Assembly (NCBI GenBank): GCA_024275975.1
Contig: JAJRYC010000038.1
Span: 13,955-77,954, forward strand
Reading direction: 5' to 3'
DNA: 64,000 nucleotides
DNA from: Nitrospirota bacterium
GTDB lineage: Bacteria > Nitrospirota > Thermodesulfovibrionia > Thermodesulfovibrionales > UBA6898
Shown here: positions 1-64,000 of the stretch, one piece after another
Position numbering within the stretch: the first letter of the stretch is position 1
Layout of the letters: each line of letters begins with the position of its first letter
The notes under the pieces: generated by a model
The model's input: only the letters and a program-made list of their open reading frames with translations
Told to the model about the DNA's origin: nothing
The model's database searches: none
Program-made: the position numbers and the translations under genes

Positions 1-166
1 CCTTTTTTAACGACCTCTCGACCAGAAAGGCGGGAATTACAAGTATGAATAAGCTGACGACTATCCCGATGAAAATGGTATTTCTACGCATAAAAAAAGA
101 CCGGTTGCCGTCCATGGCTTCTTCCGGACCGTTTTTCCTGTCTGCCTTATCACCCTTTGTAGTCAC
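1..166 (-). CDS. T2SS GspM/PilO-like single-pass membrane protein, N-terminal part only (continues past window start)
   Basis: A minus-strand frame opens at GTG 166-164, just downstream of the gspL-like stop. It reads VTTKGDKADRKNGPEEAMDGNRSFFMRRNTIFIGIVVSLFILVIPAFLVERSLKK: a short charged head followed by one TM helix. Its position after gspL matches gsp operon order. Confidence 0.3.
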   Translation of the reverse strand, partial: MTTKGDKADRKNGPEEAMDGNRSFFMRRNTIFIGIVVSLFILVIPAFLVERSLKK

Positions 167-177
167 GGCATTCTCCG

Positions 178-1245
178 TCATTTCATATCCTCCGCCACCA
201 CGGTAAAACTGGTGCCGCCGTCTTCAGAGGGCTTTATATCCGAGATCGAAACACCGCTCAGAAATTCGGAAAGCGCTGACTGCATCCGTGTGATTTCATC
301 CATGGACCCGGCCTCCCCCTTCATTGTTATCATGTCCCTGTCAAGACTGATCTCATTAAATATCACTTCCGGGTTTTTCTGTGATAATTCGAGCATGAAT
401 TTGAGTGGATAAACACCCGTCAATGCCTTGTCCTTCTCCTGGATCTCCTTCAGATGTGATTTCATCTGGTACAGCTCATTGCTTATCTTTTTCTCACCTG
501 GGAAAAGGCCGGCATATACATTCCGTATCTCTCTTTTCAGTGAGGCCGTCTCCTGCTTCGCGGTCACAATCCTGAACGCAAGATCGGAATTTATCAGCAG
601 CGCCAGCAGTATCAACAGGACCACGGAGACTTTAAAGGCCTTCCCGAATTTCTCCGCGTCCTTTGTATATGCGAATATCCCCCTCCTGAGGTTTATGGTA
701 TGCGATTGAAGCTCTTCCCCGGCGGCCCTCACCCTTTCATCTTTATCTGTTTCCTCCGGGCCGGCAAGACGTTTTAGTATATCTCCGGTATCGCCCCTAA
801 TAACGGTCCGCAGACCGGTAGATGTTATTATCCTTGGGTCTATATTCAGCGATGAAAACTTCGCCAGGAGGTCCTTCAGCATATCTTTTTTCATATACGC
901 GACAAGCACATCGAACTTGTCTTCAGCTGCGCCCAGCACAATGAAATCGAATATAACACTATTCGAACCGTCTATTATCAGGGTATCAAGTTCAAATGGG
1001 ATGACATCCACAAGCTTGCTTCTGTCTGAAAAAGGAAGCCGCAATATCCTGAAATCCAGAAGCTCCACAGGAAGCCCCAGGTAAAACTCTTTGATATCGC
1101 TGAGGCTTTCAGGCAGGGAAGAAGCGCTCCCGTCTGAATATGTTATAGAGCTTTTATACTCATAACCCGCGGGACCGGCTTCGAATACATAAATTTCAAA
1201 TGCAAATCCCTCCGCCCGCAGATCGACAAAACCCTTCCTGCTCAT
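178..1245 (-). CDS. gspL: T2SS protein GspL-like (cytoplasmic domain, one TM, periplasmic domain)
   Basis: 355-aa ORF in the last-but-one operon position. A central TM (FKVSVVLLILLALLINSDLAF) separates two soluble halves. The call rests mainly on synteny after gspK. Confidence 0.55.
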   Translation of the reverse strand: MSRKGFVDLRAEGFAFEIYVFEAGPAGYEYKSSITYSDGSASSLPESLSDIKEFYLGLPVELLDFRILRLPFSDRSKLVDVIPFELDTLIIDGSNSVIFDFIVLGAAEDKFDVLVAYMKKDMLKDLLAKFSSLNIDPRIITSTGLRTVIRGDTGDILKRLAGPEETDKDERVRAAGEELQSHTINLRRGIFAYTKDAEKFGKAFKVSVVLLILLALLINSDLAFRIVTAKQETASLKREIRNVYAGLFPGEKKISNELYQMKSHLKEIQEKDKALTGVYPLKFMLELSQKNPEVIFNEISLDRDMITMKGEAGSMDEITRMQSALSEFLSGVSISDIKPSEDGGTSFTVVAEDMK

Positions 1246-1300
1246 CTCTCATCTCCTGTCGTCCCGACCGCGTCAGGTCCGGAACACCGGTAAAACTCTG

Positions 1301-2281
1301 TCATATTTCTCTCCAGTATTTGACTGTATTACTGTCACTTTTTATTTCAACAACAGCTTCAATTATCCTTCTTATCCTGTTCTCTTCAGTAACAACCACT
1401 ATGCGGAAGTTGGTGGCTTTTACAGTAATCCAGCCGGAAAGAGGGCTCAAAACCGGCTCATTACCGATGTCGGTTTCTACAAACGGCGCGATCTCTTCCC
1501 TGCGATATACAATCCATTCGGCAACGTCTTCCGTCATTTCATCGTTGAGAGACATTATAACAGGTATTGAAGCAGTATTTATATTAATATTTACGGAATT
1601 TCTTCCAATCATTCCATAGACTGTTACGTACGGCATCAGCTTTCCATAGGTCTCTTTATCTATCCCCTGTATCAGAAGCAGCTCATCAACACTGTCCATA
1701 TACGCGTTCTTGGCTCCGTCTTCCGAGTCTCTCAGTCTCGGCTCATTATCCCTGTCTATCCAGTCAGCTACCCTGGCGGCGATAGATTCGTCCAGATTCA
1801 GGTTCCTCAGCAGCCGCTTGAAGGATTCATAGGAATCATAAGAATCAGATACCCTGAGGACCGAATTAAGGTTGAGCTTTGAGTTTTCGTCCTCCGAGCT
1901 GATAAGCACGCTTCCTTCGAATCCCGTCAGAATATTGTTAACCGGCATCTCTGTTTTGGCCGGATATGTATACGCGGACAAACTTTCTCTTTCCGAGATC
2001 GTTTTTACCGCCAGGGAGACTCCGGATTTGGCGACAAACGACAATCTCTGCAAGGTTTTCCAGTTATACAGACTTTCCGTTGTTGTATGGACGCCATAGG
2101 TGAATTCGACAACAATCGCGGTTATAATCACGAGAACAAGGAGAGTAAGAACCAGCACCATGCCTTTATCGGACTTCAGGACATGAGGCCCAGGGTATGT
2201 ATTTTCAGACTCTTCCCCTTTCCTCCGCAAGGCGGGATTATCCGGCCAAAAGCGGCTACTCCTGTATTTCATTGCTTCCAC
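1301..2281 (-). CDS. gspK: T2SS minor pseudopilin GspK
   Basis: N-terminal hydrophobic helix GMVLVLTLLVLVIITAIVVEF. GspK-typical blocks are present: LNLNSV, DWIDRDNEPR, ELLLIQGIDKETYGKLMPYVTVYG, NINTASIPVIMSL. Confidence 0.75.
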   Translation of the reverse strand: MEAMKYRSSRFWPDNPALRRKGEESENTYPGPHVLKSDKGMVLVLTLLVLVIITAIVVEFTYGVHTTTESLYNWKTLQRLSFVAKSGVSLAVKTISERESLSAYTYPAKTEMPVNNILTGFEGSVLISSEDENSKLNLNSVLRVSDSYDSYESFKRLLRNLNLDESIAARVADWIDRDNEPRLRDSEDGAKNAYMDSVDELLLIQGIDKETYGKLMPYVTVYGMIGRNSVNININTASIPVIMSLNDEMTEDVAEWIVYRREEIAPFVETDIGNEPVLSPLSGWITVKATNFRIVVVTEENRIRRIIEAVVEIKSDSNTVKYWREI

Positions 2282-2904
2282 TCAATTTTCCTTCCAATTC
2301 TTGTCCTGGCGATATCCGAAATCGAAACCTGCTTTTTGTTATCACCCGTTCTTACCGCAACTGTAATCCTTACTTCTTCGGGAAAGCTCTTCGTTAAGGA
2401 ACTGTCCCATGTCCTGACCCATTTTCCGTCATATTTTGCCTCGACCGTAAACGAATCCATATCTTCTATTAACTCCATGCCTGCTGCAACTCCGCTCGGG
2501 GCATAGGCTGAGGAAACCTTCTTTTTGAGCGACAGAGTTCCCCCTTCTTCCCGGACTTCATAGCTGATCCTTGCGAGACCGGGCATTAAAGGGGAATACG
2601 CGGTGAATGTTATTCCGGATGCCTGCCTGCCGTAAAAATCCCTGTCATCAATCTTGAAGATGGTGTACTTCAGGCTGCCGGAAAAATATGACGCCTCTAT
2701 CTCCCTCTTTAATATATCCAGAACTCCACGCGCTTCCTGGAGCTGTAAAAGGGAATTGCCAACAGTGCTTACAGCCTTCTGAGACATAAAAAATGTGCTG
2801 TAAAGCGCCATAAGAATAATAGACGTTATTGCTATGGCGACCAGAACCTCTATTAGTGTAAAGCCGCCCCTGAAGATACTTTTTTTATTGTTATTCATGA
2901 TCAA
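2269..2904 (-). CDS. gspJ: T2SS minor pseudopilin GspJ
   Basis: Prepilin N-terminus MIMNNNKKSIFRGGFTLIEVLVAIAITSIILMALY. Size (211 aa) and operon position fit GspJ. Confidence 0.7.
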   Translation of the reverse strand: MIMNNNKKSIFRGGFTLIEVLVAIAITSIILMALYSTFFMSQKAVSTVGNSLLQLQEARGVLDILKREIEASYFSGSLKYTIFKIDDRDFYGRQASGITFTAYSPLMPGLARISYEVREEGGTLSLKKKVSSAYAPSGVAAGMELIEDMDSFTVEAKYDGKWVRTWDSSLTKSFPEEVRITVAVRTGDNKKQVSISDIARTRIGRKIEWKQ

Positions 2905-2911
2905 TCCATCA

Positions 2912-3220
2912 TTATTCCCTGTTTTCTATGATCAGCTCGGACAGTTCCACCTCATCCTTTCCGCTCCTGACGACCACGCCTATCTCTATCATTCCCGGGA
3001 AAGAGGATTCCAGGACTTTTGTCTCATACTGAAAGCCTGACCAGGGATCCCTGAAATAGCCGCTGCTGTCCACAGGCGATTTCTCCATCTCGTACATCTT
3101 CTCTTTCGCGAGGGTTGTGGCGATAGTAACAACACCATGTCTGTCGGCAATGCCGAGCTGGTAATTCAGTGTATAAATAAGTGTTACAAGAAGCCCTCCA
3201 ATAATGGCAAGGCTTATCAT
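2912..3220 (-). CDS. gspI: T2SS minor pseudopilin GspI-like; leader peptide lies out of frame upstream (ATG at 3267)
   Basis: The ORF begins inside the hydrophobic helix (MISLAIIGGLLVTLIY). In its own frame it is preceded by TAG-GGFTLLEV. A separate frame starting at 3267 encodes MKHAFPGR. See findings. Confidence 0.6.
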   Translation of the reverse strand: MISLAIIGGLLVTLIYTLNYQLGIADRHGVVTIATTLAKEKMYEMEKSPVDSSGYFRDPWSGFQYETKVLESSFPGMIEIGVVVRSGKDEVELSELIIENRE

Positions 3221-3465
3221 AACCTCAAGAAGCGTGAAGCCGCCCTACCCGGAAAGGCATGTTTCATGAGGCCCGGTGCAATTACTGTTACTTTTTAGTC
3301 CTCTTATCTTCATGTCCTGCATGTATTTATATGAAAGATATTAAACCGGCAATAATACAGTTTGTCATGCCGGAAATGGTTTGGCATTCGGAACCTTGGT
3401 AATAATGGAATCCTGTCATCATTACAAGGTTTTTTTTGTTGTTCCGCCCGCGAATTACACAACAT

Positions 3466-3930
3466 TCAAGACAGATCCTCTAAAACCTTTACCCTGCCGC
3501 TCAAAGGGTTAAAGACGACCGTCATGGCGGCCCCCTCATCCTTTAAAAAAAAACTGAACGCCTCCGAAGCGCCAAGAGGTCCGAAAAAGATTATCAGTTC
3601 GCCTTCCGATACCATGCCCTTTGACTGTAATTCAACTGCATAAAGGCTTTCAAATCTCCGGGTCTTTTCTCCTTCGGGGCCATTGGAGACTATCAATTTT
3701 TCCTTGAAGTCCACCCCAAGCGAAAACGTCTCCTTGGTGGATATCGCGCTGTCATTCAGGTATCTCAATACGGATGCCAGCCTCCTGGCGTCGGATTTTA
3801 TCTTCTTCTCCCGGACAACGGAGAAAGACGGGATCACCAGCGCGAGCATCATGGATATAAGAAAGATTACTACTATTATCTCTAGCAGGCTGAAGCCGGC
3901 TGCTTCTGAATTCCGCTTGGTCCGCGTCAA
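3466..3930 (-). CDS. gspH: T2SS minor pseudopilin GspH-like
   Basis: Contains AAGFSLLEIIVVIFLISMMLALVIPSF. The track ORF runs to 4011 but overlaps gspG by 68 nt. A TTG at 3930, just after the gspG stop, gives the short leader (M)TRTKRNSEAAGFSLLEI, which is the more likely start. Confidence 0.6.
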   Translation of the reverse strand: MTRTKRNSEAAGFSLLEIIVVIFLISMMLALVIPSFSVVREKKIKSDARRLASVLRYLNDSAISTKETFSLGVDFKEKLIVSNGPEGEKTRRFESLYAVELQSKGMVSEGELIIFFGPLGASEAFSFFLKDEGAAMTVVFNPLSGRVKVLEDLS

Positions 3931-3943
3931 TCGGCCAGCGATA

Positions 3944-4423
3944 TCACTCCATGTTCCAGTTTGTAATATCCGCATCCTTTCCCTCGCCGCCTTCGCTTCC
4001 GTCAGCCCCAAAGCTTATGATGTCAAAATCTCCCTGCAGTCCGGGGGAGATATATAAGTAGGGATTGCTCCAGGGATCCAGGGGGATTTTCCTGCGTTCC
4101 AGGTAGCCGCCCTCTCTGAACTTTCCCGGTATCTTACCAGTTGTAGGCTCTTCTATTAGGGCATTCAGCCCCTGCTGGGTATCAGGATAGAAGCCGTTGT
4201 CTATCTTGAAGAGTTTGAGCGCCGTCTCAAGGTTTCTTATCTGAATCTTTGCGTCGGCAACACGCGCGTCATCCGTACGACCAATGATCTTCGGCGCCAC
4301 AATCGCGACTAACAGACTGAGGATAAACACAACGACGATAATCTCGATCAGGGTAAACCCTTCCCGCTGGTTACGGCTTTTCGTAGCTTCTATATTCCAC
4401 TGCTTACGTTCTGTATTCTTCAT
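3944..4423 (-). CDS. gspG: T2SS major pseudopilin GspG
   Basis: REGFTLIEIIVVVFILSLLVAIVAPKIIGRTDDARVADAKIQIRNLETALKLFKIDNGFYP is a classic GspG N-terminal and conserved core. Confidence 0.9.
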   Translation of the reverse strand: MKNTERKQWNIEATKSRNQREGFTLIEIIVVVFILSLLVAIVAPKIIGRTDDARVADAKIQIRNLETALKLFKIDNGFYPDTQQGLNALIEEPTTGKIPGKFREGGYLERRKIPLDPWSNPYLYISPGLQGDFDIISFGADGSEGGEGKDADITNWNME

Positions 4424-4450
4424 TATTTAATAACCTCCAACATAACTATT

Positions 4451-5626
4451 TTACTTAATCAACATATTCAACTGGAATATGGGCAGCAGGACCGCCATGA
4501 CAATAAAGGCCACGGCAAGCGCCATGCATAATATCATCGCAACTTCAAAGACAGCAACAGCGTCATTTACTTTTCTGTTGAATTCATTCTCATATGAACT
4601 TGCCGCCCTGTTCAGTGTCTCGGCCAGCCTTCCGCTCCTTTCACCCGTTGCGATCAGCTGGATCAATACAGGAGAGAAGTGTTCGAGAGACGCGGAAAGG
4701 CTATGGCCCTCGGCAACTTTTTCCTCAGCGTTCAGGACCGAGTTTTCCAACACCTTATTCCCCATTGATTTCGCGGAAAGCTTCAGCGCGCTCAGCATCG
4801 GGAGACCGCCGGCGATCAGAAATTCCAGGGTCCTAGCGAACCTGGCGTAGTAGAGACTCTGGATTACATTGCCGGGCGCCCTGAGAATCATCCTGTCGAT
4901 AAAGACTCTCCTCCTCTCCAGAAATCTTTTAACCGGAAGAAACAGCGCCGCGACACTACCTATAAGCGCCCACCAGTAATTGGTGAAGACATTACTTATG
5001 AATATCAGGACGATTGTTACAAAAGGCAGTGTGCTTTCGGTGTCTTCAAATATCTTAACAATTTTAGGTATCACAAAAGTAAAGAGGAATGAGAGCACCA
5101 CAAGGCTGACACCCATCATTATTATGGGATATATCATGGCTGATCTGACCTTTGACTTAACTGCATTCCGGCTCTCCAGAAAATCAGCGAGTCTGAGGAG
5201 CACTTTGTCGAGCGTGCCGCTCTGTTCGCCCGCCTGTATCATGTTAATGTAAAATTCAGGGAAGTAATCACCAAATTCCTCCATCGCCCTGTATAGACCA
5301 GCCCCACCAGAGACCTTTTCCTTTATATCGATCAGCATATCTCTGTAAATCCCTTTGTATTCATTCGAAAGCGACTGAAGCGCCTCGATTAAAGGTACTC
5401 CGGACGCAAAGAGTATCGAAAGCTGCCTCGTCATGCCCGGGAGGAATGTCTCGTCGATCCTCTGGAAGAAATGTTTTTTATGTCTGACACGCGGCGCGGT
5501 TATATCCCGGGGAAAGACGCCTTCGGCCCTGATTTTGGCGACAGCGTCATTGAGCCCAGATGCCTCGATAATGCCCGACACATCCGCGCCTTCCGATGTA
5601 TATCCGTTATATTTGAAAACAGGCAT
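4451..5626 (-). CDS. gspF: T2SS inner-membrane platform protein GspF
   Basis: 391 aa with the duplicated GspF-type cytoplasmic domain plus TM segments. It lies between gspE and gspG. Confidence 0.9.
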   Translation of the reverse strand: MPVFKYNGYTSEGADVSGIIEASGLNDAVAKIRAEGVFPRDITAPRVRHKKHFFQRIDETFLPGMTRQLSILFASGVPLIEALQSLSNEYKGIYRDMLIDIKEKVSGGAGLYRAMEEFGDYFPEFYINMIQAGEQSGTLDKVLLRLADFLESRNAVKSKVRSAMIYPIIMMGVSLVVLSFLFTFVIPKIVKIFEDTESTLPFVTIVLIFISNVFTNYWWALIGSVAALFLPVKRFLERRRVFIDRMILRAPGNVIQSLYYARFARTLEFLIAGGLPMLSALKLSAKSMGNKVLENSVLNAEEKVAEGHSLSASLEHFSPVLIQLIATGERSGRLAETLNRAASSYENEFNRKVNDAVAVFEVAMILCMALAVAFIVMAVLLPIFQLNMLIK

Positions 5627-5719
5627 AATTCACACTGTAGATTAATGGCGATGTAATCTTTCTTTGCCGGAATATGATTCCCGCGGGCCTCGACTGATTT
5701 TTCCGGACTGAAGGCATAT

Positions 5720-7249
5720 TCATACTTCAACTATGTCTTTCTGCGTCACCCTCATAACCTCTTCAAGGGTTGTATCACCCTGTAGCACCTTATTCAGTCC
5801 GTCCAGATAAAGGGTCTTCCTGCCTTTTGAAACAGCATAATCTTTTACAGACTGCGAAGCCGTCCTGCCTGTAATCATCTGTCTCACTTCATTGTCCACG
5901 TATAAGAGTTCAAAAATTCCAGATCTTCCGAGATAACCGGTGCCTTTGCATTTATCGCATCCGGCCCCCCTGTGCAGTGTGAGCTGCGCGGACTGAATTT
6001 CAAAACCGGAAAAATATTCAGCCTCTTCCTCCGTCGGCACGTATTCCTCCCTGCAGTAAGGACATATATTTCTCACCAGCCTCTGCGCCAGGACGGCAAC
6101 GAGCGACGAAGCAACCAGGAACGGTTCCACTCCCATGTCGATAAGCCTTGTAATAGCGGATGCCGCGTCGTTTGTATGGAGTGTGGACAGGACAAGATGG
6201 CCTGTAAGGGATGCCTGAATTGCTATCTCGGCAGTCTCAAAGTCCCTTATTTCGCCGACCATTATTACGTCTGGGTCCTGTCTTAATATCGACCTGAGCC
6301 CCGAGGCGAAAGTGAGCCCTATCTTCGGATTTACATGTATCTGGCCGATACCCTTAAGCTGATACTCCACTGGGTCTTCAACGGTTATTATATTCTTCTC
6401 TTCCGTATGAATCCGGTTTAACGAGGCATACAGCGTCGTGGTCTTTCCGCTTCCGGTCGGACCCGTGACAAGTATGATGCCGTTGGTCCTGCGTAAGAAA
6501 TTCTCGAAGTCCCTCCCGTCATCACCGGTAAGTCCGAGTTCATTCAGGCTGATAAGCCCCTGTCTCCTGTCGAGCAGTCTAAGCACCGCCCTCTCCCCGA
6601 AGGAAGTCGGAACTATCGAGACCCTTATATCTATATCTTTTCCGCCGATGAGTATCCTTATGCGTCCATCCTGTGGAAGCCTCTTTTCGGCAATATCGAG
6701 GCTGGCCATAATCTTTATCCTGCTTATCAGGGCGTCCTGGATAATCTTGGGCGGGGTCAATATCCTGTGGAGCATTCCGTCCATCCTCATTCTCACGTCA
6801 AGTTCTTTTTCGTACGGTTCAATATGAATATCGCTGGCCTTCTCCTTGACAGCCTGCTGTAGAAGGGCATTGAGCAGACGTATGATAGGCGCTTCTTCCG
6901 TAAGCTCCATAAGGTCTCTGGGCTTTTCGAACTCTGTGGCGACCGCCGAAAAATCTTCGCCTGATATGCCCTCCATAACCTCTTCGGCAGAGCCTGTCTG
7001 ACCGTAAACCCTGTTAATCGCGTCAATAATAATTCCGGGCCGGGCCTTTAGAGGATATGGGTTGAGGGCATATCTCCGGGCTATTTCACGAAGCGCAAGG
7101 TATCCTCTATCATCCGCAACCGCAGCCACAAGCGAGCCGCCGGATCTTTTTATCGGCATAATCATATTATTTTTCGCGAAAGAAAGTGGGATTTCCTTGA
7201 TAAGGGAAATCTCGATCTCATCGTCATTTAGGGCATCAATCGTTTTCAT
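5720..7249 (-). CDS. gspE: T2SS ATPase GspE
   Basis: Walker A GPTGSGKTT, Asp/His boxes, and a C-terminal tetracysteine (CPYC...CDKC). 509 aa. Confidence 0.95.
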   Translation of the reverse strand: MKTIDALNDDEIEISLIKEIPLSFAKNNMIMPIKRSGGSLVAAVADDRGYLALREIARRYALNPYPLKARPGIIIDAINRVYGQTGSAEEVMEGISGEDFSAVATEFEKPRDLMELTEEAPIIRLLNALLQQAVKEKASDIHIEPYEKELDVRMRMDGMLHRILTPPKIIQDALISRIKIMASLDIAEKRLPQDGRIRILIGGKDIDIRVSIVPTSFGERAVLRLLDRRQGLISLNELGLTGDDGRDFENFLRRTNGIILVTGPTGSGKTTTLYASLNRIHTEEKNIITVEDPVEYQLKGIGQIHVNPKIGLTFASGLRSILRQDPDVIMVGEIRDFETAEIAIQASLTGHLVLSTLHTNDAASAITRLIDMGVEPFLVASSLVAVLAQRLVRNICPYCREEYVPTEEEAEYFSGFEIQSAQLTLHRGAGCDKCKGTGYLGRSGIFELLYVDNEVRQMITGRTASQSVKDYAVSKGRKTLYLDGLNKVLQGDTTLEEVMRVTQKDIVEV

Positions 7250-7306
7250 GCTATCCTATCAATATTTGTTGAAACAGGCATGCAATATACCGATGTCATG
7301 TCTCCA

Positions 7307-9013
7307 TCATCTCTTTTTTGACCGCATCGCCTTCATTTTATAGTTAGGCTCTGCGTATTCCACTTCAGGTATGAGCGAAAATTCCCGGATAGCGTCTTCC
7401 ACAGTCCGCCCTTCCCCAAGCTTTACAAGATAAACCCTGACATGTTTCATGACCTTAATTACAGACCCGCCTTCCTGGGCGATTATCTCCTCTGCCGCGT
7501 CATTTGTGACGCCTTCCATGAATTTGACCAGAATCTCTCCCTCTACATACTGATTCTCCACTTTAGCGAACTCCTTCTGTTTGCTCTTTGTAATCGAACC
7601 GAGACCCTCCGCGTCCTTGATGACATGTGGGGTGATAAAGATCAAAAGGTTCGTCTTTTTCTTCGAGACGCTTTTGGTCTTAAACAGCCATCCCAGAACA
7701 GGGATATCACCGAGAATAGGCACCTTGGCAAGGTTTTCCTCGTCCCTCTCTTCCATCAGGCCGCCGATTACTACTGTCTGGTTGTCCTTCACAACAACTG
7801 ATGTTCGAGTCGAGCGCTTTGTGGTCGATGGACCGACACTTATAAGGATATCATCGCTGGCGTCCTGCTTTACCGACGATATCTCCTGGTATATATCGAG
7901 CTTTACATAATCTCCCTTCGTAATCTGGGGCGTTATCCTGAGTGTTATTCCGACATCCTTTCTCTCTATCGAGCTTAGGACGGTATTCGCGGTCGTGATG
8001 TCCCGCTCTCTCTTTGAGATGAAGGGCACATTTTCACCGACGATAATCTCCGCCTCCTGGTTGTCCGATGTTAGCAGTTGAGGCGTCGAAAGAACGTTTA
8101 CCGCGCCCCGAAACTCATTCATGCTAAAGAGAGCGGCGAACCCAGGGACGGAAAGAGTTGATTCCACAAGAGACCCATTTGCGTCTATTGTCGTCATGGG
8201 GATATCGAAGTAATTACCCATGCCTCCTCCCGTAAGACCGGTCAACCCGTAGATCAGTGACTGCAGAGCAGACCCATCCATCGTCCCGAATCCTCCTATT
8301 CCGATCGGCTCTCCATTATGAGTCCCCATCACCCTCCATTTTGTCCCGAGTTCCCTTAATTTATCAATTGACGCCTCCACAATCATCGCCTCGACAAATA
8401 CCTGCCTTCTCCTCTTGTCAAGTTGTTTTATGACGCGCACCAGATTTTGATAATCCGAGGGTGACGCAACGATCACCAGGGAATTCGTCGCCTCATCGGC
8501 AGTAATATTTATACCACCGGCTGACTCGAACGGGGTCATCGCCACCCCCCCCTTTTTTGTCTTTTTCCGGGGCGACGCGCCTTTTATTATTCGTGACAGC
8601 ACTTCCGCCAGTTCAGTGGCGTCGGCATTTTCAAGTGTATAGACATTTATCATCCCCTGCGCATCCGGAGAAGGCACGTCAATCGCCGCAATGAGGGATT
8701 TCATCGATTCTCTCCTGCCTTTATCACCAAAGAGTATAACAGCGTTCAGTCTCTGGTCGGCCACTGCCTTTGTCTTTTTCATCCTGGACTGCTTCCCGGG
8801 CGCACCCCTTGCCCTGCTCTGTCCGATGCCTTCATTAATCATCTTCGCGACTGCGTCAGCGCTCGAAAACCTGAGGAAAACAATATCCGGCTCCTCCCTC
8901 AATGAAGGCTGGTCTATTGCATCAATAATCGAGAGTACTTTTTCAATATTAAGCCCTGAATCTATTACAAGAAGCATATTGCCCGGCCCAAAGTCAGAGA
9001 CATAGCCGTTCAT
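7307..9013 (-). CDS. gspD: Secretin GspD, N1-to-C-terminal portion (same gene and frame as 9050-9511), with an extra C-terminal domain
   Basis: Secretin-core blocks VLSTPQLLTSDNQEAEIIVGENVPF, VVIGGLMEE, VPILGDIPVLGWLFK, NLLIFITPHVI. The start at 9013 is in frame with the upstream ORF across two TAG codons. Confidence 0.9.
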   Translation of the reverse strand: MNGYVSDFGPGNMLLVIDSGLNIEKVLSIIDAIDQPSLREEPDIVFLRFSSADAVAKMINEGIGQSRARGAPGKQSRMKKTKAVADQRLNAVILFGDKGRRESMKSLIAAIDVPSPDAQGMINVYTLENADATELAEVLSRIIKGASPRKKTKKGGVAMTPFESAGGINITADEATNSLVIVASPSDYQNLVRVIKQLDKRRRQVFVEAMIVEASIDKLRELGTKWRVMGTHNGEPIGIGGFGTMDGSALQSLIYGLTGLTGGGMGNYFDIPMTTIDANGSLVESTLSVPGFAALFSMNEFRGAVNVLSTPQLLTSDNQEAEIIVGENVPFISKRERDITTANTVLSSIERKDVGITLRITPQITKGDYVKLDIYQEISSVKQDASDDILISVGPSTTKRSTRTSVVVKDNQTVVIGGLMEERDEENLAKVPILGDIPVLGWLFKTKSVSKKKTNLLIFITPHVIKDAEGLGSITKSKQKEFAKVENQYVEGEILVKFMEGVTNDAAEEIIAQEGGSVIKVMKHVRVYLVKLGEGRTVEDAIREFSLIPEVEYAEPNYKMKAMRSKKR

Positions 9014-9049
9014 CTATACAATCGGTTTTATCAGCCTGAGGGCATCGTC

Positions 9050-9511
9050 CTAGGATATATTCTTCAGAGTCATAAGCCTGGCGATATAACTTTCGTTTAC
9101 AGGCTGTCCATCATAAGAAATTTTAATGCCCTTCTGCTTTGCCTCGGCAACAGGAATAATCTTGTAAGCATCCACACCCGATGGCACAACAGTAAAACCT
9201 TTAAGCTCAAGGATGGACGTAAAAAGGTTATACGCGTCATCAACGTTCAGTTTGGAGGGGGCTATTATTGTTATATTTCCCTTCACCCTGTTATCGAAAA
9301 TAAAGTTCTTGCCGGTAATCTCACTTATAAATTTAGTTACTGTAGACAGTTCGACATCCACGAAATTAAAGGTGACCTCTTCGTCTTTTACGGTCTCCGC
9401 AAAGGCTGGTGTGGCGGCAAGGGAGGAAAGAAGAAGGATATATGATAAAACAAGAAACAATAATACAGCAGAAAGATGGAGACTACAGGATAAAACAATA
9501 TTTTTTTTCAC
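9050..9511 (-). CDS. gspD: Secretin GspD, signal peptide + N0 domain portion (ends at an in-frame TAG)
   Basis: Signal peptide followed by the N0 block VTFNFVDVELSTVTKFISEITGKNFIFDNRVKGNITIIAP...AYNLFTSILELKGFTVV. The stop at 9052-9050 is TAG, and the frame continues into 7307-9013. Confidence 0.85.
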   Translation of the reverse strand: MKKNIVLSCSLHLSAVLLFLVLSYILLLSSLAATPAFAETVKDEEVTFNFVDVELSTVTKFISEITGKNFIFDNRVKGNITIIAPSKLNVDDAYNLFTSILELKGFTVVPSGVDAYKIIPVAEAKQKGIKISYDGQPVNESYIARLMTLKNIS

Positions 9512-9586
9512 TTTGTATTGCCCTCGCTTTTCAATAATTTATATACAAGCTGCCGCCGGTTGGTCCAGGGACCGGCATAGGATATT

Positions 9587-10462
9587 TTATTTTATCTGGT
9601 ACGTCATTGTCATCTTCGCGCCATTTCTGATAATGTTCATCCTGACCCGCTCCATACCCCTCAGGGCGGTGAAAGCCTGGAGCGCGTATTCGGGGTTGGA
9701 GATATCAAACTCATTAATCTTCAAAAGAACATCACCGTTCCTGAGGCCGAGACTGTCGTATATCCCCCCTTTTTTGACTTCACGCATAGTATATCCCTGC
9801 TGCCTGCCGTCAACAATATTCGGCAGAAGGCGGGCATCGGTCATCAGGTCCCTCGGATTTTCTATGGCCTGCTGGATCCTTCTCTGATCTATGGAGTAAG
9901 TGGTGGCGTTAATCTTTCTTGTAAATCCAGAGTAGGAACCACGGGACTTGTTTCTCCGGGTCTCCCTTGCAGAGACTATCTCTCTCAGAGGGAGCTCCGT
10001 TATGTTTTCACCTTTTTCTATAACAACCCTGTCTTTTTCGACTTTCCTGAGGATGCCGAGGTTAAAGACGGAATCACCAACCCTGAAAATCTCCTGCTTG
10101 CCCATCTTGGCCATAAAGATAGCATAACTGTCTCTTTCCCGCCCCGCAACAGTGCCGATAAGTATTATGTCACTATCAGACAGCGCGGGCGGTTGATTCG
10201 ATAAAGACCTTAGGTTACCCCCGGGGAATCCAAAGGGATTGTTCTCCAGTATTGATGCGTAAATCTGGAGATTATGATTCGGAAGACTTTCACTCTTTAT
10301 GTCATTAATAACGGCCTTTTTTTCAGGACTGAAAGAAAACGAGACGACATCTCTGATTAAAAAGAGTGTTGCGATGATAAGCAATGCTCCTATTAACGGG
10401 TTAATCAGGGCTACAAGCTTCCGGTTGTTAACAAGAAGATTGTTTAAATTCTGTATTTTCAT
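9587..10462 (-). CDS. gspC: T2SS protein GspC (N-terminal TM, C-terminal PDZ)
   Basis: TM helix LVALINPLIGALLIIATLFLI. PDZ-like C-terminus GIYDSLGLRNGDVLLKINEFDISNPEYALQAF. First gene of the operon. Confidence 0.7.
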   Translation of the reverse strand: MKIQNLNNLLVNNRKLVALINPLIGALLIIATLFLIRDVVSFSFSPEKKAVINDIKSESLPNHNLQIYASILENNPFGFPGGNLRSLSNQPPALSDSDIILIGTVAGRERDSYAIFMAKMGKQEIFRVGDSVFNLGILRKVEKDRVVIEKGENITELPLREIVSARETRRNKSRGSYSGFTRKINATTYSIDQRRIQQAIENPRDLMTDARLLPNIVDGRQQGYTMREVKKGGIYDSLGLRNGDVLLKINEFDISNPEYALQAFTALRGMERVRMNIIRNGAKMTMTYQIK

Positions 10463-10734
10463 TGATAAATTAAGGATAGCAAAAGGAGTTTACCGATGTC
10501 AAAGGATATGCACTGTCGTCGGCTTCCTGAAAAATTGAATAAAACATACGATATTTCTGTTATTATATTCCTATTTTTTTACAGGCTGTTAAACCTGATA
10601 TCAATATGGATAAGCTGAACAACCGTGCGGGGGAAGGGAACGTGGGAATGACCGTGATTAATCTGGTGATAACATATACAAAAACGAAGAGCCAAACATA
10701 CAAGAATTTCAAATATATACAAAGGAGCAAGACA

Positions 10735-11067
10735 ATGAAGAAATATTTTTCAACAGTCTGCCTGATTCTGCTGTTGGGAGGCTGCGTAACAACAAATGGT
10801 CTGAATATTATATCCCCGACATTACCGGAAGATGAAATCGAGGAACATGTAGAGAGAATACTTAGACAGCAATCTCAAGCCGTGCCTCAAGCCGTGCAGG
10901 AAGAGAAGCCGGCAGAGGTCGTAAGAACACCATCCGCCGGGATTTCAGTCCCGGAAAACCCCCAGCCGCATAATTGCGAAACCAGGGATGCCTTGATCAA
11001 TCTACTGATAAAAAAGGGGATTATAACCAGAAAAGAATTGCTTGATGAAGTGCGGAACCTGAAATAA
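10735..11067 (+). CDS. Small lipoprotein, unknown function
   Basis: An internal ATG at 10735 is preceded by AAAGGAG. It gives MKKYFSTVCLILLLGGC, a lipobox with Cys. The track ORF starts at 10606. Confidence 0.45.
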   Translation: MKKYFSTVCLILLLGGCVTTNGLNIISPTLPEDEIEEHVERILRQQSQAVPQAVQEEKPAEVVRTPSAGISVPENPQPHNCETRDALINLLIKKGIITRKELLDEVRNLK

Positions 11068-11430
11068 TTGGAGAAAAATAATTTCAGATCGGGAGAAAGT
11101 TCGAAATAACTGCTTTTCATCTATTTTACGGCGGGGTATTTTCTCTTGACATATTAGCCGAAAGTATATGATCATATCGAAATTTCTTAGTTGATAGTTT
11201 CAGGGTATCTAATAATAAATAAGGTATATCACCGGAGGATTTCCGGGAAACCTCCAAACATGGAATTCCTGGGATGAGATGAAGTATAACGTTGCGATTA
11301 ATAGGTATAAAACTATGTGGAACCGGCAGGGTGACTATATATATAAGGAGGTGACAGGAGGCAGGACATCTGATGATTATTTCTTTTTTGTTAACATATT
11401 ATCAATTAAAGGATGGGAGGATGAGAAAGG

Positions 11431-13119
11431 ATGAATTTTTTGAAGAGCAATAGAAGAAGCCGCATAACATTAATTTTACTATCGTTGTTATTGGTGGTGA
11501 TACCATTATATCTGTATAGCTGCGGCGGTAGTGTCGGCGGCGGATATGACACGTGCGTGGATCCGAAAATCAACGTCCTGGTCGACGCTGACACGCTGAA
11601 TGGCTGGATAACAAACGGATATGGCAGCGATGACAGCAACTGCAACAGGATAGTCGTACTGCATGTCGGCGATGATGCAAGCTATAGCGCAGGGCATGTC
11701 CCCGGAGCCTATCAGCTTACTGATTCTGATTATGCAGCTACCAGGTCTGACGGAGTTAGTGAAACTAATGGAATGGTCGCCACAAAGGCCCAGATGGATG
11801 ATCTCATCCAGAGGACAGGCATAGACGCAAGAACCGTTGTTGTTCTTACCGGACGGTATGCCAGTAGTGCTATGAATATTTACAAACTGACAAGGTCATA
11901 TTTTAACTTCCGTTACTGGGGATTCCCGAGGAACAGGATAAGAGTGCTTGACGGTTTTGTTGACACAACTTGGGCTAATGCAGGTTATGCCGTAGATACC
12001 ACTCCTACCCCGGCCTCGGAGGCCTCCGACTACAGTGTCTGCAGCCTGACACCGGACCCCGACAGATTCAGGGCGCCATTGGAAGAGATGAGGAATATTG
12101 CCATGGATGACGATGTCGCGACTGTTGTTATTGATACGAGGCGCGATGATGAATACAACGCTACTATTAATACTACAGGTGGACCTACATTTTCTGGCTT
12201 TGTTGCATTTGAAGGACATGCAAGGACCGCAGTCCACCAGGAATGGATAAACCTGTTAGATACAGAAATGAGACTCCTTCCGAAGAATGACCTGACATCA
12301 ATATTCACCGGCATAAATGTAGACGAGACCACAACCGCATATCCCTACTGCCGCACAAGTTTCAGGGCGGCTGTCACATTCCTGGCGCTTGACGGCGTCC
12401 TCAACTACCCGGTAAAAATCTATGACGGAGGATGGCTTGAGTGGGGCCAGATGACTTCCACGGCATTGCTGGGCGGTCTAGCAGATACCTCTCCATGGAG
12501 GACTGATTTCATTCCTCTGGGAGACGGAGAGATAATCGACAATAATTCAGACGGAGTGCTGGCCAATGGCTATGAAGATACTTTCGAGGGTGCTTCGTCT
12601 AATACTGGCGGTGCAGACTGTACTGATCTTTATGGTACTGATTTCAGATATGATGGCACTGCGGATGGTGGTTTGGCAACATGGACGCCACAGACATTAT
12701 CAGCCGGTACTTATAATGTGTCCGTATGGCATGTAGCTAAATCCAGTTACTCCACAAACGCGGCATATACCGTAAATCACAATGGTGCTGCCGATAATGT
12801 AACCGTGGATTTAACAGCAAACGGCTGTCAATGGTACAGCATCGGTACATATGACTTTGTGGCTGATGGTGTAACAGTAGAAAATATTACATTGAGTGAT
12901 TCCGGCGCCAGCACCGGTTTTGTAGTTGCCGATGCCGTCAAATTCACTCCCGTAATGCAGTTGACCGAGTCAATCACACATAATACCAATGTTGAGCCAC
13001 TCACCGGTGCTAATTCTTTTGCCTTTCACGCTGACGGCGTGAATACTGAAGATGCCGCGATATGCACATCTGGCGACACAGGTGGCGGCGGCGGTGGTGG
13101 TGCAGCACCAGGATATTAA
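11431..13119 (+). CDS. Exported lipoprotein with rhodanese-like (sulfurtransferase) domains and a C-terminal beta-rich domain
   Basis: Lipobox LYLYSCGG. Rhodanese-type blocks include VVLHVGDDASYSAGHVPGA and a loop Cys, YPYCRTSFRAAVTFLAL. The C-terminal segment (GTYNVSVWHVAKSSYSTNAAYTVNHNG...VADAVKF) resembles golvesin-C-like / amidase-associated domains from memory. Gly-rich tail. Confidence 0.6.
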   Translation: MNFLKSNRRSRITLILLSLLLVVIPLYLYSCGGSVGGGYDTCVDPKINVLVDADTLNGWITNGYGSDDSNCNRIVVLHVGDDASYSAGHVPGAYQLTDSDYAATRSDGVSETNGMVATKAQMDDLIQRTGIDARTVVVLTGRYASSAMNIYKLTRSYFNFRYWGFPRNRIRVLDGFVDTTWANAGYAVDTTPTPASEASDYSVCSLTPDPDRFRAPLEEMRNIAMDDDVATVVIDTRRDDEYNATINTTGGPTFSGFVAFEGHARTAVHQEWINLLDTEMRLLPKNDLTSIFTGINVDETTTAYPYCRTSFRAAVTFLALDGVLNYPVKIYDGGWLEWGQMTSTALLGGLADTSPWRTDFIPLGDGEIIDNNSDGVLANGYEDTFEGASSNTGGADCTDLYGTDFRYDGTADGGLATWTPQTLSAGTYNVSVWHVAKSSYSTNAAYTVNHNGAADNVTVDLTANGCQWYSIGTYDFVADGVTVENITLSDSGASTGFVVADAVKFTPVMQLTESITHNTNVEPLTGANSFAFHADGVNTEDAAICTSGDTGGGGGGGAAPGY

Positions 13120-13131
13120 AAGAATTTAACG

Positions 13132-13434
13132 GTGAGACACGGACTGTTCATCATATTTTTATCTGTCCCATTGATGCTGCTCCTCACCGCAACGGGACCT
13201 CAGGCGAAAGAGATTATAGCCATGGGTCCGGACAGCGGCGACAAGCGGATACAATGGGATGCTAACAAGGATTATGAACAATCCGGTGAAGATTCCGATG
13301 ATAATAGCACGGGGGAGACCCGGCCTTCAAAAGAAGACTGCGGCAGCGGGACTCGGGACGAGTCTCCCCAGGGCTGTTCAGGCGTTCCGGAAAATACAAA
13401 ACCTGAATATGATCTGTCGGATTGCTGCTGTTAG
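13132..13434 (+). CDS. Small secreted acidic protein ending in -DCCC
   Basis: GTG start and a signal-peptide-like N-terminus (RHGLFIIFLSVPLMLLLTATGPQA). Acidic, low-complexity body with C-terminal CCC. No clear SD. Ends at TAG. Confidence 0.35.
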   Translation: MRHGLFIIFLSVPLMLLLTATGPQAKEIIAMGPDSGDKRIQWDANKDYEQSGEDSDDNSTGETRPSKEDCGSGTRDESPQGCSGVPENTKPEYDLSDCCC

Positions 13435-13501
13435 ATTCACAAATGATTTACAGGGAAATATATTATAAATTGAGAAAACTGTTAAGGATGAGGAGGTATT
13501 C

Positions 13502-14152
13502 ATGAGATTCGGAATGAAAAAATGGGGCCTGACGGCTTTAATATTTGCGATGACGTTCGGATTTGGCATACAATCAGTCCAAGCCGGTCCTATGATAAAG
13601 ATAAGTGACCAGTCATGGCTCCTGATTAACTATAGTAGTCAACTTTACGGTGTATGGCGTGACACAGGTTCAGGACCTGACGCCACTGACGACTCCAGCG
13701 ACATCTTCTTCAGGAGAAACAGGCTGACCTTTTTCGGAAAGGCGACAAAGACGCTGAAGTTCAACCTTCAGATCGAACACAAAGGCACCAGGATGATCCA
13801 AAACCTCGGAGTTGATTCTTCACCGGGAGGAGGCCTTGATATCCTTGATGCCTTTTTAATGGCGAAGTATTCCAATGCCTTCAGGCTGAGGCTCGGACTT
13901 ACAAAAGACCCTCTGACCAGGGAAAATAACGAAGGATGTTTCGATCCGCTGACTCTCGACCGGTCGCTGTTCATATACACGCCGTTTCAGGTGTCCCGTG
14001 ACACAGGCTTGGTGGTATGGGGAAATCTGCTCAAAAACAGATTACAGTACAGGGCGAGTATAATGGAAGGCAGGGAGAGCGCCGACACACCCAAGAGCAG
14101 TCTCCGTTATACGGGAAGGGTCCATGTTACGCTGCTTAACCCTGAGTCTTAG
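13502..14152 (+). CDS. Outer-membrane beta-barrel porin (porin O/P-like), N-terminal part ending at an in-frame TAG
   Basis: GAGGAGG RBS, signal peptide MRFGMKKWGLTALIFAMTFGFGIQSVQA, and alternating beta-strand pattern. The frame continues into 14189-14692. Confidence 0.6.
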   Translation: MRFGMKKWGLTALIFAMTFGFGIQSVQAGPMIKISDQSWLLINYSSQLYGVWRDTGSGPDATDDSSDIFFRRNRLTFFGKATKTLKFNLQIEHKGTRMIQNLGVDSSPGGGLDILDAFLMAKYSNAFRLRLGLTKDPLTRENNEGCFDPLTLDRSLFIYTPFQVSRDTGLVVWGNLLKNRLQYRASIMEGRESADTPKSSLRYTGRVHVTLLNPES

Positions 14153-14188
14153 ATCATCTACAGGGGAACTTATCTCGGAAAGAAAAAA

Positions 14189-14692
14189 GTGCTTACACTG
14201 GGCGGTGGCTATCAGTTTGAGCCTGACGTAGCCTATGCGAGCCTTTCAACTCAAGATTTACCCGTGGACAACACAACATGGACAGTTGACGCGTTCTTCG
14301 AGTACCCCACCCCGGCCGGAACATTCACTGTCTCGGGCGCTTATCTTGATGTTGATTTCGATGACGCTTATAAAGGTCCTGATCCTGACCCGGCTGTTTT
14401 TAATGTCCTTGGTGAGAGGAACGGATGGTACGCAAAGGCAGGTTATCTCTTTCCTTCAAAGATCGGTATAGGAAAACTTCAGCTATTCGGTCGTTATGAA
14501 TACTGGAAATTCGCCGAACTTAATGGGATCGGCGACCAGACGATTAAATGGACTGGCCTCGGCATTAACTATCTCATCAACAACCAGAAGTTAAGACTGA
14601 CGGTTGAATACGCCAAGACCGATTATGAAACAGAAGACGCCACGAACAAGGATTTTGATACAGTGACAACGATGGTGCAGTTTATGTTCTAG
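14189..14692 (+). CDS. Outer-membrane beta-barrel porin, C-terminal part (same frame as 13502-14152)
   Basis: The frame is open from 14153. Beta-strand pattern, with a C-terminal beta-signal ending in Phe (TTMVQFMF). It has no signal peptide of its own. Confidence 0.6.
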   Translation: MLTLGGGYQFEPDVAYASLSTQDLPVDNTTWTVDAFFEYPTPAGTFTVSGAYLDVDFDDAYKGPDPDPAVFNVLGERNGWYAKAGYLFPSKIGIGKLQLFGRYEYWKFAELNGIGDQTIKWTGLGINYLINNQKLRLTVEYAKTDYETEDATNKDFDTVTTMVQFMF

Positions 14693-14723
14693 GCCCCAAA
14701 AGCCCGGAGCGATTTTATTCACA

Positions 14724-14760
14724 GGGAAAAGCAGCCTGCCTGCTTTTCCCTTTTTTTATT
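14724..14760 (+). terminator. Rho-independent terminator after the porin gene
   Basis: GGGAAAAGCAG-cctgc-CTGCTTTTCCC (11-bp stem) followed by TTTTTTTATTT. Confidence 0.7.
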
Positions 14761-14823
14761 TATGGCACTGCGGATAACAGCGGAATTCAGCAGCTGGCAT
14801 AAGCGAGTCCGCTGGTTAGGACT

Positions 14824-15014
14824 TTACTTTATTGGTTTTATTCCAATGTCTTTGCAAATCTTTCTTACAATATTATCGTTGATTTCTGAATGCCTTGGAA
14901 TTGATGAGCGTTTGTTTTGACCTGGATTCCACCACCATGAATGACGAGACCGCCCTCTCTGATAAATTCACATCCCTGCGACCGTAGATACTTCAGCAGG
15001 TCATTACGCTTCAT
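14824..15014 (-). pseudogene. hicA: hicA-like toxin, single-base frameshift
   Basis: Frame 1 reads MKRNDLLKYLRSQGCEFIREGG. A second frame reads SRHSWWWNPGQNKRSSIPRHSEINDNIVRKICKDIGIKPIK*. The span is 191 nt, which is not a multiple of 3. The break lies near 14946-14952. Confidence 0.7.
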
Positions 15015-15223
15015 ATCGCAATTTTTTCTTCTACGTATTCCGATCCCCCGGCAGCAATCGCATCTTGACGATTGAATTCCAAAGCCTCTTTCAGTGTAAC
15101 GCGCAGGCTTTCCATTAACTCTTCACGAGTATGTTCCTGGCAGTTCACACCAGGAATTTCCTCTATCCATCCTATCCACCAATCACCTTCCTGCTTTACT
15201 ATGGCAGTATATTCCGTGTTCAT
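15011..15223 (-). CDS. hicB: HicB-family antitoxin (UPF0150-like)
   Basis: 70 aa, MNTEYTAIVKQEGDWWIGWIEEIPGVNCQEHTREELMESLRVTLKEALEF. Its stop overlaps the hicA ATG (ATGA). Confidence 0.75.
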   Translation of the reverse strand: MNTEYTAIVKQEGDWWIGWIEEIPGVNCQEHTREELMESLRVTLKEALEFNRQDAIAAGGSEYVEEKIAI

Positions 15224-15663
15224 ACACTTACTCCTTTTAGATCGTTATATTTATTTTATGTTACCAAATAATATACCCATCCCGCTATCAATTTTATTTC
15301 CATAACAATTTCAATATGTTCTGGATACCCGAAGACCCCCGATCGGAGTCGAGGGCAGGCTTCGGGCATGACAAAAACAAAAAATGGCGATTTATAAACA
15401 GACTCTAATTAGCAATGAGTAATAGTTTTTGCCACTGCATGTATCCGCGGAATTATATCTGTGGTGAAGGAGAATGTACGCTCTTATAACTTTATAGTGG
15501 CAAAAAACCACTGTCTGCTGATATAACAGAAAAGGATAATTATCTCACCATCCCTCTATTTGCGGGAATCTCCAACTTGAAAAATTCAACCTTTTAAAGC
15601 AGTTCTATTGCTATACTTAATGTTTTACCTTCACTTATATCAGCGCATTTAATAATTTCTTTT

Positions 15664-16560
15664 TTAGTTCAGAGTTGCCCGCTCTCTCTTTATGGCATCC
15701 GCGACCCTCGCGACTTTCGCCATCTCTTTAACGTCATGGACACGGACGATGTCCGCGCCTTTTATTATCGAAATCGCCACTGCTGCCGCCGTGCCTTCGA
15801 TCATCTCGCCCGCAGGGGCGCCATCGAGTATGTTTCCGATGAAGGCCTTTCTTGAAGGACCTATGAGCACCGGCTTTTCGAGCATGGTGAATTCATTGAG
15901 GTTATTTATTATCTGAAGGTTATGATCAAACGTCTTTCCGAACCATATTCCGGGATCGATTATAATCATATCATCGGGGATACCGAATTTTTTCGCCAGC
16001 CGGATGCCGGCCCTGAAATAATCCATTATCTCCGGGATGAGGGCCTCGTATTCAGGATTATCCTGCATATTCCTTGGCACACCTTTCATATGCATCATCA
16101 CGACAGGGACCTTATATTCCGAGACGACCATCGGCATTCCGGGGTCGAATCTCATTCCGCTTATGTCATTGACTATCGAGGCACCCGCCTCAATCGCCTG
16201 TTTTGCGACCTCGGCCTTACAGGTATCTATAGAAACCGGTATATCAACTTTCCCTGAAAGCGCTTCGATTACCGGCACTACGCGATCCAGCTCTTCGTCA
16301 ACAGAGACCGGCTCGGAACCTGGCCTTGAGGACTCGCCTCCGATATCAATTATGTCAGCGCCGTCATCAACCATCCTGAGGGCACGATCTACCGCCATTG
16401 ATTTATCGAAATACAGCCCATTCTCAGAAAAGGAATCCGGCGTTACGTTCAGGATTCCCATTATACAGGTCTTTTCAGAAAAGTCTAATGAATAGTTTTT
16501 CCAGGCAAGTCTCAAGTAGCGGGCCTCAAGCCTCGGCGACCCCCTGTAGATCAGCCTCAT
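15664..16560 (-). CDS. folP: Dihydropteroate synthase
   Basis: Pterin-binding blocks [36 protein letters not shown]. Located downstream of ftsH, as is common. Confidence 0.9.
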
Positions 16561-18334
16561 GAATAAGCTGGTCTACCTCCTTCCCGTCCATCGTCTCCTT
16601 TTCAAGGAGTCTCTTCGCAAAGGAATCAAGCAGCGTCTGTTTATCCATAAGAAGGGCCTTCGCGGCCTTATAGGCGTCTAATACGATACGTTTGACCTCT
16701 TCATCAATCTCCGCGGCGGTCTTTTCACTATAGTCCTTGTGCTGTGATATCTCCCGACCGAGGAATATCTGCTCTTCTTTTTTACCAAAAGTGACAGGAC
16801 CAAGCTTATCGCTCATCCCCCATTCCGTTACCATCTTTCTAGCTACGTCGGTGGCGCGTTCAAGGTCGTTGCCGGCGCCTGTCGTCATATGCTTCAGTGC
16901 TATCTCTTCGGCGGCCCTGCCGCCCATGAGAACCTGCAGAGTCTTTATCAGGTATTCCCTTGAATAGGTATATCTTTCATCTATCGGAAGCTGCTGTGTT
17001 ATCCCAAGCGCCCTGCCTCTCGGTATTATACTCACCTTGTGGATAGGGTCCGTGCCGGGTGTAAGCCTTGCGACCAGTGAATGTCCAGCCTCGTGGTACG
17101 CGGTATTCCTATTCTCTTCATCACTTATGATCATGCTCTTTCGCTCCACACCCATCAGAACCTTGTCTTTCGCGGCCTCGAAATCAGAACTCTCCACCTT
17201 GGTCTTTGCGCTTCTGGCCGCGATAAGCGCGGCTTCGTTTATCAGGTTAGCAAGGTCCGCACCGGTAAATCCGGGCGTTCCCCTGGCAATTTTCTCCATG
17301 TCCATATTCTCGTCTATGGGTATGTTTCTTGTATGTACTTTCAGTATCGCGAGTCGCCCCTTGACATCAGGCTGAGGCACCACCACCTGCCTGTCGAACC
17401 TCCCCGGCCTCAACAGGGCGGGGTCGAGCACATCAGGCCTGTTAGTCGCGGCAATGATTATTCTGCCCTCATTGCCTTCAAAGCCGTCCATTTCAACCAA
17501 TAGCTGGTTAAGTGTCTGTTCGCGCTCGTCATGACCTCCTCCGAGTCCGGCCCCTCTGTGTCTTCCGACAGCATCAATCTCGTCGATAAAAATTATACAT
17601 GGCGCGTTCTTCCTGGCCTGTTCAAACAGGTCTCTGACCCTCGATGCGCCGACACCCACAAACATCTCGACAAAATCCGATCCGCTTATGCTGAAAAAAG
17701 GCACACCTGCCTCGCCCGCGATCGCCTTGGCAAGCAGTGTCTTGCCCGTACCGGGCGCGCCGACGATAAGAACTCCCTTTGGTATCCTGCCGCCCAGTTT
17801 CTGGAATTTCTGAGGGTCCTTGAGAAAGTCTATTATCTCCTCCAGCTCCGCCTTCGCCTCTTCTATGCCCGCGACGTCCGCAAAGGTTATTTTTACGGAC
17901 TTTTCAGGAACAAGCCTCGCCCTGGATTTTCCGAAAGACATCGCTTTGTTTCCCCCGCTCTGCATCTGGCGCATGAAAAATATCCAGATTACGGCGATGA
18001 AGATTATAGGTCCCCATGTAAAAAAGAGGTTAATGTACCACGGGTTCTGGTCGGGTGGCTTCACGGTAATTTTTACGTTCTCCGCACGCATTTTCTCGAC
18101 GAGCTCGGGATATTCAGGGGAATACGACCTGAACTTTGTCCCGTCCTTCAAACGGCCTGTAATGGCATTCTCCTTTATCGTAACCTCATCGACATCCCCG
18201 GCATCAAGCATCGTCATAAACTCGGAAAAGATCAGCTCTTCCTGGATCTTTTTCGGAGCGTTTAAAAGATTAATCAGCAGGAGTATCAGTAAAGCAATCA
18301 GCACCCAGATAAATAGATTTTTATATGCAGTCAA
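16526..18334 (-). CDS. ftsH: ATP-dependent zinc metalloprotease FtsH
   Basis: Two N-terminal TMs, Walker [14 protein letters not shown], an SRH region, and the HEAGH zinc motif. Confidence 0.97.
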
Positions 18335-18541
18335 TATTTTCCTCCATAAATTTTATATATTTTAACACACGGAAAACATTATTTTCAGCTATTGGAGAAC
18401 AGTATTGAAATATCCCGGCTGTCATTTCGAATAAAGCGGGAAATCTTTAAAATGACACAACCATGGAATATTGATATACGGATTCTCTCCAGCGATCGGA
18501 AATGTCCGCCGCCTGATCCCGTCCGCTGCCTGAAATACGGT

Positions 18542-19279
18542 TCAGCGCGCCGGGGCACTAAATATATTTTCCAGCATTTCCTTCTGTTTAGAGATCAGTT
18601 CCGAGATGCCTTTTCCAGCTAGAGCGATAAGATCATTCAGTTTTTCCGTTGAAAAAGGCTTGCTTTCGGCCGTGCCCTGGATTTCGACCACATCTCCACT
18701 ACCCGTCATGACTATATTCATATCCACCTCGGCGGAAGAATCCTCCTCATAACAGAGGTCAAGCAACACCTCGTTGTTAACTATCCCGACACTTATAGCG
18801 GCAAGGTAGTCCCTGATCGGATTTTTCTCTATAATACCGTTTTTCAGGGCGTATCCCATTGCATCGGCGAGACAGATGAACGCCCCGGTTATCGCCGCCG
18901 TCCTCGTACCCCCATCGGCCTGTATAACGTCGCAGTCCACCCAGAATGTCCTCTGCCCGGTCAGGTTAAGATCGACGACCGACCTTAATGACCGCCCTAT
19001 GATTCTCTGTATTTCATGTGTCCTGCCGCCTACACGGCCGATGGACGATTCTCTTGAAGTTCTGCTCTGTGTGGCCCTGGGAATCATGGAATATTCAGCT
19101 GTTATCCATCCCCTGTTCTGGTCCCGCAGAAAAGGAGGCACTCTATCCTCTATCGAAGCAGTGCAGATGACCCTTGTCCCGCCCAACTCTATGAGTACGG
19201 AGCCCTCCGCGGTGCTGATAAAATCCCTTGTAATTTTGATGTTTCTCATCTCATCGTTTTTTCTGCCGTCGGTCCGCAT
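18542..19279 (-). CDS. rph: Ribonuclease PH
   Basis: [20 protein letters not shown]..., with [19 protein letters not shown]. Confidence 0.95.
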
Positions 19280-19452
19280 AAATATTATACCTCCATCTCC
19301 ATCTCTATTTTTTTTATAAAATCTATCTTCCTGCCCAAAAAATTCTCGCCGACACTAACAAATCTTTCAGTGGAATCCGTCACGTAAAATTTATGGACAG
19401 CATCATCCGGGCCTGTCCTCCTCAGGGACAGTTCATTCAGAACATTTTTTAC

Positions 19453-20124
19453 CTATCCGGCGGTTTCGACCGCAGAGTCGATGAGGGTGACTGTTTCACT
19501 CATGACCTTTGTTATAACATTCTTCAGGAGAGGATAATGAGTGCATCCGAGCACCAGGGTGTCCACGCACTTGTCCCTGATATTATTCAGGTATGTTTCG
19601 GCTATCATTTCGGCTATTCTGCCTTCAGACCATCCTTCTTCAACAAGGGGGACAAAGAGCGGACAGGCCAGGCTGAATACCTCGACATCACCGTCAACCT
19701 CTTTTATCGCCCTGGTATATGAAGAGCTTTTTATGGTGGCTTCAGTGCCTATCACACCGATTTTTTTATTCTTCGAGCATGAAACAGCAGCCCTCGCGCC
19801 GGGCTTTATGACACCCAACACCGGTACGGGCACGGAACGCCTGATAGCGTCCAGACTTACTGACGATGCTGTGTTGCATGCTATAACGAGCAATTTAATA
19901 TCTTCTGAAATTAGGAACCTGGCGTTCTCGAAAGAGTACCGGGTTACTGTTTCCGGAGACCTTATGCCGTAAGGGACCCTTGCCGTATCCCCGAGATAGA
20001 CGGTATTTTCAAAAGGCAGTTCCCTGAATATCTCCTTTAATACAGTCAGACCTCCAATGCCTGAATCGAATATGCCTATCGGCTTTTCTTTTTTATTCAT
20101 CGGAAAGTCTGCTGCTGTCCTCAT
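19453..20124 (-). CDS. murI: Glutamate racemase MurI (ORF stops at in-frame TAG; conserved C-terminus continues in frame to 19285)
   Basis: [13 protein letters not shown], with catalytic-Cys blocks ACNTAS and GCTHYPLL. After TAG 19455-19453, 55 more in-frame codons encode a MurI-like C-terminus. Confidence 0.9.
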
Positions 20125-20686
20125 ACGCGGTTATAACCGTACTTTTTAATTTATATTTCAGATAAAAATGGCCGCCGAGAGTCTCTATCTCCTTTCCATC
20201 AACAAGTATCTTGAAATCATTGAAGTCCCGCAGATTTGAAATAAGACTCTCATAAATGCCTTTCAGGATCAGATATTCCGAAAGCGCGTCACCCTGGAAA
20301 TTCCTGCGTAATTCATCCGACAAATCTATATAAAGAATATTTTCATCGTCTTTATACAGGCCGAGAAATTTAACATCCTTCGGTATATTGGTTCCGCGCG
20401 AATCCTCATTTCCCTTGAAAAACTCTTCTATAACAGCCTCTGCCAGGGCAATCTGTTTCGTCCGTTTAGGTATTTTTTTCTCGACCATGCGGAGGCCGTC
20501 TTCATCCGGATAATAAATTCTCAGGTAGGAAAAGTCTTCGAACACCGGGAGGCCGTTTTCAGCAGTTATCACGGCATCCGGCTTTCCACGCGGCTGAAAA
20601 ATCTTATCCCGCATAAAGTACATGGAGATAACGCCGATGGATAAAATCAGCAGCAAAAGCCATATCAGGTTCTTTTTACTTTTCAT
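20093..20686 (-). CDS. GerM/GerMN-domain lipoprotein-like protein
   Basis: N-terminal TM or signal sequence. GerMN-like blocks ([11 protein letters not shown]...AVIEEFFKG...LYIDLSDEL...[14 protein letters not shown]). It sits between the amidase gene and murI. Confidence 0.55.
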
Positions 20687-21692
20687 ACGCCGTTATCCCA
20701 TTTTCATAAGCTGCAATACCTTCCATTATCGCCGCTACGAATGCCGCGCGCGTTTTTTTGTTGTATTCATGATATTGCGGAGATGGATATTCTATCAGAA
20801 CGGCCGGTGTGTCCATGGAATTCAGGATCGGGAGGGGCAACTCTTTCAGAACAACATCGACTTCCAGTCCCTTTTTTATGGATTCTCCGATGTTGTAGGC
20901 AAGATCCCTGCTTTTCTCGATATACCTGTTCTGCCTTGAGGACTGCCTGTAGAGCGTAACAATGGCGTCGGCATCCATGTCATTAGTTGATGAAATATAA
21001 ATCCTGCACTTTCCGGTGAAGGATGAATGGATGCTGACAAAAATGTCCGCCCTTTTGCCGTACGAAAATTTTATTCTGCTGTCTATGCTGGAAGCCCTGT
21101 CCACGTTCCGCGTAAAAAATACCTTTTTGCCTTTCCCTGAAAGCGCCCGGCCCAGATCCCGTGCCAGTTTCAGGCTGAGATCCTTCTCTTTTGTTCTGTC
21201 TGAAACAATGCCGTAATCATACCCACCATGTCCCGCGTCTATGGTCAGAGCATCGACAACATTAGTCTTTAAGGCAGGCTGCCCCCCTTTCAGCATCGGG
21301 TTTCCCGAGGAGGTAAGATCAATTACCAGCCTTGGCGGCGTCGAAAGTTTATACACCTTTACATCAGAGATATCTTCCAGATCTATTATCAGGAAACGAC
21401 CCACCTCCATCATATCAAAAAAGAAGCCTTCCTGTTTTTCAAGCAAAAACCTGGAGGGAAATGCTATTTTTATATTGGATAAAGTCGATATAGTGTCTGC
21501 GTTGGCAATAGTATACTTATCGGATTCCAGGACTATCCTTATATTATTTTCATGGCGGCTGAACCTCAGGGATACATTGCTTTTTTCCTCCGCGAACAGG
21601 CTCACCGTTGAAATCAGGCTGATTATAATTATCAAAATTACTTTCTTCACGTTACTATACATTTTCCATATATGAATGAGGTTTTGCAACAT
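20676..21692 (-). CDS. amiC: N-acetylmuramoyl-L-alanine amidase (AMIN domain + Amidase_3)
   Basis: AMIN-like N-terminal domain (LRFSRHENNIRIVLESD...RLVIDL) and catalytic block IDAGHGGYDYG...VSIHSS. The true start may be an internal Met (MYSNVKK). Confidence 0.8.
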   Translation of the reverse strand: MLQNLIHIWKMYSNVKKVILIIIISLISTVSLFAEEKSNVSLRFSRHENNIRIVLESDKYTIANADTISTLSNIKIAFPSRFLLEKQEGFFFDMMEVGRFLIIDLEDISDVKVYKLSTPPRLVIDLTSSGNPMLKGGQPALKTNVVDALTIDAGHGGYDYGIVSDRTKEKDLSLKLARDLGRALSGKGKKVFFTRNVDRASSIDSRIKFSYGKRADIFVSIHSSFTGKCRIYISSTNDMDADAIVTLYRQSSRQNRYIEKSRDLAYNIGESIKKGLEVDVVLKELPLPILNSMDTPAVLIEYPSPQYHEYNKKTRAAFVAAIMEGIAAYENGITAYEK

Positions 21693-22013
21693 ATGGGTAA
21701 TCGGGAATCCAAAACATTATTCAGGATAAAACAATCGCTGGAATACTGGTTGGCAATGGAAAGTACTATTAAATCAGCCGGATACGTAAAAAATCTTCGC
21801 CGGCCGTGACCGTATATTCCTGATCGCACCGACAGTTCCAGGCACCTCAAAATAAAATCCTGCTAAAATGATAAACCATTCGGAATAAAAAGGTATAATT
21901 ACAGAGGAAATATTTATCCAGTGACCCTCCGGATGGATGAGTGGGCGGGCCTTATCACACTGCCAGATCCGATAATAAATTTTATATTTTCGAAAGGAGT
22001 TAATAAACAGGGA

Positions 22014-22721
22014 ATGGAAGATCTCAAAACATCAGAAACATGGCGTGTCTTCAAAATTCAGTCGGAACTTGTTGATGGGTTTGAAACCCTGCATGGCCTC
22101 GGCCCCGCGGTGACCATCTTCGGCAGTTCAAAGCTTATGTCCGGCAACAAATACTATGAGGACGCGGTTACAGTGGCAAAGATGCTTGCAGATGACGGCT
22201 TTGCCATAATTACTGGCGGAGGCCCCGGCATCATGGAAGGCGCAAACAAAGGCGCCAAAAAAGGCAGATCCCAATCTGTCGGTCTTAATATAGATATACC
22301 GGCTGAACAGGCACCGAACATGTACCAGGACATCTCTCTCTCTTTCAGGTATTTTTTTATCAGAAAACTCATGTTCATTAAATATGCCACCGCATATGTA
22401 ATCTTTCCGGGAGGCTTCGGCACAATGGACGAGCTGTTCGATGCCTTAACTCTTTCACAGACCAAAAGAATAGACTCATTCCCCATAATACTATATGGAT
22501 CTGATTACTGGAAGGGACTGATTGACTGGCTGAAAAAAACACTGGTGGCCCAGGGTACAATAAAGAGAGAAGACCTGGCGCTGTTCTCCATGGTCGACAG
22601 CCCGAAAGACGTCCGCTTTCTTGTCAAAGAGCATTTCAGGGTCTTTGGCGGTGTCAAACCCAAACCCAAACCCAAACCCAAACCCAAATACAAATACAAA
22701 AGAATAAAGAAAACGGAATAA
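22014..22721 (+). CDS. LOG-family (TIGR00730-type) nucleotide-binding protein with a KP-repeat tail
   Basis: GGGPGIMEGANKGA and PGGFGTMDELFD motifs. Start placed at MEDLKTSETWRVF; the track ORF opens at GTG 21921. C-terminus KPKPKPKPKPKYKYKRIKKTE. Confidence 0.8.
   Translation: MEDLKTSETWRVFKIQSELVDGFETLHGLGPAVTIFGSSKLMSGNKYYEDAVTVAKMLADDGFAIITGGGPGIMEGANKGAKKGRSQSVGLNIDIPAEQAPNMYQDISLSFRYFFIRKLMFIKYATAYVIFPGGFGTMDELFDALTLSQTKRIDSFPIILYGSDYWKGLIDWLKKTLVAQGTIKREDLALFSMVDSPKDVRFLVKEHFRVFGGVKPKPKPKPKPKYKYKRIKKTE
22656..22697 (+). repeat. Hexanucleotide microsatellite (AAACCC)5(AAATAC)2 inside the LOG gene 3' end
   Basis: Direct reading of the sequence. It encodes the (KP)5(KY)2 tail. Confidence 0.95.
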
Positions 22722-22817
22722 TTCCTGGACCGGCACAATACACTTGCAGGCATATAGAAGCACCCTTTTATTAACGGATGAAAGACATATGGCCGGGAAT
22801 TTAAATCCCGGATGTTC

Positions 22818-24029
22818 TCAGAGCTCAAGCATGCTTTTACCCTTGTTTTCAAGTGAATACCATACAGAGAGATAATCCCTTATCTGTCTGGTTATAAGGA
22901 AATTATTTCTTATATATTCCTTGCCTTCAACGCCCATCCTTTTCGCCATTGCCGGATTTGTAAGGATCTGCCTTATCCTGAATGCCGCCCCTTCAACTGA
23001 ATGGACAAGGAACCCCGTAACACCATGTACGATCTGCAATGGTATTCCACCTGTAGCACCCCCGATTATCGGTTTCCCCTTCCACATGGCTTCCGAGACC
23101 GTAAGACCGAATCCCTCCTTCAGGGATTTCTGAAGAATAACGTCCGCTATTCGCTGCAGTGCGTTTATGTCCTTATCACTAAAAGGCGGCAATAAAAGGA
23201 CATGAATGTCAGGGTCGGAAGCTGCGTGTTCTCTCACTTCCGCTAATACGGCCTCCCCTTCCGGGTCGTCTGTAGCCGGACTTCCCGCAAGGATCAATAT
23301 GCAGTCATTATATCTCTTTACGATTCTGTAAGCTTCAATTACGCCTATGGGATCTTTAAACCTGTCGAATCTCGATACCTGGAGGACTATCGGCCTGTCT
23401 ACGGGTATCCGCAGTCTCTCGATGGTCTCATCAATCTCCTCTTTTGTCAGTTCCCTGTTCTTTTCGCTCAGTGGGTCGATGGAAGGAGGGATAATAAATT
23501 CATCTATAGGCATCGCTTTCGCGAACTTCGCGACGGAGAAGACAGCGGCATCATATTTTTCACAGTATTTCTTGAGATAATCGCAGACTTCCTTGTCCGG
23601 ATTCGCGACATCGATATGGCAGCGCCATATCCACTTTCCGTTTTTCCGGAAGTCGATAAGCGGCACCGGCTGCGGGTCGTGGATTAATACCGCGTCCGCC
23701 TCAAGGTCCAGTCGCTTAAGGTTCCTTCTATTAACCTCGAAATGATACTGCCACATCTCACCTGTGATCTCTTCGGCATTGCCCTGCAGCGCATTATGCA
23801 GTTTTTTGGTTATTTCATAGAATTTTTCGTCACCTTCTAAAACTTCCCATCTCGTTTTCACGCCGAGTTCATTCAGCATGGGTATCATCCTGTGCAATAT
23901 TTCGGCTACTCCGCCCCCTTCACGGGTGGAATTCACATGAAGAAAGGTCCTGCCCTCCAGTTTTTTGCAGATTTTCTGTAAAAGCAGCAGATCACCCTTT
24001 GGGGCCACTCCTATATAATCACTGAGCAT
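22818..24029 (-). CDS. treT: Trehalose synthase TreT-like GT4 glycosyltransferase
   Basis: Blocks recalled from archaeal TreT: FLHVNSTREGGGVAEILH, HNALQG, HDPQP, WRCHID, PPSIDPLSEKN, EGFGLTVSEAMWKGKPIIG. Confidence 0.75.
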   Translation of the reverse strand: MLSDYIGVAPKGDLLLLQKICKKLEGRTFLHVNSTREGGGVAEILHRMIPMLNELGVKTRWEVLEGDEKFYEITKKLHNALQGNAEEITGEMWQYHFEVNRRNLKRLDLEADAVLIHDPQPVPLIDFRKNGKWIWRCHIDVANPDKEVCDYLKKYCEKYDAAVFSVAKFAKAMPIDEFIIPPSIDPLSEKNRELTKEEIDETIERLRIPVDRPIVLQVSRFDRFKDPIGVIEAYRIVKRYNDCILILAGSPATDDPEGEAVLAEVREHAASDPDIHVLLLPPFSDKDINALQRIADVILQKSLKEGFGLTVSEAMWKGKPIIGGATGGIPLQIVHGVTGFLVHSVEGAAFRIRQILTNPAMAKRMGVEGKEYIRNNFLITRQIRDYLSVWYSLENKGKSMLEL

Positions 24030-24742
24030 TATTGTATAACCTCCATTTCCTTCCTGACTTCAGCCTCCACCGCATCCACGATATGCTCTCTTATGCCCTC
24101 TATGCTGTGCATAAAGGGATCAATTGCCTTCAATTTCTCAACAAGTTCATGCTTGCCGAGGACCTGCTCTATCCATAAAGAGAAATCGTCGAACCCGCTT
24201 CCCAGGCGATACCTAGCCTCGTAAAAATGGTAGTATATACATCCAGAATCCACATATTTTATCGCAATCAGGAACTGGGCGAGGTTTTCAACCCTGACGC
24301 CGACGGGAAAAACAACAATTATAGACTCATTGAAATAAAATTCGTCACCGTGGATCGCCTCCCTCGGCTCCGGGAAGCTTTTGAGGTAGTTGTCTATTAT
24401 CTTCAACAGGTTGTTTCTAACACCACTCATCTCTTTGAAGTCATACGGATCCAGGTTTGAGAGCTGCTCTGAAAGCGCCCTTTCCTCCAGGCTCTCCCCG
24501 GCCCAATGGGCAAAGTCATTGGTATATTCGAGAATATGGCCCTTTAAAAAATACTGGTAAGTATGATGAAATATGCATGCATCGCTTGAAGTAGATAAAA
24601 TATCCCTCAGCTCACGCAGACTTTTTGCCTTTTTCCCTGTCGATTTAAGGATACTGACACATTGCCTGAATTCAAAGGCCTTGCTTACTTCTTCGGTAGC
24701 TTCCATGCTCTTCGTGCTTTCCGTAGCTTCTGATTCTTCCAT
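24029..24742 (-). CDS. Conserved hypothetical protein coupled to treT
   Basis: Start at MEESEATE (24742) is preceded by GAGGAGG. Its stop overlaps the treT ATG. I recognise no catalytic motif. It may belong to a DUF family that travels with glycosyltransferases; this is unverified. Confidence 0.5.
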   Translation of the reverse strand: MEESEATESTKSMEATEEVSKAFEFRQCVSILKSTGKKAKSLRELRDILSTSSDACIFHHTYQYFLKGHILEYTNDFAHWAGESLEERALSEQLSNLDPYDFKEMSGVRNNLLKIIDNYLKSFPEPREAIHGDEFYFNESIIVVFPVGVRVENLAQFLIAIKYVDSGCIYYHFYEARYRLGSGFDDFSLWIEQVLGKHELVEKLKAIDPFMHSIEGIREHIVDAVEAEVRKEMEVIQ

Positions 24743-24818
24743 TCCGTCGCCTCCTCGGATAAACTTTTCGGCAAAGCCGCGTATAATTTGCAAATAAAAG
24801 GTTGGTTGAGAAACCGTA

Positions 24819-26078
24819 TTAAATCCTGTCCCCGCTTTTTTCTTCGGCAAGGGCTAAAACCGGTGGGTTTAATGAAGTCAGCCGGGCGTTCATCTCATCT
24901 CTGTATTTTCTGAACCCGGCCATCAATCTTTCCGGCACTGAATCTACACGCGGAGCCTTTATACGATAAGGATTAACGGGTTTATTATTCACTCTCATCT
25001 CGTAATGAAGATGCGGCCCCGTTGCGAGCCCCGTCGCTCCGACTCTGGCGATAATCTGTCCCTGCTTTACCTTTGTCCCTTTTTTAATGCCCTTTCCGAT
25101 CCTCGACAGATGGCCGTAATATGTCTTGTACCCATTGTGATGTTTTACTATGACGAGCTTGCCAAACTGTCCCTTGTATCCGGCGAAAATAACGGTCCCG
25201 TCACCGACCACAGAGACAGGCGTTCCCCTGGGAGCGGAATAGTCAATCCCGTGATGCGGCCTGTTGATCTTTAATATAGGATGAAACCGTCCGTTGGAGA
25301 ACCCGGAACTTATACGCCTGTAATTCAGCGGCGCCTTAAGGAACGCCTTCCTCAAGGATTTCCCCTCCGGATCAAAGTAATCGGCGTCCTCACCGTCCCC
25401 AAACCTGTACGCCCGGTAGATATCGCCATTATTCTGGAATTCCGCGGACAATATATGCCCGTATTTTCTGAACTCGCCATCAAGATACAGACCCTCGACA
25501 ATAACCTTGAACAGATCGCCTTTTCTGAAATCCGTCGTAAAGTCGATATCCCATGCGAATATATCGGAAAGCTCGAGCGCGACCATCAGATTCTCTCTTC
25601 CATCACCAATTGCCGAAACAAGGTTGTCCTCTATTATTCCCGCGATATTGAATATCTTTTTCTCATATTGCACCGGTACCTTTTCGGCGCTAAATCCTGA
25701 TTCCGTCCGGGTAATATTCAGAATTGTGTCGTCATTTATCCAGTAGACAAATGAATTTATCCTGTCATCCGTATCCAGCATTATGCTATATTGTCGGCCG
25801 GGGTATAATTCCCGGAGTCTGTGGACGCCCGCCGATGCCTCCTTTAACCTGAAAAGATCGGCAATGCTGATACCGTATTTTTTGAAAATATCAAAGAGTG
25901 TCTCTCCCTTCTTTATATTGCCCTTAATTTCACGATATTCTTCAGGTGGGGAAGAGGCATCTCCGGCAACGGTCTCTGAAGGCAGGTCTTTCTCTTTTTT
26001 ATGACTACCGTCAAAGCTGGCGCGCAATGTAAAGAATGTTATGATCAGGAAGACGGCAATTATTATCGAATTTCTCAT
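24819..26078 (-). CDS. M23-family peptidoglycan DD-metalloendopeptidase
   Basis: N-terminal TM, LysM/OapA-like segment (KGETLFDIFKKYGISIADLFRL), and M23 motifs HHGIDYSAPRGTPV and GPHLHYEM. Confidence 0.85.
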   Translation of the reverse strand: MRNSIIIAVFLIITFFTLRASFDGSHKKEKDLPSETVAGDASSPPEEYREIKGNIKKGETLFDIFKKYGISIADLFRLKEASAGVHRLRELYPGRQYSIMLDTDDRINSFVYWINDDTILNITRTESGFSAEKVPVQYEKKIFNIAGIIEDNLVSAIGDGRENLMVALELSDIFAWDIDFTTDFRKGDLFKVIVEGLYLDGEFRKYGHILSAEFQNNGDIYRAYRFGDGEDADYFDPEGKSLRKAFLKAPLNYRRISSGFSNGRFHPILKINRPHHGIDYSAPRGTPVSVVGDGTVIFAGYKGQFGKLVIVKHHNGYKTYYGHLSRIGKGIKKGTKVKQGQIIARVGATGLATGPHLHYEMRVNNKPVNPYRIKAPRVDSVPERLMAGFRKYRDEMNARLTSLNPPVLALAEEKSGDRI

Positions 26079-26229
26079 CCAGGCTCCGAATTTATGGTTT
26101 ACAAGTACTTTATTGTATAGTTTATACTTATCATAGTCAATAGGCGGGCAAGCCGCTTTTCATAGTGGTTTTAAAGTATTTTCATAAAATAAACCTTCAG
26201 CTGAATTGTTCCTGGTCTTCCCCCTTACT

Positions 26230-26240
26230 CCCCCCCCCCC
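26230..26240. repeat. Poly-C homopolymer (11 nt) in a divergent intergenic region
   Basis: The sequence reads ...ttactCCCCCCCCCCCtgtc... It lies 137 nt upstream of the GGDEF gene and 152 nt upstream of the M23 gene. Confidence 0.9.
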
Positions 26241-26376
26241 TGTCTTTTTCAGCCTTAAATTTCATTAAATGGAATTTATATTCTATAATATTTTTATATT
26301 CAGCAATAAATTCTTAAATCGGTCATGGGCGGATTAATGAGCTGAACAAAGCTGATTAATCTTTTAACTGGAGAAC

Positions 26377-27783
26377 ATGGATACAACAAAAAGAGATAAA
26401 AAAGAAGCTCCATCCGAATATATCTCACTGGATCTTATTCCCGACCCTCTTGTTATTCTCAGGCAGGATGGAACAGTGTATGATATTAATACGAGCTTCT
26501 CGAATCTATTGGGCACAAAAAAAGGCCATCTGATCGGAAGGAATTTCAAAAAGCTGAAACTTCTTGATCAGCTTGGTGATAAAATAATCCGGAATACAGC
26601 AAAGAACGTGGAAGATTTTGATCGGATTACCTTCAATAACAAACACTTCGAGGTTTTCATCCTTCCGTTCAGGACCAAAGACAATTCATCCCTGATTCGT
26701 ATTATTTTAAAAGACATAAGCAATTTCATACGGCTTGAAAAGGAATTACTGAAGAGAAACAAAGAACTTATTATAACCAACACCCTTTCCAGCGTTTTTA
26801 TCTCAACGGAAAATATGGACCTCGTGCTTGAAGACCTGCTCGAAAAAGTCCTCCTGATTACGGATTTTCATACCGGATGGATTCTGCTTAAAGAGGATTT
26901 AAAGTTCAGGCTGAAGTCCAGCAGGGGGATATCACATGAATTGCAGAAAAATATCCAGGAGGGCGCATTGGAATCGTTTTGCAATGACACGTTAAGACTC
27001 GGGGAGCCTTTATATGTCGCGGAGCCTTCCGAAATTTCCAGAACAAGCGTTTTTCATGAAGATGGCATTGTCTTTCTGGTTGCAATACCGTTGACATACG
27101 AAAAAATCCCGACCGGCTTTCTTTTCCTTGCAAGCAGAGTCGCAAAAGATTTTGATTTCGATTTTGCGGCATTATTGTCCCTTGTCGGGAATCATGTCTC
27201 AAACATAATAGACAAAATAAGACTGTTTCTGGAGACTAAACGTTTTGCTATAACGGACAGTCTTACCAATCTCTACAATCCCCGTTACTTCTATGAGTGC
27301 CTTGACCTGGAAATCGCCCGAACAAACAGATACGGAAAGTCTTTTTCTCTTATACTTTTCGATATAGACAATTTCAAAAGAATCAATGATACTTACGGCC
27401 ATCCGGCTGGGGACCAGGTTCTCCGGGGACTGTCCAATATTCTGAAATCAATATCAAGAGAGACGGACATCGTAGTAAGATATGGGGGTGAGGAATTCAT
27501 AATAATCCTCCCGAATACATATGAAGAAGAAACTATCCTGCTCGCCGAAAGAATAATAGATATTGTCCATAAAACAACTTTTATGGTTTATGAGACGACC
27601 GGCGTCAAGGTTACACTCAGCGGGGGCATAGCCTCATATCCGCAAAATGCTTCCGATGCCAAAAACCTGCTTTGCGCGGCCGACACGGCGCTTTATTCCG
27701 CGAAGGCAGCAGGGAAAAATCAGATATTCTGTTTTAAGGGAAAGATGGATGAGAAAAATTTTCAGAAGACCCAGGAGTCTTAA
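26377..27783 (+). CDS. PAS-GAF-GGDEF diguanylate cyclase
   Basis: GGEEF active site (RYGGEEF). RxxD I-site five residues upstream (RETD). N-terminal PAS-like and central GAF-like regions. Confidence 0.9.
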   Translation: MDTTKRDKKEAPSEYISLDLIPDPLVILRQDGTVYDINTSFSNLLGTKKGHLIGRNFKKLKLLDQLGDKIIRNTAKNVEDFDRITFNNKHFEVFILPFRTKDNSSLIRIILKDISNFIRLEKELLKRNKELIITNTLSSVFISTENMDLVLEDLLEKVLLITDFHTGWILLKEDLKFRLKSSRGISHELQKNIQEGALESFCNDTLRLGEPLYVAEPSEISRTSVFHEDGIVFLVAIPLTYEKIPTGFLFLASRVAKDFDFDFAALLSLVGNHVSNIIDKIRLFLETKRFAITDSLTNLYNPRYFYECLDLEIARTNRYGKSFSLILFDIDNFKRINDTYGHPAGDQVLRGLSNILKSISRETDIVVRYGGEEFIIILPNTYEEETILLAERIIDIVHKTTFMVYETTGVKVTLSGGIASYPQNASDAKNLLCAADTALYSAKAAGKNQIFCFKGKMDEKNFQKTQES

Positions 27784-28498
27784 ATCAGCCCCATTCAGGT
27801 ACTGCCCGGGATGCGGTCACGGCCTGCTTCAAAGGCTTATAGCCGAATGCATAGACTCCATGAAACTCAGGGGAAAGACCATTGGCATCGCACCCGTGGG
27901 ATGCGCTGTTTTTGCGTATAACTATTTCGATTTCGATATGCTCGAAGCCGCGCATGGACGCCCTCCGGCCGTTGCGACCGCACTTAAGAGAACAATGCCG
28001 GATAAAATAATTTTTTCTTATCAGGGCGACGGTGATCTTGCAGCCATCGGCACGGCCGAGATAATACATGCGGCCAACAGGGGAGAGAATTTTTCCGTCT
28101 TTTTTGTAAACAATGCCACGTATGGAATGACAGGCGGGCAGATGGCCCCCACCACACTCCCTGGGCAACGCACAACGACGACCCCCGAGGGAAGGAATAT
28201 CAGCACATCCGGTTATCCGCTTCACGTCTCGGAGCTTCTCTCGACAATTGAGGGGGCGTCTTTCATCCAGAGAGTATCAATAGACTCATATGAAAACATC
28301 CTGATTGCAAAAGACGCCATAAAAAAAGCATTTCGTTATCAGATCGAGGGCAAGGGGTTCAGCTTTGTGGAAATGCTCTCGCCCTGCCCGACCGCCTGGC
28401 GGCTGTCGCCAAAAGAATCCCTTGAATGGATCAGGACCGACATGGTCCGGGAGTATCCTCCCGGCATAATAAAAGACAAATTCATGGAGAATAATTAA
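27749..28498 (+). CDS. korB: 2-oxoacid:ferredoxin oxidoreductase beta (TPP-binding) subunit
   Basis: MRKIFRRPRSLKSAPFRYCPGCGHG..., with GDGD...NNATYGMTGGQ. The ATG at 27749 overlaps the GGDEF gene end by 35 nt. Confidence 0.85.
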   Translation: MRKIFRRPRSLKSAPFRYCPGCGHGLLQRLIAECIDSMKLRGKTIGIAPVGCAVFAYNYFDFDMLEAAHGRPPAVATALKRTMPDKIIFSYQGDGDLAAIGTAEIIHAANRGENFSVFFVNNATYGMTGGQMAPTTLPGQRTTTTPEGRNISTSGYPLHVSELLSTIEGASFIQRVSIDSYENILIAKDAIKKAFRYQIEGKGFSFVEMLSPCPTAWRLSPKESLEWIRTDMVREYPPGIIKDKFMENN

Positions 28499-29047
28499 CT
28501 GGAGAAAAGAATAATAATAGCGGGTTCGGGTGGCCAGGGAATTCTGTTCTTCGGGAAGATACTCGCGTTTGCCGCCATGACCGAGAAAAAAGAAACTACA
28601 TGGTTTCCTTCCTATGGAGTCGAGATGAGAGGTGGGACAGCTAACTGCACGGTCATCATCTCCGATGAAATGATAGGTTCTCCCATAGTGCGGCACCCGG
28701 ACATACTCGTAACAATGAACAGGGCTTCATATGATAAATTTCAGCCGGAACTGATCAAAAAAGGGATCCTCTTTCTTGACTCTTCCCTGGTAAAAAAACC
28801 TGATTTCAGAAGAAAAGTGGAGACCGTCCAGGTCCCTTCAACTGAAATAGCGGGCTCTTCGGGAAACGCCAGGTCCGCCAATATGGTAATGCTCGGGGCC
28901 CTGATAGCCGGAACCGGAATTCTGAAAAAATCGTCGATTCTTGAAATATTTAAAAACCACCCGGAGGCCGGGGAAATCGCAAACGTGAAAATGAATACGG
29001 ATTCGTTTCTGGAAGGTATGCTATACATTGAAAATACGAAAAGCTAA
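28499..29047 (+). CDS. korC: 2-oxoacid:ferredoxin oxidoreductase gamma subunit (start codon unclear)
   Basis: (L)EKRIIIAGSGGQGILFFGKILAFAAM...SYGVEMRGGTANC. The conserved GSGGQG lies upstream of the first ATG (28577). There is no ATG, GTG or TTG between the korB TAA and that motif. Confidence 0.75.
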   Translation: MEKRIIIAGSGGQGILFFGKILAFAAMTEKKETTWFPSYGVEMRGGTANCTVIISDEMIGSPIVRHPDILVTMNRASYDKFQPELIKKGILFLDSSLVKKPDFRRKVETVQVPSTEIAGSSGNARSANMVMLGALIAGTGILKKSSILEIFKNHPEAGEIANVKMNTDSFLEGMLYIENTKS

Positions 29048-29489
29048 AATTTCAGACGTTAAAGTGATTCATAAACTAATAAACGAATTCGCTCGTAATG
29101 AAGAGATGATTCCAAGGGCAATTAACGAGCTTTATGAAAACATCAGGGATTTTATAGTCTGCGAAGATGATGAGAAAATTTGCGGGGTATGCGCGCTTCA
29201 TGTTATGTGGGAAGACCTGGCCGAAATTCGCTCGCTTGCAGTAAAAAAGCAATACCAGAGGATGGGGATAGGGGAAAAGCTGGTCAGGCGCAGCCTGGTT
29301 GAAGCAAAGGGGCTCGGAATACAAAATATATTCGTTCTGACTTATCATCCGTCCTTTTTCAAGAAACTGGGTTTCGTGGATACCGACAAATCAAACCTTC
29401 CACAAAAAATATGGGGGGACTGCGTCAGATGTCCCAAATTCCCGGAATGCGATGAACACGCACTGATACTCAAACGGGGTGCGGCGTAA
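29028..29489 (+). CDS. GNAT N-acetyltransferase (amino-acid N-acetyltransferase-like)
   Basis: Acetyl-CoA-binding block RSLAVKKQYQRMGIGEKLV. TTG start overlapping the korC end. Confidence 0.7.
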   Translation: MKIRKAKISDVKVIHKLINEFARNEEMIPRAINELYENIRDFIVCEDDEKICGVCALHVMWEDLAEIRSLAVKKQYQRMGIGEKLVRRSLVEAKGLGIQNIFVLTYHPSFFKKLGFVDTDKSNLPQKIWGDCVRCPKFPECDEHALILKRGAA

Positions 29490-29739
29490 GATTCATTAAT
29501 GAAAGAAAGGCATAGCGCAGAGAGCATAGCGTAACGGATAAAAGATGTTCAATGTTCAACGTTCAATGTTTAAGGCGCAAACAAAAGCAAAGCGTACCAG
29601 ACTAAGGACGAAAAAAAAGCTCAGACAGTCTTGAATTCTTAACGCGTTCAGCCTCGGAATCATCCCTAAAATAATCAAAGGGGAATGAAAAACAATACCT
29701 GCTGATGACAAGAGTAACCCCTTAAGTAAGGGTAAATTA

Positions 29740-29772
29740 CTCCCCTCTTAGGCAGAGGGGTTGGGGGGATTT
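29740..29772 (+). repeat. REP-like palindromic element, variant copy
   Basis: TCCCCTCTTAGGCAGAGGGGTTGGGGGGATTT contains the hairpin CCCCTCT/AGAGGGG. It matches the copies at 53406 and 63634. Confidence 0.7.
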
Positions 29773-29791
29773 GTTCAATCAAGCGACTTCT

Positions 29792-31363
29792 CTACAGCTT
29801 TTCATCCTTGAGAAGCTTGTATTCAATGCTGTCGACCAGCGCCTGGTAGGAAGCCTGGATAATGTCCTCTGAAACCCCGACAGTACCCCATTTCCTGTCC
29901 TTGTCTCCAGATTCAATAAGAACACGCACCTTTGCTCCGGTACCCCTGCCAGCGGTTAAAACGCGAACTTTATAATCATGAAGCTTTACATCCTTGAGCA
30001 TGGGGTAGAACCTTTCGAGCGCCTTTCTTAACGCGTTATCGAGCGCGTTCACAGGGCCTCTTCCGGTCGCCGCGGTATGTTCGACATGTCCACTCACCTT
30101 CAGCATTATGGTGGCTTCGCTAAGAGGGTCTTCACCCTCTTTTCTCTTCTCTATTATGACTCTGAATCCGATGAGATCAAAAAATCTCTTATGCAGGCCG
30201 AGTGTTTTTTTCATCAAAAGTTCAAATGACGCCTCTGCGGCCTCAAACTGGAAACCCTGGTTTTCGAGGTCTTTCAGCTTGTCGGCTATCTCCCGCAGAT
30301 GCGCTGAATTCTTCGTCAGCTTTATGCCGAATTCTTCGGCTTTCCTCAGAATGTTACTTCTTCCGGCAAGATCCGATATCAGTACCCTCCTGGAATTTCC
30401 GACAAGTTCCGGAGATATATGTTCATAGGTTTCAGGTCTTTTCATGACCGCGTTGACATGCATGCCGGCTTTATGCGCAAAGGCGCTGTCACCCGTATAC
30501 GGCTGATGTTTGAAGTGCCTTAAGTTGGCGATCTCGTTAACATATCTCGATACATCTCTCAGCTTTTTCAGATTCTCCGGACTTACGCACTGTTTCCCGA
30601 GCTTCAGCTGGAGATTGGGTATAATCGAAACCAGATTGGCGTTCCCGCACCGTTCCCCGATTCCATTGATCGTCCCCTGTACGTGAGACGCGCCGGATTC
30701 AACAGCTATTATGGAATTGGCTACTGCACAGTCGATGTCATTATGCACATGAATCCCGATCGGAGTTTTGAAATCCTTTACTATCTTTTTTAATGTATTC
30801 CTTATGATGGTGGTTATGGTGCCGCCGTTTGTATCGCAGAGGACAAGGCAGTCAGCGTCGGCGTCCCGGGCGGCCGAAAGACACTTGAGGGCATAGCCTG
30901 GGTTATTTATATACCCGTCAAAAAAATGCTCGGCATCGAAGAAGACTTTTTCCACATGTTTTTTTAGGTAACCTATTGAGTTGTATATAATGTCAAGGTT
31001 CTCATCGAGCGATATCTTCAATGCCTCCGTGACATGAAAATCCCACGACTTCCCGAATATCGTTACCGCCGCGGGCATGGAATCGAGCAATGCCTTAATA
31101 TTTCCGTCGTTTTCAGGCTTCTTTCCGGCCCTGTGAGTGCTGCCAAATGCGACTATTGTGGAATTCGCAAGACTTAATTTTTTCGCCTTATTGAAGTATT
31201 CGATGTCCCTGGGATTCGAGCCAGGCCATCCGCCTTCAATGTAATGCACCCCCGCGTCATCGAGCTTTTCCGTAATTCTCAGTTTGTCCTCGACGGAAAA
31301 CGAAACATCCTCTGACTGGGCGCCATCCCTCAGCGTTGTATCGTATATCTCTATTCTGCGCAT
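29792..31363 (-). CDS. cimA: (R)-citramalate synthase
   Basis: [30 protein letters not shown]... 523 aa with a LeuA-dimer-like C-terminal regulatory domain. The pattern is CimA rather than LeuA. Confidence 0.8.
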
Positions 31364-31372
31364 ATTACCGAA

Positions 31373-32593
31373 TTATCCGGCAAGCCCAAAGGTCTCGTGA
31401 AGCACCCTTACGGCGAGTTCAGTGAATTTGAGGTCTATTACGCATGATACCTTTATCTCCGAGGTGCTTATCATCATTATATTTATGTTATGGCCCGCAA
31501 GCGTCTGAAACATCCGGGAGGCGACACCGGAATGGGACCTCATGCCGACACCAACGATCGAGACTTTGCTTATGTCTTCTCTCTTGTCGACCCTCTTTGC
31601 TCCGAGTTCCAGGGCGACGGCTTCCGTCACCTCCAGCGCCCTGTCCGAATCGGTCCTTGGGACTGTAAAAGAGATGTCCGCGCTTTTTCCGTCACTGCTT
31701 ATGTTCTGAACTATCATGTCGACAATAACATCGGCGGAAGCGATGGAATCAAACAGTTTGGCCGCGATTCCCGGTTTATCGGGGACATTGACAATAGTGA
31801 TTTTAGCCTGGTTCTTATCATAGGCAATTCCAGATACAACGACATTCTCCATCTCTTTATCCTCCTCGACAACAAGCGTCCCGGGGTTTTCATTAAAACT
31901 GGACCTGACAACAACAGGCACCTTGTATTTCTTCGCGAATTCGACAGACCTCGCCTGTAAAACCTTTGCGCCGAGACTTGCCAGTTCCAGCATCTCTTCA
32001 TAGGCTATCTTTTCGAGCTTTCTCGCCTCGGGAACAATATTGGGATCAGTGGTGTATACACCATCGACATCGGTATAAATCTCACAGAGGTCCGCCTTAA
32101 CAGCCGCGGCGATAGCAACCGCCGAAAGATCCGATCCGCCTCTTCCGAGTGTTGTGATGTCGATCTCCCCCCTGGTCACGCCCTGAAAACCGGCAATAAC
32201 CACAATATACCCGTCATCAAGGGCCTTTTTGACCCTCTCGCTCGAAATCTTCTCGATTCTCGCCCTGGTAAACACAGTGTCGGTAATAATGCCCGCCTGT
32301 CTTCCGGTCATGGCCATCGCCTTATGCCCTGACGACTCTACGGCCATGGCGGTAAGGGCACTTGTGACGCGTTCACCCGACGAAAGGAGGATATCCATCT
32401 CCCTTTCACTCGGCTTCGGTGATAACTGACGAGCGAAATCTATCAGTTTATCAGTCTCTCCCGCCATGGCGGAAACAACCACCACCACTTTATTGCCGGC
32501 TTCGGCAGTCCTTGCGACACGTCCAGCGACTTCCTTTATCCTGTCGATCGACCCTACGGAACTTCCGCCGTATTTTTGTACAATCAGCGCCAA
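31373..32593 (-). CDS. lysC: Aspartate kinase
   Basis: [22 protein letters not shown], and two C-terminal ACT domains. Confidence 0.95.
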
Positions 32594-32607
32594 AATTGCC
32601 CCCGCTA

Positions 32608-33819
32608 TTAATTCCCCTGAATGAAATAATCCATCAGTTTATATCCTTCTTCGAAGATCAATATGTCTTCTTTTTTCAGTATATCCTCGGTGAAACGGGC
32701 ACCTTCATTTTTTTGTATTTTCCTACTGTCCAGAATAACAAAAGGCACCGGGTCATCCGTATGTGTTCTCAACTCCACAGGTGTGGGGTGATCGGGTAAA
32801 AGCAGAATTTTGTATTCATCAAAAGCCTTAATCCCTTCTAATACAGTACCAACAACAAGGGCGTCAAAGTCTTCTATCGCCTTAATCTTCTCCATGCAAT
32901 TGCCTGAATGCCCTGCCTCATCAGGCGCTTCGACATGTAAATATACAAAATCAAGCCGTTCCAGCGCCTTGAGCGCGGCCTCGGCCTTGCCTTTATAGTT
33001 CGTATCAATATATCCGGTCATTCCCGGAACTTTTAATATCTCGAATCCAGCGTATATCCCAAGTCCCTTTGTGAGATCCACCGCGGACACAAGAGCGCCA
33101 TCAACGGAATATTTCTCTTTGAATGTCGGCATCTCCGGCTTTTTACCCTGTCCCCACAGCCAGATGCTGTTGCCCGGATTTTTACCTTTTTTTATTCTCT
33201 TTTTATTCACAGCATGGCTTCCGAGTGAAGAAACGGAATCGATCATCATCGTCCTGAGCAGGTCTTCGCCCTTGCCTACAGGCAGATAATCGATTATATC
33301 CTTTCCGAGAATGTCATGCGGAGGGACACACTCTACTTCGGTAGAACCGTTTGACCAGACCATGAGATGCCTGTAGCTTACACCGCGGTAAAATTTGATA
33401 TCATCGGAACCAAGGTCTTCGTTGAGGATCTTTATAAGCACTGTAGCCTCTTTTGTCGTAATATGGCTGCTGCTGTAATCCTCCATTATCGCCCTTTCCC
33501 CTCTTTGATCAAATTTAAGGGTGACAAGATTACATCTGAACGCAACATCATCAGCCCCGAGCTGTACTCCGATGCTTGCAGCTTCGAGCGGCGCTCTGCC
33601 GGAATAATATTTCAGCGGGTCATAGCCGAGTACGCTCAGGTTCGCAACATCGGATCCAGGATGCATGCCCTTGGGGATAGTTCTCACCGAGCCCGGAATC
33701 CCCTCTGAAGCCAGTTTTGCCATGTTTGGAGTAGAGGCTTTCTGAAGCGGGGTCATCCCATCCAGTTCCTTTACCGGGCGGTCGGCCATGCCGTCACCTA
33801 TGATTACGATATATTTCAT
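32608..33819 (-). CDS. Cofactor-independent phosphoglycerate mutase family protein (ApgM-like; 'proposed homoserine kinase' type)
   Basis: [15 protein letters not shown]..., with [13 protein letters not shown] and LLPDHPTP (metalloenzyme superfamily). It sits between lysC and thrC. Confidence 0.8.
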
Positions 33820-34877
33820 AAAATATCATTTATGTTTTTTTCGACAATTTTCAGGTCCGCCCGTATTTTTATCGGTTCTTTTGAAACCTTAAACACAATA
33901 TCAGGGTCCTTCAGCCCGTTCCCGGTCAATGTACATACCACGCTGTCACCGGCCTCGAAGTAACCCTCCTTATATAATTTTATAACACCGGCAAGAGACG
34001 CCGCCGAAGCAGGCTCGCATAAGATGCCTTCAGCCACGGCTATAAGTTTGTATGCGCTCAGTATTTCTTCGTCGGTAACGGCATCGATCCTGCCGCCGGA
34101 CTCTTCTTTCGCGGCAAGGGCCGACTTCCAGCTTGCGGGATTTCCGATTCTGATGGCCGTTGCTATTGTCTCGGGGTTTTCGATCATCCTGCCAAGGACT
34201 ATCGGGGCCGCGCCAGCGGCCTGAAACCCCAGCATAACATGGAGTGTCTCGATCCTGTTCGCCTTATTATATTCGTTGTAACCTTTCCAGTAGGCCGTGA
34301 TATTCCCGGCATTGCCAACGGGCAGGGCATGGTATTTAGGTGCAAACTGGAGCTGGTCGCAGACCTCAAATGCGGCAGTCTTCTGGCCCTCGATCCTGAA
34401 CGGGTTTATGGAATTCACGAGAGTTATCGGATATTTGGTCACTATCTCCTTGACTATAGTCAGGGCCTGGTCGAAATTACCCTCGATTTGCATAACATAT
34501 GATCCATGCGCCAGGGCCTGGGAAAGTTTTCCGATGGCGATCTTGCCTGCCGGAATAAGCACAATGGCCTTTATCCCGGCCCTCGCGGCATAAGCTGCCG
34601 CTGCTGCGGAGGTGTTTCCGGTCGAGGCACAGATTACGGCCTTTGAACCGGCCTCAACCGCCTTCGATAAAGCAAGGGTCATACCCCTGTCCTTAAACGA
34701 ACCGGTTGGGTTCGTGCCGTCGAATTTAAAATACAGCTCAAGATCCAGACCAATCCTGTTTTTCAGGTTTACAGCTTTTATCAGAGGGGTGTTGCCCTCA
34801 TTTAAAGTTATAATGGGAGTCTCATCAGTTACAGGAAGAAAATTTCTGTATACGTTTATTATTCCGTTCCACATCAT
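33816..34877 (-). CDS. thrC: Threonine synthase
   Basis: PLP-lysine block [10 protein letters not shown], then [14 protein letters not shown]. 353 aa. Confidence 0.9.
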
Positions 34878-34936
34878 ACTGTCTAAATATCTCCTTTTAT
34901 CACTTTCTGCCTCAATGAGTATTTCCGCTTTCCAGA

Positions 34937-35173
34937 CTATTCAATAATATCTCCTTCTACGAGTTCGACATCAACTCCCTTTTCCTTAAGCCAGTGGATT
35001 CCCTTTTCTATATCGTCATCAGCTCCGTCAAGTTCAAGTATCATCTCACCAACTGTTTCCGTAACTCTCGCCCTTCTTATATTCGGCATAACCTTGAACT
35101 GTTTCGCCATCGTAAATATCACCGGCTCTTTAATGAGATTCGGGGGGAAAGTCAACTTAACTCTTCTTTTCAT
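34937..35173 (-). CDS. NIL-domain protein
   Basis: 78 aa, [50 protein letters not shown], matching the NIL-domain pattern. AGGAGG RBS. Ends at TAG. Confidence 0.65.
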
Positions 35174-35182
35174 TATTTCCTC

Positions 35183-35461
35183 CTATTGGCGACCGCCAGC
35201 GATAGCGGGCACAATCGAAACCTCGTCACCATCCTTTACTATCGTCTCTTCCACGTTAAGGAACCTTATGTCCTCGTCATTGAGATATATGTTCACGAAT
35301 CTCCTTATTTTGCCGTTCTCGGATATCCGCTCCGCGATTCCTGGAAATCTCTTATCAAGATCATCCACAAGTGATATTATGGTCCCCGTCGCGCCCTCGA
35401 CTTCCTCCTGACCCTGGGTGAGCCTCTGCAACGGTGTCGGAATTCTTACTTTTACTGCCAT
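35183..35461 (-). CDS. ThiS/MoaD-like sulfur-carrier protein with -GG-RQ C-terminus
   Basis: 92 aa with a beta-grasp pattern. It ends ...VSIVPAIAGGRQ, then TAG. Confidence 0.7.
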   Translation of the reverse strand: MAVKVRIPTPLQRLTQGQEEVEGATGTIISLVDDLDKRFPGIAERISENGKIRRFVNIYLNDEDIRFLNVEETIVKDGDEVSIVPAIAGGRQ

Positions 35462-35481
35462 TCATGTCACCTCCTGACAGG

Positions 35482-36723
35482 TCATTGACCTTTTTTTATT
35501 TTTCCAAGCGTCTCTTCAAAAGAGGCAAGGTTAGGGTTTATATGGTACGGCTTCATGGTATGTCCCTGCAAAGCCTCCTGTGTCTTAAGTCCGTTTCCTG
35601 TAATGCATATGACCGTAACCCCGTCTTTTTTCAGACGGCCTGATTCAATCAGCTTCCTGGTAGCGGCCAGGGTAACGCCACCCGCCGTCTCCGCGAAAAT
35701 CCCTTCAGTCTTTGCCAGGAGCTTAATCGCGTCAATGATCTCCTGGTCGGTTACATCCTCTGCATATCCTCCTGTTTCCCTGACCACCCGGGACGCGTAA
35801 AAACCGTCGGCGGGATTGCCTATCGCGAGGGACTTGGCTATTGTATCAGGCTTCACAGGCCTTATAGCATCGGTATCGTTTTTAATCGCCGTGGAAATAG
35901 GGGAGCATCCCGCGGCCTGCGCGGCAAACACCTTTGTCTTCAGTCCTTTAAGGATCCCTATATCCTTGAATTCCCTGAAACTCTTCCATATCTTTGTTAG
36001 AAGCGAGCCGCTGGCGCATGGCACTACAACATTGTCAGGGGCCTTCCATCCAAGCTGTTCTACGATCTCAAATCCGAGCGTCTTTGAACCCTCGGCATAA
36101 AAGGGCCTGATATTTATATTCACAAAAGCCCATCTGTATTTATTCGCCACCTCGCTGCAGAGCCTGTTCACTTCATCGTAATTGCCGTCGACAACAATGA
36201 GGTTCGGCCCGTAAATCAGGGACGCGACTATCTTGCTCGCCTCCAGTGTGGCGGGTATAAATATAAATCTTTTAAAGCCCGCCATGGCCCCATGAGCTGA
36301 AACGGCATGCGCGAGATTTCCCGTTGACGCACACGCCACGGTGTCAAACCCGAATTCTTTTGCCTTGGTCAGCGCAATCGATACGACCCTGTCCTTAAAG
36401 GAAAGCGTCGGATGAACAACGGTATCATCCTTGATATATAATTCGTCGAGACCAAGCACTTTCGCAAGGGCGTCCGCCTTGATAAGCGGGGTAAATCCTG
36501 AATTCAATCCTGCCTGCGGCTCTCCGTCAACAGGCAGGAGTTCCTTGTACCGCCAGAGATTCTGCTGGCGGGATTCTATCTTTTTCCTGCTTATCGCGCC
36601 TGCTATGCTTTCATAGTCATAGGCCACTTCAAGCGGGCCGAAACAGAACTCGCAGACATAGATAGGTTCAATCGGATATTCTCTTCCACATTCCCTGCAT
36701 TTAAGACCTTTTATATGTCCCAT
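35482..36723 (-). CDS. Threonine-synthase-like PLP enzyme with N-terminal zinc ribbon
   Basis: CRECGREYPIEPIYVCEFCFGPLEV, PLP-lysine block HPTLSFKDR, then ASTGNLAHAVSAH. Second ThrC paralogue in the window. Confidence 0.8.
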   Translation of the reverse strand: MGHIKGLKCRECGREYPIEPIYVCEFCFGPLEVAYDYESIAGAISRKKIESRQQNLWRYKELLPVDGEPQAGLNSGFTPLIKADALAKVLGLDELYIKDDTVVHPTLSFKDRVVSIALTKAKEFGFDTVACASTGNLAHAVSAHGAMAGFKRFIFIPATLEASKIVASLIYGPNLIVVDGNYDEVNRLCSEVANKYRWAFVNINIRPFYAEGSKTLGFEIVEQLGWKAPDNVVVPCASGSLLTKIWKSFREFKDIGILKGLKTKVFAAQAAGCSPISTAIKNDTDAIRPVKPDTIAKSLAIGNPADGFYASRVVRETGGYAEDVTDQEIIDAIKLLAKTEGIFAETAGGVTLAATRKLIESGRLKKDGVTVICITGNGLKTQEALQGHTMKPYHINPNLASFEETLGKIKKGQ

Positions 36724-36994
36724 AATTTCATCTCCTAATCAAAACATATACTTTTACTATTTTACTTTAAATCAACACAAAAAATGAATTCCACGACGCA
36801 TAATATTTATTTATTATTTGCCTTTTTTAATAATAACGGCCGGGCATGGCGGGAGTGGTGAAAATGTCCTGCCCGCGATACATTAACCCCCCCAGGCAAA
36901 GTCGACTGGCTTTCTGCAAGTAAAACTTCAAGTTACACCTGCATCCATGTGAATCATAAAGGAATTTCACTGCCATACCGATTAATTCACCCTG

Positions 36995-37762
36995 TCATCC
37001 TTTTTCTTTTTTCGCCTCATCCCACAATGCGTCCATCTCCGCAAGAGTCATATCTGAAAGTTTCCGGCCATTTTCAGCAACCGTTATTTCCATATGCCTG
37101 AAGCGTGTTATGAACTTGTTGACGGTCTTTCTCAACGAGTCTTCAGCGTTCAGACTAAAAAATTTCGCTATATTGACCAGCACAAAAAGGATGTCGCCGA
37201 GTTCTTCCTCCATACCGGCATGTTTTTTTTCTTTAACCGCGTTCTTAAATTCATCCAGTTCCTCATCCAGTTTGAGGAGGACATCCTCCGGCCTTTCCCA
37301 GTCAAACCCAACCGCTGAAACCCTCTCCTGAAGCTTTTGCGCCCGCTGTAAGGAAGGCAGGCATTGGGGAATCCCTTCAATAACCGACTCCCTGAGTTTG
37401 CCCTCTTTCTTCTTATGGACATCCCAGTGCTCCAGCACCTCTTCGGCGGTCCTGTATTCGGCGTCGCCAAAAACATGCGGATGCCTCGTGATCATCTTAC
37501 TTCCTATTTTATCGATCACGTCATGGATATCAAATTCGCCTTTTTCACTGGCAAGCCGGCAGATAAATATGATCTGGAAAAGAAGATCGCCAAGCTCTTC
37601 CTTTAACGCCCCGGGGTCTTTTTCGTCTATCGCCTCAAGCACCTCGTATGTCTCTTCGACTATAAAAGGTTTAAGGCTCCCGGTTGTCTGCTCCCTGTCC
37701 CAGGGACAGCCATTTTCACTTCGCAGCACAGCAATCAGATCCAGAAGTTCATTGAAATCCAT
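36995..37762 (-). CDS. mazG: Nucleoside triphosphate pyrophosphohydrolase MazG
   Basis: Tandem MazG domains with EETYEVLEAI and ELGDLLFQ / ELGDILFVL motifs. Confidence 0.9.
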   Translation of the reverse strand: MDFNELLDLIAVLRSENGCPWDREQTTGSLKPFIVEETYEVLEAIDEKDPGALKEELGDLLFQIIFICRLASEKGEFDIHDVIDKIGSKMITRHPHVFGDAEYRTAEEVLEHWDVHKKKEGKLRESVIEGIPQCLPSLQRAQKLQERVSAVGFDWERPEDVLLKLDEELDEFKNAVKEKKHAGMEEELGDILFVLVNIAKFFSLNAEDSLRKTVNKFITRFRHMEITVAENGRKLSDMTLAEMDALWDEAKKEKG

Positions 37763-37873
37763 ATATATTGATTATATTATGGATTGTTCCGTCAATTGTC
37801 AAAAAGCATTAAATGATTGACAATCCGCGTATCCGGTTGCACTTTAACTGTATTATATTATTTAATAATCTTT

Positions 37874-40450
37874 ATGTTAGAACTGACTCCATTGATGAAA
37901 CAGTATTTCAGTATCAAGGAAAACCACCTTGACGCCATCGTCTTCTTCAGGCTGGGTGATTTCTACGAGATGTTCGGGGAAGACGCCGAGAACGCGTCAA
38001 AAATCCTCCAGATAACACTGACAACAAGAGAGAAGACCAGGGACAATCCCATCCCGATGTGCGGCATACCTTATTTCGCGTCGGAGTCCTATATATCCAG
38101 GCTGATAAAGGCCGGCTATAAAGTCGCCATATGCGAACAGACGGAAGACCCCAGAGAGGCAAAGGGCATTGTATCGAGAGAAGTGGTCAGAGTGATCACG
38201 CCCGGCACGCATGTTCCGGAAAATCCGAAAGAAAATATTTATATTATCAGCATCTTTCCTTCTGGAAAAAAACACGGCATCGCTACGGCCGATATCTCCA
38301 CGGGGGAATTCATCGTTTTCGAGACCGAAGAGAATATCGAGGATGAGATCAGCAGATTCGAGCCGAAGGAAATCATTATACCGGACAGCATCAAAGATGA
38401 CATTCATTACAGCGAAGTCCTTTCGGGATTCAACGTTTCCACTATAGATGACTGGGTCTTTGATTATACCGAGGCATACAGAACGCTCCTCAAGCGATTC
38501 AGGGTGTCCTCGCTGGAAGGATACGGGTGTGAAGGGGAGACGTCGGCTATTTCGGCCGCCGGTGCACTTATAAGCTACCTTGAAAATACGCAGGAGGGTT
38601 TCCCGGCCTTTAAAAAAATCACAACGCTTAAACAGAACTCGTTTATGTTTATAGACGCGGCGACACAGCGCAACCTTGAGTTGTCCCGCAACCTGAAAGA
38701 TGGTTCGGGAGAAGAAACCCTTCTGTGGGTCCTTGACGAGACCTTGACGCCGATGGGCGGCAGGTTACTTAGGGCCTCGCTGCTCCGCCCCATGACAAAT
38801 GCCACGGAAATAAGATCGCGCCACGCTGCGGTGGAATACCTTATAGAGGATTTTGAACTGCAGGAAGAACTCCGCAATTCATTAAGAAAGGTGCAGGACA
38901 TCGAGAGACTGACCTCAAAGGTATCATCTGGAACCGCGAATGCAAGAGATCTTGCCGCAATAAAAAATTCCCTTTTGAATCTTCCGGTAATAAAAAGTTC
39001 CCTTTCAGCGTCCAGGAACGACTATTTCAAATCTCTGTCCTATGAGATCGCGGAATTTTCTCTTCTTAAGGATCTCCTGGAAAAGAGCATCATAGACAGC
39101 CCTCCAATTACTGTAAAGGACGGTGGCATAATCAGAGAACAATATGACAAAGAAGTCGACGCTCTCAGGAATATCTCAACAAAAGGCAAGGATTTTATAT
39201 CAGACCTCGAGATAAGGGAGAAGAAAAGGTCTGGAATATCCTCGCTGAAGATCGGATATAACAGGATTCTGGGCTACTATATAGAGGTAACCAAGTCAAA
39301 CATTGATATGGTACCTGAAAATTACATAAGAAAGCAGACACTGGTGGGAAGCGAAAGATTTATCACGGATGAACTGAAAGAATACGAAAACAAGGTGCTC
39401 GGCGCCGAAGAGAGGCTGAAAAATCTCGAATATGAGCTATTCAGGAAAATCCTTGCATCCGTAAAGGAAGAGATCGGCGCGCTCTTTAAGGCCGCTGGAG
39501 TACTCGCAGTGCTGGACTTTCTTTTATCGCTGTCAGTGGTAGCCAAACGTTATAATTATATCAGGCCCGTCATTGTAGAGGAGAGCCTGATAGACATTAC
39601 TGATGGAAGACATCCTGTCCTCGAGCGCATATTATCAGCCGAGAGATTCATACCAAACGATACCTTTATCGACGGCCTTGACAGCAGGCTCCTGATTCTT
39701 ACAGGTCCTAACATGGCAGGAAAGTCCACTTATATGAGGCAGGTCGCCCTTATCGTGCTGATGGCGCAGATGGGGAGCTTTGTCCCCGCGGCATCCGCGA
39801 AAATCGGGATTACAGACAGGATTTTAACCCGCATCGGCGCATCTGATTTTCTGTCAAAGGGACAGAGTACATTTATGGTTGAGATGATAGAAGCGGCGAA
39901 TATTGTCAATAATGCGACTTCGCAAAGCCTGATTTTGCTTGATGAGGTCGGCAGGGGCACCAGCACTTTTGACGGAATAAGCATTGCATGGGCCATAGCG
40001 GAAGATATCCTGAACAATATAACCGCGCGCACGCTATTTGCGACGCATTACAACGAACTAACGGAACTGGCCCTCGCTCTGGATGGCGTAAAAAACTACA
40101 ACATAGCCGTCAAGGAATGGGGAGATGAAATAATTTTTCTCAGAAAAATCGAAGAAGGCCCGGCTGACAAAAGCTATGGCATACAGGTTGCCAGGCTGGC
40201 GGGCATGCCGGAGAGTATTCTAACCCGCGCCAGAGCGGTGCTCAACAACCTTGAAAAAGAGGAGCTCAATCAATACGGCAAACCCAAACTTGCCGGCAAA
40301 AAATCAAAAGCGCAGAGAGAACAACTCGACCTGTTCTCTTCCGTGAATGAGTCGATAGTGGCTGAAATCCGTAACCTTGATATAGACGGCCTTAATCCCG
40401 AGGACGCGCTTTTAAAACTTGGTGAACTGCAAAAGAAGCTTGAATTTTGA
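37874..40450 (+). CDS. mutS: DNA mismatch repair protein MutS
   Basis: MLELTPLMKQYFSIKENHLDAIVFFRLGDFYEMFGEDA, Walker A GPNMAGKST, then DEVGRGTSTFDG. The track ORF opens earlier, at 37817. Confidence 0.97.
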   Translation: MLELTPLMKQYFSIKENHLDAIVFFRLGDFYEMFGEDAENASKILQITLTTREKTRDNPIPMCGIPYFASESYISRLIKAGYKVAICEQTEDPREAKGIVSREVVRVITPGTHVPENPKENIYIISIFPSGKKHGIATADISTGEFIVFETEENIEDEISRFEPKEIIIPDSIKDDIHYSEVLSGFNVSTIDDWVFDYTEAYRTLLKRFRVSSLEGYGCEGETSAISAAGALISYLENTQEGFPAFKKITTLKQNSFMFIDAATQRNLELSRNLKDGSGEETLLWVLDETLTPMGGRLLRASLLRPMTNATEIRSRHAAVEYLIEDFELQEELRNSLRKVQDIERLTSKVSSGTANARDLAAIKNSLLNLPVIKSSLSASRNDYFKSLSYEIAEFSLLKDLLEKSIIDSPPITVKDGGIIREQYDKEVDALRNISTKGKDFISDLEIREKKRSGISSLKIGYNRILGYYIEVTKSNIDMVPENYIRKQTLVGSERFITDELKEYENKVLGAEERLKNLEYELFRKILASVKEEIGALFKAAGVLAVLDFLLSLSVVAKRYNYIRPVIVEESLIDITDGRHPVLERILSAERFIPNDTFIDGLDSRLLILTGPNMAGKSTYMRQVALIVLMAQMGSFVPAASAKIGITDRILTRIGASDFLSKGQSTFMVEMIEAANIVNNATSQSLILLDEVGRGTSTFDGISIAWAIAEDILNNITARTLFATHYNELTELALALDGVKNYNIAVKEWGDEIIFLRKIEEGPADKSYGIQVARLAGMPESILTRARAVLNNLEKEELNQYGKPKLAGKKSKAQREQLDLFSSVNESIVAEIRNLDIDGLNPEDALLKLGELQKKLEF

Positions 40451-40497
40451 GGCTCAGAGTAAATGAGAGCGGGTGAAAATATATTAAAATATTAATT

Positions 40498-40522
40498 CCC
40501 CCCTCTTTTGAAAAAGAGGGGG
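40498..40522 (+). terminator. Palindromic hairpin after mutS (possible terminator; diverged REP-like copy)
   Basis: CCCCCCTCTTTT-G-AAAAAGAGGGGG. There is no clean T-run downstream. Confidence 0.35.
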
Positions 40523-40633
40523 ACAAAAAGGGAAGCTGAAATATTCATAATTGACCCATTCGATTACATGAAGATTGAATCTTGATTTTCCAGACCAATT
40601 TTGACAAAAAATCACAATTTGTTTATCTTATTC

Positions 40634-40662
40634 TTGCTTTACAAAGCTGAGAATTCTATGAT
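40634..40662 (+). promoter_or_regulatory. Candidate sigma70-type promoter for gcvH-lpd
   Basis: TTGCTT, 17-nt spacer, TATGAT, about 40 nt upstream of the gcvH ATG. A second candidate (TTGACA, 17 nt, TATCTT) lies at 40601-40629. Confidence 0.35.
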
Positions 40663-40703
40663 AATAAAGCGGAAGATATAAATTCCTGACTAAGGAGGCG
40701 GCA

Positions 40704-41090
40704 ATGAATCCTGATGATTTCAAATATCACAAAGAACACACATGGGTAAAGGTAACAGGGGGAAAAGCAACAATCGGTATCACTGATTACGCGCAGGACG
40801 CGCTTGGGGACATCGTATACATCGACCTTCCTGAAATCGATGCTTCCGTGGAAGCCAACAGTGAAATTGCCGAGATAGAATCTACAAAGGCAACATCCAG
40901 CATAATATCGCCGGTTAGCGGAAAAATCGCTGAAATTAACGAAAATCTTTCCGAATCGCCGGAGGTCATCAACGAAGATCCTTACGGAAAGGGCTGGGTG
41001 GCTATACTCGAAATGGATAACACTTCAGAGCTTGACGAACTGATGGACTCATCGGCATATGAAAAATTTACAGAAGAGGAATCAAAATGA
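40704..41090 (+). CDS. gcvH: Glycine cleavage system H protein (lipoyl carrier)
   Basis: HTWVKV...GITDYAQDALGDIVYIDLPE...IESTKATSSIISPVSG, including the lipoyl-Lys. Confidence 0.9.
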   Translation: MNPDDFKYHKEHTWVKVTGGKATIGITDYAQDALGDIVYIDLPEIDASVEANSEIAEIESTKATSSIISPVSGKIAEINENLSESPEVINEDPYGKGWVAILEMDNTSELDELMDSSAYEKFTEEESK

Positions 41091-42472
41091 GACTAACTAT
41101 TATCGGTGCTGGACCGGGCGGATACGTCGCTGCGATTAAAGCGGCTCAGTCAGGCGCCAGTGTTACCGTGATTGAAGATACCGATGTTGGCGGTACCTGC
41201 CTGAACAGGGGCTGCATTCCGACAAAGGCGCTGGTGGCCTCGTCTGAAATGCTCGCTAAAGCAAGAGAATCCGATAAGTTCGGCATAGAAATATCAGGAG
41301 ACATCAAACCAAACTTCTCAAAGATTATCGAAAGAAAAAACAGGATCGTCAGCGCGCAGGTGAAGGGGATCAGGGGTCTTTTCAAGAGCTGGGGCGTCGT
41401 GCTGAAAGAAGGCAGGGCCTCCCTGGTTTCGGCCAATGAAGTCGAGATAACACTGAAAGACGGTTCAACCGGGAAGCTCGATTCCGACAGGATAATAATC
41501 GCCACAGGATCCAGACCGGCCAGGATACCGGGGTTTCCCTTTGACGGAGAAAATATAATCACAAGCGATGAGGCACTGGAACTTACGGCAATCCCCCAAA
41601 GCCTGTTAATAATAGGCGCCGGAGTAATCGGCTGTGAGTTCGCTTGCATCTACCGAGAACTCGGCTCCGAAGTTACCATGGTTGAAATGCTTCCCAGGGC
41701 GGTGGCCACAGAAGACCAGGAAGTTTCATCGCTTCTCGAAAAAGAATTCAGGAAGAAAAAAATCAGGCTCCACACCGGCGTCAAGGTTGAAAAAGTCGAG
41801 AAAAAAGAAGACGGGGTCCACGTATTTCTATCCGACGGCAAAGAGCTTATCGCGGAAAAGGTTCTCGTCTCGATCGGAAGGTCATTAAACAGCGACAATA
41901 TCGGTCTCGAAAAGGCGGGTGTAATCAGGGGCACAAGGGGAGAAATAACCGTTAATGAAAAGATGGAGACGAATATACCGGGAATATACGCGATCGGGGA
42001 TGTCACCGGGGGCATGATGCTGGCGCATATCGCCTCGAAACAGGGCATTATAGCCGCCCAAAACGCGGTTGGTATGAATGAAGTCATGGATTACAGCGTG
42101 GTGCCGGCTGCAATCTTCACTGACCCTGAAATAGCTTCCGTGGGATTGAGAGAGCATCAGGCCGAAGAAAAAGGGCTAAAGTTCAGGACAGGCCGTTTTC
42201 AGTTCCGCGCCCTCGGCAAGGCGCACGCAATCGGTGAGATTGCGGGGTTCATAAAGATCATATCCGAGGAATCAACCGATAAAATCCTTGGGGTCCATAT
42301 TATCGGCCCTCACGCGTCCGATCTTATCCATGAAGCTGCGGTCGCGTTAAAGGCCGGACTTACCGCACGCGACATTGCAGGGACGATCCATGCGCACCCA
42401 ACTCTGTCCGAAGGCGTCATGGAGTCCGCCGAAGACGTGCACGGCGAAGCGATTCATGCGGCTAAAAAATAA
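41087..42472 (+). CDS. lpdA: Dihydrolipoyl dehydrogenase
   Basis: GAGPGGY, redox disulfide GGTCLNRGCIPTK, and C-terminal HAHPTLSE. Confidence 0.9.
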   Translation: MRLTIIGAGPGGYVAAIKAAQSGASVTVIEDTDVGGTCLNRGCIPTKALVASSEMLAKARESDKFGIEISGDIKPNFSKIIERKNRIVSAQVKGIRGLFKSWGVVLKEGRASLVSANEVEITLKDGSTGKLDSDRIIIATGSRPARIPGFPFDGENIITSDEALELTAIPQSLLIIGAGVIGCEFACIYRELGSEVTMVEMLPRAVATEDQEVSSLLEKEFRKKKIRLHTGVKVEKVEKKEDGVHVFLSDGKELIAEKVLVSIGRSLNSDNIGLEKAGVIRGTRGEITVNEKMETNIPGIYAIGDVTGGMMLAHIASKQGIIAAQNAVGMNEVMDYSVVPAAIFTDPEIASVGLREHQAEEKGLKFRTGRFQFRALGKAHAIGEIAGFIKIISEESTDKILGVHIIGPHASDLIHEAAVALKAGLTARDIAGTIHAHPTLSEGVMESAEDVHGEAIHAAKK

Positions 42473-42490
42473 TCCTTCAATATAATCCCC

Positions 42491-43870
42491 ATGTTCCGGG
42501 AAGGTGAGATGGAAAGTTGGATTTCTCATTCGAAAAAGGTCAACCACCCGCTCTTTTCAGAGCTTGATGTTCATCTGCGCGCGATCAGCCGGTTCTTTAA
42601 CGTGGAATACCTTACGTTTTCGGATAAAGACCTTACGTCAAGGAACTTCTACAATGAATTAGTAGCTGCACGGGACACGATTCTCCGTATTCTCGCTGTA
42701 ATGGAAGTCGTCATACCGGAGAGCAGGAGAAACGTCTACTGGTTTCAGAAATTCGCGGAAACAAAGCTCCTCCCTGAACATAAAAGGGAAATCTTCCAGC
42801 AGGATCTTTATAGCGAAGACACACAGGAAAAAAGCCTGCTCCTGTTATACGATTCTTTTCTGGATCTCAAAGGCGTTATCACTGACCTTATCAGAAGCAG
42901 GCATGTCTCGTATCAGGGGTTTACGAACATCGGACATCTTATCGGAAAAGAGATAAGAGAAAATGTATTTTTTAATCCCTTCAGAAAAACCACGAAACCC
43001 GAATATAATGTAATTAACAATATCGAGATATCCGGCATTGTCAAATCCATAGAAGACAAAAAGCTGAAAAAACAGATCTCGATCATATACCTGTACTTAT
43101 TCAGGTTCCTGCGTTTTATGAATTTTATCGACATCGAAACAGAGCGGTCCGTCAGCCTTAACTCATCACTGGCAATACTTATACTGCTGAGATCCGAGAT
43201 AAATATGTTCCTTGGGTACATCGAGAAAGTCGTTAAAAAAGTCAGGCCGCCCGGCCTTGCTTCAGCATTGAATTCCATCGTATACCAGTTCTCCATGGAA
43301 TCGAAACGGGTTTATCTTCAGGAACTCAGGGACATTCACCAAAAAAAAGCGCCGGTGCATTTCAGGGGGAAGCTTGAAAACTGTCACGGAATCCTGAAAA
43401 ATCTCACAGAGCAGAGTATATTTCAGTTATCGCTGCAGTTCAGGCCTGAATTAAAGGGAGATCAGATATTCGAAAGTTTTGTGACCAGACTTGAACAATC
43501 GTTGAGACTGAGAGAAGATATTTTTATCCTCCACAAGTTCACTTCCTTACTGGGGAGCCGAACCGCCGATGCCGATGAACGACTGAAAGTCTTTGAATCG
43601 CTCAGGAATTATATGTTATATTTTGAGAGCTTTACTTTCAGGCTTTTGAGACACGACGATTACGAAGAGTTCGTAAAGTTCTTTAATGAGCTGAACTCGA
43701 TAAACAAAAACGCCCTGCTCGGCCCGGAATTCCGTAAGATAATAGAAAAGATAGATTACTTCAGGATCTATCTGGAGGCGACTCTAAGACATATATCCAA
43801 CAGATCGGAACTGGACGGCAGATCAGTCGATATGGAGAGGGTGGAATCTTTTATCAGACAATATCTGTAA
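42491..43870 (+). CDS. Hypothetical protein, predicted all-alpha, no recognised family
   Basis: 459-aa ORF in the gcvH-lpd / eno gene string. Coding-like composition. I recognise no motif. Confidence 0.5.
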   Translation: MFREGEMESWISHSKKVNHPLFSELDVHLRAISRFFNVEYLTFSDKDLTSRNFYNELVAARDTILRILAVMEVVIPESRRNVYWFQKFAETKLLPEHKREIFQQDLYSEDTQEKSLLLLYDSFLDLKGVITDLIRSRHVSYQGFTNIGHLIGKEIRENVFFNPFRKTTKPEYNVINNIEISGIVKSIEDKKLKKQISIIYLYLFRFLRFMNFIDIETERSVSLNSSLAILILLRSEINMFLGYIEKVVKKVRPPGLASALNSIVYQFSMESKRVYLQELRDIHQKKAPVHFRGKLENCHGILKNLTEQSIFQLSLQFRPELKGDQIFESFVTRLEQSLRLREDIFILHKFTSLLGSRTADADERLKVFESLRNYMLYFESFTFRLLRHDDYEEFVKFFNELNSINKNALLGPEFRKIIEKIDYFRIYLEATLRHISNRSELDGRSVDMERVESFIRQYL

Positions 43871-43904
43871 TTCCGGATAATCAAGCCGGACTAAGGAGGA
43901 AATC

Positions 43905-45179
43905 GTGGGAATAATTGTAGATTTTATAGCAAGAGAAATCATTGATTCCAGGGGAAACCCGACAGTAGAGGTCGACACATATCTTGAGAGCGGGATTATG
44001 GGGAGGGCCGCAGTCCCGTCAGGCGCGTCAACCGGGGAACGGGAGGCCATCGAACTCAGAGACGGCGGCAAAAGGTTTCATGGGAAAGGAGTCCGGCAGG
44101 CGGTCAGGAATGTCCTTGAGAAAATAGCCCCGGTGCTTCGCGGGGCGAATTCCGACAACCAGGCCGATATAGACAATCTGTTGATAGAGCTCGACGGTAC
44201 CGATAATAAAGAAAAGCTCGGCGCGAACGCAATTCTTGGGGTCTCCCTGTCTGTCTGCAAGGCGACCGCGCTGGAGCTGGGCCAGCCCCTGTATAAATAC
44301 ATCGGCGGCTGTAACGCCAAAGTACTGCCCGTGCCGATGATGAACATATTAAACGGCGGCGCCCACGCGGACAACAATCTCGATATCCAGGAATTCATGA
44401 TAATGCCGGTCGGATTCCCTGATTTTTCATCGGCGCTGAGGGCCGGTTCGGAGATATTCCAGACCTTAAAGAAGATACTGAAAGGCAAAAAGCTCAATTC
44501 CTCGGTCGGGGATGAAGGCGGTTTCGCACCGAACCTTGCCGGCAATGAAGAAGCGATATCTCTTATTTTAAAGGCCGTCAGGGAATCAGGGTACACGCCC
44601 GGTAAAAATATCTTCCTGGCGCTCGACGTCGCTGCTTCCGGGTTTTACTCAAAAGGTCTTTACAGTTTTGAGGGTAAAAAAGTCAAAAGCAGCGACATGA
44701 TAGACTATTACCGGAAATTAATAGCAGAGCACCCTATTCTTTCCATTGAGGACGGCCTGTCTGAAAATGACTGGAAAGGATGGGAAACAATGACATCAAG
44801 TCTCGGCGACAAGCTCCAGATTGTGGGAGACGATATTTTTGTGACCGATACAAAACTTCTGAAAAAGGGAATCGATAAAAAAATCGCTAATTCCATTCTG
44901 ATAAAACTCAACCAGATAGGCACTCTCACCGAAACCCTCGATGCCATCGAGATGGCTAAAACAGCCGGGTATACCGCCATAATCTCTCACCGCTCGGGGG
45001 AGACGGAGGATACAACAATAGCTGATCTCGCAGTAGCATGCAATACCGGCTTCATAAAAACCGGTTCGCTCGCCAGAAGCGAGCGCGTAGCGAAATACAA
45101 CAGGCTTCTTGTCATAGAAGAAGAGCTTGGGGAATCGGCAGTATACAAAGGAACAAATACGTTCTATAATTTAGGATAA
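43905..45179 (+). CDS. eno: Enolase
   Basis: GTG start after [22 protein letters not shown] and [10 protein letters not shown]. Confidence 0.97.
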
Positions 45180-45502
45180 TGACTACTAACAACTTATTAC
45201 GAAAACAGGTTATATCAGAACTCAGGAAAAGAAGGCATATATTCCTTACTTTTATAATTCTCAGCTTTATCTACCTGGCTATAAATCTTTTCTTCAGCGA
45301 TATGAGCCTCTTCAAACTTTTTGAGCTTAACGACACCCAAAATAATATAAAAACAGAGATAGCCAGTATAAATAAACAGAACGAACAGCTCAGGACCCAG
45401 ATAAAATTACTGAAAGAAGATCCTTTCTACAGGGAAAAACTCGCCCGGGAAGAATTTGGGCTGGCAAAGCCTGACGAATACATATTCCAGTATGACCGAT
45501 AA
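45179..45502 (+). CDS. ftsB: Septum formation initiator FtsB/DivIC-like
   Basis: One TM plus a coiled coil, with C-terminal DPFYREKLAREEFGLAKPDE. Downstream of eno, as in many bacteria. Confidence 0.7.
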   Translation: MTTNNLLRKQVISELRKRRHIFLTFIILSFIYLAINLFFSDMSLFKLFELNDTQNNIKTEIASINKQNEQLRTQIKLLKEDPFYREKLAREEFGLAKPDEYIFQYDR

Positions 45503-45715
45503 CCACGAGACCAGGTGCTTAGGATAAAACCATTCCTTATGTATGCAGACCGACCGCTTTCCCGTTGAATTACTAAAAGAACCGATTGATCCGCTTTAAA
45601 AACACTATTTTCCAAGCGGATCAAACGGCTGGAGCTATTCTTTTACGGCTGAAACTATTTATGTTACACTATTGATTAAACCTGATTGATGACGAAAATC
45701 CTGGAGGGATTTAAA

Positions 45716-46462
45716 ATGTTCGACATAAAGTTAGAAAAACTTCCTGCAGTTGTTTCCGGGAGGATAAGACCTTTTATTGAAGAAATCCTCGGCGGTTATT
45801 CCGAAAATATCCACTCAATCCATATTGTGGGCAGTTCCATTACAAAAGATTTCGATGAAAAGACTACGGACATCAACAGCATATTCGTGCTCAGGGAAAT
45901 GGACCTGCAATTTATTAAGCTGATCGCGCCTCTCGGGAAAAAATACAGGAAAAAGAGCGTCGCTGCACCGCTCATTATGACCCCTGAATACATTTTAAGT
46001 TCGCTGGATGTATTCCCCATCGAGTTTCTTGATTTTAAAATTATCCATGAGACGGTCTATGGTCAAGATATATTAAAAGACATCGGGATAACGGCAGTTG
46101 ACTTAAGAAATCAGTGTGAAAGAGAAATAAAGAGCAAGCTGATCGGACTCAGGCAGGGATATATCTCGTCCCTTGGGGACAGGCAGCTGCTTACAGAACG
46201 CTTTGTCAGTTCCATTGCCGGTTATATGCCGCTTTTCCGTGGAATCATATTTCTGATGGGCAAGGAACCTCCCACGGGTAAATACGATGTTATATCCGCA
46301 CTTTCTTCTTCCACTGGCATCAACACGGATGTATTTAAGCGGATCGTGGACATAAAGAAAGGCAAATCAAAATTGTCCAGGGCGGAGCTGGATACAATAT
46401 TTGAAGACTTTTACGCAACTACGGAAAAGCTTGGGAAGATAATAGATGAATATCATGTTTAA
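45716..46462 (+). CDS. Hypothetical protein, nucleotidyltransferase-fold-like N-terminus
   Basis: Start MFDIKLEKL after GGAGGG. IHIVGSSITKDFDEKTTDINSIFVL resembles the GS...D.D minimal NTase motif but reads D-I-N. Confidence 0.4.
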   Translation: MFDIKLEKLPAVVSGRIRPFIEEILGGYSENIHSIHIVGSSITKDFDEKTTDINSIFVLREMDLQFIKLIAPLGKKYRKKSVAAPLIMTPEYILSSLDVFPIEFLDFKIIHETVYGQDILKDIGITAVDLRNQCEREIKSKLIGLRQGYISSLGDRQLLTERFVSSIAGYMPLFRGIIFLMGKEPPTGKYDVISALSSSTGINTDVFKRIVDIKKGKSKLSRAELDTIFEDFYATTEKLGKIIDEYHV

Positions 46463-47231
46463 ACGTCTTTTCCTGGTAGTCCTGTTCTCCCTGTTTATTG
46501 CTCCATCGTCATTTGGAGTTCTGCCTCCCATACCGCAGACACCACGAAACTATGTCGTGGATCTGGCTAACATCATTGACAATAATGTTGAACAACGCCT
46601 GAATGGATACCTGCAGGAACTGGAACAGAAGACAACCGCGCAGTTCATTGTTCTGACAATCATCTCCCTCGAAGGAGAATCAATTGATGATCTCTCTATC
46701 ACTATCGCGCATGATAAATGGAGTCTGGGGCAGAAAGGAAAAGATAACGGGGCATTACTACTTGTCGCGCTCAAGGACAAAAAGTACAGGTTCGAGATAG
46801 GATACGGTCTCGAAGGAATACTGCCTGACAGTCTGGTCGGCAGCATAGGCCGGGAATATCTCCAGCCATATTTCAAAAAAGGAGACTACTCCACCGGGAT
46901 ATTCGCCGCGTCACTGGCGGTAGCAGGCGTGATCGCTTCAGACGCAGGCGTGAATATCACGGGAATGCCGAAGCTCAGAAGATCTATTCCTTCCACCAGG
47001 CCCGTGAAGGTCGGTATCGCCGGTAAGATATTCACCGTCCTGTTTATTCTGGGGGCCATCATATTACTCATAAAAAATCCACGCCTGTTTCTTCTCCTCC
47101 TCCTCTTCTCTTCAATGGGAGGCGGCAGGAGAGGCTGGGGCGGTGGCGGCGGTTTCGGTGGCGGGGGCGGCGGCTTCGGCGGCGGCGGGGGGGGCGGCTT
47201 CGGCGGCGGCGGCGCATCGGGAGGATGGTAG
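46446..47231 (+). CDS. TPM-domain (YgcG-like) membrane protein with Gly-rich tail
   Basis: Signal peptide, TPM blocks (VVDLANII...QFIVLTI...DNGALLLVALKDKKYRFEIGYGLEG), a TM, and a GGGFGGGG...ASGGW tail. Ends at TAG. Confidence 0.75.
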   Translation: MNIMFKRLFLVVLFSLFIAPSSFGVLPPIPQTPRNYVVDLANIIDNNVEQRLNGYLQELEQKTTAQFIVLTIISLEGESIDDLSITIAHDKWSLGQKGKDNGALLLVALKDKKYRFEIGYGLEGILPDSLVGSIGREYLQPYFKKGDYSTGIFAASLAVAGVIASDAGVNITGMPKLRRSIPSTRPVKVGIAGKIFTVLFILGAIILLIKNPRLFLLLLLFSSMGGGRRGWGGGGGFGGGGGGFGGGGGGGFGGGGASGGW

Positions 47232-47286
47232 GTTATGTTTCGATCCACAGTGTCAATCCATGTTAATGTATTAAAGGAGGTTTTTA

Positions 47287-47868
47287 ATGGGAAAAGGTTT
47301 AAAAATAACGCTGATTGTTCTGGGCGTAGTTCTGATAATCGGTATCATGATTTCCAAATGGGCGATCGGTCAATATAACAATGTGATCGCCATGGACGAG
47401 AACGTCAAGGGTAAATGGGCACAGGTCGAGAACCAGTTAAAGAGGAGATATGACCTGATCCCTAATCTTGTTGTGACGGTTAAAGGGTATGCGAAACATG
47501 AAAAAGAGCTGTTCGAAAACATTGCCGAGGCCAGGACAAAGTACTTTCAGGCAAAAGATGTAAAAAGCAAAATAGGGGCGTCAAATCAGCTTGAGGGCGT
47601 ACTCTCGCGCCTCCTGCTCCTCAGGGAAAAATATCCGGACCTCAAAGCCAACCAGTCCTTTCTGAAACTCCAGGATAGCCTTGAAGGAACTGAAAACAGG
47701 ATCGCGGTCGAGAGGAAGAGGTACAACGAGTCGGTGCAGATGCTTAATACTTATATAAGGACATTCTTCGGCAGGTTTTTTGCCGGCATAGCTGGTGTGT
47801 CCGCCGCAGAATACTATGAAATTCCGGAGGGACAGGCAGAGAACCCGCAGGTAAAATTTGGAGAGTGA
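47287..47868 (+). CDS. lemA: LemA family protein
   Basis: An N-terminal TM followed by the LemA family block WAQVENQLKRRYDLIPNLV. Paired with a TPM gene. Confidence 0.9.
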   Translation: MGKGLKITLIVLGVVLIIGIMISKWAIGQYNNVIAMDENVKGKWAQVENQLKRRYDLIPNLVVTVKGYAKHEKELFENIAEARTKYFQAKDVKSKIGASNQLEGVLSRLLLLREKYPDLKANQSFLKLQDSLEGTENRIAVERKRYNESVQMLNTYIRTFFGRFFAGIAGVSAAEYYEIPEGQAENPQVKFGE

Positions 47869-47909
47869 GAAAGCATTAGTTTGAACTAAACTAAAAAATT
47901 ACATACGAA

Positions 47910-47969
47910 CAGGCAGGCATGTATATGGAAAATCCCTTACAATGCGGAACCGGCGTACATGCCTGCCTG
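47910..47969. repeat. 14-bp inverted repeat between the convergent lemA and ytxH-like genes
   Basis: CAGGCAGGCATGTA (47910-47923) and TACATGCCTGCCTG (47956-47969), separated by a 32-nt loop. Confidence 0.8.
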
Positions 47970-47995
47970 ACCGGTTTTGACTGAGTTACCGGATA

Positions 47996-48328
47996 TCAGG
48001 CATTGTGTTCTTTTGAAAGCTTTTCCTTCTCCTTTTCGTATGCCTCTTTCCCCGCCCCGATGGCTGAACCGACAAGTGATTTCTTTTCTTCATAAGTACT
48101 TTTGCCCTTTTCGATGACAGATGACATTTTGTCCTTTGTCTGTTCGATATACCCGGTGGACCTGCCCCTTATATCATCAACATAATCCTTGATTTTGGTT
48201 CTGGTTTCACTTCCCTGACGGGGAGCAAACAGAAAAGCAAGTACTGCGCCGACAACTCCACCTAAAAGAAAAGACAGCAATACCGAACCAGACCCGGAAC
48301 CATAACCATAATCCTCATTTCTCATCAT
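47996..48328 (-). CDS. YtxH-like general stress protein
   Basis: LLGGVVGAVLAFLFAPRQGSETR followed by a charged helical tail. Confidence 0.65.
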   Translation of the reverse strand: MMRNEDYGYGSGSGSVLLSFLLGGVVGAVLAFLFAPRQGSETRTKIKDYVDDIRGRSTGYIEQTKDKMSSVIEKGKSTYEEKKSLVGSAIGAGKEAYEKEKEKLSKEHNA

Positions 48329-48708
48329 TTTTCTCCTTTCTTTAAAAGTTGATTTGTTAAGTATGATAACGTTCCAACTATACCTGCCCTTAAACTCTTC
48401 ACCCTTAAGGAGACAGTTGACTTAAAAAACTCATCCGCCGCCGCACTGACAGCGTATATCTTCTGCCCGGCCTCATTTATAGAACCGGAAAATTCCCTGA
48501 CATCCGCAGTTACGTTATTAATATTCTCTGATATATTCTTCAAGTCCTTTAACGTGAGGTGCAGTTCTTCCAGTGCGGGATTAAGCTTCTCTTCAGTTGA
48601 TCGTCTCAGCGCAACGGATGTTCGCCTTGCTTCAATAAGCAGGGGGATTAAAAAAGCAACTACAGCCAGAACCGAAACAGTGATCACTACCATTAGAATA
48701 TCAAACAT
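48325..48708 (-). CDS. DUF948-like membrane protein
   Basis: N-terminal TM plus a helical region. The usual partner of YtxH. A 4-nt overlap links the two genes. Confidence 0.55.
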   Translation of the reverse strand: MFDILMVVITVSVLAVVAFLIPLLIEARRTSVALRRSTEEKLNPALEELHLTLKDLKNISENINNVTADVREFSGSINEAGQKIYAVSAAADEFFKSTVSLRVKSLRAGIVGTLSYLTNQLLKKGEK

Positions 48709-48856
48709 CCATTGCCTCCTTGATGATCTTAATTATATCACATTTTTTATAAATCCTATTTTTTTCACCATACCGTTCGTCCATAACCAGCCGTGCGGGG
48801 TCCCCCGGAGCTTGGGCTTATCATCGTCATCCAGTTTTATGTTATTCTTTACAACC

Positions 48857-49960
48857 ATGGATGACGAACGCTTTATCAGAAGGACGATAGCTCTGGCCGC
48901 GCGCGCGAAAAGCATGACCAGCCCTAATCCCATGGTTGGGGCCCTGGTCGTAAAAAACGGCAGAATAATATCCGAGGCCTACCATAAAAAAGCCGGAACA
49001 CCTCATGCCGAGGTACTGGCAATAGGCAATGCGCCTGATAGTGTCAGGGGCGCCAGCCTTTATGTAAGCCTTGAGCCTTGCTGCCACAAAGACAAGAGGA
49101 CCCCGCCATGCACAAAAAAAATTATAGCCTCCGGCATAAAAAAAGTCGTAATCTCGATGAAAGACCCCAATCCAAAGGTCTCGGGGAAAGGCATCAAAGA
49201 GTTAAGGAAGGCAGGGATAGAGGTAATCTCCGGTGTCCTGGAAGATGAGTCAGGAAGGCTCAACGAATCATATATCAAATATATAACAACGGGCATGCCC
49301 TTCGTAACCCTGAAGGTGGCGATGACCTTGGACGGGAAAATAGCCACGCCCGAAGGCGAATCGAAATGGATTACAGGCGAGAAGGCTAGAAGGATGGTCC
49401 ACAGGCTGAGAGGCCGTGTCGACGCTGTTATGACTGCCATAGGAACGGTAAAGGCAGACAATCCACGCCTGACATGCAGGACCGGAAACTATAAAAACCC
49501 TACACGTATAATAATAGACCCTGACCTGGAGATATCAGTCGACTCAAATGTATTATTAACACCGCCCGATACCTTCATCGTAGCCAGAAAAACAGCGGCG
49601 CGGGTTGCCGGGAGGGCATTCAGCGAGAAGAAAAAACTTTTATCGGAAAGAAATATCAGGATAATAGAATATGAGGGGGGGAAAGCCGATCTTCAGAGGC
49701 TGATGAAAGAGCTCGGCGGGACCAATATCACTTCAGTCCTGGTTGAAGGGGGTTCATCTCTGAACTCCCGCTGTCTTGAAGAGGAGATTGTCGATAAGGT
49801 CATGTTTTTTATAGCCCCAAAGATTATCGGCGGCAGGGAATCATTTCCGTCCGTCGGAGGAAAGACTTACAGAAGCCTTCAAGGCGCCCACAGGCTAAAA
49901 GATTTAAAAATAAAGAGGATCGGCGATGATATTCTGGTCGAAGGATACATTCGGAAGTAA
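48857..49960 (+). CDS. ribD: Bifunctional riboflavin biosynthesis deaminase/reductase RibD
   Basis: SPNPMVGALVV...HAEVLA...PCCH...PPC deaminase motifs plus a C-terminal reductase domain. The track ORF opens far upstream, at 48554. Confidence 0.92.
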   Translation: MDDERFIRRTIALAARAKSMTSPNPMVGALVVKNGRIISEAYHKKAGTPHAEVLAIGNAPDSVRGASLYVSLEPCCHKDKRTPPCTKKIIASGIKKVVISMKDPNPKVSGKGIKELRKAGIEVISGVLEDESGRLNESYIKYITTGMPFVTLKVAMTLDGKIATPEGESKWITGEKARRMVHRLRGRVDAVMTAIGTVKADNPRLTCRTGNYKNPTRIIIDPDLEISVDSNVLLTPPDTFIVARKTAARVAGRAFSEKKKLLSERNIRIIEYEGGKADLQRLMKELGGTNITSVLVEGGSSLNSRCLEEEIVDKVMFFIAPKIIGGRESFPSVGGKTYRSLQGAHRLKDLKIKRIGDDILVEGYIRK

Positions 49961-49976
49961 GCCCATACTTTAAAGG

Positions 49977-50606
49977 CTAGACTCTCGGCTTGGCCATTAT
50001 CTCCAGTACTCTTAAATCCAGAAACCTCTTTGAAGCGGCGGATTTCAGCACCATCACGGTATCCGCGCCGTATGCCGTACCGGCAACGGCTATGACCTCT
50101 TCGCCTTCCGGGACAAGTCCTCCGTCCGCAGCCATCATGACGATCTCACAACACACCTTTGCACCTTCCCCGAATCTTCTTAATGACTGGGCGATAAGCA
50201 TCGCCGGATAAATACCGCTAAAACCGGCGGCCAGTGATGTCTCTATTGAATGGGTAAGTATAGTCCCTGTGTACATTGCGGCCCCGTTTGCCTTGATCCG
50301 GGCCTTCACCTCATCGGACAATTCAACTTTATTCGGCCCTTTAAATCCGGCGGAATGGGTGACAACAACCAGGTTCAGGCCGCTGTCACGCAGGGCGTCC
50401 GAAAATAAAAGCCCGGTCTCTCCGCGAGTTGACGCGACAACAACATGTCTGTAAGCCCCTTCCTTCAGCGCATCATGAACGATCTTAAGGCATTCTCCCG
50501 TATTATCTTCCCCCGTCTTTTCAAAATATACAATTTTCTTTTCCATGTCCGCTATTATATCATAAAGGTCAGCGTGATCAAACAAACTTTGGATATGTCC
50601 CGGCAT
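49977..50606 (-). CDS. Pyruvate-kinase C-terminal (alpha/beta) domain-like protein
   Basis: KIVYFEKTGEDNT...VVVASTRGETG...VVVTH...MAADGG pattern. The start may be the internal MEKKIVYF at 50546. Ends at TAG. Confidence 0.55.
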   Translation of the reverse strand: MPGHIQSLFDHADLYDIIADMEKKIVYFEKTGEDNTGECLKIVHDALKEGAYRHVVVASTRGETGLLFSDALRDSGLNLVVVTHSAGFKGPNKVELSDEVKARIKANGAAMYTGTILTHSIETSLAAGFSGIYPAMLIAQSLRRFGEGAKVCCEIVMMAADGGLVPEGEEVIAVAGTAYGADTVMVLKSAASKRFLDLRVLEIMAKPRV

Positions 50607-51097
50607 TCCCTGTTGTCATTTTCCGTCGGAAGTAATAAGGCTATCCGGGAATATAAAATAAAAATCATGCCGACAAAACATAGTGGATTCTTAAGGCTGT
50701 AGATAATAGATTACGGCCGGCGACTCAAAACCGGCTGAAACCTGCAGAAATCCGCAAAAAATTGGAAATCCAGCACTTTTTGTGCTACCATATAAAATGT
50801 ATAGCAAACTACACTCTCATCACTATCAACAGCAAAAATTTATCAATATATCACTACGGTGTTTACCCGTGAAGGAACACACAGATTCACCCGAATGGCG
50901 TCAGATTCAGTTGTTCTTTTGATTCTGCTGATTTGTTCGTTGAGCAGCACCACGGAATTACCCGTTGGTATCTACAAAGATTATAGGAATCAATAATATC
51001 TTGCATACAAAGAACAGCAAGTTACTAAACGTCCGCGAAAGTCTGTGCACCGGACTACCCGGAAGCCTTAAGGGAAGATTAAACCGATGGTTTGCGC

Positions 51098-51115
51098 CTG
51101 TCAGAGAAGTGTCTG
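51098..51115 (+). promoter_or_regulatory. Weak Pho-box-like direct repeat
   Basis: CTGTCAG-agaa-GTGTCTG compared with the CTGTCAT-N4-CTGTCAT consensus. It sits about 8-10 nt upstream of an A/T-rich -10-like TAAAAAAT (51123-51130). Confidence 0.2.
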
Positions 51116-51145
51116 CGTCCCTTAAAAAATCAGATAAAGGAGCTC

Positions 51146-51174
51146 TTGACCGCCCGGGAGACCGGGGATATATT
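51146..51174 (+). promoter_or_regulatory. Candidate sigma70-type promoter of the 51.2-59.3 kb cluster
   Basis: TTGACC, 17-nt spacer, TATATT. It ends 20 nt before ATG 51195, implying a very short leader with no SD. Confidence 0.4.
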
Positions 51175-51194
51175 CAATAACCGCATCTGTTCCA

Positions 51195-53309
51195 ATGAAA
51201 AAAATTGTTATACTTTTAACTCTATCTGTTTTACTTATGCTCTCAGGCGTCGAAGATGTCCAGGCATACATCGGCCCTGGTGCGGGGTTTGCCTTTATAT
51301 CATCCTTTTTCATTCTTCTCGTCTCTGTTCTACTGGCCATAATGACAATTCTTTTCTGGCCGCTCAGTCTTGTTATCAGAAGCCTGAAAATAAAAAAGCG
51401 CTCATCGTTAAGACATGATACCACACGTATAATCATAGTGGGGCTGGACGGGCTGGATCCTGACCTGGCCACACGGTATATGCAGGAAGGCAAACTTCCA
51501 AATCTCTCTAAAATCAGCAATACCGGTACATTTAAAAAACTCCGGACGACTCTTCCTCCGATCTCTCCAGTGGCCTGGTCCACCTTTACCACGGGTGTCG
51601 ATCCGTCACGTCATAATATCTTCGACTTTTTAAACCGTGATCTTCGCACGTATCTTCCCGAGCTCTCATCAACAAAGATTGAAACAGGCTCCAGGAGCCT
51701 GTCAATCGGAAAATATTCGATTCCCCTCGGCAAACCAAGTGTCAAACTGCTAAGAAAAGGCAAACCATTCTGGAGCCTTCTGGGTAAATACGGTATCTTC
51801 AGCGCGATCATCAGGGTTCCTATCACATATCCACCGGAAAAGCTGGGCGGAGTGCTTCTGTCGGGAATGTGCGTACCGGACTTAAAGGGCACCCAGGGGA
51901 CCTTTACCAGCTATACATCCGGCAATGATTCTTCTGAAAAAAAAACGGGTGGAGTACAGATCCAGGTCAAGCGGGATGGTGACAGGATTAAAACGTATAT
52001 CCCCGGGCCTGATAATTCCCTGCTCAAAAATAACGAAGAGATGCGGATTCCCCTGAACATTACGATCAATGGCGGCGATGAAGCAGTCCTGGAGATCCCA
52101 AAAGAAAAAATCAGGCTCAAAAAAGACACCTATTCTCCCTGGGTTAAACTGACCTTCAGTGCCGGTCCCGGCGTGAAGATTCGTGGAATCTGCCGTTTTT
52201 ATATAAAAGAGCTCAAGCCTGACTTCGACATGTACATGACACCCATAAATATCGATCCGGAATCGCCTTCGCTTCCTATATCATCTCCATATTCTTATTC
52301 TGTTTATCTGGCCAAGATAATGGGTAGTTACGCCACACTTGGCCTTGCCGAATACACATGGGCATTAAACGAAAGAGTGATCGATGAAGATATCTTTCTG
52401 GAGCAGGCGTATGATCACCACGAAGAAAGAGAAGCCATGCTTTTTAACGCCCTGGATAAAACAAAAAACGGCCTGTGCGTGTGTGTGTTTGACACCACTG
52501 ACAGGATCCAGCATATGTTTATGCGTTTCATCGCTGAAGATCATCCTGCTCATGCTATCGATGTGGCCAGGGAAGCTTACGCCGACACGATAGAACAGCT
52601 CTATATCAGGATGGATGAGATGATCGGCAGGGTGATGAAATCCATTAATAAGGATGATGTTCTGATGGTGATTTCCGACCATGGATTCAAGCAGTTCAAG
52701 CGCGGCGTCAACCTGAACTCATGGCTTTATAAAAACGGATATCTGGCGCTGAAAGATGGAAAAGAGACGGGCGATGACTGGTTCAGGGATATCGACTGGG
52801 AAAACACCAGGGCCTATACCTTCGGCCTGAGCGGTATTTATATAAGCGAAAAAGGAAGAGAAGCAAAAGGGGTTGTCTCCGCCGCAGAGAAAGAGGAGTT
52901 GAAGGCGGAGTTGATAAGCAGGCTCCGGGGTTTGCCCGATGACGAAACAGGCGGGACCGCGATAAAAGAAGTTTATGATATTACAGAACACTACGATGGG
53001 CCATACCGTGAGAACGGCCCTGACCTGATCATAGGATACAACGAAGGGTACAGGGCGTCATGGGGCGCTGCCGTCGGCAGCGTGAACGCGCATATATTTG
53101 AAGACAATAACAAAAGCTGGAGCGGTGACCACTGCATGGATCCCAGTCTTGTCCCTGGAGTCTTCTTCTGCAACAGGAATGTCCAGGATGACAATCCGCA
53201 TATAAAGGACATAGCACCTACGGTCCTGGATTTATTCGGAGTCGAAATTCCACCTTACATGAACGGGAAGCCCTTGATCAGTACAATAAAACCGGAGGAC
53301 CAAAGATGA
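51195..53309 (+). CDS. Alkaline-phosphatase-superfamily enzyme (type I phosphodiesterase / nucleotide pyrophosphatase-like), membrane-anchored
   Basis: Signal/TM region with YIGPGAGFAF, then IIIVGLDGLDP, PPISPVAWSTFTTGVDPSRHNIFDF, and ISDHGF. Confidence 0.75.
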   Translation: MKKIVILLTLSVLLMLSGVEDVQAYIGPGAGFAFISSFFILLVSVLLAIMTILFWPLSLVIRSLKIKKRSSLRHDTTRIIIVGLDGLDPDLATRYMQEGKLPNLSKISNTGTFKKLRTTLPPISPVAWSTFTTGVDPSRHNIFDFLNRDLRTYLPELSSTKIETGSRSLSIGKYSIPLGKPSVKLLRKGKPFWSLLGKYGIFSAIIRVPITYPPEKLGGVLLSGMCVPDLKGTQGTFTSYTSGNDSSEKKTGGVQIQVKRDGDRIKTYIPGPDNSLLKNNEEMRIPLNITINGGDEAVLEIPKEKIRLKKDTYSPWVKLTFSAGPGVKIRGICRFYIKELKPDFDMYMTPINIDPESPSLPISSPYSYSVYLAKIMGSYATLGLAEYTWALNERVIDEDIFLEQAYDHHEEREAMLFNALDKTKNGLCVCVFDTTDRIQHMFMRFIAEDHPAHAIDVAREAYADTIEQLYIRMDEMIGRVMKSINKDDVLMVISDHGFKQFKRGVNLNSWLYKNGYLALKDGKETGDDWFRDIDWENTRAYTFGLSGIYISEKGREAKGVVSAAEKEELKAELISRLRGLPDDETGGTAIKEVYDITEHYDGPYRENGPDLIIGYNEGYRASWGAAVGSVNAHIFEDNNKSWSGDHCMDPSLVPGVFFCNRNVQDDNPHIKDIAPTVLDLFGVEIPPYMNGKPLISTIKPEDQR

Positions 53310-53375
53310 AACAATCATCTGCCTTCGGCAGACATAAGGAGAATGAAAATTTACAATTTACAAAATCCCCATACA

Positions 53376-53441
53376 TCCTCCTTTTCCAAAGGGGGACATC
53401 CTATTTCCCCTCTTTGGCAAAGAGGGGTTAGGGGAGATTTT
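53376..53441 (+). repeat. Two adjacent REP-like palindromic modules
   Basis: TCCTCCTTTTCCAAAGGGGGA, then TCCCCTCTTTGGCAAAGAGGGGTTAGGGGAGATTTT. The second module recurs almost identically at 63634-63669. Confidence 0.85.
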
Positions 53442-53444
53442 CAA

Positions 53445-55394
53445 ATGAAACGATTTATCTTATTATTGCTTTTTTTCATCGTTGCTGTTTTTTACGCTGG
53501 AACGGTCGGCGCGGCAGAGGATTCAAAAAAGATGCTGATACTCGGTTTTGACGGTATGGACCCGGTCCTTCTGGAAAAATATATGGACGAAGGTCTAATG
53601 CCCAATTTTAAACGCCTCGCCGAAGAAGGCGATTTCAAGCCTCTTACCACCTCCATGCCGCCGCAGAGTCCCGTGGCATGGTCAAATTTGATTACCGGCA
53701 TGAATCCCGGGGGGCATGGCATCTTCGGCTTCATCGCCAGAGACCCGAAGACTTACCTGCCATATCTTTCGACATCCAAGACAATCGGGGGCGACAGCAC
53801 GTTTGAAATAGGTGAGTGGGTTATTCCTTTTTCGAAGACTGAAACAATCCTCCTCAGAAAAGGAAAGCCCTTCTGGGAAATTCTTGACGGCAATGATGTC
53901 CCCGCGACGGTGATTAAGATCCCGGCAAACTTTCCGCCGAATAAATCCGGGGCGAAGACCATCTCCGGTATGGGAACACCCGACATACTCGGAACATATG
54001 GAACTTTCACCTTCTATACCACCAAAAAGATAGACGACGGAGAGGAAGTCACAAGCGGCAGCGTTGTAAATATACATTTTTCTAATAATTCCGTAAAAAC
54101 GAAACTGACGGGGCCTCCCAATCCCTTCAGGGTCGATAAGGCCGAAACCAGCCTCGAACTGAATATAACCGTGGATCCTGAACACCCGGTAGCGCTGATC
54201 CAGGTGGATGATAACGAAATGCTTCTGAAAGAAGGGGAATGGAGTGACTGGGCGAAGGTCGAATTTAAATTTGCGCCCCTTCAGTCTTTAACCGGAATCT
54301 GCAGGTTCTACCTGATGAAAGTCAGGCCGGATTTTGAGCTGTACGTATCTCCGATCAATATCGACCCCTTCAGTCCATCCGCCACAATAAGCACGCCGGA
54401 TAACTATGCGGCCCAAATGGCTGACGGAATCGGATATTTCTATACCCAGGGGATGCCTGAAGATACAAAGGCACTGGACCAGGACTTTCTGCATAACGAC
54501 GACTTTCTGGAATTGTCGGAGTTCATAAAAAAAGAAAGGATCAGGATGCTTGATATGGAGTTGAAGCGATTTGATTCAGGGCTGTTGTTTGTCTATTTCT
54601 CCACGACCGATCCTGTCCAGCATATGTTCTGGCGGAACATAGACAAGGAGCATCCCGCCTATAACCCGAAGGAGGCGGCAAAATACTCCAATACCATCCA
54701 AAACACATATGAAGCAATGGATGCTGTTCTCGGAGATACGGTAAAAAAGATCGATGACAATACCACTCTTATCGTGCTGTCAGACCACGGCTTCGGTCCT
54801 TTTCGCAGATACTTCCACCTGAACACCTGGCTGAAGGAGAATGGATATATTAATTTTACCGACAAAAACCTGAAAAGCAGCGGCGCTTTTTTCGAAAATG
54901 TGGATTTCAATCAGACCAGGGCGTACGCCCTCGGCTTTAATGGAATTTATATAAATCTCAGGGGCAGAGAGGGCATAGGTATTGTATCGGATGGGCGGGA
55001 AAAAGAGAAACTGCTTGATGAGCTTATCAAAAAACTGGAAGCCGTTATTGACCCGGCCACAGGGGAGAAGGTCATTAATAAAGTCTATAAAAGCGAAGAA
55101 CTATATTCCGGTGAATATGTTAAAGACGCGCCTGATCTCCTTATAGGTTACAACAGGGGCTACCGCGCCTCATGGGAGACCGCGCTGGGTAAAGTACCCG
55201 AAGGACTTCTCGGCGACAACATGAAAAAATGGAGCGGGACCCATTTATGGGATTACAAACTGGTACCGGGCGTTATTCTGTCAAACAGAAAGATTAAAAC
55301 AGAAGGTCCGGCACTGTATGATATCGCGCCGACCATACTGCAAGAGTTCGGCATCGAAAAAGACAAGAATATGGTTGGAGGACCTATTTTCTGA
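53445..55394 (+). CDS. Alkaline-phosphatase-superfamily enzyme, paralogue of 51195-53309
   Basis: Start at MKRFILLLLFFIVAVFYAG (signal peptide), then MLILGFDGMDP, PPQSPVAWSNLITGMNPGGHGIFGF, and LSDHGF. Confidence 0.75.
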   Translation: MKRFILLLLFFIVAVFYAGTVGAAEDSKKMLILGFDGMDPVLLEKYMDEGLMPNFKRLAEEGDFKPLTTSMPPQSPVAWSNLITGMNPGGHGIFGFIARDPKTYLPYLSTSKTIGGDSTFEIGEWVIPFSKTETILLRKGKPFWEILDGNDVPATVIKIPANFPPNKSGAKTISGMGTPDILGTYGTFTFYTTKKIDDGEEVTSGSVVNIHFSNNSVKTKLTGPPNPFRVDKAETSLELNITVDPEHPVALIQVDDNEMLLKEGEWSDWAKVEFKFAPLQSLTGICRFYLMKVRPDFELYVSPINIDPFSPSATISTPDNYAAQMADGIGYFYTQGMPEDTKALDQDFLHNDDFLELSEFIKKERIRMLDMELKRFDSGLLFVYFSTTDPVQHMFWRNIDKEHPAYNPKEAAKYSNTIQNTYEAMDAVLGDTVKKIDDNTTLIVLSDHGFGPFRRYFHLNTWLKENGYINFTDKNLKSSGAFFENVDFNQTRAYALGFNGIYINLRGREGIGIVSDGREKEKLLDELIKKLEAVIDPATGEKVINKVYKSEELYSGEYVKDAPDLLIGYNRGYRASWETALGKVPEGLLGDNMKKWSGTHLWDYKLVPGVILSNRKIKTEGPALYDIAPTILQEFGIEKDKNMVGGPIF

Positions 55395-55409
55395 AAGAGA
55401 GGTGAAACT

Positions 55410-55601
55410 ATGTTTGGTTCAAAGATTAAAATTGATAAGGAATTATTAACCAGGGCAACGGACTACGCCGCAAAGTCCGGTTATTCATCGGTTGAGGAGT
55501 TTATAAGCCACCTTATAGAGAAAGAGATATCCAGGCAGGATGAATCCCTTTCAGAAGACAAGGTCAAGAAGAGGCTTCAGGGACTGGGGTATCTCTCGTA
55601 A
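55410..55601 (+). CDS. Small ribbon-helix-helix (CopG/Arc-like) protein
   Basis: GAGAGGTG RBS. SKIKIDKELLTRATDYAAKSGYSSVEEFISHLIEKEI fits a beta-strand/helix/helix pattern. C-terminus KRLQGLGYLS. Confidence 0.5.
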   Translation: MFGSKIKIDKELLTRATDYAAKSGYSSVEEFISHLIEKEISRQDESLSEDKVKKRLQGLGYLS

Positions 55602-55607
55602 AAATTT

Positions 55608-56435
55608 ATGAACACCATTAATTACGTCATTAATTCGATCTTCGATCTGTTTTTTTCTCCATTCAGTTCGATTGATCCTATATACGGATTGTGCGCCGTC
55701 TCTTTTCTGACGACGGTAATCATGCTTCCAATCTTTAAATACACTTCAAACCAGGAAGCCATCAGGAGAACAAAAAGCAGAATCATGGGGCATCTTCTGG
55801 AAGTAAGGCTGTTTAAAGACGATATAAGAACAGTTCTGTCAGCCCAGAAGAATATGTTGAAGTATAATATGATATACCTGAAACATATGATGAAGCCATT
55901 AATGTTTGTTATGCTTCCCGTAGTGGTTATAATCATACAGACCGGTCTTCGATACGAATACAGACCTCTTCACCCGGGAGAGACCGCTATTGTTAAGGTA
56001 AAGCTTGACAACCCGGGCAATTTGGCGGGAGGCGGTAGTGGGGTTTTGACGGCGCCCGAAGGATTGAAGATAGAGACCCCTCCCCTGCGGGTTAATGGAG
56101 GAGAGGAAATATACTGGAGAATCAGGGCGGAAAAAGACGGAGATTATGACCTGAAATTCCGTACGATTGATAAGGAGGTAAGCAAGAGAGTCGTTGTTGG
56201 TGAAAAACTGACCAGAATCTCACCAGAAGTGCTTAAAGGAGGGCTGGTAAACTCCTTTCTTTATCCGGGCGAGCCTTCGTTAAGCGGGGATTCGGGTATG
56301 GAGTATTTTGAGATTGCATATCCGTACGGGACTGTCGCGCTGTTTGGTTGGAAGATTCACTGGCTGGTGCTCTTTTTTATACTCTCTCTCGTGTTCGGAT
56401 TTCTATTGTTAAAACCTTTCAGGGTTTCTGTTTAG
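55608..56435 (+). CDS. Membrane protein, unknown function (N-terminal TM hairpin, central soluble domain, C-terminal TM)
   Basis: 275 aa. TM segments GLCAVSFLTTVIMLPIF, PLMFVMLPVVVIIIQ and WLVLFFILSLVFGFLLL. Weak likeness to YidC/DUF106-type hairpins only. Ends at TAG. Confidence 0.5.
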   Translation: MNTINYVINSIFDLFFSPFSSIDPIYGLCAVSFLTTVIMLPIFKYTSNQEAIRRTKSRIMGHLLEVRLFKDDIRTVLSAQKNMLKYNMIYLKHMMKPLMFVMLPVVVIIIQTGLRYEYRPLHPGETAIVKVKLDNPGNLAGGGSGVLTAPEGLKIETPPLRVNGGEEIYWRIRAEKDGDYDLKFRTIDKEVSKRVVVGEKLTRISPEVLKGGLVNSFLYPGEPSLSGDSGMEYFEIAYPYGTVALFGWKIHWLVLFFILSLVFGFLLLKPFRVSV

Positions 56436-56451
56436 GGAGCTAATAAATCAA

Positions 56452-57060
56452 ATGAAACGTTTATTTCAACTATTCGGAAAGAAGAAGCACCAGGACGTTA
56501 CGATTGTTTCAGGGTTGCCCCGTTCCGGCACATCAATGATGATGAAGATGCTTGAGGCCGGCGGATTGCCCCCCCTCACGGATAAACTAAGGACCGCGGA
56601 CGATGACAACCCAAAAGGTTATTATGAGTTCGAACGCGTAAAAAAACTTGATGAAGGTGATATCTCCTGGCTGTCCGAAGCCCAGGGGAAAGCAGTCAAG
56701 GTAATCTCGGCCCTGCTGACGTACCTGCCTCCAACCTATACGTACCGTGTTATATTCATGCAACGGGCCATGCCGGAGATACTGGCTTCCCAGAAGAAAA
56801 TGCTGATCCACCGACATGAAGACACGGACGACGTAAGCGATGAAGAAATGGCCGCGCTTTACACGGAGCACCTTCGGCATGTGGACTCCTGGATTGACGG
56901 TCGTCCGAACATCAGGCGTATTAATATAAACTTCAATGGAATTATTAAAAATCCGGGAGCGCACATGGAGACGATCAACAAGTTTCTGGACGGTTGCCTG
57001 GATACCGGCAAAGCAGAGGCGGTGATTGATCCCAGCCTTTATCGCCAGAAGGAGAGATAA
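56452..57060 (+). CDS. Sulfotransferase-family protein
   Basis: A PAPS 5'-phosphosulfate-binding-loop-like motif, VSGLPRSGTSMMMKML. About 200 aa and cytoplasmic. Confidence 0.7.
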   Translation: MKRLFQLFGKKKHQDVTIVSGLPRSGTSMMMKMLEAGGLPPLTDKLRTADDDNPKGYYEFERVKKLDEGDISWLSEAQGKAVKVISALLTYLPPTYTYRVIFMQRAMPEILASQKKMLIHRHEDTDDVSDEEMAALYTEHLRHVDSWIDGRPNIRRININFNGIIKNPGAHMETINKFLDGCLDTGKAEAVIDPSLYRQKER

Positions 57061-59295
57061 GTGACTATGGATACAAAAACAAAGGGACCGCAAAGTGTCC
57101 GTGAAAGCATGTATACCGGCGCTGTGTACGGGGTAATAGCCTGGATGATCTACGCGGTGGTCGAATATTTCTTCTCCGCCCTGCTCCCCTGGATCATGAA
57201 ACCGTCTCATACGTATATACCGGTTCATCGCGCCTTTACATTGCTGTTATTTGTTATTTATCCGGTTACCGGTTTGATCCTTGGAGCGTTATCCGGTCTC
57301 TGCCTTCGCGCAGCGGCCAAAGCCAACCTCTCTTCGGAAAAGACAGAGGCCTCGATGTTCGGCTCATCCGCTACGCTTACCGTTGTTCTCATTTTTAATG
57401 TAAACCTGTTATACATATGGCTGTTTACCGGTTATGACCCCCTTCCCCTTCTGCCCTCTTTCGGCATCTCCATCATCCTGCTGCTGGCGCTGGTGGTCAG
57501 CATAGCAAGCCCCCTATGGTACGGACGGTTGCGTTTCCTCACTAATCCCTGGACTGTTGCTATCGCACTGTTCGGGATACTGCCATGGGTGATGTACGAG
57601 CCCCTTCGGCACCAGACAAAGACTGTTATGGCCATTGCGGCGCTGGTTTACCCTATCGTTGTATTTTTGATTTCACTTATTTTCCATAAGATTGCAGCTG
57701 GACGCGCGACGCCCGTTTCTCCGGCCAGGGCGATGGCGTTCCTTATTCCTGTTTACTGTCTTGTCTTCGTTACAGGCCTGTTCCTTGAACAGACGCCCCT
57801 GCGCACGGGCCTGAAGGTGGAATCATCACTTAAAGACCCGGACAGGCCCAATGTCATACTGATCACCATGGATACAGTCAGGGCGGACCATCTGTCATTA
57901 TACGGCTATGAAAGGGACACCACTCCCAATCTCCGGAAGCTGGCCGAAGAGTCCACTCTCTACAACCAATCAATAGCCACATCAGACATAACACTGCCTT
58001 CCCACGCATCCATATTTACTGGACTTTATGCGAGAAGCAACGGCTCACATCATTTTTTCAGGACACCCACGGATGAAGATATGGCAAACCATTTTGCCAA
58101 CTGGCCCGCAACTCCGCTGCCATTAGCCGACAAATTCACCACACTTGCTGAAATTCTCTTTGGGAAAGGCTACTCAACAATGGCAGTTGTTGCTAACCCC
58201 GGGTATCTTGATTATCATTATAATCTTAACCAGGGCTTTAATTTCTATGACTACAGATCGCCGGTGATATTCCTCGGAAATGTCGTCGGTACGGTAAATC
58301 CGTTCTATCTCAGGCAGACCATCCATAATCTCATCTCCTGGATCATACCCGCGTCCGGTCGCGACAACACCTATCGCCGCGCCGGGGAAATTAACGAGGT
58401 TGTCTTTTCACTCATAGATAAGGCAAAGAAAGAAAATAACAGTTTTTTCATGTTCATAAATTATATGGACGCCCATACGCCTTACGACCCGCCGGCGCCA
58501 TATTACCTGCTTTTCCCCGGCAAGGATGAGACTTTCACGGAAGAACACTATCGTGAGATGGAAAGAGAGGTATCGGAACTCAGGAGAGAAATAACCGTCA
58601 AAGAGCGGCAGCATTTAGTGTCCCAGTATGATGGAGGGATAGCTTACGAAGACTATCATATCGGAAATCTGATCGCACGCCTGAAAGAGTCTGGTATGTA
58701 TGACAACTCTCTTATTATAGTCACCTCGGACCATGGTGAGGTCTTCGGGGACAGGAATTATATCGGGCACGGAAATTCAGTATATCAGAGCGAGGTCCGG
58801 GTCCCCCTCGTTATTAAATACCCTCAAAGCAGCCGGAAAGCCGTAGTTGATGAATTTGTGAGCGGTGTAGATCTTATGCCGACCGTCCTGGACGTCTTCG
58901 GCTATGAGATACCTGGAGATATTCAGGGCTCCAGTCTGCTGAAACCTGAAGACCTGTATAAAAGGAAAGTAATAAGCGAGTCATTCCCTGACCGTAACAA
59001 ACTTAGTTTCCATAAAAGATTTCATCGTATTGAACGGGCGATATTTTCCGGCACCGACAAATTTGTGGGCTCAACATCGGGTAAGCAGGAACTTTATGAC
59101 CTTTCAAAAGATCCGGAAGAGAAGGAGGACATCTTCAATGCCGACGACAGCGTATCCAGAAATATCAAGGCCGAATTAGACCAGTGGCTGGAGGATGTCA
59201 AGGAGGAGCTACCATCTAAGGAGGGGTCTGATTCCTATAAAGCACCCGATAAAGCAGTCCTTGATCGACTAAAAGCCCTGGGATATGTTCAGTAA
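57061..59295 (+). CDS. Polytopic membrane protein with C-terminal sulfatase-fold domain (LtaS/EptA-like architecture)
   Basis: About 7 N-terminal TMs, then NVILITMDTVRADHL and SDITLPSHASIFTG (Thr where sulfatases carry Cys/Ser), then TSDHGE. C-terminus LDRLKALGYVQ. Confidence 0.75.
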   Translation: MTMDTKTKGPQSVRESMYTGAVYGVIAWMIYAVVEYFFSALLPWIMKPSHTYIPVHRAFTLLLFVIYPVTGLILGALSGLCLRAAAKANLSSEKTEASMFGSSATLTVVLIFNVNLLYIWLFTGYDPLPLLPSFGISIILLLALVVSIASPLWYGRLRFLTNPWTVAIALFGILPWVMYEPLRHQTKTVMAIAALVYPIVVFLISLIFHKIAAGRATPVSPARAMAFLIPVYCLVFVTGLFLEQTPLRTGLKVESSLKDPDRPNVILITMDTVRADHLSLYGYERDTTPNLRKLAEESTLYNQSIATSDITLPSHASIFTGLYARSNGSHHFFRTPTDEDMANHFANWPATPLPLADKFTTLAEILFGKGYSTMAVVANPGYLDYHYNLNQGFNFYDYRSPVIFLGNVVGTVNPFYLRQTIHNLISWIIPASGRDNTYRRAGEINEVVFSLIDKAKKENNSFFMFINYMDAHTPYDPPAPYYLLFPGKDETFTEEHYREMEREVSELRREITVKERQHLVSQYDGGIAYEDYHIGNLIARLKESGMYDNSLIIVTSDHGEVFGDRNYIGHGNSVYQSEVRVPLVIKYPQSSRKAVVDEFVSGVDLMPTVLDVFGYEIPGDIQGSSLLKPEDLYKRKVISESFPDRNKLSFHKRFHRIERAIFSGTDKFVGSTSGKQELYDLSKDPEEKEDIFNADDSVSRNIKAELDQWLEDVKEELPSKEGSDSYKAPDKAVLDRLKALGYVQ

Positions 59296-59465
59296 CCACA
59301 TTTTCTCAGCTGATGAAATGCCATTAAATGCAGATATTTCAGAGTGTTAAGCTAAAAACCAAATAAAATACTTTAAGCTTATAAAACCTGGAACATTAGT
59401 GAAAAGCCGATCAGTCCCGATGGGTGAATTAATTTTGTAGAGGCTGATATTATAGATTTTTTGTA

Positions 59466-60740
59466 TTAATGCACGGAACATGATATGCAGGGATCATACG
59501 CCCTTACGAGCATCGCCGCGAGCAGTTCGAGTTCCATGTCGGTTTTCCCTCTTGCGGCATACTCTTTAGCAATGCCTTCAAGGTCGAGCTGTATATTGGC
59601 ATGATTCTGGCCGGTAGGAATTACGCAGTCGGATTTCACGATCCTTCCATCATCGTCAAACTCGTATGAGTGGTACAAAATTCCTATCGGGACTTCTACC
59701 GCAGCCACTCCAATACCGCTCCTGGCGATCACCTTCTGCCGTGAGTCCTTTAATTCCGAATCCAGCAGCTCATCAATCAGCCTGGTTGATTCCTTTACCA
59801 CATGAACACATTCCACTAACTGGGCGATATTGTTCATGAACGGATTATGGTTCACGGGCGTAAGGCCAAAGCTTCCGGCCACCTCCCTTGCCGCCGGGTG
59901 AAGAAATTCGAAGTTATTGTTCAGCCTGGCTAATGCACCGACCGCGAAAGACTCCCGGGAAAGACGGCACCACTTGGAGGTGGACTGCTCCGTCATATAC
60001 TCGTTTGTCATCTTTTTATAGTCCTCTTCCCTCATCCGAACGCCGTCACTTGATACCAGGTCTCCTCCGATAAACGGATAATCGCCATCCCCCTTCAAAG
60101 ATACGAACTCGGTCTCCCTGACGAAATCCGGCAGGCTGAATCCCCTGACAAGTTCTGCCACCAGCATAAGGTCTTCTACAATCTTTTTCAGCCGCTCACC
60201 GAAGCCGCGCAGTTCCTCTTTCTCCGGCAGCATCGTAAATCCGCCCACTACCGTCCTTGTAGGATGCATGCGGCGCCCTCCAACGCAATCACATATATCA
60301 TTGGCAAGCTTCTTAATCCTGGCAGCCCGGAGCACAACATCTTCGTGAGACTTTATTAAAGGAAAGACACTGCCGGTCTTCATAAAATCAGGCAGAACCA
60401 GGAAAGAAAGATGCAGTGTATGGCTTTGAAGCGTCTCCATATGTTTTAAAATGAGACGAAGTTTTTTTGTCTGTTCATCCGGAATAATCCCGAAGGCATT
60501 CTCCACGGCCCGGATACTTGTCAGTGTGTGGCCGATAGAACAGATCCCGCAGATTCTACCGGTTATCCAGGGGGCATTGTCCCATTTTTTCCCTTTCAGT
60601 ATGGCTTCAAAGAACCTGGGTGTCTCAACAACCTCCCACCTTGCCTCCATCAGTTTTCCGTTTTTTATCTTTATGCGGATATTGCCATGGCCTTCAACCC
60701 TTGAGAGGCGTCTGATATCCACATTACAGGTCTTTTTCAT
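59466..60740 (-). CDS. hydA: [NiFe]-hydrogenase large subunit, group 3b (sulfhydrogenase alpha) type
   Basis: N-terminal RICGICSIGH and C-terminal DPCISCSVH. 424 aa. Follows the beta-gamma-delta genes. Confidence 0.9.
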   Translation of the reverse strand: MKKTCNVDIRRLSRVEGHGNIRIKIKNGKLMEARWEVVETPRFFEAILKGKKWDNAPWITGRICGICSIGHTLTSIRAVENAFGIIPDEQTKKLRLILKHMETLQSHTLHLSFLVLPDFMKTGSVFPLIKSHEDVVLRAARIKKLANDICDCVGGRRMHPTRTVVGGFTMLPEKEELRGFGERLKKIVEDLMLVAELVRGFSLPDFVRETEFVSLKGDGDYPFIGGDLVSSDGVRMREEDYKKMTNEYMTEQSTSKWCRLSRESFAVGALARLNNNFEFLHPAAREVAGSFGLTPVNHNPFMNNIAQLVECVHVVKESTRLIDELLDSELKDSRQKVIARSGIGVAAVEVPIGILYHSYEFDDDGRIVKSDCVIPTGQNHANIQLDLEGIAKEYAARGKTDMELELLAAMLVRAYDPCISCSVH

Positions 60741-61533
60741 TTACGTTTCCTTTCTTCATAAGGGAGGAAAATCCACCGAAGCACTCCAGCCTGTCCAGAA
60801 GTGTCTCTTCCGAAAAACCCTTTTCCAACATAATCTTCTTCATCTGATCGAGATTCGGATCATCGGCCGGGCCGCGGCATCCCCAGCAGCCGGCCCTGTT
60901 ATCAGGGCACCATGAATCACATCCCGCCCTGGTGACAGGGCCGAGACATGGCTCACCCAGCTCAAACAGGCAGATATTTTCGTTTCGCTTGCACTCCATA
61001 CAGACCGGATACTTCGGGAAGACTATGGACTTTCCTATGGCAATGTGAAGTACGATCTTTTCCACTTCCTCCTTCTTTACAGGGCATCCGTATATCTTCA
61101 GGTCAACCTTCACAATCTCTTCAAGGGTCCTTACCGGTCCACTGTCTATCGGATGCCTGCCATAGACCTCTGTTTTTACAAAATTAAGGTCCTTAAACCG
61201 GTTCTTAAGCTGATTGACGCCGCCAAAACAGGCGCATGAACCCAGTGCCACAAGGACCTTTGCGTTTTTTCGTATCTTTTTCAGCCTCTTTACGTCATCG
61301 TCCCTTGTAATACTGCCTTCCACAAAGGCGATCTCATAGTCATCCGACTGTTCGGTCATGGCCTCGCGAAAGTTCACCACCTCAACCAGGGAGAGAAAAT
61401 CCAGGAGGGTATCTTCTTTATTCAATACCTGAAGCTGACAGCCCTCACACGACGTAAACTCAAAAAACGCGACTTTCGGACGATACAGCGGCACGCCGAG
61501 ATACGTCCTGGCCCCGGGTTCTCTTTCGTCCAC
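60724..61533 (-). CDS. hydD: [NiFe]-hydrogenase small subunit (delta)
   Basis: FTSCEGCQ proximal-cluster motif plus further Cys clusters (GSCACFGG; CMECK...C). GTG start. Confidence 0.85.
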   Translation of the reverse strand: MDEREPGARTYLGVPLYRPKVAFFEFTSCEGCQLQVLNKEDTLLDFLSLVEVVNFREAMTEQSDDYEIAFVEGSITRDDDVKRLKKIRKNAKVLVALGSCACFGGVNQLKNRFKDLNFVKTEVYGRHPIDSGPVRTLEEIVKVDLKIYGCPVKKEEVEKIVLHIAIGKSIVFPKYPVCMECKRNENICLFELGEPCLGPVTRAGCDSWCPDNRAGCWGCRGPADDPNLDQMKKIMLEKGFSEETLLDRLECFGGFSSLMKKGNVNEKDL

Positions 61534-61535
61534 TT

Positions 61536-62444
61536 TTATATCGCCTCCTTAAGGTTCATCACGGTCCAGTAGTCAAAGACAGGCCCCTTGAGACACGTGT
61601 ATGTTGATCCCACATTACAGCGGCAGCATTTTCCCATTCCGCAGTGCATCCGCCTCTCAAGCGAGACAAACATCTTCTGCATCGGGATATGAAATTCATT
61701 CAGCATGTTACAGACAAACTTAAACATTACCGGTGGGCCGCAGACAATGGCGTATGTATTATGATAATAGTCCCTGTCCTTCCCTGTCAGGATCTCCTTC
61801 AGCGGCTCGGTTATAAGCCCGGACGGACCTTTCCAGGACCTGTCCGCCTTCTGGACTATGATGTTCAGATCAATGTCGTCCTTGCGCCACATTTCGTGCT
61901 GATGGGTAAACAGAAGCTGGGAGGGGGTCTTTGTGCCGTACACAATGTTCACCTTATTAAAGTGGCTGCGATTTTCCATGACGTACGCGATAGGCGACCG
62001 AAGCGGCACAAGGCCAAGCCCGCCGGCAACCAGGATCACGTTCTGTCCATGCATCTCCTTCATCGGAAATCCTGTTCCGAAAGGGCCCCGGATCCCGACA
62101 TGGGTACCGCGCTTCACCCTCGGAAGAAAGTTTGTCAGGTTGCCCACCCTCCTTATGCACAGCTCCACCTCGCCGCGTACGCTTGCCGATGATGATATCG
62201 AGAAAGGCGCCTCGTCTATCCCCGGAAGTTCAAGCATAAGAAACTGCCCCGGCGTGAACACAAAACGATTTCTCTCCTCCGGATCTACTATCTGGATGCG
62301 ATAGAGTGTCTCCATCTCTGTAAGGGGGTAAATACTGGTAATCTCCGCCCTGTAGGAATATTCGAAACTTTTAAGGTCATCCCGCCTCTGCTGCTGTCTG
62401 TACGGCTGCGCGGCAATATCCACAAATTTCAGTTCAGGGTCCAT
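61536..62444 (-). CDS. hydG: Hydrogenase gamma subunit (FAD/NAD(P)-binding, PyrK/AsrB-like, C-terminal 2Fe-2S)
   Basis: Ferredoxin-reductase-like fold blocks (RFVFTPGQFLML, VAGGLGLVP) and C-terminal CGMGKCCRC. Confidence 0.8.
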   Translation of the reverse strand: MDPELKFVDIAAQPYRQQQRRDDLKSFEYSYRAEITSIYPLTEMETLYRIQIVDPEERNRFVFTPGQFLMLELPGIDEAPFSISSSASVRGEVELCIRRVGNLTNFLPRVKRGTHVGIRGPFGTGFPMKEMHGQNVILVAGGLGLVPLRSPIAYVMENRSHFNKVNIVYGTKTPSQLLFTHQHEMWRKDDIDLNIIVQKADRSWKGPSGLITEPLKEILTGKDRDYYHNTYAIVCGPPVMFKFVCNMLNEFHIPMQKMFVSLERRMHCGMGKCCRCNVGSTYTCLKGPVFDYWTVMNLKEAI

Positions 62445-63491
62445 TTATTCCTTCCCATCGGCGCGGATGCTTTCTATGACTTCCGGGACTGTTATTCCGG
62501 CAAGACATGATTCGCCGCAGCGTCCGCAGCCCACGCATAGCGACTCCTCAAACGCCTCGACAAATCCCCTGTGCTTGTGGTAGTAGCGGTATTTCAGCCG
62601 GCTGTGCCTTTCGGGCCTGAAGTTGTGCCCGCCCGCCACCTCGGCAAAATCAATCAGGTTGCAGGAGTGGAGAATCTTGGTTTTCTTCGCTCCTTTGAGA
62701 TTAATATCCACTGTCTCCTCCACGCCATAACAGTAACAGGTCGGACAGACACTCGCACATGTCCCGCATGCAAGACAGCGGTCACCCCAGTATTTCCAGA
62801 CATCTGACTGGAATTCCATATCCAGTATCTTTGTGAGATCGGTAGTGTCCACCTGCGCGGTGAATTCTTTCTTCCTCTTTTCAACCACCTTCATATACAG
62901 GATATGATCTTCCTCCATAGGTTCCATGGTCCTGATATGTCTCAAAAAATTGAATGCCGTGTTCGTGAGTATTTCGACAAAATATCGACCGCCAAGATCG
63001 GTAATAAACATATCAAAGCCGTGAAGCGCCGTATCCGTCCCCATTGAACGGCAGAAGCAGGAGGGCTGAGGAACACAGTTCATGCCTACAATAAACATGT
63101 TCTTTCTCTTCGCGGCATAGTAGGGCATGGGGTATACGCTGTGAAGCAGAACCTTGTCGAGTTTATTCAGCGCGTTGATATCGCAGGGATGAAGGCCGAA
63201 TAATATTAAGGGCCTGTCAATATTATAACTGATATCCTTCGTCCAGTTATCATTTTCTATCCGGAACGTAGCGAGTTCCTCCTTAAAGGGCAGGAAGAAC
63301 CGTTTTGCCGGTAGTTTTGTGATGGAATAATCGAGTTTTATCTCATTATAATCCGAGACATCGGAAAAGGCATAAACAGGCTGGTCATCCCTGTCTCTTC
63401 CAGCCTCAACAGCGCCTACGACCCTGTTATGCGCCACAAAAACCTCGAACAGTTTTTTCAACTCTTCTTTTTCAAATATCCTGAATATCAT
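62445..63491 (-). CDS. hydB: Hydrogenase beta subunit (AsrA-like 4Fe-4S protein)
   Basis: CLACGTCASVCPTCYC and CVGCGRCGESC ferredoxin motifs. First gene of the four-gene operon. Confidence 0.8.
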   Translation of the reverse strand: MIFRIFEKEELKKLFEVFVAHNRVVGAVEAGRDRDDQPVYAFSDVSDYNEIKLDYSITKLPAKRFFLPFKEELATFRIENDNWTKDISYNIDRPLILFGLHPCDINALNKLDKVLLHSVYPMPYYAAKRKNMFIVGMNCVPQPSCFCRSMGTDTALHGFDMFITDLGGRYFVEILTNTAFNFLRHIRTMEPMEEDHILYMKVVEKRKKEFTAQVDTTDLTKILDMEFQSDVWKYWGDRCLACGTCASVCPTCYCYGVEETVDINLKGAKKTKILHSCNLIDFAEVAGGHNFRPERHSRLKYRYYHKHRGFVEAFEESLCVGCGRCGESCLAGITVPEVIESIRADGKE

Positions 63492-63633
63492 TTTGGTGTA
63501 TTTAGTATTCGCAATTTCAAACTACATATATATATCAGCCATTTCCAGTCTTTCTTTAATCAGCCAAGGGTCCAATACATTAAATTTTATGGGCCTTCGT
63601 GAAATCGAGCGAGTCAATTTGGGGTTCCTCTCT

Positions 63634-63669
63634 TCCCCTCTTTGGTAAAGAGGGGTTAGGGGAGATTTT
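63634..63669 (+). repeat. REP-like palindromic element
   Basis: TCCCCTCTTTGGTAAAGAGGGGTTAGGGGAGATTTT differs from 53406-53441 at one position. Confidence 0.85.
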
Positions 63670-63885
63670 TTTAATCATAGGTGTCTCCATATTTCTCCCA
63701 GGATGTTAATTCACAGGTCAAAACCCAACAGATTCATTATCCCACACATTTACAATAAAGACCACAATTAAAACCATAGCAACATAGAATCTGATATGAT
63801 AAATGCAGATGGAAAGGCAGATAACATTAAGAAAAGTAATAGCCTTGATCAAATCCCTGAAAGAAGATATAAAAATGGAATATAG

Positions 63886-64000
63886 AGCATGCTTAATCCC
63901 ACCGCAAGTGACCGCAAAATCTCATTTAACATGACCGACGAATCCCATCTTGATTGACCGGCGAATCTCAAATTAAGTGACCGATTTTCGATGGAAATGG
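63886..64000 (+). repeat. Phased 23-bp direct repeats (at least 4 units), truncated by the window end
   Basis: TGACCG recurs at 63909, 63932, 63955 and 63978. An AATC(C/T)CA core recurs in the same phase at 63895, 63918, 63941 and 63964. Confidence 0.8.

What the first reader, a model, noticed from the sequence alone, without database searches (positions are those of the whole stretch)
9014..9052. Two in-frame TAG codons 12 codons apart split the gspD secretin
The minus strand reads ...ARLMTLKNIS-TAG-DDALRLIKPIV-TAG-MNGYVSDFGPGNMLLVIDSGLNIEKVL.... The TAG codons lie at 9052-9050 and 9016-9014. The upstream ORF (signal peptide + N0) and the downstream ORF (N1 through secretin core) are in the same frame. 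The 11 codons between the two TAGs look like the expected N0-N1 linker (compare the l..a.a..la..l.pl pattern in GspD proteins). Two independent nonsense hits to the same codon within 39 nt, with no other damage in a 2.2-kb gene, is unlikely under random decay.
Basis: seen in the sequence. Interest (0 to 1): 0.7.

Follow-up and report, generated by a model that had tools for sequence, protein, structure and literature searches.

The report
Private amber codons from G-to-T noise
The two TAG codons that split the secretin gene are real in this sequence, but they are two of five stop codons found only in this one assembly, and they belong to a layer of unselected G-to-T type changes, so they are most likely sequence damage or error and not a programmed recoding signal.

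Summary
gspD (7307-9511, minus strand) has in-frame TAGs at codons 154 and 166 and no other damage.

It is not specific to gspD. Three more genes in the window carry one in-frame TAG each: gspI, an ExtI-like porin and murI.

Every other assembly of this species has a sense codon at all five sites, at about 99.7% identity outside the recombined tracts. The same holds for relatives at 93-95%. The ancestral codons are TCG, TCG, TCG, GAG and AAG. The sister GspD, MurI and GspI proteins match the window's at every other residue.

The window carries 26 private G:C>T:A changes in 36.5 kb, against 5 in the reverse direction. Their split into synonymous, missense and nonsense is close to neutral, and 18 of 22 hit a G followed by a purine. 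Transitions show no such excess and are mostly synonymous. About 4.5 nonsense changes are expected from this noise in 64 kb. Five are seen.

No tRNA, Rfam family, Pyl gene or stimulatory RNA fold was found. TAG also ends six ordinary genes.

Most likely this is oxidative-damage-type substitution noise fixed in one assembly. One oddity remains: all five stops are TAG (p about 0.003) and three replace Ser. A real hypermutator clone with amber suppression is therefore not excluded.

The parts
7307..9511 (-). gspD, type II secretion secretin. It has 734 codons including two in-frame TAGs, and is otherwise identical to the sister strain's intact protein P0361.
9050..9052 (-). In-frame TAG at gspD codon 154. 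The ancestral codon is TCG (Ser), so the change is G>T on the + strand at 9051.
9014..9016 (-). In-frame TAG at gspD codon 166. The ancestral codon is TCG (Ser), so the change is G>T on the + strand at 9015.
2912..3322 (-). gspI minor pseudopilin, 136 codons. It is cut in the prepilin leader two residues before the G-F-T-L-L-E motif.
3245..3247 (-). In-frame TAG at gspI codon 26. Four sister contigs have AAG (Lys), and a 95% relative has AGG.
13502..14692 (+). ExtI-like / Porin_O_P outer-membrane porin, 396 codons. Its true stop is also a TAG, directly after the C-terminal ...QFMF.
14150..14152 (+). In-frame TAG at porin codon 217. The 94% relative L007 has TCG (Ser).
19285..20124 (-). murI glutamate racemase, 279 codons. 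It is identical to sister P0121 except at the TAG.
19453..19455 (-). In-frame TAG at murI codon 224. L002, L003 and L004 have GAG (Glu), so the change is C>A on the + strand at 19455.

Best explanation
The TAGs are not a recoding device. They are five private single-base substitutions of this one assembly: TCG>TAG three times, GAG>TAG once and AAG>TAG once. Four of them belong to a window-wide layer of about 0.7 G:C>T:A transversions per kb that selection has not filtered. This layer sits on top of ordinary, selection-filtered strain divergence. The signature points to oxidised guanine (8-oxoG): only G:C>T:A is in excess, the mutated G is followed by a purine, and the split into synonymous, missense and nonsense changes is near neutral. 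The step I infer, and have not shown, is that the lesions were fixed outside the cell. That would mean damaged template DNA copied by amplification, or a low-input or low-coverage library, so that the errors reached the consensus. On this reading the organism makes full-length GspD, GspI, porin and MurI.
For: 1. All five sites are sense codons in every other assembly. These include sister contigs from GCA_006240915.1, GCA_006240755.1, Logan SRR14803400 and SRR6439365, and JGI 3300001391, plus relatives at 93-95% identity.
2. Outgroups polarise the changes to the window lineage.
3. Sister GspD, MurI and GspI are identical to the window's proteins except at the TAGs.
4. In low-divergence segments (36.5 kb) there are 26 G:C>T:A changes against 5 T:A>G:C. 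Three independent sister assemblies agree with each other against the window. Other strains also lack the window's G>T missense changes.
5. The G:C>T:A class splits about 7 synonymous, 13 missense and 3-4 nonsense. The neutral expectation is 21/70/9%.
6. Transitions in the same DNA are 14 synonymous to 7 non-synonymous, and are symmetric in direction (11 versus 14). The excess is therefore lesion-specific and not general unpurged mutation.
7. The 5' neighbour of the mutated C is T or C in 18 of 22 cases and never A. This means the G is followed by A or G, the preferred oxidation sites according to established chemistry (my own knowledge).
8. About 4.5 nonsense changes are expected in 64 kb at this density. 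Five are seen.
9. murI, which is normally essential, is among the genes hit. A truncation at residue 224 of 279 would remove part of the fold (my own knowledge of MurI structures).
10. There are no indels or frameshifts relative to the sisters apart from one 12-nt repeat indel.
11. The window holds no tRNA, no Rfam family, no Pyl or release-factor gene, and no unusual RNA fold at the site (z = +0.67).
Against: All five nonsense changes are TAG. Under the neutral model the TAG share is about 0.31, giving p of about 0.003. No TAA or TGA interrupts any gene in the roughly 45 kb that could be compared. Three of the five replace TCG, although GAG is three times as common. Three of the five lie in the T2SS operon, which is 17.5% of the coding DNA (p about 0.04). 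Oxidation artefacts from standard shotgun library preparation normally stay at low allele fraction and do not reach a consensus, so the model needs amplification or very low input, which I could not verify. The source assembly (an 81,389-bp NCBI contig) and its reads could not be retrieved.
Confidence: 0.6

Rival explanations
1. The amber mutations are real and tolerated. The window comes from a clonal hypermutator lineage of the MutY/MutM-deficient type, which gives G:C>T:A changes. That lineage also reads through UAG, for example with a supD-like tRNA-Ser(CUA). Such a tRNA is itself one G>T step away from tRNA-Ser(CGA). TCG>TAG changes would then be effectively synonymous, TAG nonsense would survive, and TAA or TGA nonsense would be purged.
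For: All five in-frame stops are TAG, with no TAA or TGA (p about 0.003 under neutrality). Three of the five are at Ser codons. The essential gene murI is hit yet is otherwise perfectly conserved. All five TAGs are followed by a purine. The G:C>T:A-only excess is what a MutY/MutM defect gives.
Against: No suppressor tRNA, or any tRNA, is present in the window. The missense changes of the same class look unselected. At neutral rates only about 1.5 TAG nonsense changes would be expected, not 5. TAG is still the genuine terminator of six genes, including the porin itself, with no compensating change. No other assembly of the species has any in-frame TAG. The TAG-only pattern could be a look-elsewhere effect of how the window was picked.
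Confidence: 0.15
2. The mutations are real and the genes are truly broken. A hypermutator or decaying clone has lost its type II secretion system (gspD twice, gspI) and one porin, perhaps under phage or cheater selection. It survives a truncated MurI through another source of D-glutamate.
For: Three of the five hits are in one dispensable operon (p about 0.04). A second hit in an already dead gene is neutral. Outer-membrane proteins are common targets of loss-of-function selection (my own knowledge).
Against: murI is hit. The nonsense frequency equals the neutral expectation and is not depleted. This model gives no reason for TAG only. The broken genes show no follow-up decay: there are no indels, and every other residue is identical to the sister proteins. 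Extrapolating the density genome-wide implies a few hundred nonsense mutations, which is hard to reconcile with viability (inference).
Confidence: 0.17
3. This is programmed or lineage-level recoding of UAG, through pyrrolysine, a reassigned code or programmed readthrough, used in gspD and other genes.
For: The in-frame stops are exclusively TAG, in otherwise intact genes.
Against: The TAGs are absent from strains 99.7% identical and from all relatives. They replace three different amino acids: Ser, Glu and Lys. TAG ends six normal genes, including a porin with a canonical C-terminal Phe. There are no pyl genes, no tRNA, no Rfam hit and no structure.
Confidence: 0.03

Closest known systems
8-oxoguanine (oxidative damage) G>T / C>A sequencing artefact, as described for library preparation by Costello et al. 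2013 (cited from my own knowledge, not read here)
   Same: The excess is confined to G:C>T:A. It is private to one data set and blind to coding consequences. There is a sequence-context bias at the damaged G.
   Different: The classic artefact stays at low allele fraction and has a CCG>CAG preference. Here the changes are in the consensus, and the context is G followed by A or G in general. Fixation by amplification or low input has to be assumed.
MutY/MutM-deficient hypermutators (G:C>T:A mutators) in E. coli and natural isolates
   Same: The substitution class is the same, and hitch-hiking mutations in such lineages have dN/dS near 1.
   Different: mutY and mutM are not in the window, so their state is unknown. 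MutS is intact but has two private missense changes. A living clone should be depleted of nonsense in essential genes, yet murI is hit.
E. coli supD (serU) amber suppressor, tRNA-Ser CGA>CUA
   Same: It would make TCG>TAG silent and would arise by the same G>T step. Three of the five TAGs replace Ser.
   Different: No tRNA is available to test this. Two TAGs replace Glu and Lys. No natural uncultured lineage with such a suppressor is known to me.
Pyrrolysine UAG decoding (pylTSBCD)
   Same: In-frame UAG occurs in otherwise intact genes while UAG is still used as a stop.
   Different: Pyl sites are conserved in orthologues and concentrated in methylamine methyltransferases. Here the sites are strain-private, lie in unrelated housekeeping and envelope genes, and no pyl genes are seen.
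GspD/XcpQ type II secretins (PDB 5wln, 4e9j, 3ezj)
   Same: It shares the N0, N1-N3 and secretin core, and the operon order gspC-D-E-F-G-H-I-J-K-L.
   Different: It has an extra C-terminal Fervidolysin_NPro-like domain, shared by all close Nitrospirota homologues. In this assembly it is interrupted by two TAGs inside N1.

Membership tests
Type II secretion secretin GspD | N0 domain, repeated Secretin_N domains and a C-terminal Secretin domain | tested here: met
   Pfam matches PF21305 (residues 48-118), PF03958 three times, and PF00263 (residues 468-632). It aligns to XcpQ and GspD structures.
Type II secretion secretin GspD | Encoded in a gsp operon with gspC, E, F, G and the pseudopilins | tested here: met
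   NCBIfam matches GspC, GspE, GspF, GspG, GspH, GspK and GspL on the same strand at 178-10462.
Type II secretion secretin GspD | Uninterrupted reading frame | tested here: not met
   This assembly has two in-frame TAGs. The frame is intact in all other assemblies.
Programmed UAG recoding (pyrrolysine or programmed readthrough) | UAG conserved at the same position in orthologues | tested here: not met
   Strains 99.7% identical and relatives at 93-95% have TCG, TCG, TCG, GAG and AAG.
Programmed UAG recoding (pyrrolysine or programmed readthrough) | Decoding machinery (tRNA-CUA, pylS/B/C/D) present | tested here: inconclusive
   The 64-kb window has none.
Programmed UAG recoding (pyrrolysine or programmed readthrough) | Stimulatory RNA structure next to the stop | tested here: not met
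   The 171-nt fold around the sites has z = +0.67 against shuffles. There is no Rfam match.
Reassigned genetic code (UAG as a sense codon genome-wide) | In-frame UAG aligns to one amino acid, and UAG is not used as a terminator | tested here: not met
   The TAGs align to Ser three times, Glu once and Lys once. Six genes end in TAG, including the porin right after its C-terminal Phe.
Amber-suppressor strain (supD-like) | In-frame stops restricted to UAG | tested here: met
   In the comparable 45 kb there are 5 TAG, 0 TAA and 0 TGA. Under neutrality p is about 0.003.
Amber-suppressor strain (supD-like) | A tRNA gene with a CUA anticodon | not testable with these tools
   There is no tRNA in the window, and the source genome could not be retrieved.
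Oxidative-damage (8-oxoG) substitution artefact | An excess of G:C>T:A only, private to one data set | tested here: met
   There are 26 G:C>T:A against 5 T:A>G:C. Transitions are symmetric at 11 versus 14. Three sister assemblies agree against the window.
Oxidative-damage (8-oxoG) substitution artefact | Changes are blind to coding consequence | tested here: met
   The split is 7 synonymous, 13 missense and 3-4 nonsense, against a neutral 21/70/9%.
Oxidative-damage (8-oxoG) substitution artefact | Read-level signature: orientation bias, dependence on duplicates or amplification, sub-clonal allele fraction | not testable with these tools
   No reads are available, and the source accession is unknown.
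Decaying pseudogene | Further lesions (indels, raised dN/dS) in the same gene | tested here: not met
   gspD has 4 nucleotide differences from the sister strain, two synonymous and the two TAGs, and no indels.

The most novel reading that the evidence does not exclude
An uncultured deep-sea Nitrospirota clone is a natural G:C>T:A hypermutator that also suppresses UAG, for example through a tRNA-Ser(CUA) created by the same G>T step. Amber codons would then accumulate in intact genes, including the essential murI, while TAA and TGA nonsense is purged. This would be a natural snapshot of the first step of stop-codon capture.
Probability: 0.13. Interest if true: 0.7.

Novelty: not a real feature. 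Interest (0 to 1): 0.3.

Why it matters
If this is an artefact, the value is practical. This deposited assembly carries about 0.7 unselected G>T-type errors per kb. That is enough to break roughly one gene in ten, to create false pseudogenes (gspD, gspI, murI and a porin here), and to mimic stop-codon recoding. Scans for alternative genetic codes or pseudogenes should check the substitution spectrum against sister assemblies first. If the minority reading is right, it would be a rare natural case of amber suppression arising in a hypermutator. That bears on how stop codons get reassigned.

Tried and rejected
- **Genome-wide TAG reassignment.** I scanned all frames for in-frame TAG. I rejected this because TAG ends six normal genes and the TAGs replace three different amino acids.
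- **One inserted amino acid.** After gspD both sites looked like Ser. murI (Glu) and gspI (Lys) broke the pattern.
- **Systematic base-calling error at a methylation or sequence motif.** The 7-mer contexts of 22 sites share no motif beyond a 5' pyrimidine. There are no indel errors.
- **General unpurged recent mutations.** I rejected this because transitions show no directional excess and are mostly synonymous.
- **Hidden TAA or TGA interruptions.** A tblastn of all relatives' ORFs against the window found none in real gene frames. The TAA at 4427-4429 lies just upstream of the gspG start. A candidate at the oxidoreductase beta/gamma junction (TAA at 28496) is the natural stop and is the same in the sister.
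- **gspI frameshift.** I first read it as a frameshift in a G-run. The ungapped alignment to relatives shows a substitution.
- **Recoding RNA elements.** There is no Rfam hit and no stable fold.
- **Finding the source assembly or an independent copy of the TAG alleles.** Exact-protein look-ups, the genome-contig scan and the metagenome-contig scan returned only sister contigs.
- **Literature search by accession.** This found nothing. Two hydrothermal-chimney papers (PMC7329443, PMC3903282) could not be linked to the source.

Full report
**1. The observation**

The minus strand of 8900-9400 reads ...ARLMTLKNIS-TAG-DDALRLIKPIV-TAG-MNGYVSDFGPGN.... The TAG codons are at 9052-9050 and 9016-9014. 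The two ORFs, 9050-9511 and 7307-9013, are in one frame. With the stops bridged, the 734-codon product has these domains:
- a GspD N0 domain;
- three Secretin_N stretches;
- the Secretin core;
- a C-terminal Fervidolysin_NPro-like domain.

It sits in a gspC-D-E-F-G-H-I-J-K-L operon. One detail is not. Aligned to P. aeruginosa XcpQ structures, the two sites lie in the first strand and helix of N1, not in an N0-N1 linker.

**2. It is not a gspD peculiarity**

I treated only TAA and TGA as stops and listed long frames containing TAG. This turned up two more genes:
- An ExtI-like / Porin_O_P porin (13502-14692) has a TAG at 14150-14152. Its true stop is also a TAG, right after a canonical ...QFMF C-terminus.
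- murI (19285-20124) has a TAG at 19455-19453, codon 224 of 279.

Manual inspection of the pseudopilin genes found a fifth. gspI (2912-3322) has a TAG at 3247-3245, two residues before its G-F-T-L-L-E prepilin motif.

I then ran a tblastn of every ORF from all fetched relatives against the window. In the roughly 45 kb that can be compared, the only stops inside real gene frames where relatives have sense codons are these five TAGs. There is no TAA and no TGA. The TAA at 4427-4429 is upstream of the gspG start.

**3. What relatives have at these sites**

Homology searches place the window in Nitrospirota / Thermodesulfovibrionales-like MAGs. Sample names such as SWIR1 and DY22_TVG17 suggest deep-sea hydrothermal material. 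That is an inference from names only.

Several independent assemblies hold a sister strain about 99.7% identical outside recombined tracts. They are:
- GCA_006240915.1;
- GCA_006240755.1;
- Logan SRR14803400 and SRR6439365;
- JGI 3300001391.

At the five sites they read as follows:

| Gene | Window | Other assemblies |
|---|---|---|
| gspD codon 154 | TAG | TCG |
| gspD codon 166 | TAG | TCG |
| murI codon 224 | TAG | GAG |
| gspI codon 26 | TAG | AAG |
| porin codon 217 | TAG | TCG (94% relative L007) |

Relatives at 93-95% identity (ERZ23498652, GCA_035873255.1) agree with the sense codons, so all five changes are derived in the window's lineage. The sister GspD, MurI and GspI are identical to the window's proteins at every residue other than the TAG positions. 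In gspD there are only four nucleotide differences from the sister in 2205 nt: two synonymous transitions and the two TAG-creating G>T changes.

**4. The wider substitution pattern**

I aligned the window to the sister contigs and kept only the low-divergence segments, 36.5 kb in all.
- The window has 26 G:C>T:A changes against 5 T:A>G:C.
- In the 40.0-53.4 kb stretch, which contains no TAG and is therefore unbiased, the count is 10 against 1. Those 10 split into 2 synonymous and 8 missense.
- The 25 transitions in that stretch are 14 synonymous, 7 non-synonymous and 4 intergenic. They are symmetric in direction, 11 GC>AT against 14 AT>GC.
- Three sister assemblies are identical to each other and differ from the window at all of these positions.
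- Other strains in the protein collection also lack the window's G>T missense alleles.
- Over all segments the G:C>T:A class is about 7 synonymous, 13 missense and 3-4 nonsense. This is close to the neutral expectation of 21/70/9% computed from the window's own codon usage.
- The mutated C has a 5' T or C in 18 of 22 cases and never an A. Equivalently, the mutated G is followed by A or G. From established chemistry (my own knowledge), these are the guanines most easily oxidised.
- High-divergence (recombined) tracts show no such bias: 31 G:C>T:A against 56 T:A>G:C.

The window therefore carries ordinary, selection-filtered strain divergence plus a separate, lesion-specific, unselected G:C>T:A layer of about 0.7 per kb.

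At that density, about 3.8 G:C>T:A nonsense changes are expected in the 56.6 kb of coding DNA. Another 0.5-0.9 are expected from the rarer A:T>T:A class. Five are seen. The number of broken genes is what unselected noise predicts.

**5. Tests for a recoding mechanism**

- The window has no tRNA gene.
- It has no Rfam family at gathering threshold.
- None of the 50 proteins scanned matches Pyl biosynthesis, PylS or a release factor.
- The RNA around the gspD sites folds no better than shuffles, z = +0.67.
- TAG terminates six ordinary genes, and these stops are shared with the sister strain.
- The TAGs replace three different amino acids.

Lineage-level recoding is effectively excluded.

**6. 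Most likely explanation**

The five TAGs are private, unselected point substitutions. Four of them belong to an oxidised-guanine type G:C>T:A layer. What is shown:
- the changes are private;
- they are derived in the window's lineage;
- the spectrum is specific to G:C>T:A;
- the mutated G has a purine context;
- the coding consequences are near neutral;
- the number of nonsense changes matches expectation.

What is inferred is where the lesions were fixed. I think in vitro is most likely: damaged template copied by whole-genome or PCR amplification, or very low input. Two points support this. A living population should not carry nonsense at the neutral frequency. And murI, normally essential, is hit while being otherwise perfectly conserved. 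I put this at about 0.6.

**7. What does not fit, and the rivals**

All five stops are TAG. The neutral TAG share is 0.31 for both substitution classes, giving p of about 0.003. If many windows were screened, a look-elsewhere effect weakens it further. Three of the five replace TCG, although GAG is about three times as common. Three of the five lie in the T2SS operon, which is 17.5% of the coding DNA (p about 0.04). Library-preparation oxidation artefacts also do not normally reach a consensus.

These points keep two in-vivo readings alive:
- **Hypermutator clone that also suppresses UAG (about 0.15).** The clone would be MutY/MutM-like. A supD-like tRNA-Ser(CUA) is one G>T step from tRNA-Ser(CGA) and would make TCG>TAG silent.
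- **Hypermutator clone with truly inactivated T2SS, porin and murI (about 0.17).**

Neither can be tested without the rest of the genome or the reads. I could not retrieve those.

**8. Comparison with known systems and verdict**

As a gene, this is a standard GspD secretin with a lineage-typical extra C-terminal domain. As a phenomenon, the closest known things are the 8-oxoG G>T artefact and MutY-type mutator spectra, not pyrrolysine or code reassignment.

It is met.

I score the finding low (0.3) as biology. I note two things: the practical warning about this assembly, and the residual TAG-only pattern. That pattern gives the amber-suppression reading a probability of roughly 0.13 and would make it interesting if true.

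Noticed in passing
window 7307-7600 (GspD residues 643-723): The secretin carries a C-terminal Fervidolysin_NPro-like (subtilase propeptide / I9-like) domain after the secretin core. All 120 best homologues, from Nitrospirota and relatives, have the same architecture. This is unusual for T2SS secretins.
   Followed up: partly
window 11431-14692: An ExtH-like rhodanese (NF040901) is followed by a small ORF and an ExtI-like porin. The arrangement resembles the selenite/tellurite reduction operon and lies next to the T2SS operon.
   Followed up: no
window 28496-29047: The gamma subunit of a 2-oxoacid:ferredoxin oxidoreductase has 26 extra in-frame codons (LEKRIIIAGSGGQG...) directly after the beta subunit's TAA. 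These codons contain no ATG, GTG or TTG. A CTG at 28499 follows a GGAG. The sister strain is called the same way, so this looks like a non-canonical start or coupled re-initiation and not damage.
   Followed up: partly
window 1-2750, 4000-5500, 11000-13500, 29500-37500, 54000-55000: These tracts are 3-10% divergent from the sister strain, while the rest of the window is about 99.7% identical. In some of them the window matches the 93-95% relatives instead. The pattern suggests a recombination mosaic.
   Followed up: partly
window 37817-40450 (mutS): MutS is full length but carries two window-private G:C>T:A missense changes, S113R and F670L. folP (15664-16560) has two private missense changes, H195P and G206W.
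   Followed up: no
window 22679-22690: A 12-nt insertion relative to the sister strain lies in a CAAACC-type repeat near the 3' end of the gene at 21921-22721. It is the only indel in 11.4 kb.
   Followed up: no
L016 1-2302 (VAPF01064503.1) versus window 3375-4011: A sister contig joins a 748-aa sulfatase gene directly to gspI, where the window and L018 have gspH. This is either a rearrangement or a chimeric contig in that metagenome assembly.
   Followed up: no
L015 1416-2397 and JGI proteins P0362/P0363: The JGI 3300001391 (SWIR1) assembly splits gspK and gspD through local indel or frameshift errors, not stop codons. It shows a different error type from the window's.
   Followed up: partly
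window 1-64000: There is no tRNA gene and no Rfam family at gathering threshold anywhere in the 64 kb.
   Followed up: yes

Follow-up and report, generated by a model that had tools for sequence, protein, structure and literature searches.

The four in-frame TAG codons that interrupt three genes within a 64-kb stretch of Nitrospirota DNA (the whole of this stretch is referred to as the window) probably represent the nonsense fraction of a uniform, assembly-private layer of G:C>T:A substitutions, i.e., of 8-oxoG-type damage or error that became fixed in the consensus. The four TAGs are part of some 30 scattered G:C>T:A changes that are private to this assembly and unselected, and they accordingly point to damage or assembly error, less likely to a hypermutator, and not to an altered reading of UAG. 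There is no evidence that UAG is read as sense in this organism, whose gspD, porin and murI genes are almost certainly intact.

Results

The four in-frame TAG codons

Four internal TAG codons had been predicted within the window, two in gspD and one each in a porin gene and in murI, and all were found at the predicted positions. The gene gspD (minus strand, 7307..9511, 734 codons), which encodes a type II secretion secretin with Pfam matches to Secretin, Secretin_N and GspD N0, is interrupted twice, at codon 154 (9052-9050) and at codon 166 (9016-9014). The gene for a Porin_O_P / ExtI-like outer-membrane porin (plus strand, 13502..14692, 396 codons; Pfam match Porin_O_P) carries one interruption at codon 217 (14150-14152) in addition to its natural TAG stop at 14690-14692, and murI (minus strand, 19285..20124, 279 codons; Pfam match Asp_Glu_race), encoding glutamate racemase, is interrupted once at codon 224 (19455-19453). 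All four stops are confined to 10.4 kb of the 64 kb. Internal TAA or TGA codons were found in none of the recognisable genes of the window, as had also been predicted; the same-frame ORF pairs that are divided by TAA or TGA are distinct neighbouring genes, and no further stop-creating differences occurred in the about 41 kb that were compared base by base with sister contigs. The type II secretion operon also contains an apparent frameshift in gspI, a homopolymer indel that had earlier been regarded as an error.

Exact matches to proteins of the window were not on record, and related contigs were reached through lists of homologues and clusters. The comparison drew on sequences of this Nitrospirota species that had been assembled independently, at 99.6-99.8% identity, and on more distant relatives, the contigs being derived from GCA_006240915.1, Logan SRR14803400 and SRR8443421, ENA ERZ23498652 and the MAG GCA_035873255.1. 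Seven independent contigs directly revealed the ancestral codons TCG, TCG, TCG and GAG at the four sites. At gspD codon 154, where the coding-strand C>A corresponds to a plus-strand G>T at 9051, contigs L001, L005, L006 and L093 have TCG, and serine occurs in 15 of 15 homologues as well as in P0361, a sister-strain GspD that is the same as that of the window. Codon 166 (plus-strand G>T at 9015) is likewise TCG in related contigs and serine in 15/15 homologues. In total, gspD differs from the sister-strain gene at only four positions, of which two are the TAGs and the others are synonymous transitions. The porin codon 217 (C>A at 14151) is TCG in contig L007, which is 94% identical, and encodes serine in all 16 homologues and in P0365. 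For murI codon 224 (plus-strand C>A at 19455), contigs L002, L003 and L004 have GAG, glutamate or alanine is found among homologues, and the 279-aa MurI P0121, which is 100% identical elsewhere, carries glutamate. Judged from these alignments, each TAG is a single C:G>A:T transversion private to the assembly of the window. The earlier suggestion that a mutational signature, or variants or errors within the consensus, may account for the stops holds as a general alternative, but not in its transition form with CAG or TGG as ancestors, since TCG was converted three times and GAG once, in each case by transversion.

Beyond a 5' T, no motif indicative of methylation or of a systematic miscall is common to the four sites. 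An exact search of species-representative genomes with a 56-mer containing the double TAG of gspD gave no match, and a degenerate search of these genomes matched only the MAG DY22_TVG17_BIN105, which carries TCG. In a scan of JGI and metagenome data with the enolase gene, no relative exceeded 78% identity, so that the matches were unusable for base-level comparison.

A private layer of G:C>T:A substitutions

Compared to the sister contigs, the window carries 30 private C>A/G>T changes but only four in the reverse direction (A>C/T>G; binomial p = 3e-6), and the excess also extends to the other transversions (4 C>G, 3 T>A). Transitions were balanced (29 vs 31). All but one of the 30 sites lie within the 40.9 kb of near-identical sequence that were compared; the porin site 14151 is located outside and was added from the comparison with L007. 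The sites range from 7253 to 59686 (7253, 9015, 9051, 14151, 14871, 15945, 16898, 17111, 17435, 19455, 22442, 22929, 26427, 38155, 38563, 39826, 40769, 40922, 41077, 41925, 42123, 45712, 48243, 49927, 52160, 52353, 57924, 58020, 58504 and 59686), at a density of about 0.7 per kb, which equals about 1.6 per 1000 G:C pairs or 7e-4 per base. They are evenly spread, with 0.7-0.9 per kb over 7-23, 38-54 and 56-60 kb, and occur on both strands. The sequence context of the private C>A changes is Y[C>A]N, with zero at A[C>A]N.

Indels do not accompany the layer. No indel difference was detected over 19 kb relative to the sister contig L090, and over 11 kb the contig L002 differed by a single indel that corresponds to a 12-bp repeat unit. 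Long-read homopolymer error as the source of the stops was rejected, as the sister contigs show no such differences and the hicA frameshift is common to the sister strain. The homopolymer indel in hicA, previously regarded as an error, is therefore real. The window represents a distinct strain, as it differs by about 60 mostly synonymous transitions and by mosaic recombination tracts. The protein variants that result from the layer occur on only one NCBI contig of 81,389 bp; the variants of the sister strain recur across NCBI, Logan, ENA and JGI data.

Coding consequences

By effect, the 30 private C>A/G>T changes comprise 15 missense, four stop, nine synonymous and two intergenic changes; under neutrality, missense changes would make up 63% of this class, synonymous changes 19% and stops 8%. 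The transitions are distributed differently, with 41 synonymous and 12 missense changes (Fisher p = 1e-4, odds ratio 7.2). The layer thus looks unselected and blind to coding consequence.

Among the residues replaced are invariant ones, in proteins that are important or essential. In folP, C>A at 15945 changes GGG to TGG and results in Gly206Trp within the DPG-x-G-F motif of DHPS, so that the window encodes DPGIWFGK where L002, L003 and PDB homologues have glycine. The change at 17111 (C>A, AAG>AAT) leads to Lys408Asn in FtsH just upstream of the HEAGH zinc motif, a position at which L002, L003 and L004 encode lysine. In a LOG-family protein, G>T at 22442 (GAG>GAT) substitutes Glu174Asp in the PGGFGT..ELFE motif according to the sister-contig comparison. 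MutS is affected by two private missense changes of the layer; at 39826 (C>A, TTC>TTA) Phe670Leu lies in the DRIFTRIGA motif, with phenylalanine in the alignment of PDB MutS sequences. Finally, C>A at 59686 (AGA>ATA) results in Arg352Ile in the EAPRG motif of the [NiFe]-hydrogenase large subunit; arginine occupies this position in the three sulfhydrogenase alpha subunits from the PDB that were aligned.

Expected and observed stops

A context-weighted model for the whole window yielded 5.4 expected stops, and four were observed. TAG accounts for about 36% of the stops in this model, TAA for about 46% and TGA for about 18%, and the probability that all four are TAG under the observed mutational process amounts to 0.009-0.017, rendering this outcome a modest post-hoc coincidence. 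At least three of four stops would derive from TCG with a probability of 0.056 if all are TAG, and of about 0.002-0.003 unconditionally. The multinomial probability of three TCG, one GAG and zero TAA/TGA is about 1e-3 under the unselected model. In the first 17 kb compared, three of 11 private C>A changes created stops, and this apparently huge enrichment was initially taken as an argument against random error; it vanished once 24 kb more were compared and the bulk of the changes turned out to be missense.

TAG as a terminator

In line with the original prediction, ARAGORN identified neither a tRNA nor a tmRNA gene in the window, and the eight natural TAG terminators are present. Read-through of these terminators did not reveal hidden coding extensions; with the exception of the ThiS/NIL junction, the extensions look non-coding. 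TAG has not been abandoned as a terminator, as 10 of 58 ORF ends are TAG with the four interruptions counted in. Sister-strain gene calls have lengths equal to those of TAG-ended window genes (523, 92, 78, 261, 209 and 275 aa), and as the natural TAG ends match these calls, a wholesale reassignment of UAG is, as already stated in the prediction, unsupported. The in-frame TAGs are also not common to close relatives, given that all seven related contigs have TCG or GAG.

Discussion

We infer that damage or an artefact, rather than mutation in vivo, is the cause of the G:C>T:A layer. A guanine lesion of this type pairs with A and is thereby read or copied as T, and TAG results from such a lesion opposite the middle base of TCG or at the first base of GAG. 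Most likely, the consensus took up these changes at the stage of sampling, library preparation, amplification or assembly, for instance because few independent molecules of an oxidised template were available. On the damage reading the organism's own gspD, porin and murI would be intact, matching every other assembly of the species, and the missing TAA and TGA would be a coincidence. Sequencing error had originally been considered less likely for substitutions; however, the G>T-specific, substitution-only and indel-free profile observed here is the classic error profile of oxidative damage, and Costello et al. (2013; PMC3616734) describe this substitution-only, G>T-specific artefact. Several observations speak against damage. 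Damage at 7e-4 per base would be uncommon in the consensus of a metagenome assembled at ordinary deep coverage, and it would require a template of low complexity, amplification from a single cell or very low depth. The sequence context of the changes, discussed below, is a further point. In addition, the all-TAG pattern with three TCG sites and the restriction of the four stops to 10.4 kb are coincidences noted post hoc, but exactly what a Ser-inserting amber suppressor would give.

As a clearly less probable but still serious alternative, the G:C>T:A changes may be genuine and have arisen in vivo in a GO-system (mutY/mutM-type) hypermutator, or by heavy oxidative damage in the lineage or a single cell, so that gspD, the porin gene and murI would be truly inactivated. 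The spectrum fits that of MutY-deficient strains, which 'generated mostly C>A transversions' (PMC10995721), and the layer is uniform, affects both strands and is unaccompanied by indels. A lineage-specific history is plausible because the window belongs to a genuinely distinct strain, and the gspI frameshift also resides in the type II secretion operon; mutY and mutM are not among the genes of the 64-kb window. Scaled to a genome of a few Mb, however, the rate would mean several thousand changes, a few hundred of them premature stops, and the layer includes a stop in murI and catalytic or invariant residues of DHPS, hydrogenase and MutS. As the stop count equals the neutral expectation, even lethal classes would have remained unpurged, unlike in the consensus of a free-living population, and the protein variants of the layer occur in no other dataset. 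Positive selection for the loss of surface structures, with secretin, pseudopilin and porin as phage or toxin receptors and the nonsense alleles swept, appears very improbable. Three of the four stops and the gspI frameshift do affect envelope components, and two of just four differences in gspD are stops. Yet such selection explains neither murI nor the window-wide missense layer nor the restriction to TAG, the second gspD stop, 12 codons past the first, adds nothing, and the neutral expectation already accounts for the number of stops. Ordinary pseudogenisation was rejected, as the lesions are private to the strain, the missense load is window-wide and not gene-specific, and gspD has two stops among four differences.

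Amber suppression or readthrough, the option ranked first in the original prediction, gained no positive support, as the sister assemblies have sense codons at all four sites. In a more specific form, a tRNA-Ser in which CGA was changed to CUA by one G>T would insert serine at TAG. In a strain that accumulates G:C>T:A changes, the surviving stops would then all be TAG, mostly at TCG, and the four genes would be functional. This possibility is very improbable, although several features agree with it: four of four stops are TAG, three of these replace a serine that is invariant among homologues and would be restored exactly, the fourth lies at a Glu/Ala-variable surface position of MurI, murI is normally essential, and a combination of three TCG sites with one GAG site and no TAA/TGA is as rare under the unselected model as given above. 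On the other hand, the layer also replaces invariant residues that no suppressor rescues, and these missense changes are kept at the neutral proportion; selection has evidently left the layer untouched. The stop total is not below neutral although only about a fifth of the stop-creating changes should survive under suppression, the seven or eight ordinary TAG terminators show neither avoidance nor back-up, no tRNA lies within the window, and all other assemblies of the species have the sense codons. A living, GO-repair-defective lineage with tRNA-Ser(CGA>CUA), in which TAG, chiefly derived from TCG, is decoded as serine and persists in essential genes such as murI while TAA/TGA are purged, is just as improbable; if true, mutation pressure would here be driving a natural recoding of UAG to Ser that is still incipient. 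Suppression is not needed to explain the TAGs. That UAG is reassigned or naturally read through, by pyrrolysine, loss of RF1 or a code-15-like change, is favoured only by the restriction of the window's internal stops to TAG, and is already effectively refuted: strains of the same species with 99.6-100% local identity have serine at three of the sites and glutamate at the fourth, the genes that naturally end in TAG (about 8 of 58) have non-coding extensions and stop where the sister-strain gene calls stop, and the in-frame TAGs stand in place of two different residues.

The preferred explanation by damage or assembly error calls for caution, as a public metagenome-derived contig would then contain about 0.07% damage-type G:C>T:A substitutions. 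Such damage would have split genes into fragment 'proteins' that are now in databases (P0002, P0123, P0364 and P0366) and would have replaced catalytic residues, and a few stops drawn from such a layer can imitate a codon-specific recoding signal. Damage is quickly told apart from recoding when sister-strain assemblies are compared, the direction of the substitution spectrum is determined and dN/dS is tested for each class of change.

In Escherichia coli, the supD allele of serU encodes a tRNA-Ser with the anticodon changed from CGA to CUA, which acts as an amber suppressor. The present case resembles supD-type suppression in that TAG replaces a TCG serine codon at three of four sites and that such a suppressor would likewise arise through a G>T change, but differs in that no suppressor tRNA was observed in the window, that the missense damage could not be rescued and that the sister strains are without the TAGs. 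With natural UAG recoding, such as pyrrolysine or TAG>Gln in recoded phages, it shares in-frame TAGs in otherwise intact genes; however, the TAGs are private to the strain, TAG still terminates, serine and glutamate sites are affected rather than those of one residue, and no recoding machinery was seen in the window. GO-system hypermutators are similar in that C>A is dominant, recent dN/dS is about 1 and nonsense alleles accumulate (PMC10995721; Foster et al. cited there). Known natural and laboratory mutators spare essential genes, whereas here murI, folP and catalytic residues are affected at a neutral rate. Classic 8-oxoG sequencing artefacts are calls of low allele fraction in deep data, while the changes described here occur in the assembly consensus and would require few template molecules. 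OxoG shearing artefacts are reportedly most prominent in the CCG context, C[C>A]G, which the Y[C>A]N context observed generally here, without A[C>A]N, does not single out. The layer is like 8-oxoG artefacts (PMC3616734) in that the excess is solely C:G>A:T, free of indels, blind to coding consequence and unsupported in independent datasets.

In-frame TAG codons in gspD, a porin gene and murI

Translation located two in-frame TAG codons, at 9052-9050 and 9016-9014, in the secretin gene gspD (9520 to 7307, minus strand, 734 codons and otherwise continuous) and one each in a porin gene (13502-14692, plus strand, 396 codons; TAG at 14150-14152) and in the glutamate racemase gene murI (279 codons, within the translated stretch 20124-18542, minus strand; TAG at 19455-19453). 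Pfam matches comprised Secretin, Secretin_N, GspD N0 and a C-terminal Fervidolysin_NPro-like domain for GspD, Porin_O_P for the interrupted porin and Asp_Glu_race for MurI. A stop-to-stop scan of the window in six frames identified no further recognizable gene cut by a single stop, and same-frame ORF pairs with TAA or TGA between them turned out to be neighbouring genes. The four all-TAG internal stops of the original prediction were borne out as written, and ARAGORN likewise detected no tRNA gene in the window. Eight further TAG codons had been read as natural terminators, and readthrough past them yielded extensions that look non-coding, except at the ThiS/NIL junction, where the sister strain (independent near-identical assemblies of the same species, including GCA_006240915.1) also has two separate gene calls of 92 and 78 aa.

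The C-terminal GspD domain (7307-7600, PF22148) is conserved in all retrieved Nitrospirota GspD homologues and represents an unusual secretin architecture. The family of the interrupted porin is named 'selenite/tellurite reduction operon porin ExtI' by one source (homologue P0352), and genes for a rhodanese/Golvesin_C protein and a small ORF rich in Cys (...SDCCC) directly precede it; family name and neighbours suggest an ExtI-like chalcogen-handling locus at 11431-14692.

A HicAB toxin-antitoxin pair (14865-15223, minus strand) consists of an intact HicB of 70 aa (15223-15011) and a hicA split between frames around 14865-15014, the frameshift falling between REGG and SRHSWWWNP. Alignment of this region to the sister-strain contig L002 needs no indel; the frameshift is therefore common to the sister strain, and hicA is by this comparison a genuine pseudogene rather than the assembly error that a homopolymer indel had seemed to indicate. 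The apparent frameshift in the pseudopilin gene gspI (minus strand, start 3267), a GGGG to GGG contraction at 3245-3243 just before the GFTLLEV prepilin motif, is covered by no near-identical contig.

Ancestral codons at the TAG sites

Homologue searches placed the window in Nitrospirota/Thermodesulfovibrionales and revealed several independent assemblies of its species. At both gspD stop sites, Ser is found in P0361, a GspD from NCBI and Logan data that equals the window protein, in P0362 from JGI, identical to the window protein over the first ~430 residues, and in P0001 (95% identical), and the alignment has Ser at both columns in 15/15 homologues. The porin column holds Ser in 16/16 homologues, also in P0365, while MurI homologues carry Glu or Ala and P0121 is 100% identical to the window MurI except for Glu at the stop site. 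In related contigs, both gspD sites read TCG (L001, L005 and L006, with L093 checked at codon 154 only), as does the porin site (L007), and the murI site reads GAG (L002, L003, L004). These codons indicate that each TAG arose by one C:G>A:T transversion that only this assembly carries. The transitions from CAG or TGG that had been proposed are therefore wrong.

A private layer of G:C>T:A substitutions

Sister-strain contigs (GCA_006240915.1 and Logan runs SRR14803400 and SRR6439365) cover 3.9-13.5, 14.7-26.1 and 26.0-60.3 kb of the window at 99.6-99.8% identity outside a few mosaic tracts ~5% divergent. Over 40.9 kb of near-identical comparison, supplemented by porin site 14151 from the L007 alignment, the window carries 101 private substitutions: 31 T>C, 29 C>T, 30 C>A/G>T, 4 T>G, 4 C>G and 3 T>A. 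The excess of C>A over its reverse, T>G, is significant (binomial p = 3e-6). Where a more distant relative is available it agrees with the sister strain, which makes the state in the window the derived one. The 30 G:C>T:A changes are evenly spread (0.7-0.9 per kb over 7-23, 38-54 and 56-60 kb) and affect both strands (read on the plus strand, 14 are G>T and 16 are C>A). For proteins with such changes, the window variants were found only on the 81,389-bp NCBI contig; their sister-strain counterparts come up repeatedly in NCBI, Logan, ENA and JGI data.

Against the 99.7% identical background, tracts at 3.9-5.3, 11.0-13.5, 29.5-37.8 and 54-56 kb are ~3-5% divergent from the sister strain, indicating either that the strain is mosaic or recombinant or that the consensus joins sequence of different strains. 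At 22679-22690, close to the 3' end of the LOG-family gene, a short tandem repeat of CCCAAA type differs in copy number by 12 bp from L002 and L003. Adjacent substitutions at 42122-42123 and 42662-42664 (TCC>GAC, Ser>Asp; ACG>GTA, Thr>Val), again in comparison with the sister strain, have the appearance of single multi-base events or of micro-recombination.

Private transitions (41 synonymous, 12 missense, 0 stops) act like real strain polymorphism. The C>A class differs from them (Fisher p = 1e-4, odds ratio 7.2): its 15 missense, 4 stop, 9 synonymous and 2 intergenic changes are close to the expectation for random C>A/G>T hits on the same genes (63%, 8.3%, 19% and 10%, respectively), and by this measure the layer appears unselected. 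Its missense changes strike invariant or highly conserved residues: DHPS G206W (DPG-I-G-F to DPGIWF), [NiFe]-hydrogenase large subunit R352I (EAPRG to EVPIG), MutS F670L (DRIFTR to DRILTR), FtsH K408N just before HEAGH (Lys in L002, L003 and L004, all three close relatives, and presumably more widely), the LOG-family ELFE to ELFD, whose final Glu we take to be conserved, and a glycine, assumed to be conserved, in the YtxH N-terminal segment. Since loss of MutS yields transitions, the two changes in mutS (37817-40450; S113R and F670L) are passengers of the layer, not its cause.

Stop codons expected from the layer

The frequency of layer changes depends on the 5' base (T 2.4, C 2.15 and G 1.1 per kb of sites; A 0/3634 sites). 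Applied to all window genes, this dependence predicts ~48 hits and 5.4 stops (46% TAA, 36% TAG, 18% TGA); 4 stops were observed. The probability of 4/4 TAG is 0.017, or 0.009 under an unweighted codon-usage model, and that of at least three of four arising from TCG, given TAG (sources 26% TCG, 74% GAG), is ~0.056. Despite the uniformity of the layer, the four stops also fall inside 10.4 kb. All these coincidences, at the 1-6% level, were spotted post hoc by a reader scanning for oddities and are too weak to overturn the simple layer model; at this level they leave suppression a slim residual chance.

Origin of the layer

We favour artefact or damage over an in-vivo origin, because selection left no mark on the layer, murI, folP and catalytic residues included, because the rate, scaled to a genome of a few Mb, would mean changes in the thousands with a few hundred premature stops, because these alleles are absent from every other dataset, and because the assembly has no indel noise against the sister strain, which matches short reads with base damage better than long-read error. 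For a damaged template to reach the consensus, very few independent molecules would have had to represent it, as could happen if the library was low-input or highly duplicated, if the DNA came from single-cell amplification, or if depth was very low. A true hypermutator or heavily damaged single cell would yield an identical sequence but is rather unlikely. A supD-like Ser suppressor would neatly account for TAG-only stops at serine codons, yet it is very improbable, as it explains neither the retained missense damage nor a stop count that is not reduced. Loss-of-function selection on envelope proteins, leaving murI and the window-wide layer unexplained, deserves even less credence, and UAG reassignment or pyrrolysine is all but ruled out, given the sister strains and the normal TAG terminators.

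The window thus contains an assembly-private, unselected G:C>T:A load whose nonsense members are all TAG by chance, and the amber-specific interpretation found no support. Its value lies mainly in a data-quality warning and an example of falsifying an apparent recoding signal. Such a selective excess is the characteristic mark left when 8-oxoguanine pairs with adenine, known from artefactual G>T/C>A calls after oxidative damage in DNA handling or library preparation (Costello et al., 2013, PMC3616734) and, as the other source, from in-vivo failure of the MutM/MutY system (PMC10995721).

Follow-up and report, generated by a model that had tools for sequence, protein, structure and literature searches.

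The locus examined here raises the question of whether a stop codon in the middle of a bacterial porin gene is read by the cell as something other than stop, or whether it is a lesion of the gene or of its sequence record. The gene lies in a 64-kb stretch of DNA, all of which we analysed and which we refer to as the window. Its reading frame, taken from the sequence and its translation, runs from an ATG at 13502 to a TAG at 14690-14692, comprises 397 codons and contains one internal TAG at 14150-14152. A previous reading made from the sequence alone had pointed out that an internal and a terminal TAG share this single porin frame, and the frame is as it described. It offered context-dependent or partial suppression, or a very recent pseudogene, as explanations. 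Here we compare the locus with near-identical public contigs and with the wider protein family, and examine the interrupted gene within the mutational pattern of the whole window.

An ExtI-family porin gene and its neighbours

The full frame (13502..14692, + strand) is an extI-family outer-membrane porin gene, as indicated by the NCBIfam model NF040900, by Pfam, by an alignment with 25 homologues and by an AlphaFold2 barrel model. When the internal TAG is decoded as Ser, the product has 396 residues. This readthrough protein matches NF040900 (selenite/tellurite reduction operon porin ExtI) with 473.4 bits (E 5e-142), for which the curated cutoff is 150 bits, and the match extends over positions 14-403 of the 403-position model in a single stretch that spans the TAG. 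It also matches Pfam Porin_O_P. Across the junction the translation reads VHVTLLNPES, the stop, and then IIYRGTYLGKKK.

Each of some 1,000 ExtI homologues (best identity 61%) is a single chain of about 400 residues that aligns across the TAG site, which rules out a chance pair of unrelated ORFs. The homologues and the one-stretch model match likewise rule out orthologues that are naturally two genes, an arrangement which the sequence-only reading had considered fatal to its own proposal; its claim that the two halves make up one porin gene is borne out. Outside its own species, no database protein exceeds 61% identity to the window ExtI. In a scan of genome contigs the nearest genomes by ExtI were Nitrospirota MAGs at 56-60% identity, with no genome of the same species found.

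The protein has the attributes of an outer-membrane barrel, namely a signal peptide as judged by inspection, predicted strands and a C-terminal aromatic beta-signal. The N-terminus resembles a Sec signal peptide (inspection only) that divides between MRFGMKKWGLTALIFAMTFGFGIQSVQA and GP, and the C-terminus reads ...TTMVQFMF, the family consensus being ...MLQFLF. The AlphaFold2 model (pLDDT 71.7, pTM 0.72) contains about 17 beta-strands and places residue 217, which corresponds to the TAG, in a loop between strands 197-210 and 230-243. Given this strand layout, the 216-residue fragment encoded upstream of the TAG would therefore probably amount to about half a barrel lacking the beta-signal ...VQFMF.

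The 3′ end of the gene is marked by a predicted intrinsic terminator (14723..14760, + strand) made of a 12-bp stem, a 5-nt loop and a T-run, the strong hairpin and its T-run occupying 14723-14751. Because this hairpin and T-run follow it, the TAG at 14690-14692 is taken as the true end of extI, and readthrough at that codon would lengthen the protein by 76 residues and leave the terminal Phe buried within it. Beyond the terminator lie small ORFs on the opposite strand, resembling a toxin-antitoxin pair, and then folP. Upstream, the operon partner extH (11431..13119, + strand) is a rhodanese-like gene whose product matches NF040901 (SeO3_TeO2_ExtH) with 214.6 bits at a cutoff of 200.

[quoted passage not shown] 2018, PMC5877670). 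The window gene resembles it in belonging to the same NF040900 family, in having a rhodanese-like ExtH gene immediately upstream, and in a product that has a signal peptide, is predicted to form a beta-barrel and ends in an aromatic residue. Unlike the Geobacter gene, it carries a private nonsense codon and is followed by the terminator and the small toxin-antitoxin-like pair; ExtJ and the ExtK/ExtL cytochrome genes of a Geobacter-type cluster were not found downstream of it. In biological terms, this is an unremarkable ExtH-ExtI porin pair.

The internal TAG in close relatives and in the family

Exact-protein look-ups of neighbouring genes retrieved close relatives of the window, which are contigs from other public samples (L001-L005, L023-L033) with 97-99.7% identity to it. 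The relative that covers the C-terminal 281 residues of ExtI (L005, 99.5% identical over 13847-19890) encodes them without interruption. It has TCG (Ser) at 14150-14152, reading GAGTCTTCGATC, and the 40 nt flanking the site are otherwise identical. A full-length orthologue of 397 residues found in other samples (P0123, 95% identity) also has Ser at this site, reading LLNPESSIIYRG. The alignment to orthologous porins that the sequence-only reading proposed was run on 25 homologues. The TAG column, which sits inside a conserved ...LLDPES-S-LVYxGTYLG... block, is mostly Ser and otherwise Gly or Ala, and the orthologues are single proteins. A sense codon at 14150-14152, the other observation on which that reading had staked its proposal, is exactly what close relatives contain. 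As read from the aligned sequences, the extI TAG is a private, single-base change of this record: base 14151 is A here and C in relatives, so that TCG (Ser217) has become TAG. A second private change within the gene, G>T at 14501 (+ strand), turns GAC (Asp) into TAC (Tyr) at a position where L005 and P0123 both have Asp and where the 25 homologues have E, D, N, K or V and never Y.

Treating TAG as sense throughout the window exposed further interrupted genes. The secretin gene gspD (7307..9511, - strand) carries private TAGs at 9050-9052 and 9014-9016, 36 nt apart; both codons are TCG (Ser) in two relatives (L001, L002), which encode an intact GspD of 734 residues. The glutamate racemase gene murI (19285..20124, - strand) carries a private TAG at 19453-19455, where three relatives (L003, L004, L005) have GAG (Glu), and MurI is intact at 279 residues in L003 and L004. 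The read-through products each align in a single stretch to their family models, GspD to TIGR02517 (positions 1-600 of 600) and MurI to that of glutamate racemase (2-266 of 267). The truncated products that the window encodes have been recorded from a single NCBI contig only. The sequence-only reading had missed these sister TAGs, together with the mutational layer described below.

The window thus holds four private nonsense codons (one in extI, two in gspD, one in murI), all of which are TAG, with no TAA and no TGA. Each is a private single-base G:C>T:A transversion, and three of the four derive from TCG. No genes split by TAA or TGA were found in the window, and no in-frame TAGs or interrupted genes were found in the relatives over the approximately 51 kb that they cover. 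Wherever relatives cover them, the remaining pairs of neighbouring ORFs in the same frame are separate genes there.

TAG nevertheless serves as a normal stop in the window, ending about 6 of the 54 larger ORFs (about 11%), extI among them. The sequence-only reading had argued against a simple genome-wide reassignment of TAG, and it was right to do so, given these normal TAG stops and the uninterrupted genes of the relatives. A wholesale swap of TCG for TAG is ruled out as well, with 206 in-frame TCG codons left and one of the TAGs derived from GAG. Nor do the TAGs mark a methylation or restriction motif, since their contexts (CCTAGG, TATAGAT, CTTAGAT, GATAGG) share only TAG and a following purine.

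These data bear directly on the idea that the TAG is an evolved recoding signal, either for pyrrolysine or for programmed, context-dependent read-through that would yield two ExtI isoforms. What the locus itself offers in its favour is an in-frame TAG in an otherwise intact and well-conserved gene. There is also a precedent: sulfate-reducing bacteria are known to encode pyrrolysine at in-frame TAGs (Kivenson et al. 2021, PMC8318568), and the present case is similar in being an in-frame TAG in a bacterium of a sulfidic marine setting. The TAGs of those bacteria, however, are conserved within methylamine methyltransferase families and are accompanied by pyl genes, whereas the extI TAG is found in this record alone, in place of a Ser codon in a loop of a porin. 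Its position is not conserved as TAG at any level of comparison, from the TCG of a near-identical relative and the Ser of the full-length orthologue to the Ser, Gly or Ala of the family, and the AlphaFold2 model puts it in a variable loop. Programmed read-through is likewise expected to conserve a stop codon with its stimulatory context; the relatives have a sense codon, and neither Rfam elements nor other structured RNAs were found in the window. A search of the same 64 kb found no pyl genes and no tRNA genes. Moreover, the other TAGs fall in unrelated genes, again at unconserved positions. Evolved recoding of extI is accordingly very improbable, and the comparison with relatives gives no support to the first of the two explanations put forward earlier, context-dependent or partial suppression, as a trait that extI has evolved.

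A private layer of G:C>T:A changes

Relatives were aligned to the window over 51 kb. A difference was called private when every covering relative disagreed with the window, and isolated private differences were separated from dense tracts. The tracts consist mostly of synonymous differences without directional asymmetry and resemble recombined segments. The isolated private differences number 56. Read from relative to window, 27 of them are G:C>T:A; in 3 of these 27 the derived state belongs to the relatives, as judged from an outgroup of about 95% identity (L028, L029). This leaves 24, while the reverse class numbers 2 and transitions are balanced at 12:12 (Fisher p=0.0013). The 24 changes occur at a density of about 0.5 per kb and form the layer to which all four TAGs belong. 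For 10 of the 24, the outgroup or family conservation identifies the window state as derived, most others being polarised only by the agreement of the relatives; the ten are the four TAGs, 14501, 15945, 17111, 39826, 40769 and 41925.

Within the layer, 12 changes are missense, 4 are nonsense and 7 are synonymous, and 1 is intergenic. The layer's ratio of missense and nonsense to synonymous changes (16:7) differs from that of the other private classes (9 missense, 16 synonymous; p=0.025), which look like normal polymorphism filtered by selection. On the codon usage of the window, G:C>T:A changes without selection are expected to be 70% missense, 9.4% nonsense and 21% synonymous, and at least 4 nonsense among 18 coding changes would then arise with P=0.08. 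The layer is close to neutral and is not filtered by selection. One member, a private C>A on the + strand at 15945, lies in the invariant DPGxGF motif of folP (- strand) and converts a GGG (Gly) codon to TGG (Trp), at a position occupied by Gly in every aligned dihydropteroate synthase of the PDB. In FtsH, another puts Asn just before HEAGH in place of a Lys that is also present in E. coli. The site changed in dihydrolipoyl dehydrogenase is a variable one, as random placement would predict.

The layer is also biased in sequence context. The mutated C is preceded by a pyrimidine in 22 of 24 cases against a background of 57% (p=3e-4), so that a purine comes after the mutated G. TCT (7), TCG (3), CCT (3) and CCC (3) are the commonest contexts, and CCG is seen once. 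Guanine lying 5′ of a purine is the preferred setting for guanine oxidation. By a hand count along the window, changes within 200 bp of each other are no more frequent than expected, and the succession of strand types looks random. The gspD pair, 36 nt apart, remains odd despite this lack of clustering overall.

Origin of the layer

We consider consensus-level errors from an oxidatively damaged template, as could occur where template molecules were few or had been amplified, to be the probable source of the layer, if by a modest lean. Oxidised guanine would be mis-copied, as 8-oxoG pairs with A, giving G:C>T:A changes only and with the mutated G before a purine; damage of this kind may then have been fixed into the assembly consensus. 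The same process could have produced the extI TAG, both gspD TAGs, the murI TAG, the FolP Gly>Trp change and the FtsH Lys>Asn change. Nonsense codons stand in 3 of about 57 window genes, murI included. Because nonsense in about 5% of genes, essential ones among them, could hardly be borne by a free-living cell, an artefactual origin is the most likely, and we infer that the layer did not arise in vivo.

Some observations sit awkwardly with errors of this kind: all four nonsense codons are TAG, three come from TCG, and two lie close together in gspD. The documented artefact of acoustic shearing, also due to 8-oxoG, prefers CCG>CAG and appears at low allele fraction (Costello et al. 2013, PMC3616734). 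The window changes, by contrast, belong to the consensus, their contexts being mostly TCT, TCG and CCT, and the CCG>CAG preference as an account of the layer would fit only 1 of 24. As the changes sit in the consensus and CCG is so rare among them, some special situation, such as very few or amplified templates, must be assumed.

A mutator deficient in MutY or MutM leaves the same 8-oxoG-type G:C>T:A spectrum. The layer resembles this class, artefact and mutator alike, in being exclusively C>A/G>T, unfiltered by selection and biased in context. The changes could accordingly be real mutations of a hypermutator clone defective in GO repair (mutY/mutM type), in which extI, gspD and murI would be genuine, very recent pseudogenes and the only ExtI product would be a fragment of 216 residues without function. 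The almost pure and strongly asymmetric spectrum (24 versus 2) is what such a clone would produce. The TCT- and CCT-rich context is nearer to in-vivo spectra of 8-oxoG and MutY deficiency than to the CCG>CAG artefact, and the presence of the changes in the consensus of an 81-kb contig argues for decent coverage. Nevertheless, the load, with a nonsense codon in murI itself, is implausible for a viable free-living cell; FolP carries Trp in an invariant Gly motif, the ratio of missense and nonsense to synonymous changes is near neutral, and the alleles are known from a single contig. The 64-kb window contains neither mutY nor mutM, and the MutS that it encodes is untruncated, with a single private substitution, Phe>Leu. 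A hypermutator origin is thus a serious but rather unlikely account, ranked below template damage. Of the earlier proposal of a very recent pseudogene, the recency holds, the change being private and of one base, while pseudogene status is placed behind an artefact.

The identity of the nonsense codons suggests a further possibility, that real mutations are tolerated through an amber suppressor in the strain. In classical E. coli genetics, amber nonsense mutations are relieved by supD-type suppression that inserts Ser. The window codons recall such mutants in being single-step changes from TCG or GAG to TAG, the former being silent in the presence of a supD-type tRNA. The most economical suppressor would be a tRNA-Ser with the anticodon CUA in place of CGA, a conversion that takes only a single G:C>T:A change. 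With it, TCG>TAG would be silent, GAG>TAG would amount to Glu>Ser, full-length ExtI would be made at reduced yield, and natural TAG stops, that of extI included, would be partly read through.

The composition of the nonsense changes fits this picture. Under neutrality, G:C>T:A changes would generate TAG in 31% of nonsense cases, TAA in about 49% and TGA in about 19%. Four TAGs out of four then have P=0.0095, a figure from a small sample that becomes about 0.07 for four identical stops of any kind. Three of the four replace TCG, though TCG accounts for 26% of the G:C>T:A routes to TAG, and the normally essential murI is among the genes affected. On the other hand, a suppressor would not rescue missense at invariant residues such as the Gly>Trp in FolP, and even with tolerance about one TAG would be expected rather than four, so that chance is still required. 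TAG shows no shortage among natural stops and retains its normal function in the window, which holds no suppressor tRNA or any other tRNA gene, unlike the supD system; the relatives are free of in-frame TAGs. A natural amber-suppressor mutant in a mutator background, with TAGs, mostly former TCG codons, accumulating while TAG still terminates other genes, is therefore improbable. If it were true, such a strain would represent an 'ambiguous intermediate' of stop-codon capture in an uncultivated Nitrospirota-like bacterium, and its record would capture stop-codon reassignment at the very first step, which is rarely seen.

Taking the alternatives together, the extI TAG most likely reflects a sequence error of the damage type, or else a lesion of very recent date, and not a recoding signal. 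The value of the case is methodological: in-frame stops in metagenome-derived contigs can mimic recoding, and here near-identical public contigs, the mutation spectrum and a test of selection place the TAG in an unselected layer of changes. Because that layer would falsely break about 5% of genes, gene calls, pseudogene counts and inference of the genetic code from this record call for caution. For the organism itself, the TAG is most likely no biological feature, and its extI most likely encodes an ordinary porin of 396 residues and about 17 strands with Ser217. Judging from its sequence features, ExtI would be exported by means of its signal peptide, inserted by means of its C-terminal ...VQFMF beta-signal, and would work together with ExtH.

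In-frame stops and missense changes

The porin gene extI (13502-14692, + strand) is one of three genes in the window that carry in-frame TAG codons private to it, meaning that the base concerned differs from that of every covering relative. Two of these codons, at 9050-9052 and 9014-9016 and 36 nt apart, lie in gspD (7307-9511, - strand), which encodes the secretin of type II secretion. In comparison with the relatives, both correspond to TCG (Ser), and beyond the two TAGs the whole of gspD differs from its counterparts by two synonymous changes only. A further private TAG, at 19453-19455, interrupts the glutamate racemase gene murI (19285-20124, - strand), where three relatives have GAG (Glu). 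murI is normally an essential gene.

Private G:C>T:A changes also alter conserved protein residues. In folP (15664-16560, - strand), the missense change at 15945 replaces Gly with Trp inside the invariant DPGxGF motif, and in ftsH (16526-18334, - strand), the change at 17111 converts a conserved Lys to Asn immediately ahead of the HEAGH zinc motif. The comparison contigs are imperfect as well: in L005 (JGI 3300001391), the near-identical contig of a close relative, single-base indels cut ftsH (locus positions 1557-3366) into four ORFs, and these indels are sequencing errors of the L005 record itself.

The window encodes a MazG-family gene (36995-37762, - strand) and a full-length MutS gene (about 37874-40450, + strand), the latter with a single private change, Phe to Leu (39826). 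The G:C>T:A spectrum is left unexplained by either gene.

Gene clusters and small reading frames

At the left end of the window (178-10462, - strand), the gsp genes for type II secretion form a complete cluster in the order gspL, K, J ... G, F, E, D, C. At the right end, a NiFe-hydrogenase-type cluster of four genes (59466-63491, - strand) encodes a large subunit, a small subunit, a FAD/NAD subunit and a 4Fe-4S subunit.

Small reading frames flank extI on both sides. Between the upstream rhodanese-like gene extH and extI lies a 100-aa ORF (13132-13434, + strand) whose N-terminus resembles a signal peptide and whose product would end in CCC; a family match was not found. In the periplasm, this small protein may be a partner of ExtH and ExtI, or the ORF may be no gene. 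Between extI and folP, two overlapping ORFs of 49 and 70 aa (14865-15223, - strand) resemble a HicA/HicB-type toxin-antitoxin pair. Neither has a match in NCBIfam, and the 70-aa ORF is called in relatives too.

Variation between strains

Dense differences from the relatives, mostly synonymous and reaching several percent, are concentrated at 3939-5144, 16733-17750 and 54539-55841. The surrounding sequence is 99.6-99.9 % identical to the relatives, and gspD and gspE, which adjoin the first tract, barely differ from theirs. The pattern looks like homologous recombination between strains. Relative to two of the contigs, L003 and L004, the window also has a 12-bp insertion (22679-22690) in a short AAACCC-type repeat close to the 3′ end of a LOG-family gene (21921-22721).

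The relatives' short-read metagenome contigs break at or within extI, L001 stopping at 13548 and L005 and L003 beginning at 13847 and 14696, respectively. The full-length orthologue P0123, 95 % identical to the window's porin, differs from it chiefly in loop residues about 101-113. Together, these contig ends and loop differences suggest that the porin is variable between strains, fragmenting assemblies.

Follow-up and report, generated by a model that had tools for sequence, protein, structure and literature searches.

An in-frame TAG in murI of a Nitrospirota bacterium, probably a private substitution of damage type

The interrupted murI gene

The DNA analysed here, referred to as the window, is a 64-kb stretch (64,000 nucleotides) of the genome of a Nitrospirota bacterium. 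It carries the glutamate racemase gene murI followed by rph, and the reading frame of murI contains an amber codon. The features of the locus are the following.

19285..20124, minus strand: full reading frame of murI, 279 codons including the TAG, plus the TAA stop; assigned from the translation, TIGR00067 and the same frame in relatives
19453..19455, minus strand: in-frame amber TAG in murI; the substitution is at 19455, which is A on the plus strand and C in relatives (GAG>TAG on the coding strand)
19288..19452, minus strand: the 55 codons 3' of the TAG, conserved MurI C-terminal helix-strand-helix (VKNVLNEL...FYVTDS...FLGRKI...); assigned from PDB alignment, HMM bits and 14 orthologues
18542..19279, minus strand: rph (RNase PH), with its ATG at 19279, 5 nt 3' of the murI TAA; Pfam RNase_PH in relatives

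The first ATG of murI is at 20124, from where the ORF runs for 223 codons to the TAG at 19455-19453 (codon 224 of 279). An alternative start at ATG 20100 would give a gene of 271 codons. The stretch after the TAG (VKNVL...EMEMEV) is open to the TAA at 19287-19285, and the Shine-Dalgarno sequence of rph (GGAGG) is inside the last murI codons. An initial annotation had proposed that murI is cut by this TAG, that the TAA and the GGAGG fit the spacing to rph and that the full gene is the 279-codon reading. The sequence and its translation bear out the interruption and the layout, profile scores confirm the identity of the gene, and close relatives call the same frame at 279 aa.

Scores against the TIGR00067 model are 270.2 bits for the read-through protein and 257.7 bits for the truncated one (+12.5), both above the cut-off of 146.65, which places the protein in the MurI family; PF01177 is also named for MurI. 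With NF002035 the scores are 315.1 and 288.2 bits, the part downstream of the TAG adding 27 bits. The best PDB matches are glutamate racemases (E = 1e-76), and the read-through protein aligns without gaps to the structures 2vvt/2jfo, 1zuw and 2jfu, to query residue 257-268. At the position aligned with the TAG, the enzymes of E. faecalis, E. faecium and B. subtilis have Glu (ETVGEV, ETAREV). The catalytic motifs FDSGIGG, IACNTAS, VEEG and LGCTHYP, which include both catalytic Cys motifs, all precede the TAG and match the corresponding motifs of 2jfo and 1zuw in the alignment; the roles of the catalytic residues (D/S motif, CNTA, E, GCTH) have been described (PMC6927343). Homology to MurI/RacE (TIGR00067; 2jfo, 1zuw, 2jfu) is thus full-length and includes the C-terminal 55 residues, the difference being that the ORF is interrupted in the window and intact in the relatives. 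From the PDB alignment, the HMM bits and an identical 3' end in relatives, these 55 codons are the genuine MurI C-terminus, as the initial annotation had it, rather than a chance open frame.

In solved MurI homologues the segment lost to the TAG is ordered and belongs to the fold. The C-terminal helix-strand-helix of MurI folds back against the N-terminal domain, and a 223-residue product is therefore unlikely to be stable and would probably be non-functional. Production of MurI as two polypeptides was considered and rejected, as the sequence after the TAG has no ATG, GTG or TTG preceded by a Shine-Dalgarno sequence.

The codon at the TAG position in relatives

The window was compared with three independent public assemblies from its own Nitrospirota species: NCBI GCA_006240915.1 (VAPF01015108), Logan SRR14803400 and JGI 3300001391 (SWIR1). 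Each of these contig sources encodes an Rph protein identical to that of the window, and identity between the window and these contigs is 99.5-99.6% over about 10 kb. All three have GAG (Glu) at the TAG codon of murI. In the 276 nt around the site, the TAG/GAG base is the sole difference between the window and the three assemblies, and the 3' end of murI downstream of the TAG is base-for-base identical. The NCBI and Logan copies are complete, with murI called as one 279-aa Asp_Glu_race gene (ORF intact in contigs L001 and L002). The JGI contig (L003) is cut inside murI and has the 3' part only, with GAG at the site and indels of its own further upstream.

Alignment to orthologues had been proposed as the means of identifying the residue under the TAG, and this was done for 13 more distant orthologues of Nitrospirota and Deltaproteobacteria type. 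All have a sense codon at the site, which is E in 9 and otherwise A, R or D, and none of the 13 has an internal stop in murI. By GTDB representative genomes the lineage falls within Nitrospirota, the best match among them being the MAG DY22_TVG17_BIN105, with 96% MurI identity. When metagenome contigs were scanned for the murI site with N in place of the variable base, the GAG allele alone was found, on a known GAG contig. Exact look-ups of the truncated MurI (223 aa and 215 aa) found no record in protein and contig collections from which the window's own contig is absent. Exact look-ups of four other window proteins likewise gave no match, each differing from the relatives' version. Because the near-identical assemblies and the distant orthologues have a sense codon at this position, the metagenome scan found GAG only and the truncated products are unrecorded, the murI TAG is a Glu codon altered by a single G>T change private to this sequence.

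In-frame TAGs and private substitutions across the window

Three further private in-frame TAGs, which the initial annotation did not include, are present in two other genes.

7307..9511, minus strand: gspD, secretin gene (type II secretion), with two private in-frame TAGs
9050..9052, minus strand: first gspD TAG; TCG (Ser) in the three near-identical relatives
9014..9016, minus strand: second gspD TAG, 12 codons after the first; TCG (Ser) in the three near-identical relatives
13502..14692, plus strand: Porin_O_P-type porin gene, with a private in-frame TAG at 14150..14152

In two complete copies (L004 and L005) gspD is intact and encodes 734 aa. The porin TAG is TCG (Ser) in L003, the sole relative covering the site, and the two halves of the porin match the N-terminal and C-terminal parts of a single Pfam model, PF07396. 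A codon-usage scan of the six frames found exactly four in-gene stops in the 64-kb window, all of them TAG; its remaining matches are ordinary same-frame gene junctions or antisense noise, and it detected neither TAA nor TGA in frame within any gene of the 64 kb. Internal stops across murI, gspD (two) and the porin gene are thus of one codon type only, and a purine directly follows each of the four TAGs.

TAG is also a normal terminator in the window, ending at least six genes (about 6 of about 53): those for the porin (14690), CimA (29792), ThiS (35183), TPM (47229) and PK_C (49977), and a 275-aa ORF (56435). Five of the six have the same length in the gene calls of the relatives, the 275-aa ORF being outside the relatives' coverage.

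Conserved coding sequence beyond an in-frame TAG could in itself suggest programmed recoding, with UAG read as pyrrolysine, reassigned genome-wide or passed by a dedicated readthrough signal in murI. Pyrrolysine decoding takes place at in-frame UAG codons in methylamine methyltransferase genes, and murI resembles these in having UAG in frame within a conserved ORF that is otherwise intact. The differences are that the murI position is not conserved, even at 99.6% identity, that murI is no methylamine methyltransferase and belongs to an unrelated family, and that no pyl genes are seen in the window annotations. Programmed recoding is not supported, because TAG shows no depletion as a terminator, with at least six normal genes ending in it, the TAG sites correspond to two different ancestral amino acids (Ser at three, from TCG, and Glu at one, from GAG) and the relatives are without the TAGs. 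It is considered highly improbable. Nothing specific was found in a literature search for MAGs with amber codons in frame. Any hint in the initial annotation of a designed or conserved readthrough is likewise not supported, given the GAG of the relatives and the sense codons of the 13 orthologues, the TAG being one of 24 apparently unselected changes. Its interpretation is partly supported, in that a real and otherwise intact murI is interrupted, with a private substitution of damage type as the cause.

Private substitutions were polarised against the near-identical relatives over 31,721 bp of the window (5150-11100, 13800-25291, 27874-29400 and 37700-50450), the last two segments being compared via contigs found through MutS. 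A total of 79 were found, the main classes of which are as follows.

Transitions: 48 (31 synonymous, 9 missense, 0 nonsense, 8 intergenic); omega about 0.14; P = 7.5e-9 versus neutral
G:C>T:A: 24 (6 synonymous, 12 missense, 4 nonsense, 2 intergenic); omega about 0.73; P = 0.45 versus neutral

The contrast in omega between the two classes shows that the window has two layers of private change, one of strain divergence, of transition type and under purifying selection, and one of directional, unselected G:C>T:A. The latter amounts to ~7.6e-4 per bp (~7.6 per 10 kb). It is directional, since the reverse class A:T>C:G has 3 private events only against the 24, and, unlike in the transitions, its nonsynonymous/synonymous ratio is at the neutral expectation. 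All four internal stops (murI, gspD twice and porin) are in the G:C>T:A class. Two missense changes of the class are at conserved residues.

15945, minus strand, in folP (15664..16560): private G:C>T:A giving FolP G206W, in the DPGxGF motif of dihydropteroate synthase
39826, plus strand, in mutS (37874..40450): private C>A giving MutS F651L

The FolP change puts Trp in place of an invariant Gly, where DHPS structures read LDPGIGFAKT at the aligned segment, and residue 651 of MutS is Phe in 120 of 120 homologues. Both changes, in enzymes that are essential or core, look damaging and are of the same unselected class as the TAGs.

The window has no frameshifts relative to the relatives in the compared regions, so the anomaly is limited to substitutions. 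Against the two best relatives, the only in-gene indel is a private 12-bp in-frame insertion (22679-22690) in the KPKPKP C-terminal repeat of a LOG-family lysine-decarboxylase-like gene (21921..22721); a 1-base gap at 11164 is intergenic. The JGI 3300001391 contigs L003 and L006 have single-base indels that fragment ftsH, murI and gspD, an indel type of assembly error of which there is none in the window. Three tracts of the window (29500-37600, 3900-5150 and 11100-13550) are ~5% divergent from relatives that are 99.6-99.8% identical on either side. The differences in these tracts are mostly synonymous, and such a mosaic is typical of homologous recombination between strains.

Origin of the TAG codons

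All four stops are G:C>T:A changes, the class is unselected and invariant residues of FolP and MutS are struck, and on these grounds the murI TAG is attributed to the damage-type layer. It is probable that the TAG is a private G>T of this type, a data artefact or a very recent mutation, and that it is not specially decoded. The murI of the organism would then be an ordinary 279-codon gene, with GAG changed to TAG in this genome copy only, as part of a G:C>T:A layer peculiar to this sequence, which selection has not filtered. The physical cause may be oxidative (8-oxoG-type) damage to the template or library, fixed into the consensus, for example where coverage was low or amplification started from a single template; a mutY/mutM-like burst of mutation in the very recent past would produce the same pattern. 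The likeness to an 8-oxoG-type consensus error or a mutY/mutM deficiency is that GAG to TAG is a single change within the unselected 24-versus-3 excess of G:C>T:A.

Several observations count against this reading. The 8-oxoG-type spectrum predicts that GAA>TAA and GGA>TGA are commoner, whereas the nonsense changes of the window are all TAG and mostly from TCG. The probability that four nonsense changes are all TAG is 0.0125 under a neutral C>A model, and that of three TCG>TAG among 24 G:C>T:A events is 0.0012. In-frame codons make up 129 of the 989 TCG trinucleotides, all three TCG>TAG events are in frame, and two are only 12 codons apart in gspD. In addition, ~7.6e-4 per bp of consensus error in one class is very high for a contig of at least 64 kb free of indel errors.

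Three other sources of the TAGs were considered and rejected. For a systematic error linked to a motif, such as basecalling at a methylation motif, only 3 of 159 TCGA and 3 of 162 CCTC sites are changed. A mutational hotspot at TCG was rejected on 3 of 24 C>A events, against a background share of 6.7%, and zero out-of-frame TCG>TAG. A deliberate or codon-wise swap of TCG for TAG does not agree with the persistence of in-frame TCG codons (for example in murI NTASS) or with the one TAG that comes from GAG.

The restriction of the stops to TAG would be accounted for in a natural amber-suppressor strain. Such a strain would carry a tRNA(CUA), for example a supD-like tRNA-Ser with CGA->CUA, and would still make full-length MurI, GspD and porin. 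UAG would be partly decoded and TCG>TAG nearly silent, with MurI receiving Ser or another residue in place of Glu. In E. coli, supD (serU) is an amber suppressor in which the anticodon of tRNA-Ser is changed from CGA to CUA. By analogy, it would make TCG>TAG a Ser-to-Ser change, tolerate UAG only and allow UAG in an essential gene. The four in-frame TAGs, with zero in-frame TAA or TGA in 64 kb, fit this, and TCG>TAG, in three of the four, is the codon counterpart of the CGA>CUA anticodon change. The murI position varies among orthologues (A, R and D besides E), and a purine following UAG is a context favourable to suppression in E. coli. In contrast to a supD strain, the 64-kb window has no tRNA genes (ARAGORN), relatives at 99.6% identity are without any of these TAGs and other unselected, damaging changes lie alongside. 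These same-class changes strike invariant residues, which suggests that selection is absent from the whole layer. Suppression would also extend some of the genes that end in TAG, for example by 75 codons past the porin stop. A neutral TAG leaves a ~6x excess of TAG-creating changes unexplained, with a Bayes factor of ~4 over the neutral model. Since a suppressor accounts for the lack of TAA and TGA without explaining the surplus of TAG, it is a minority reading and an improbable one. The fuller proposal, of an uncultured hydrothermal-vent Nitrospirota whose natural suppressor has let UAG accumulate, mostly by TCG>TAG and including the essential murI, as a first step of stop-codon capture, is slightly less probable still. 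If the TAG were decoded, murI would be an essential bacterial gene that relies on amber suppression, of which natural examples are rare, at the earliest phase of stop-codon reassignment.

The excess of in-frame TCG>TAG suggests selected stops rather than random error, and this bears on a real loss of function. The G>T would then be real, carried by this lineage or by a sub-population that the assembler picked up, with MurI truncated at residue 223 and gspD and porin knocked out too. Either D-glutamate would be supplied by another route (a further murI, a D-amino-acid transaminase or DapF moonlighting as it does in Chlamydia), or the genotype would be a minor or non-viable one. The outer-membrane knockouts were perhaps selected, such proteins being phage receptors. 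Nonsense changes in two dispensable outer-membrane genes, with gspD struck twice, fit selection for loss of function or an already dead gene, and the recombination mosaic of ~5% divergent tracts indicates that the window is from a genuine distinct strain. Against this, murI is essential where tested, in E. coli and S. mutans (PMC6927343), there is no second murI in the 64-kb window as an alternative source of D-glutamate, and the Pfam annotations of relatives spanning 3.9-50.4 kb have no class IV aminotransferase. The gene is otherwise without decay, which in a dispensable gene would be surprising if the event were not very recent, and a change of the same class replaces an invariant Gly in FolP. 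If the loss of outer-membrane proteins was selected for, gspD and porin could be explained, but murI could not, and loss of function is considered unlikely.

A private change of damage type remains the preferred reading, and the interruption of murI is most likely a matter of data quality or very recent mutation, with no biology worth a mechanism. Several genes, namely those for MurI, GspD, the porin, FolP and MutS, are broken or damaged by the G:C>T:A layer. Calls of gene content and of pseudogenes in this genome are therefore not to be trusted without a check of the reads, and an in-frame stop in it should not be taken as recoding.

One further irregular gene in the window lies at the korB/korG junction (28496-28580). 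The gamma subunit of a 2-oxoacid:ferredoxin oxidoreductase, korG, has no ATG, GTG or TTG before its GSGGQG motif. Its frame is that of korB and opens straight after the korB TAA with the codon CTG, which has GGAG 9 nt upstream; gene callers shorten the protein to 156 aa. Because relative L023 has the same DNA at the junction, the arrangement is natural, and korG either starts at CTG or is coupled to korB in some way.
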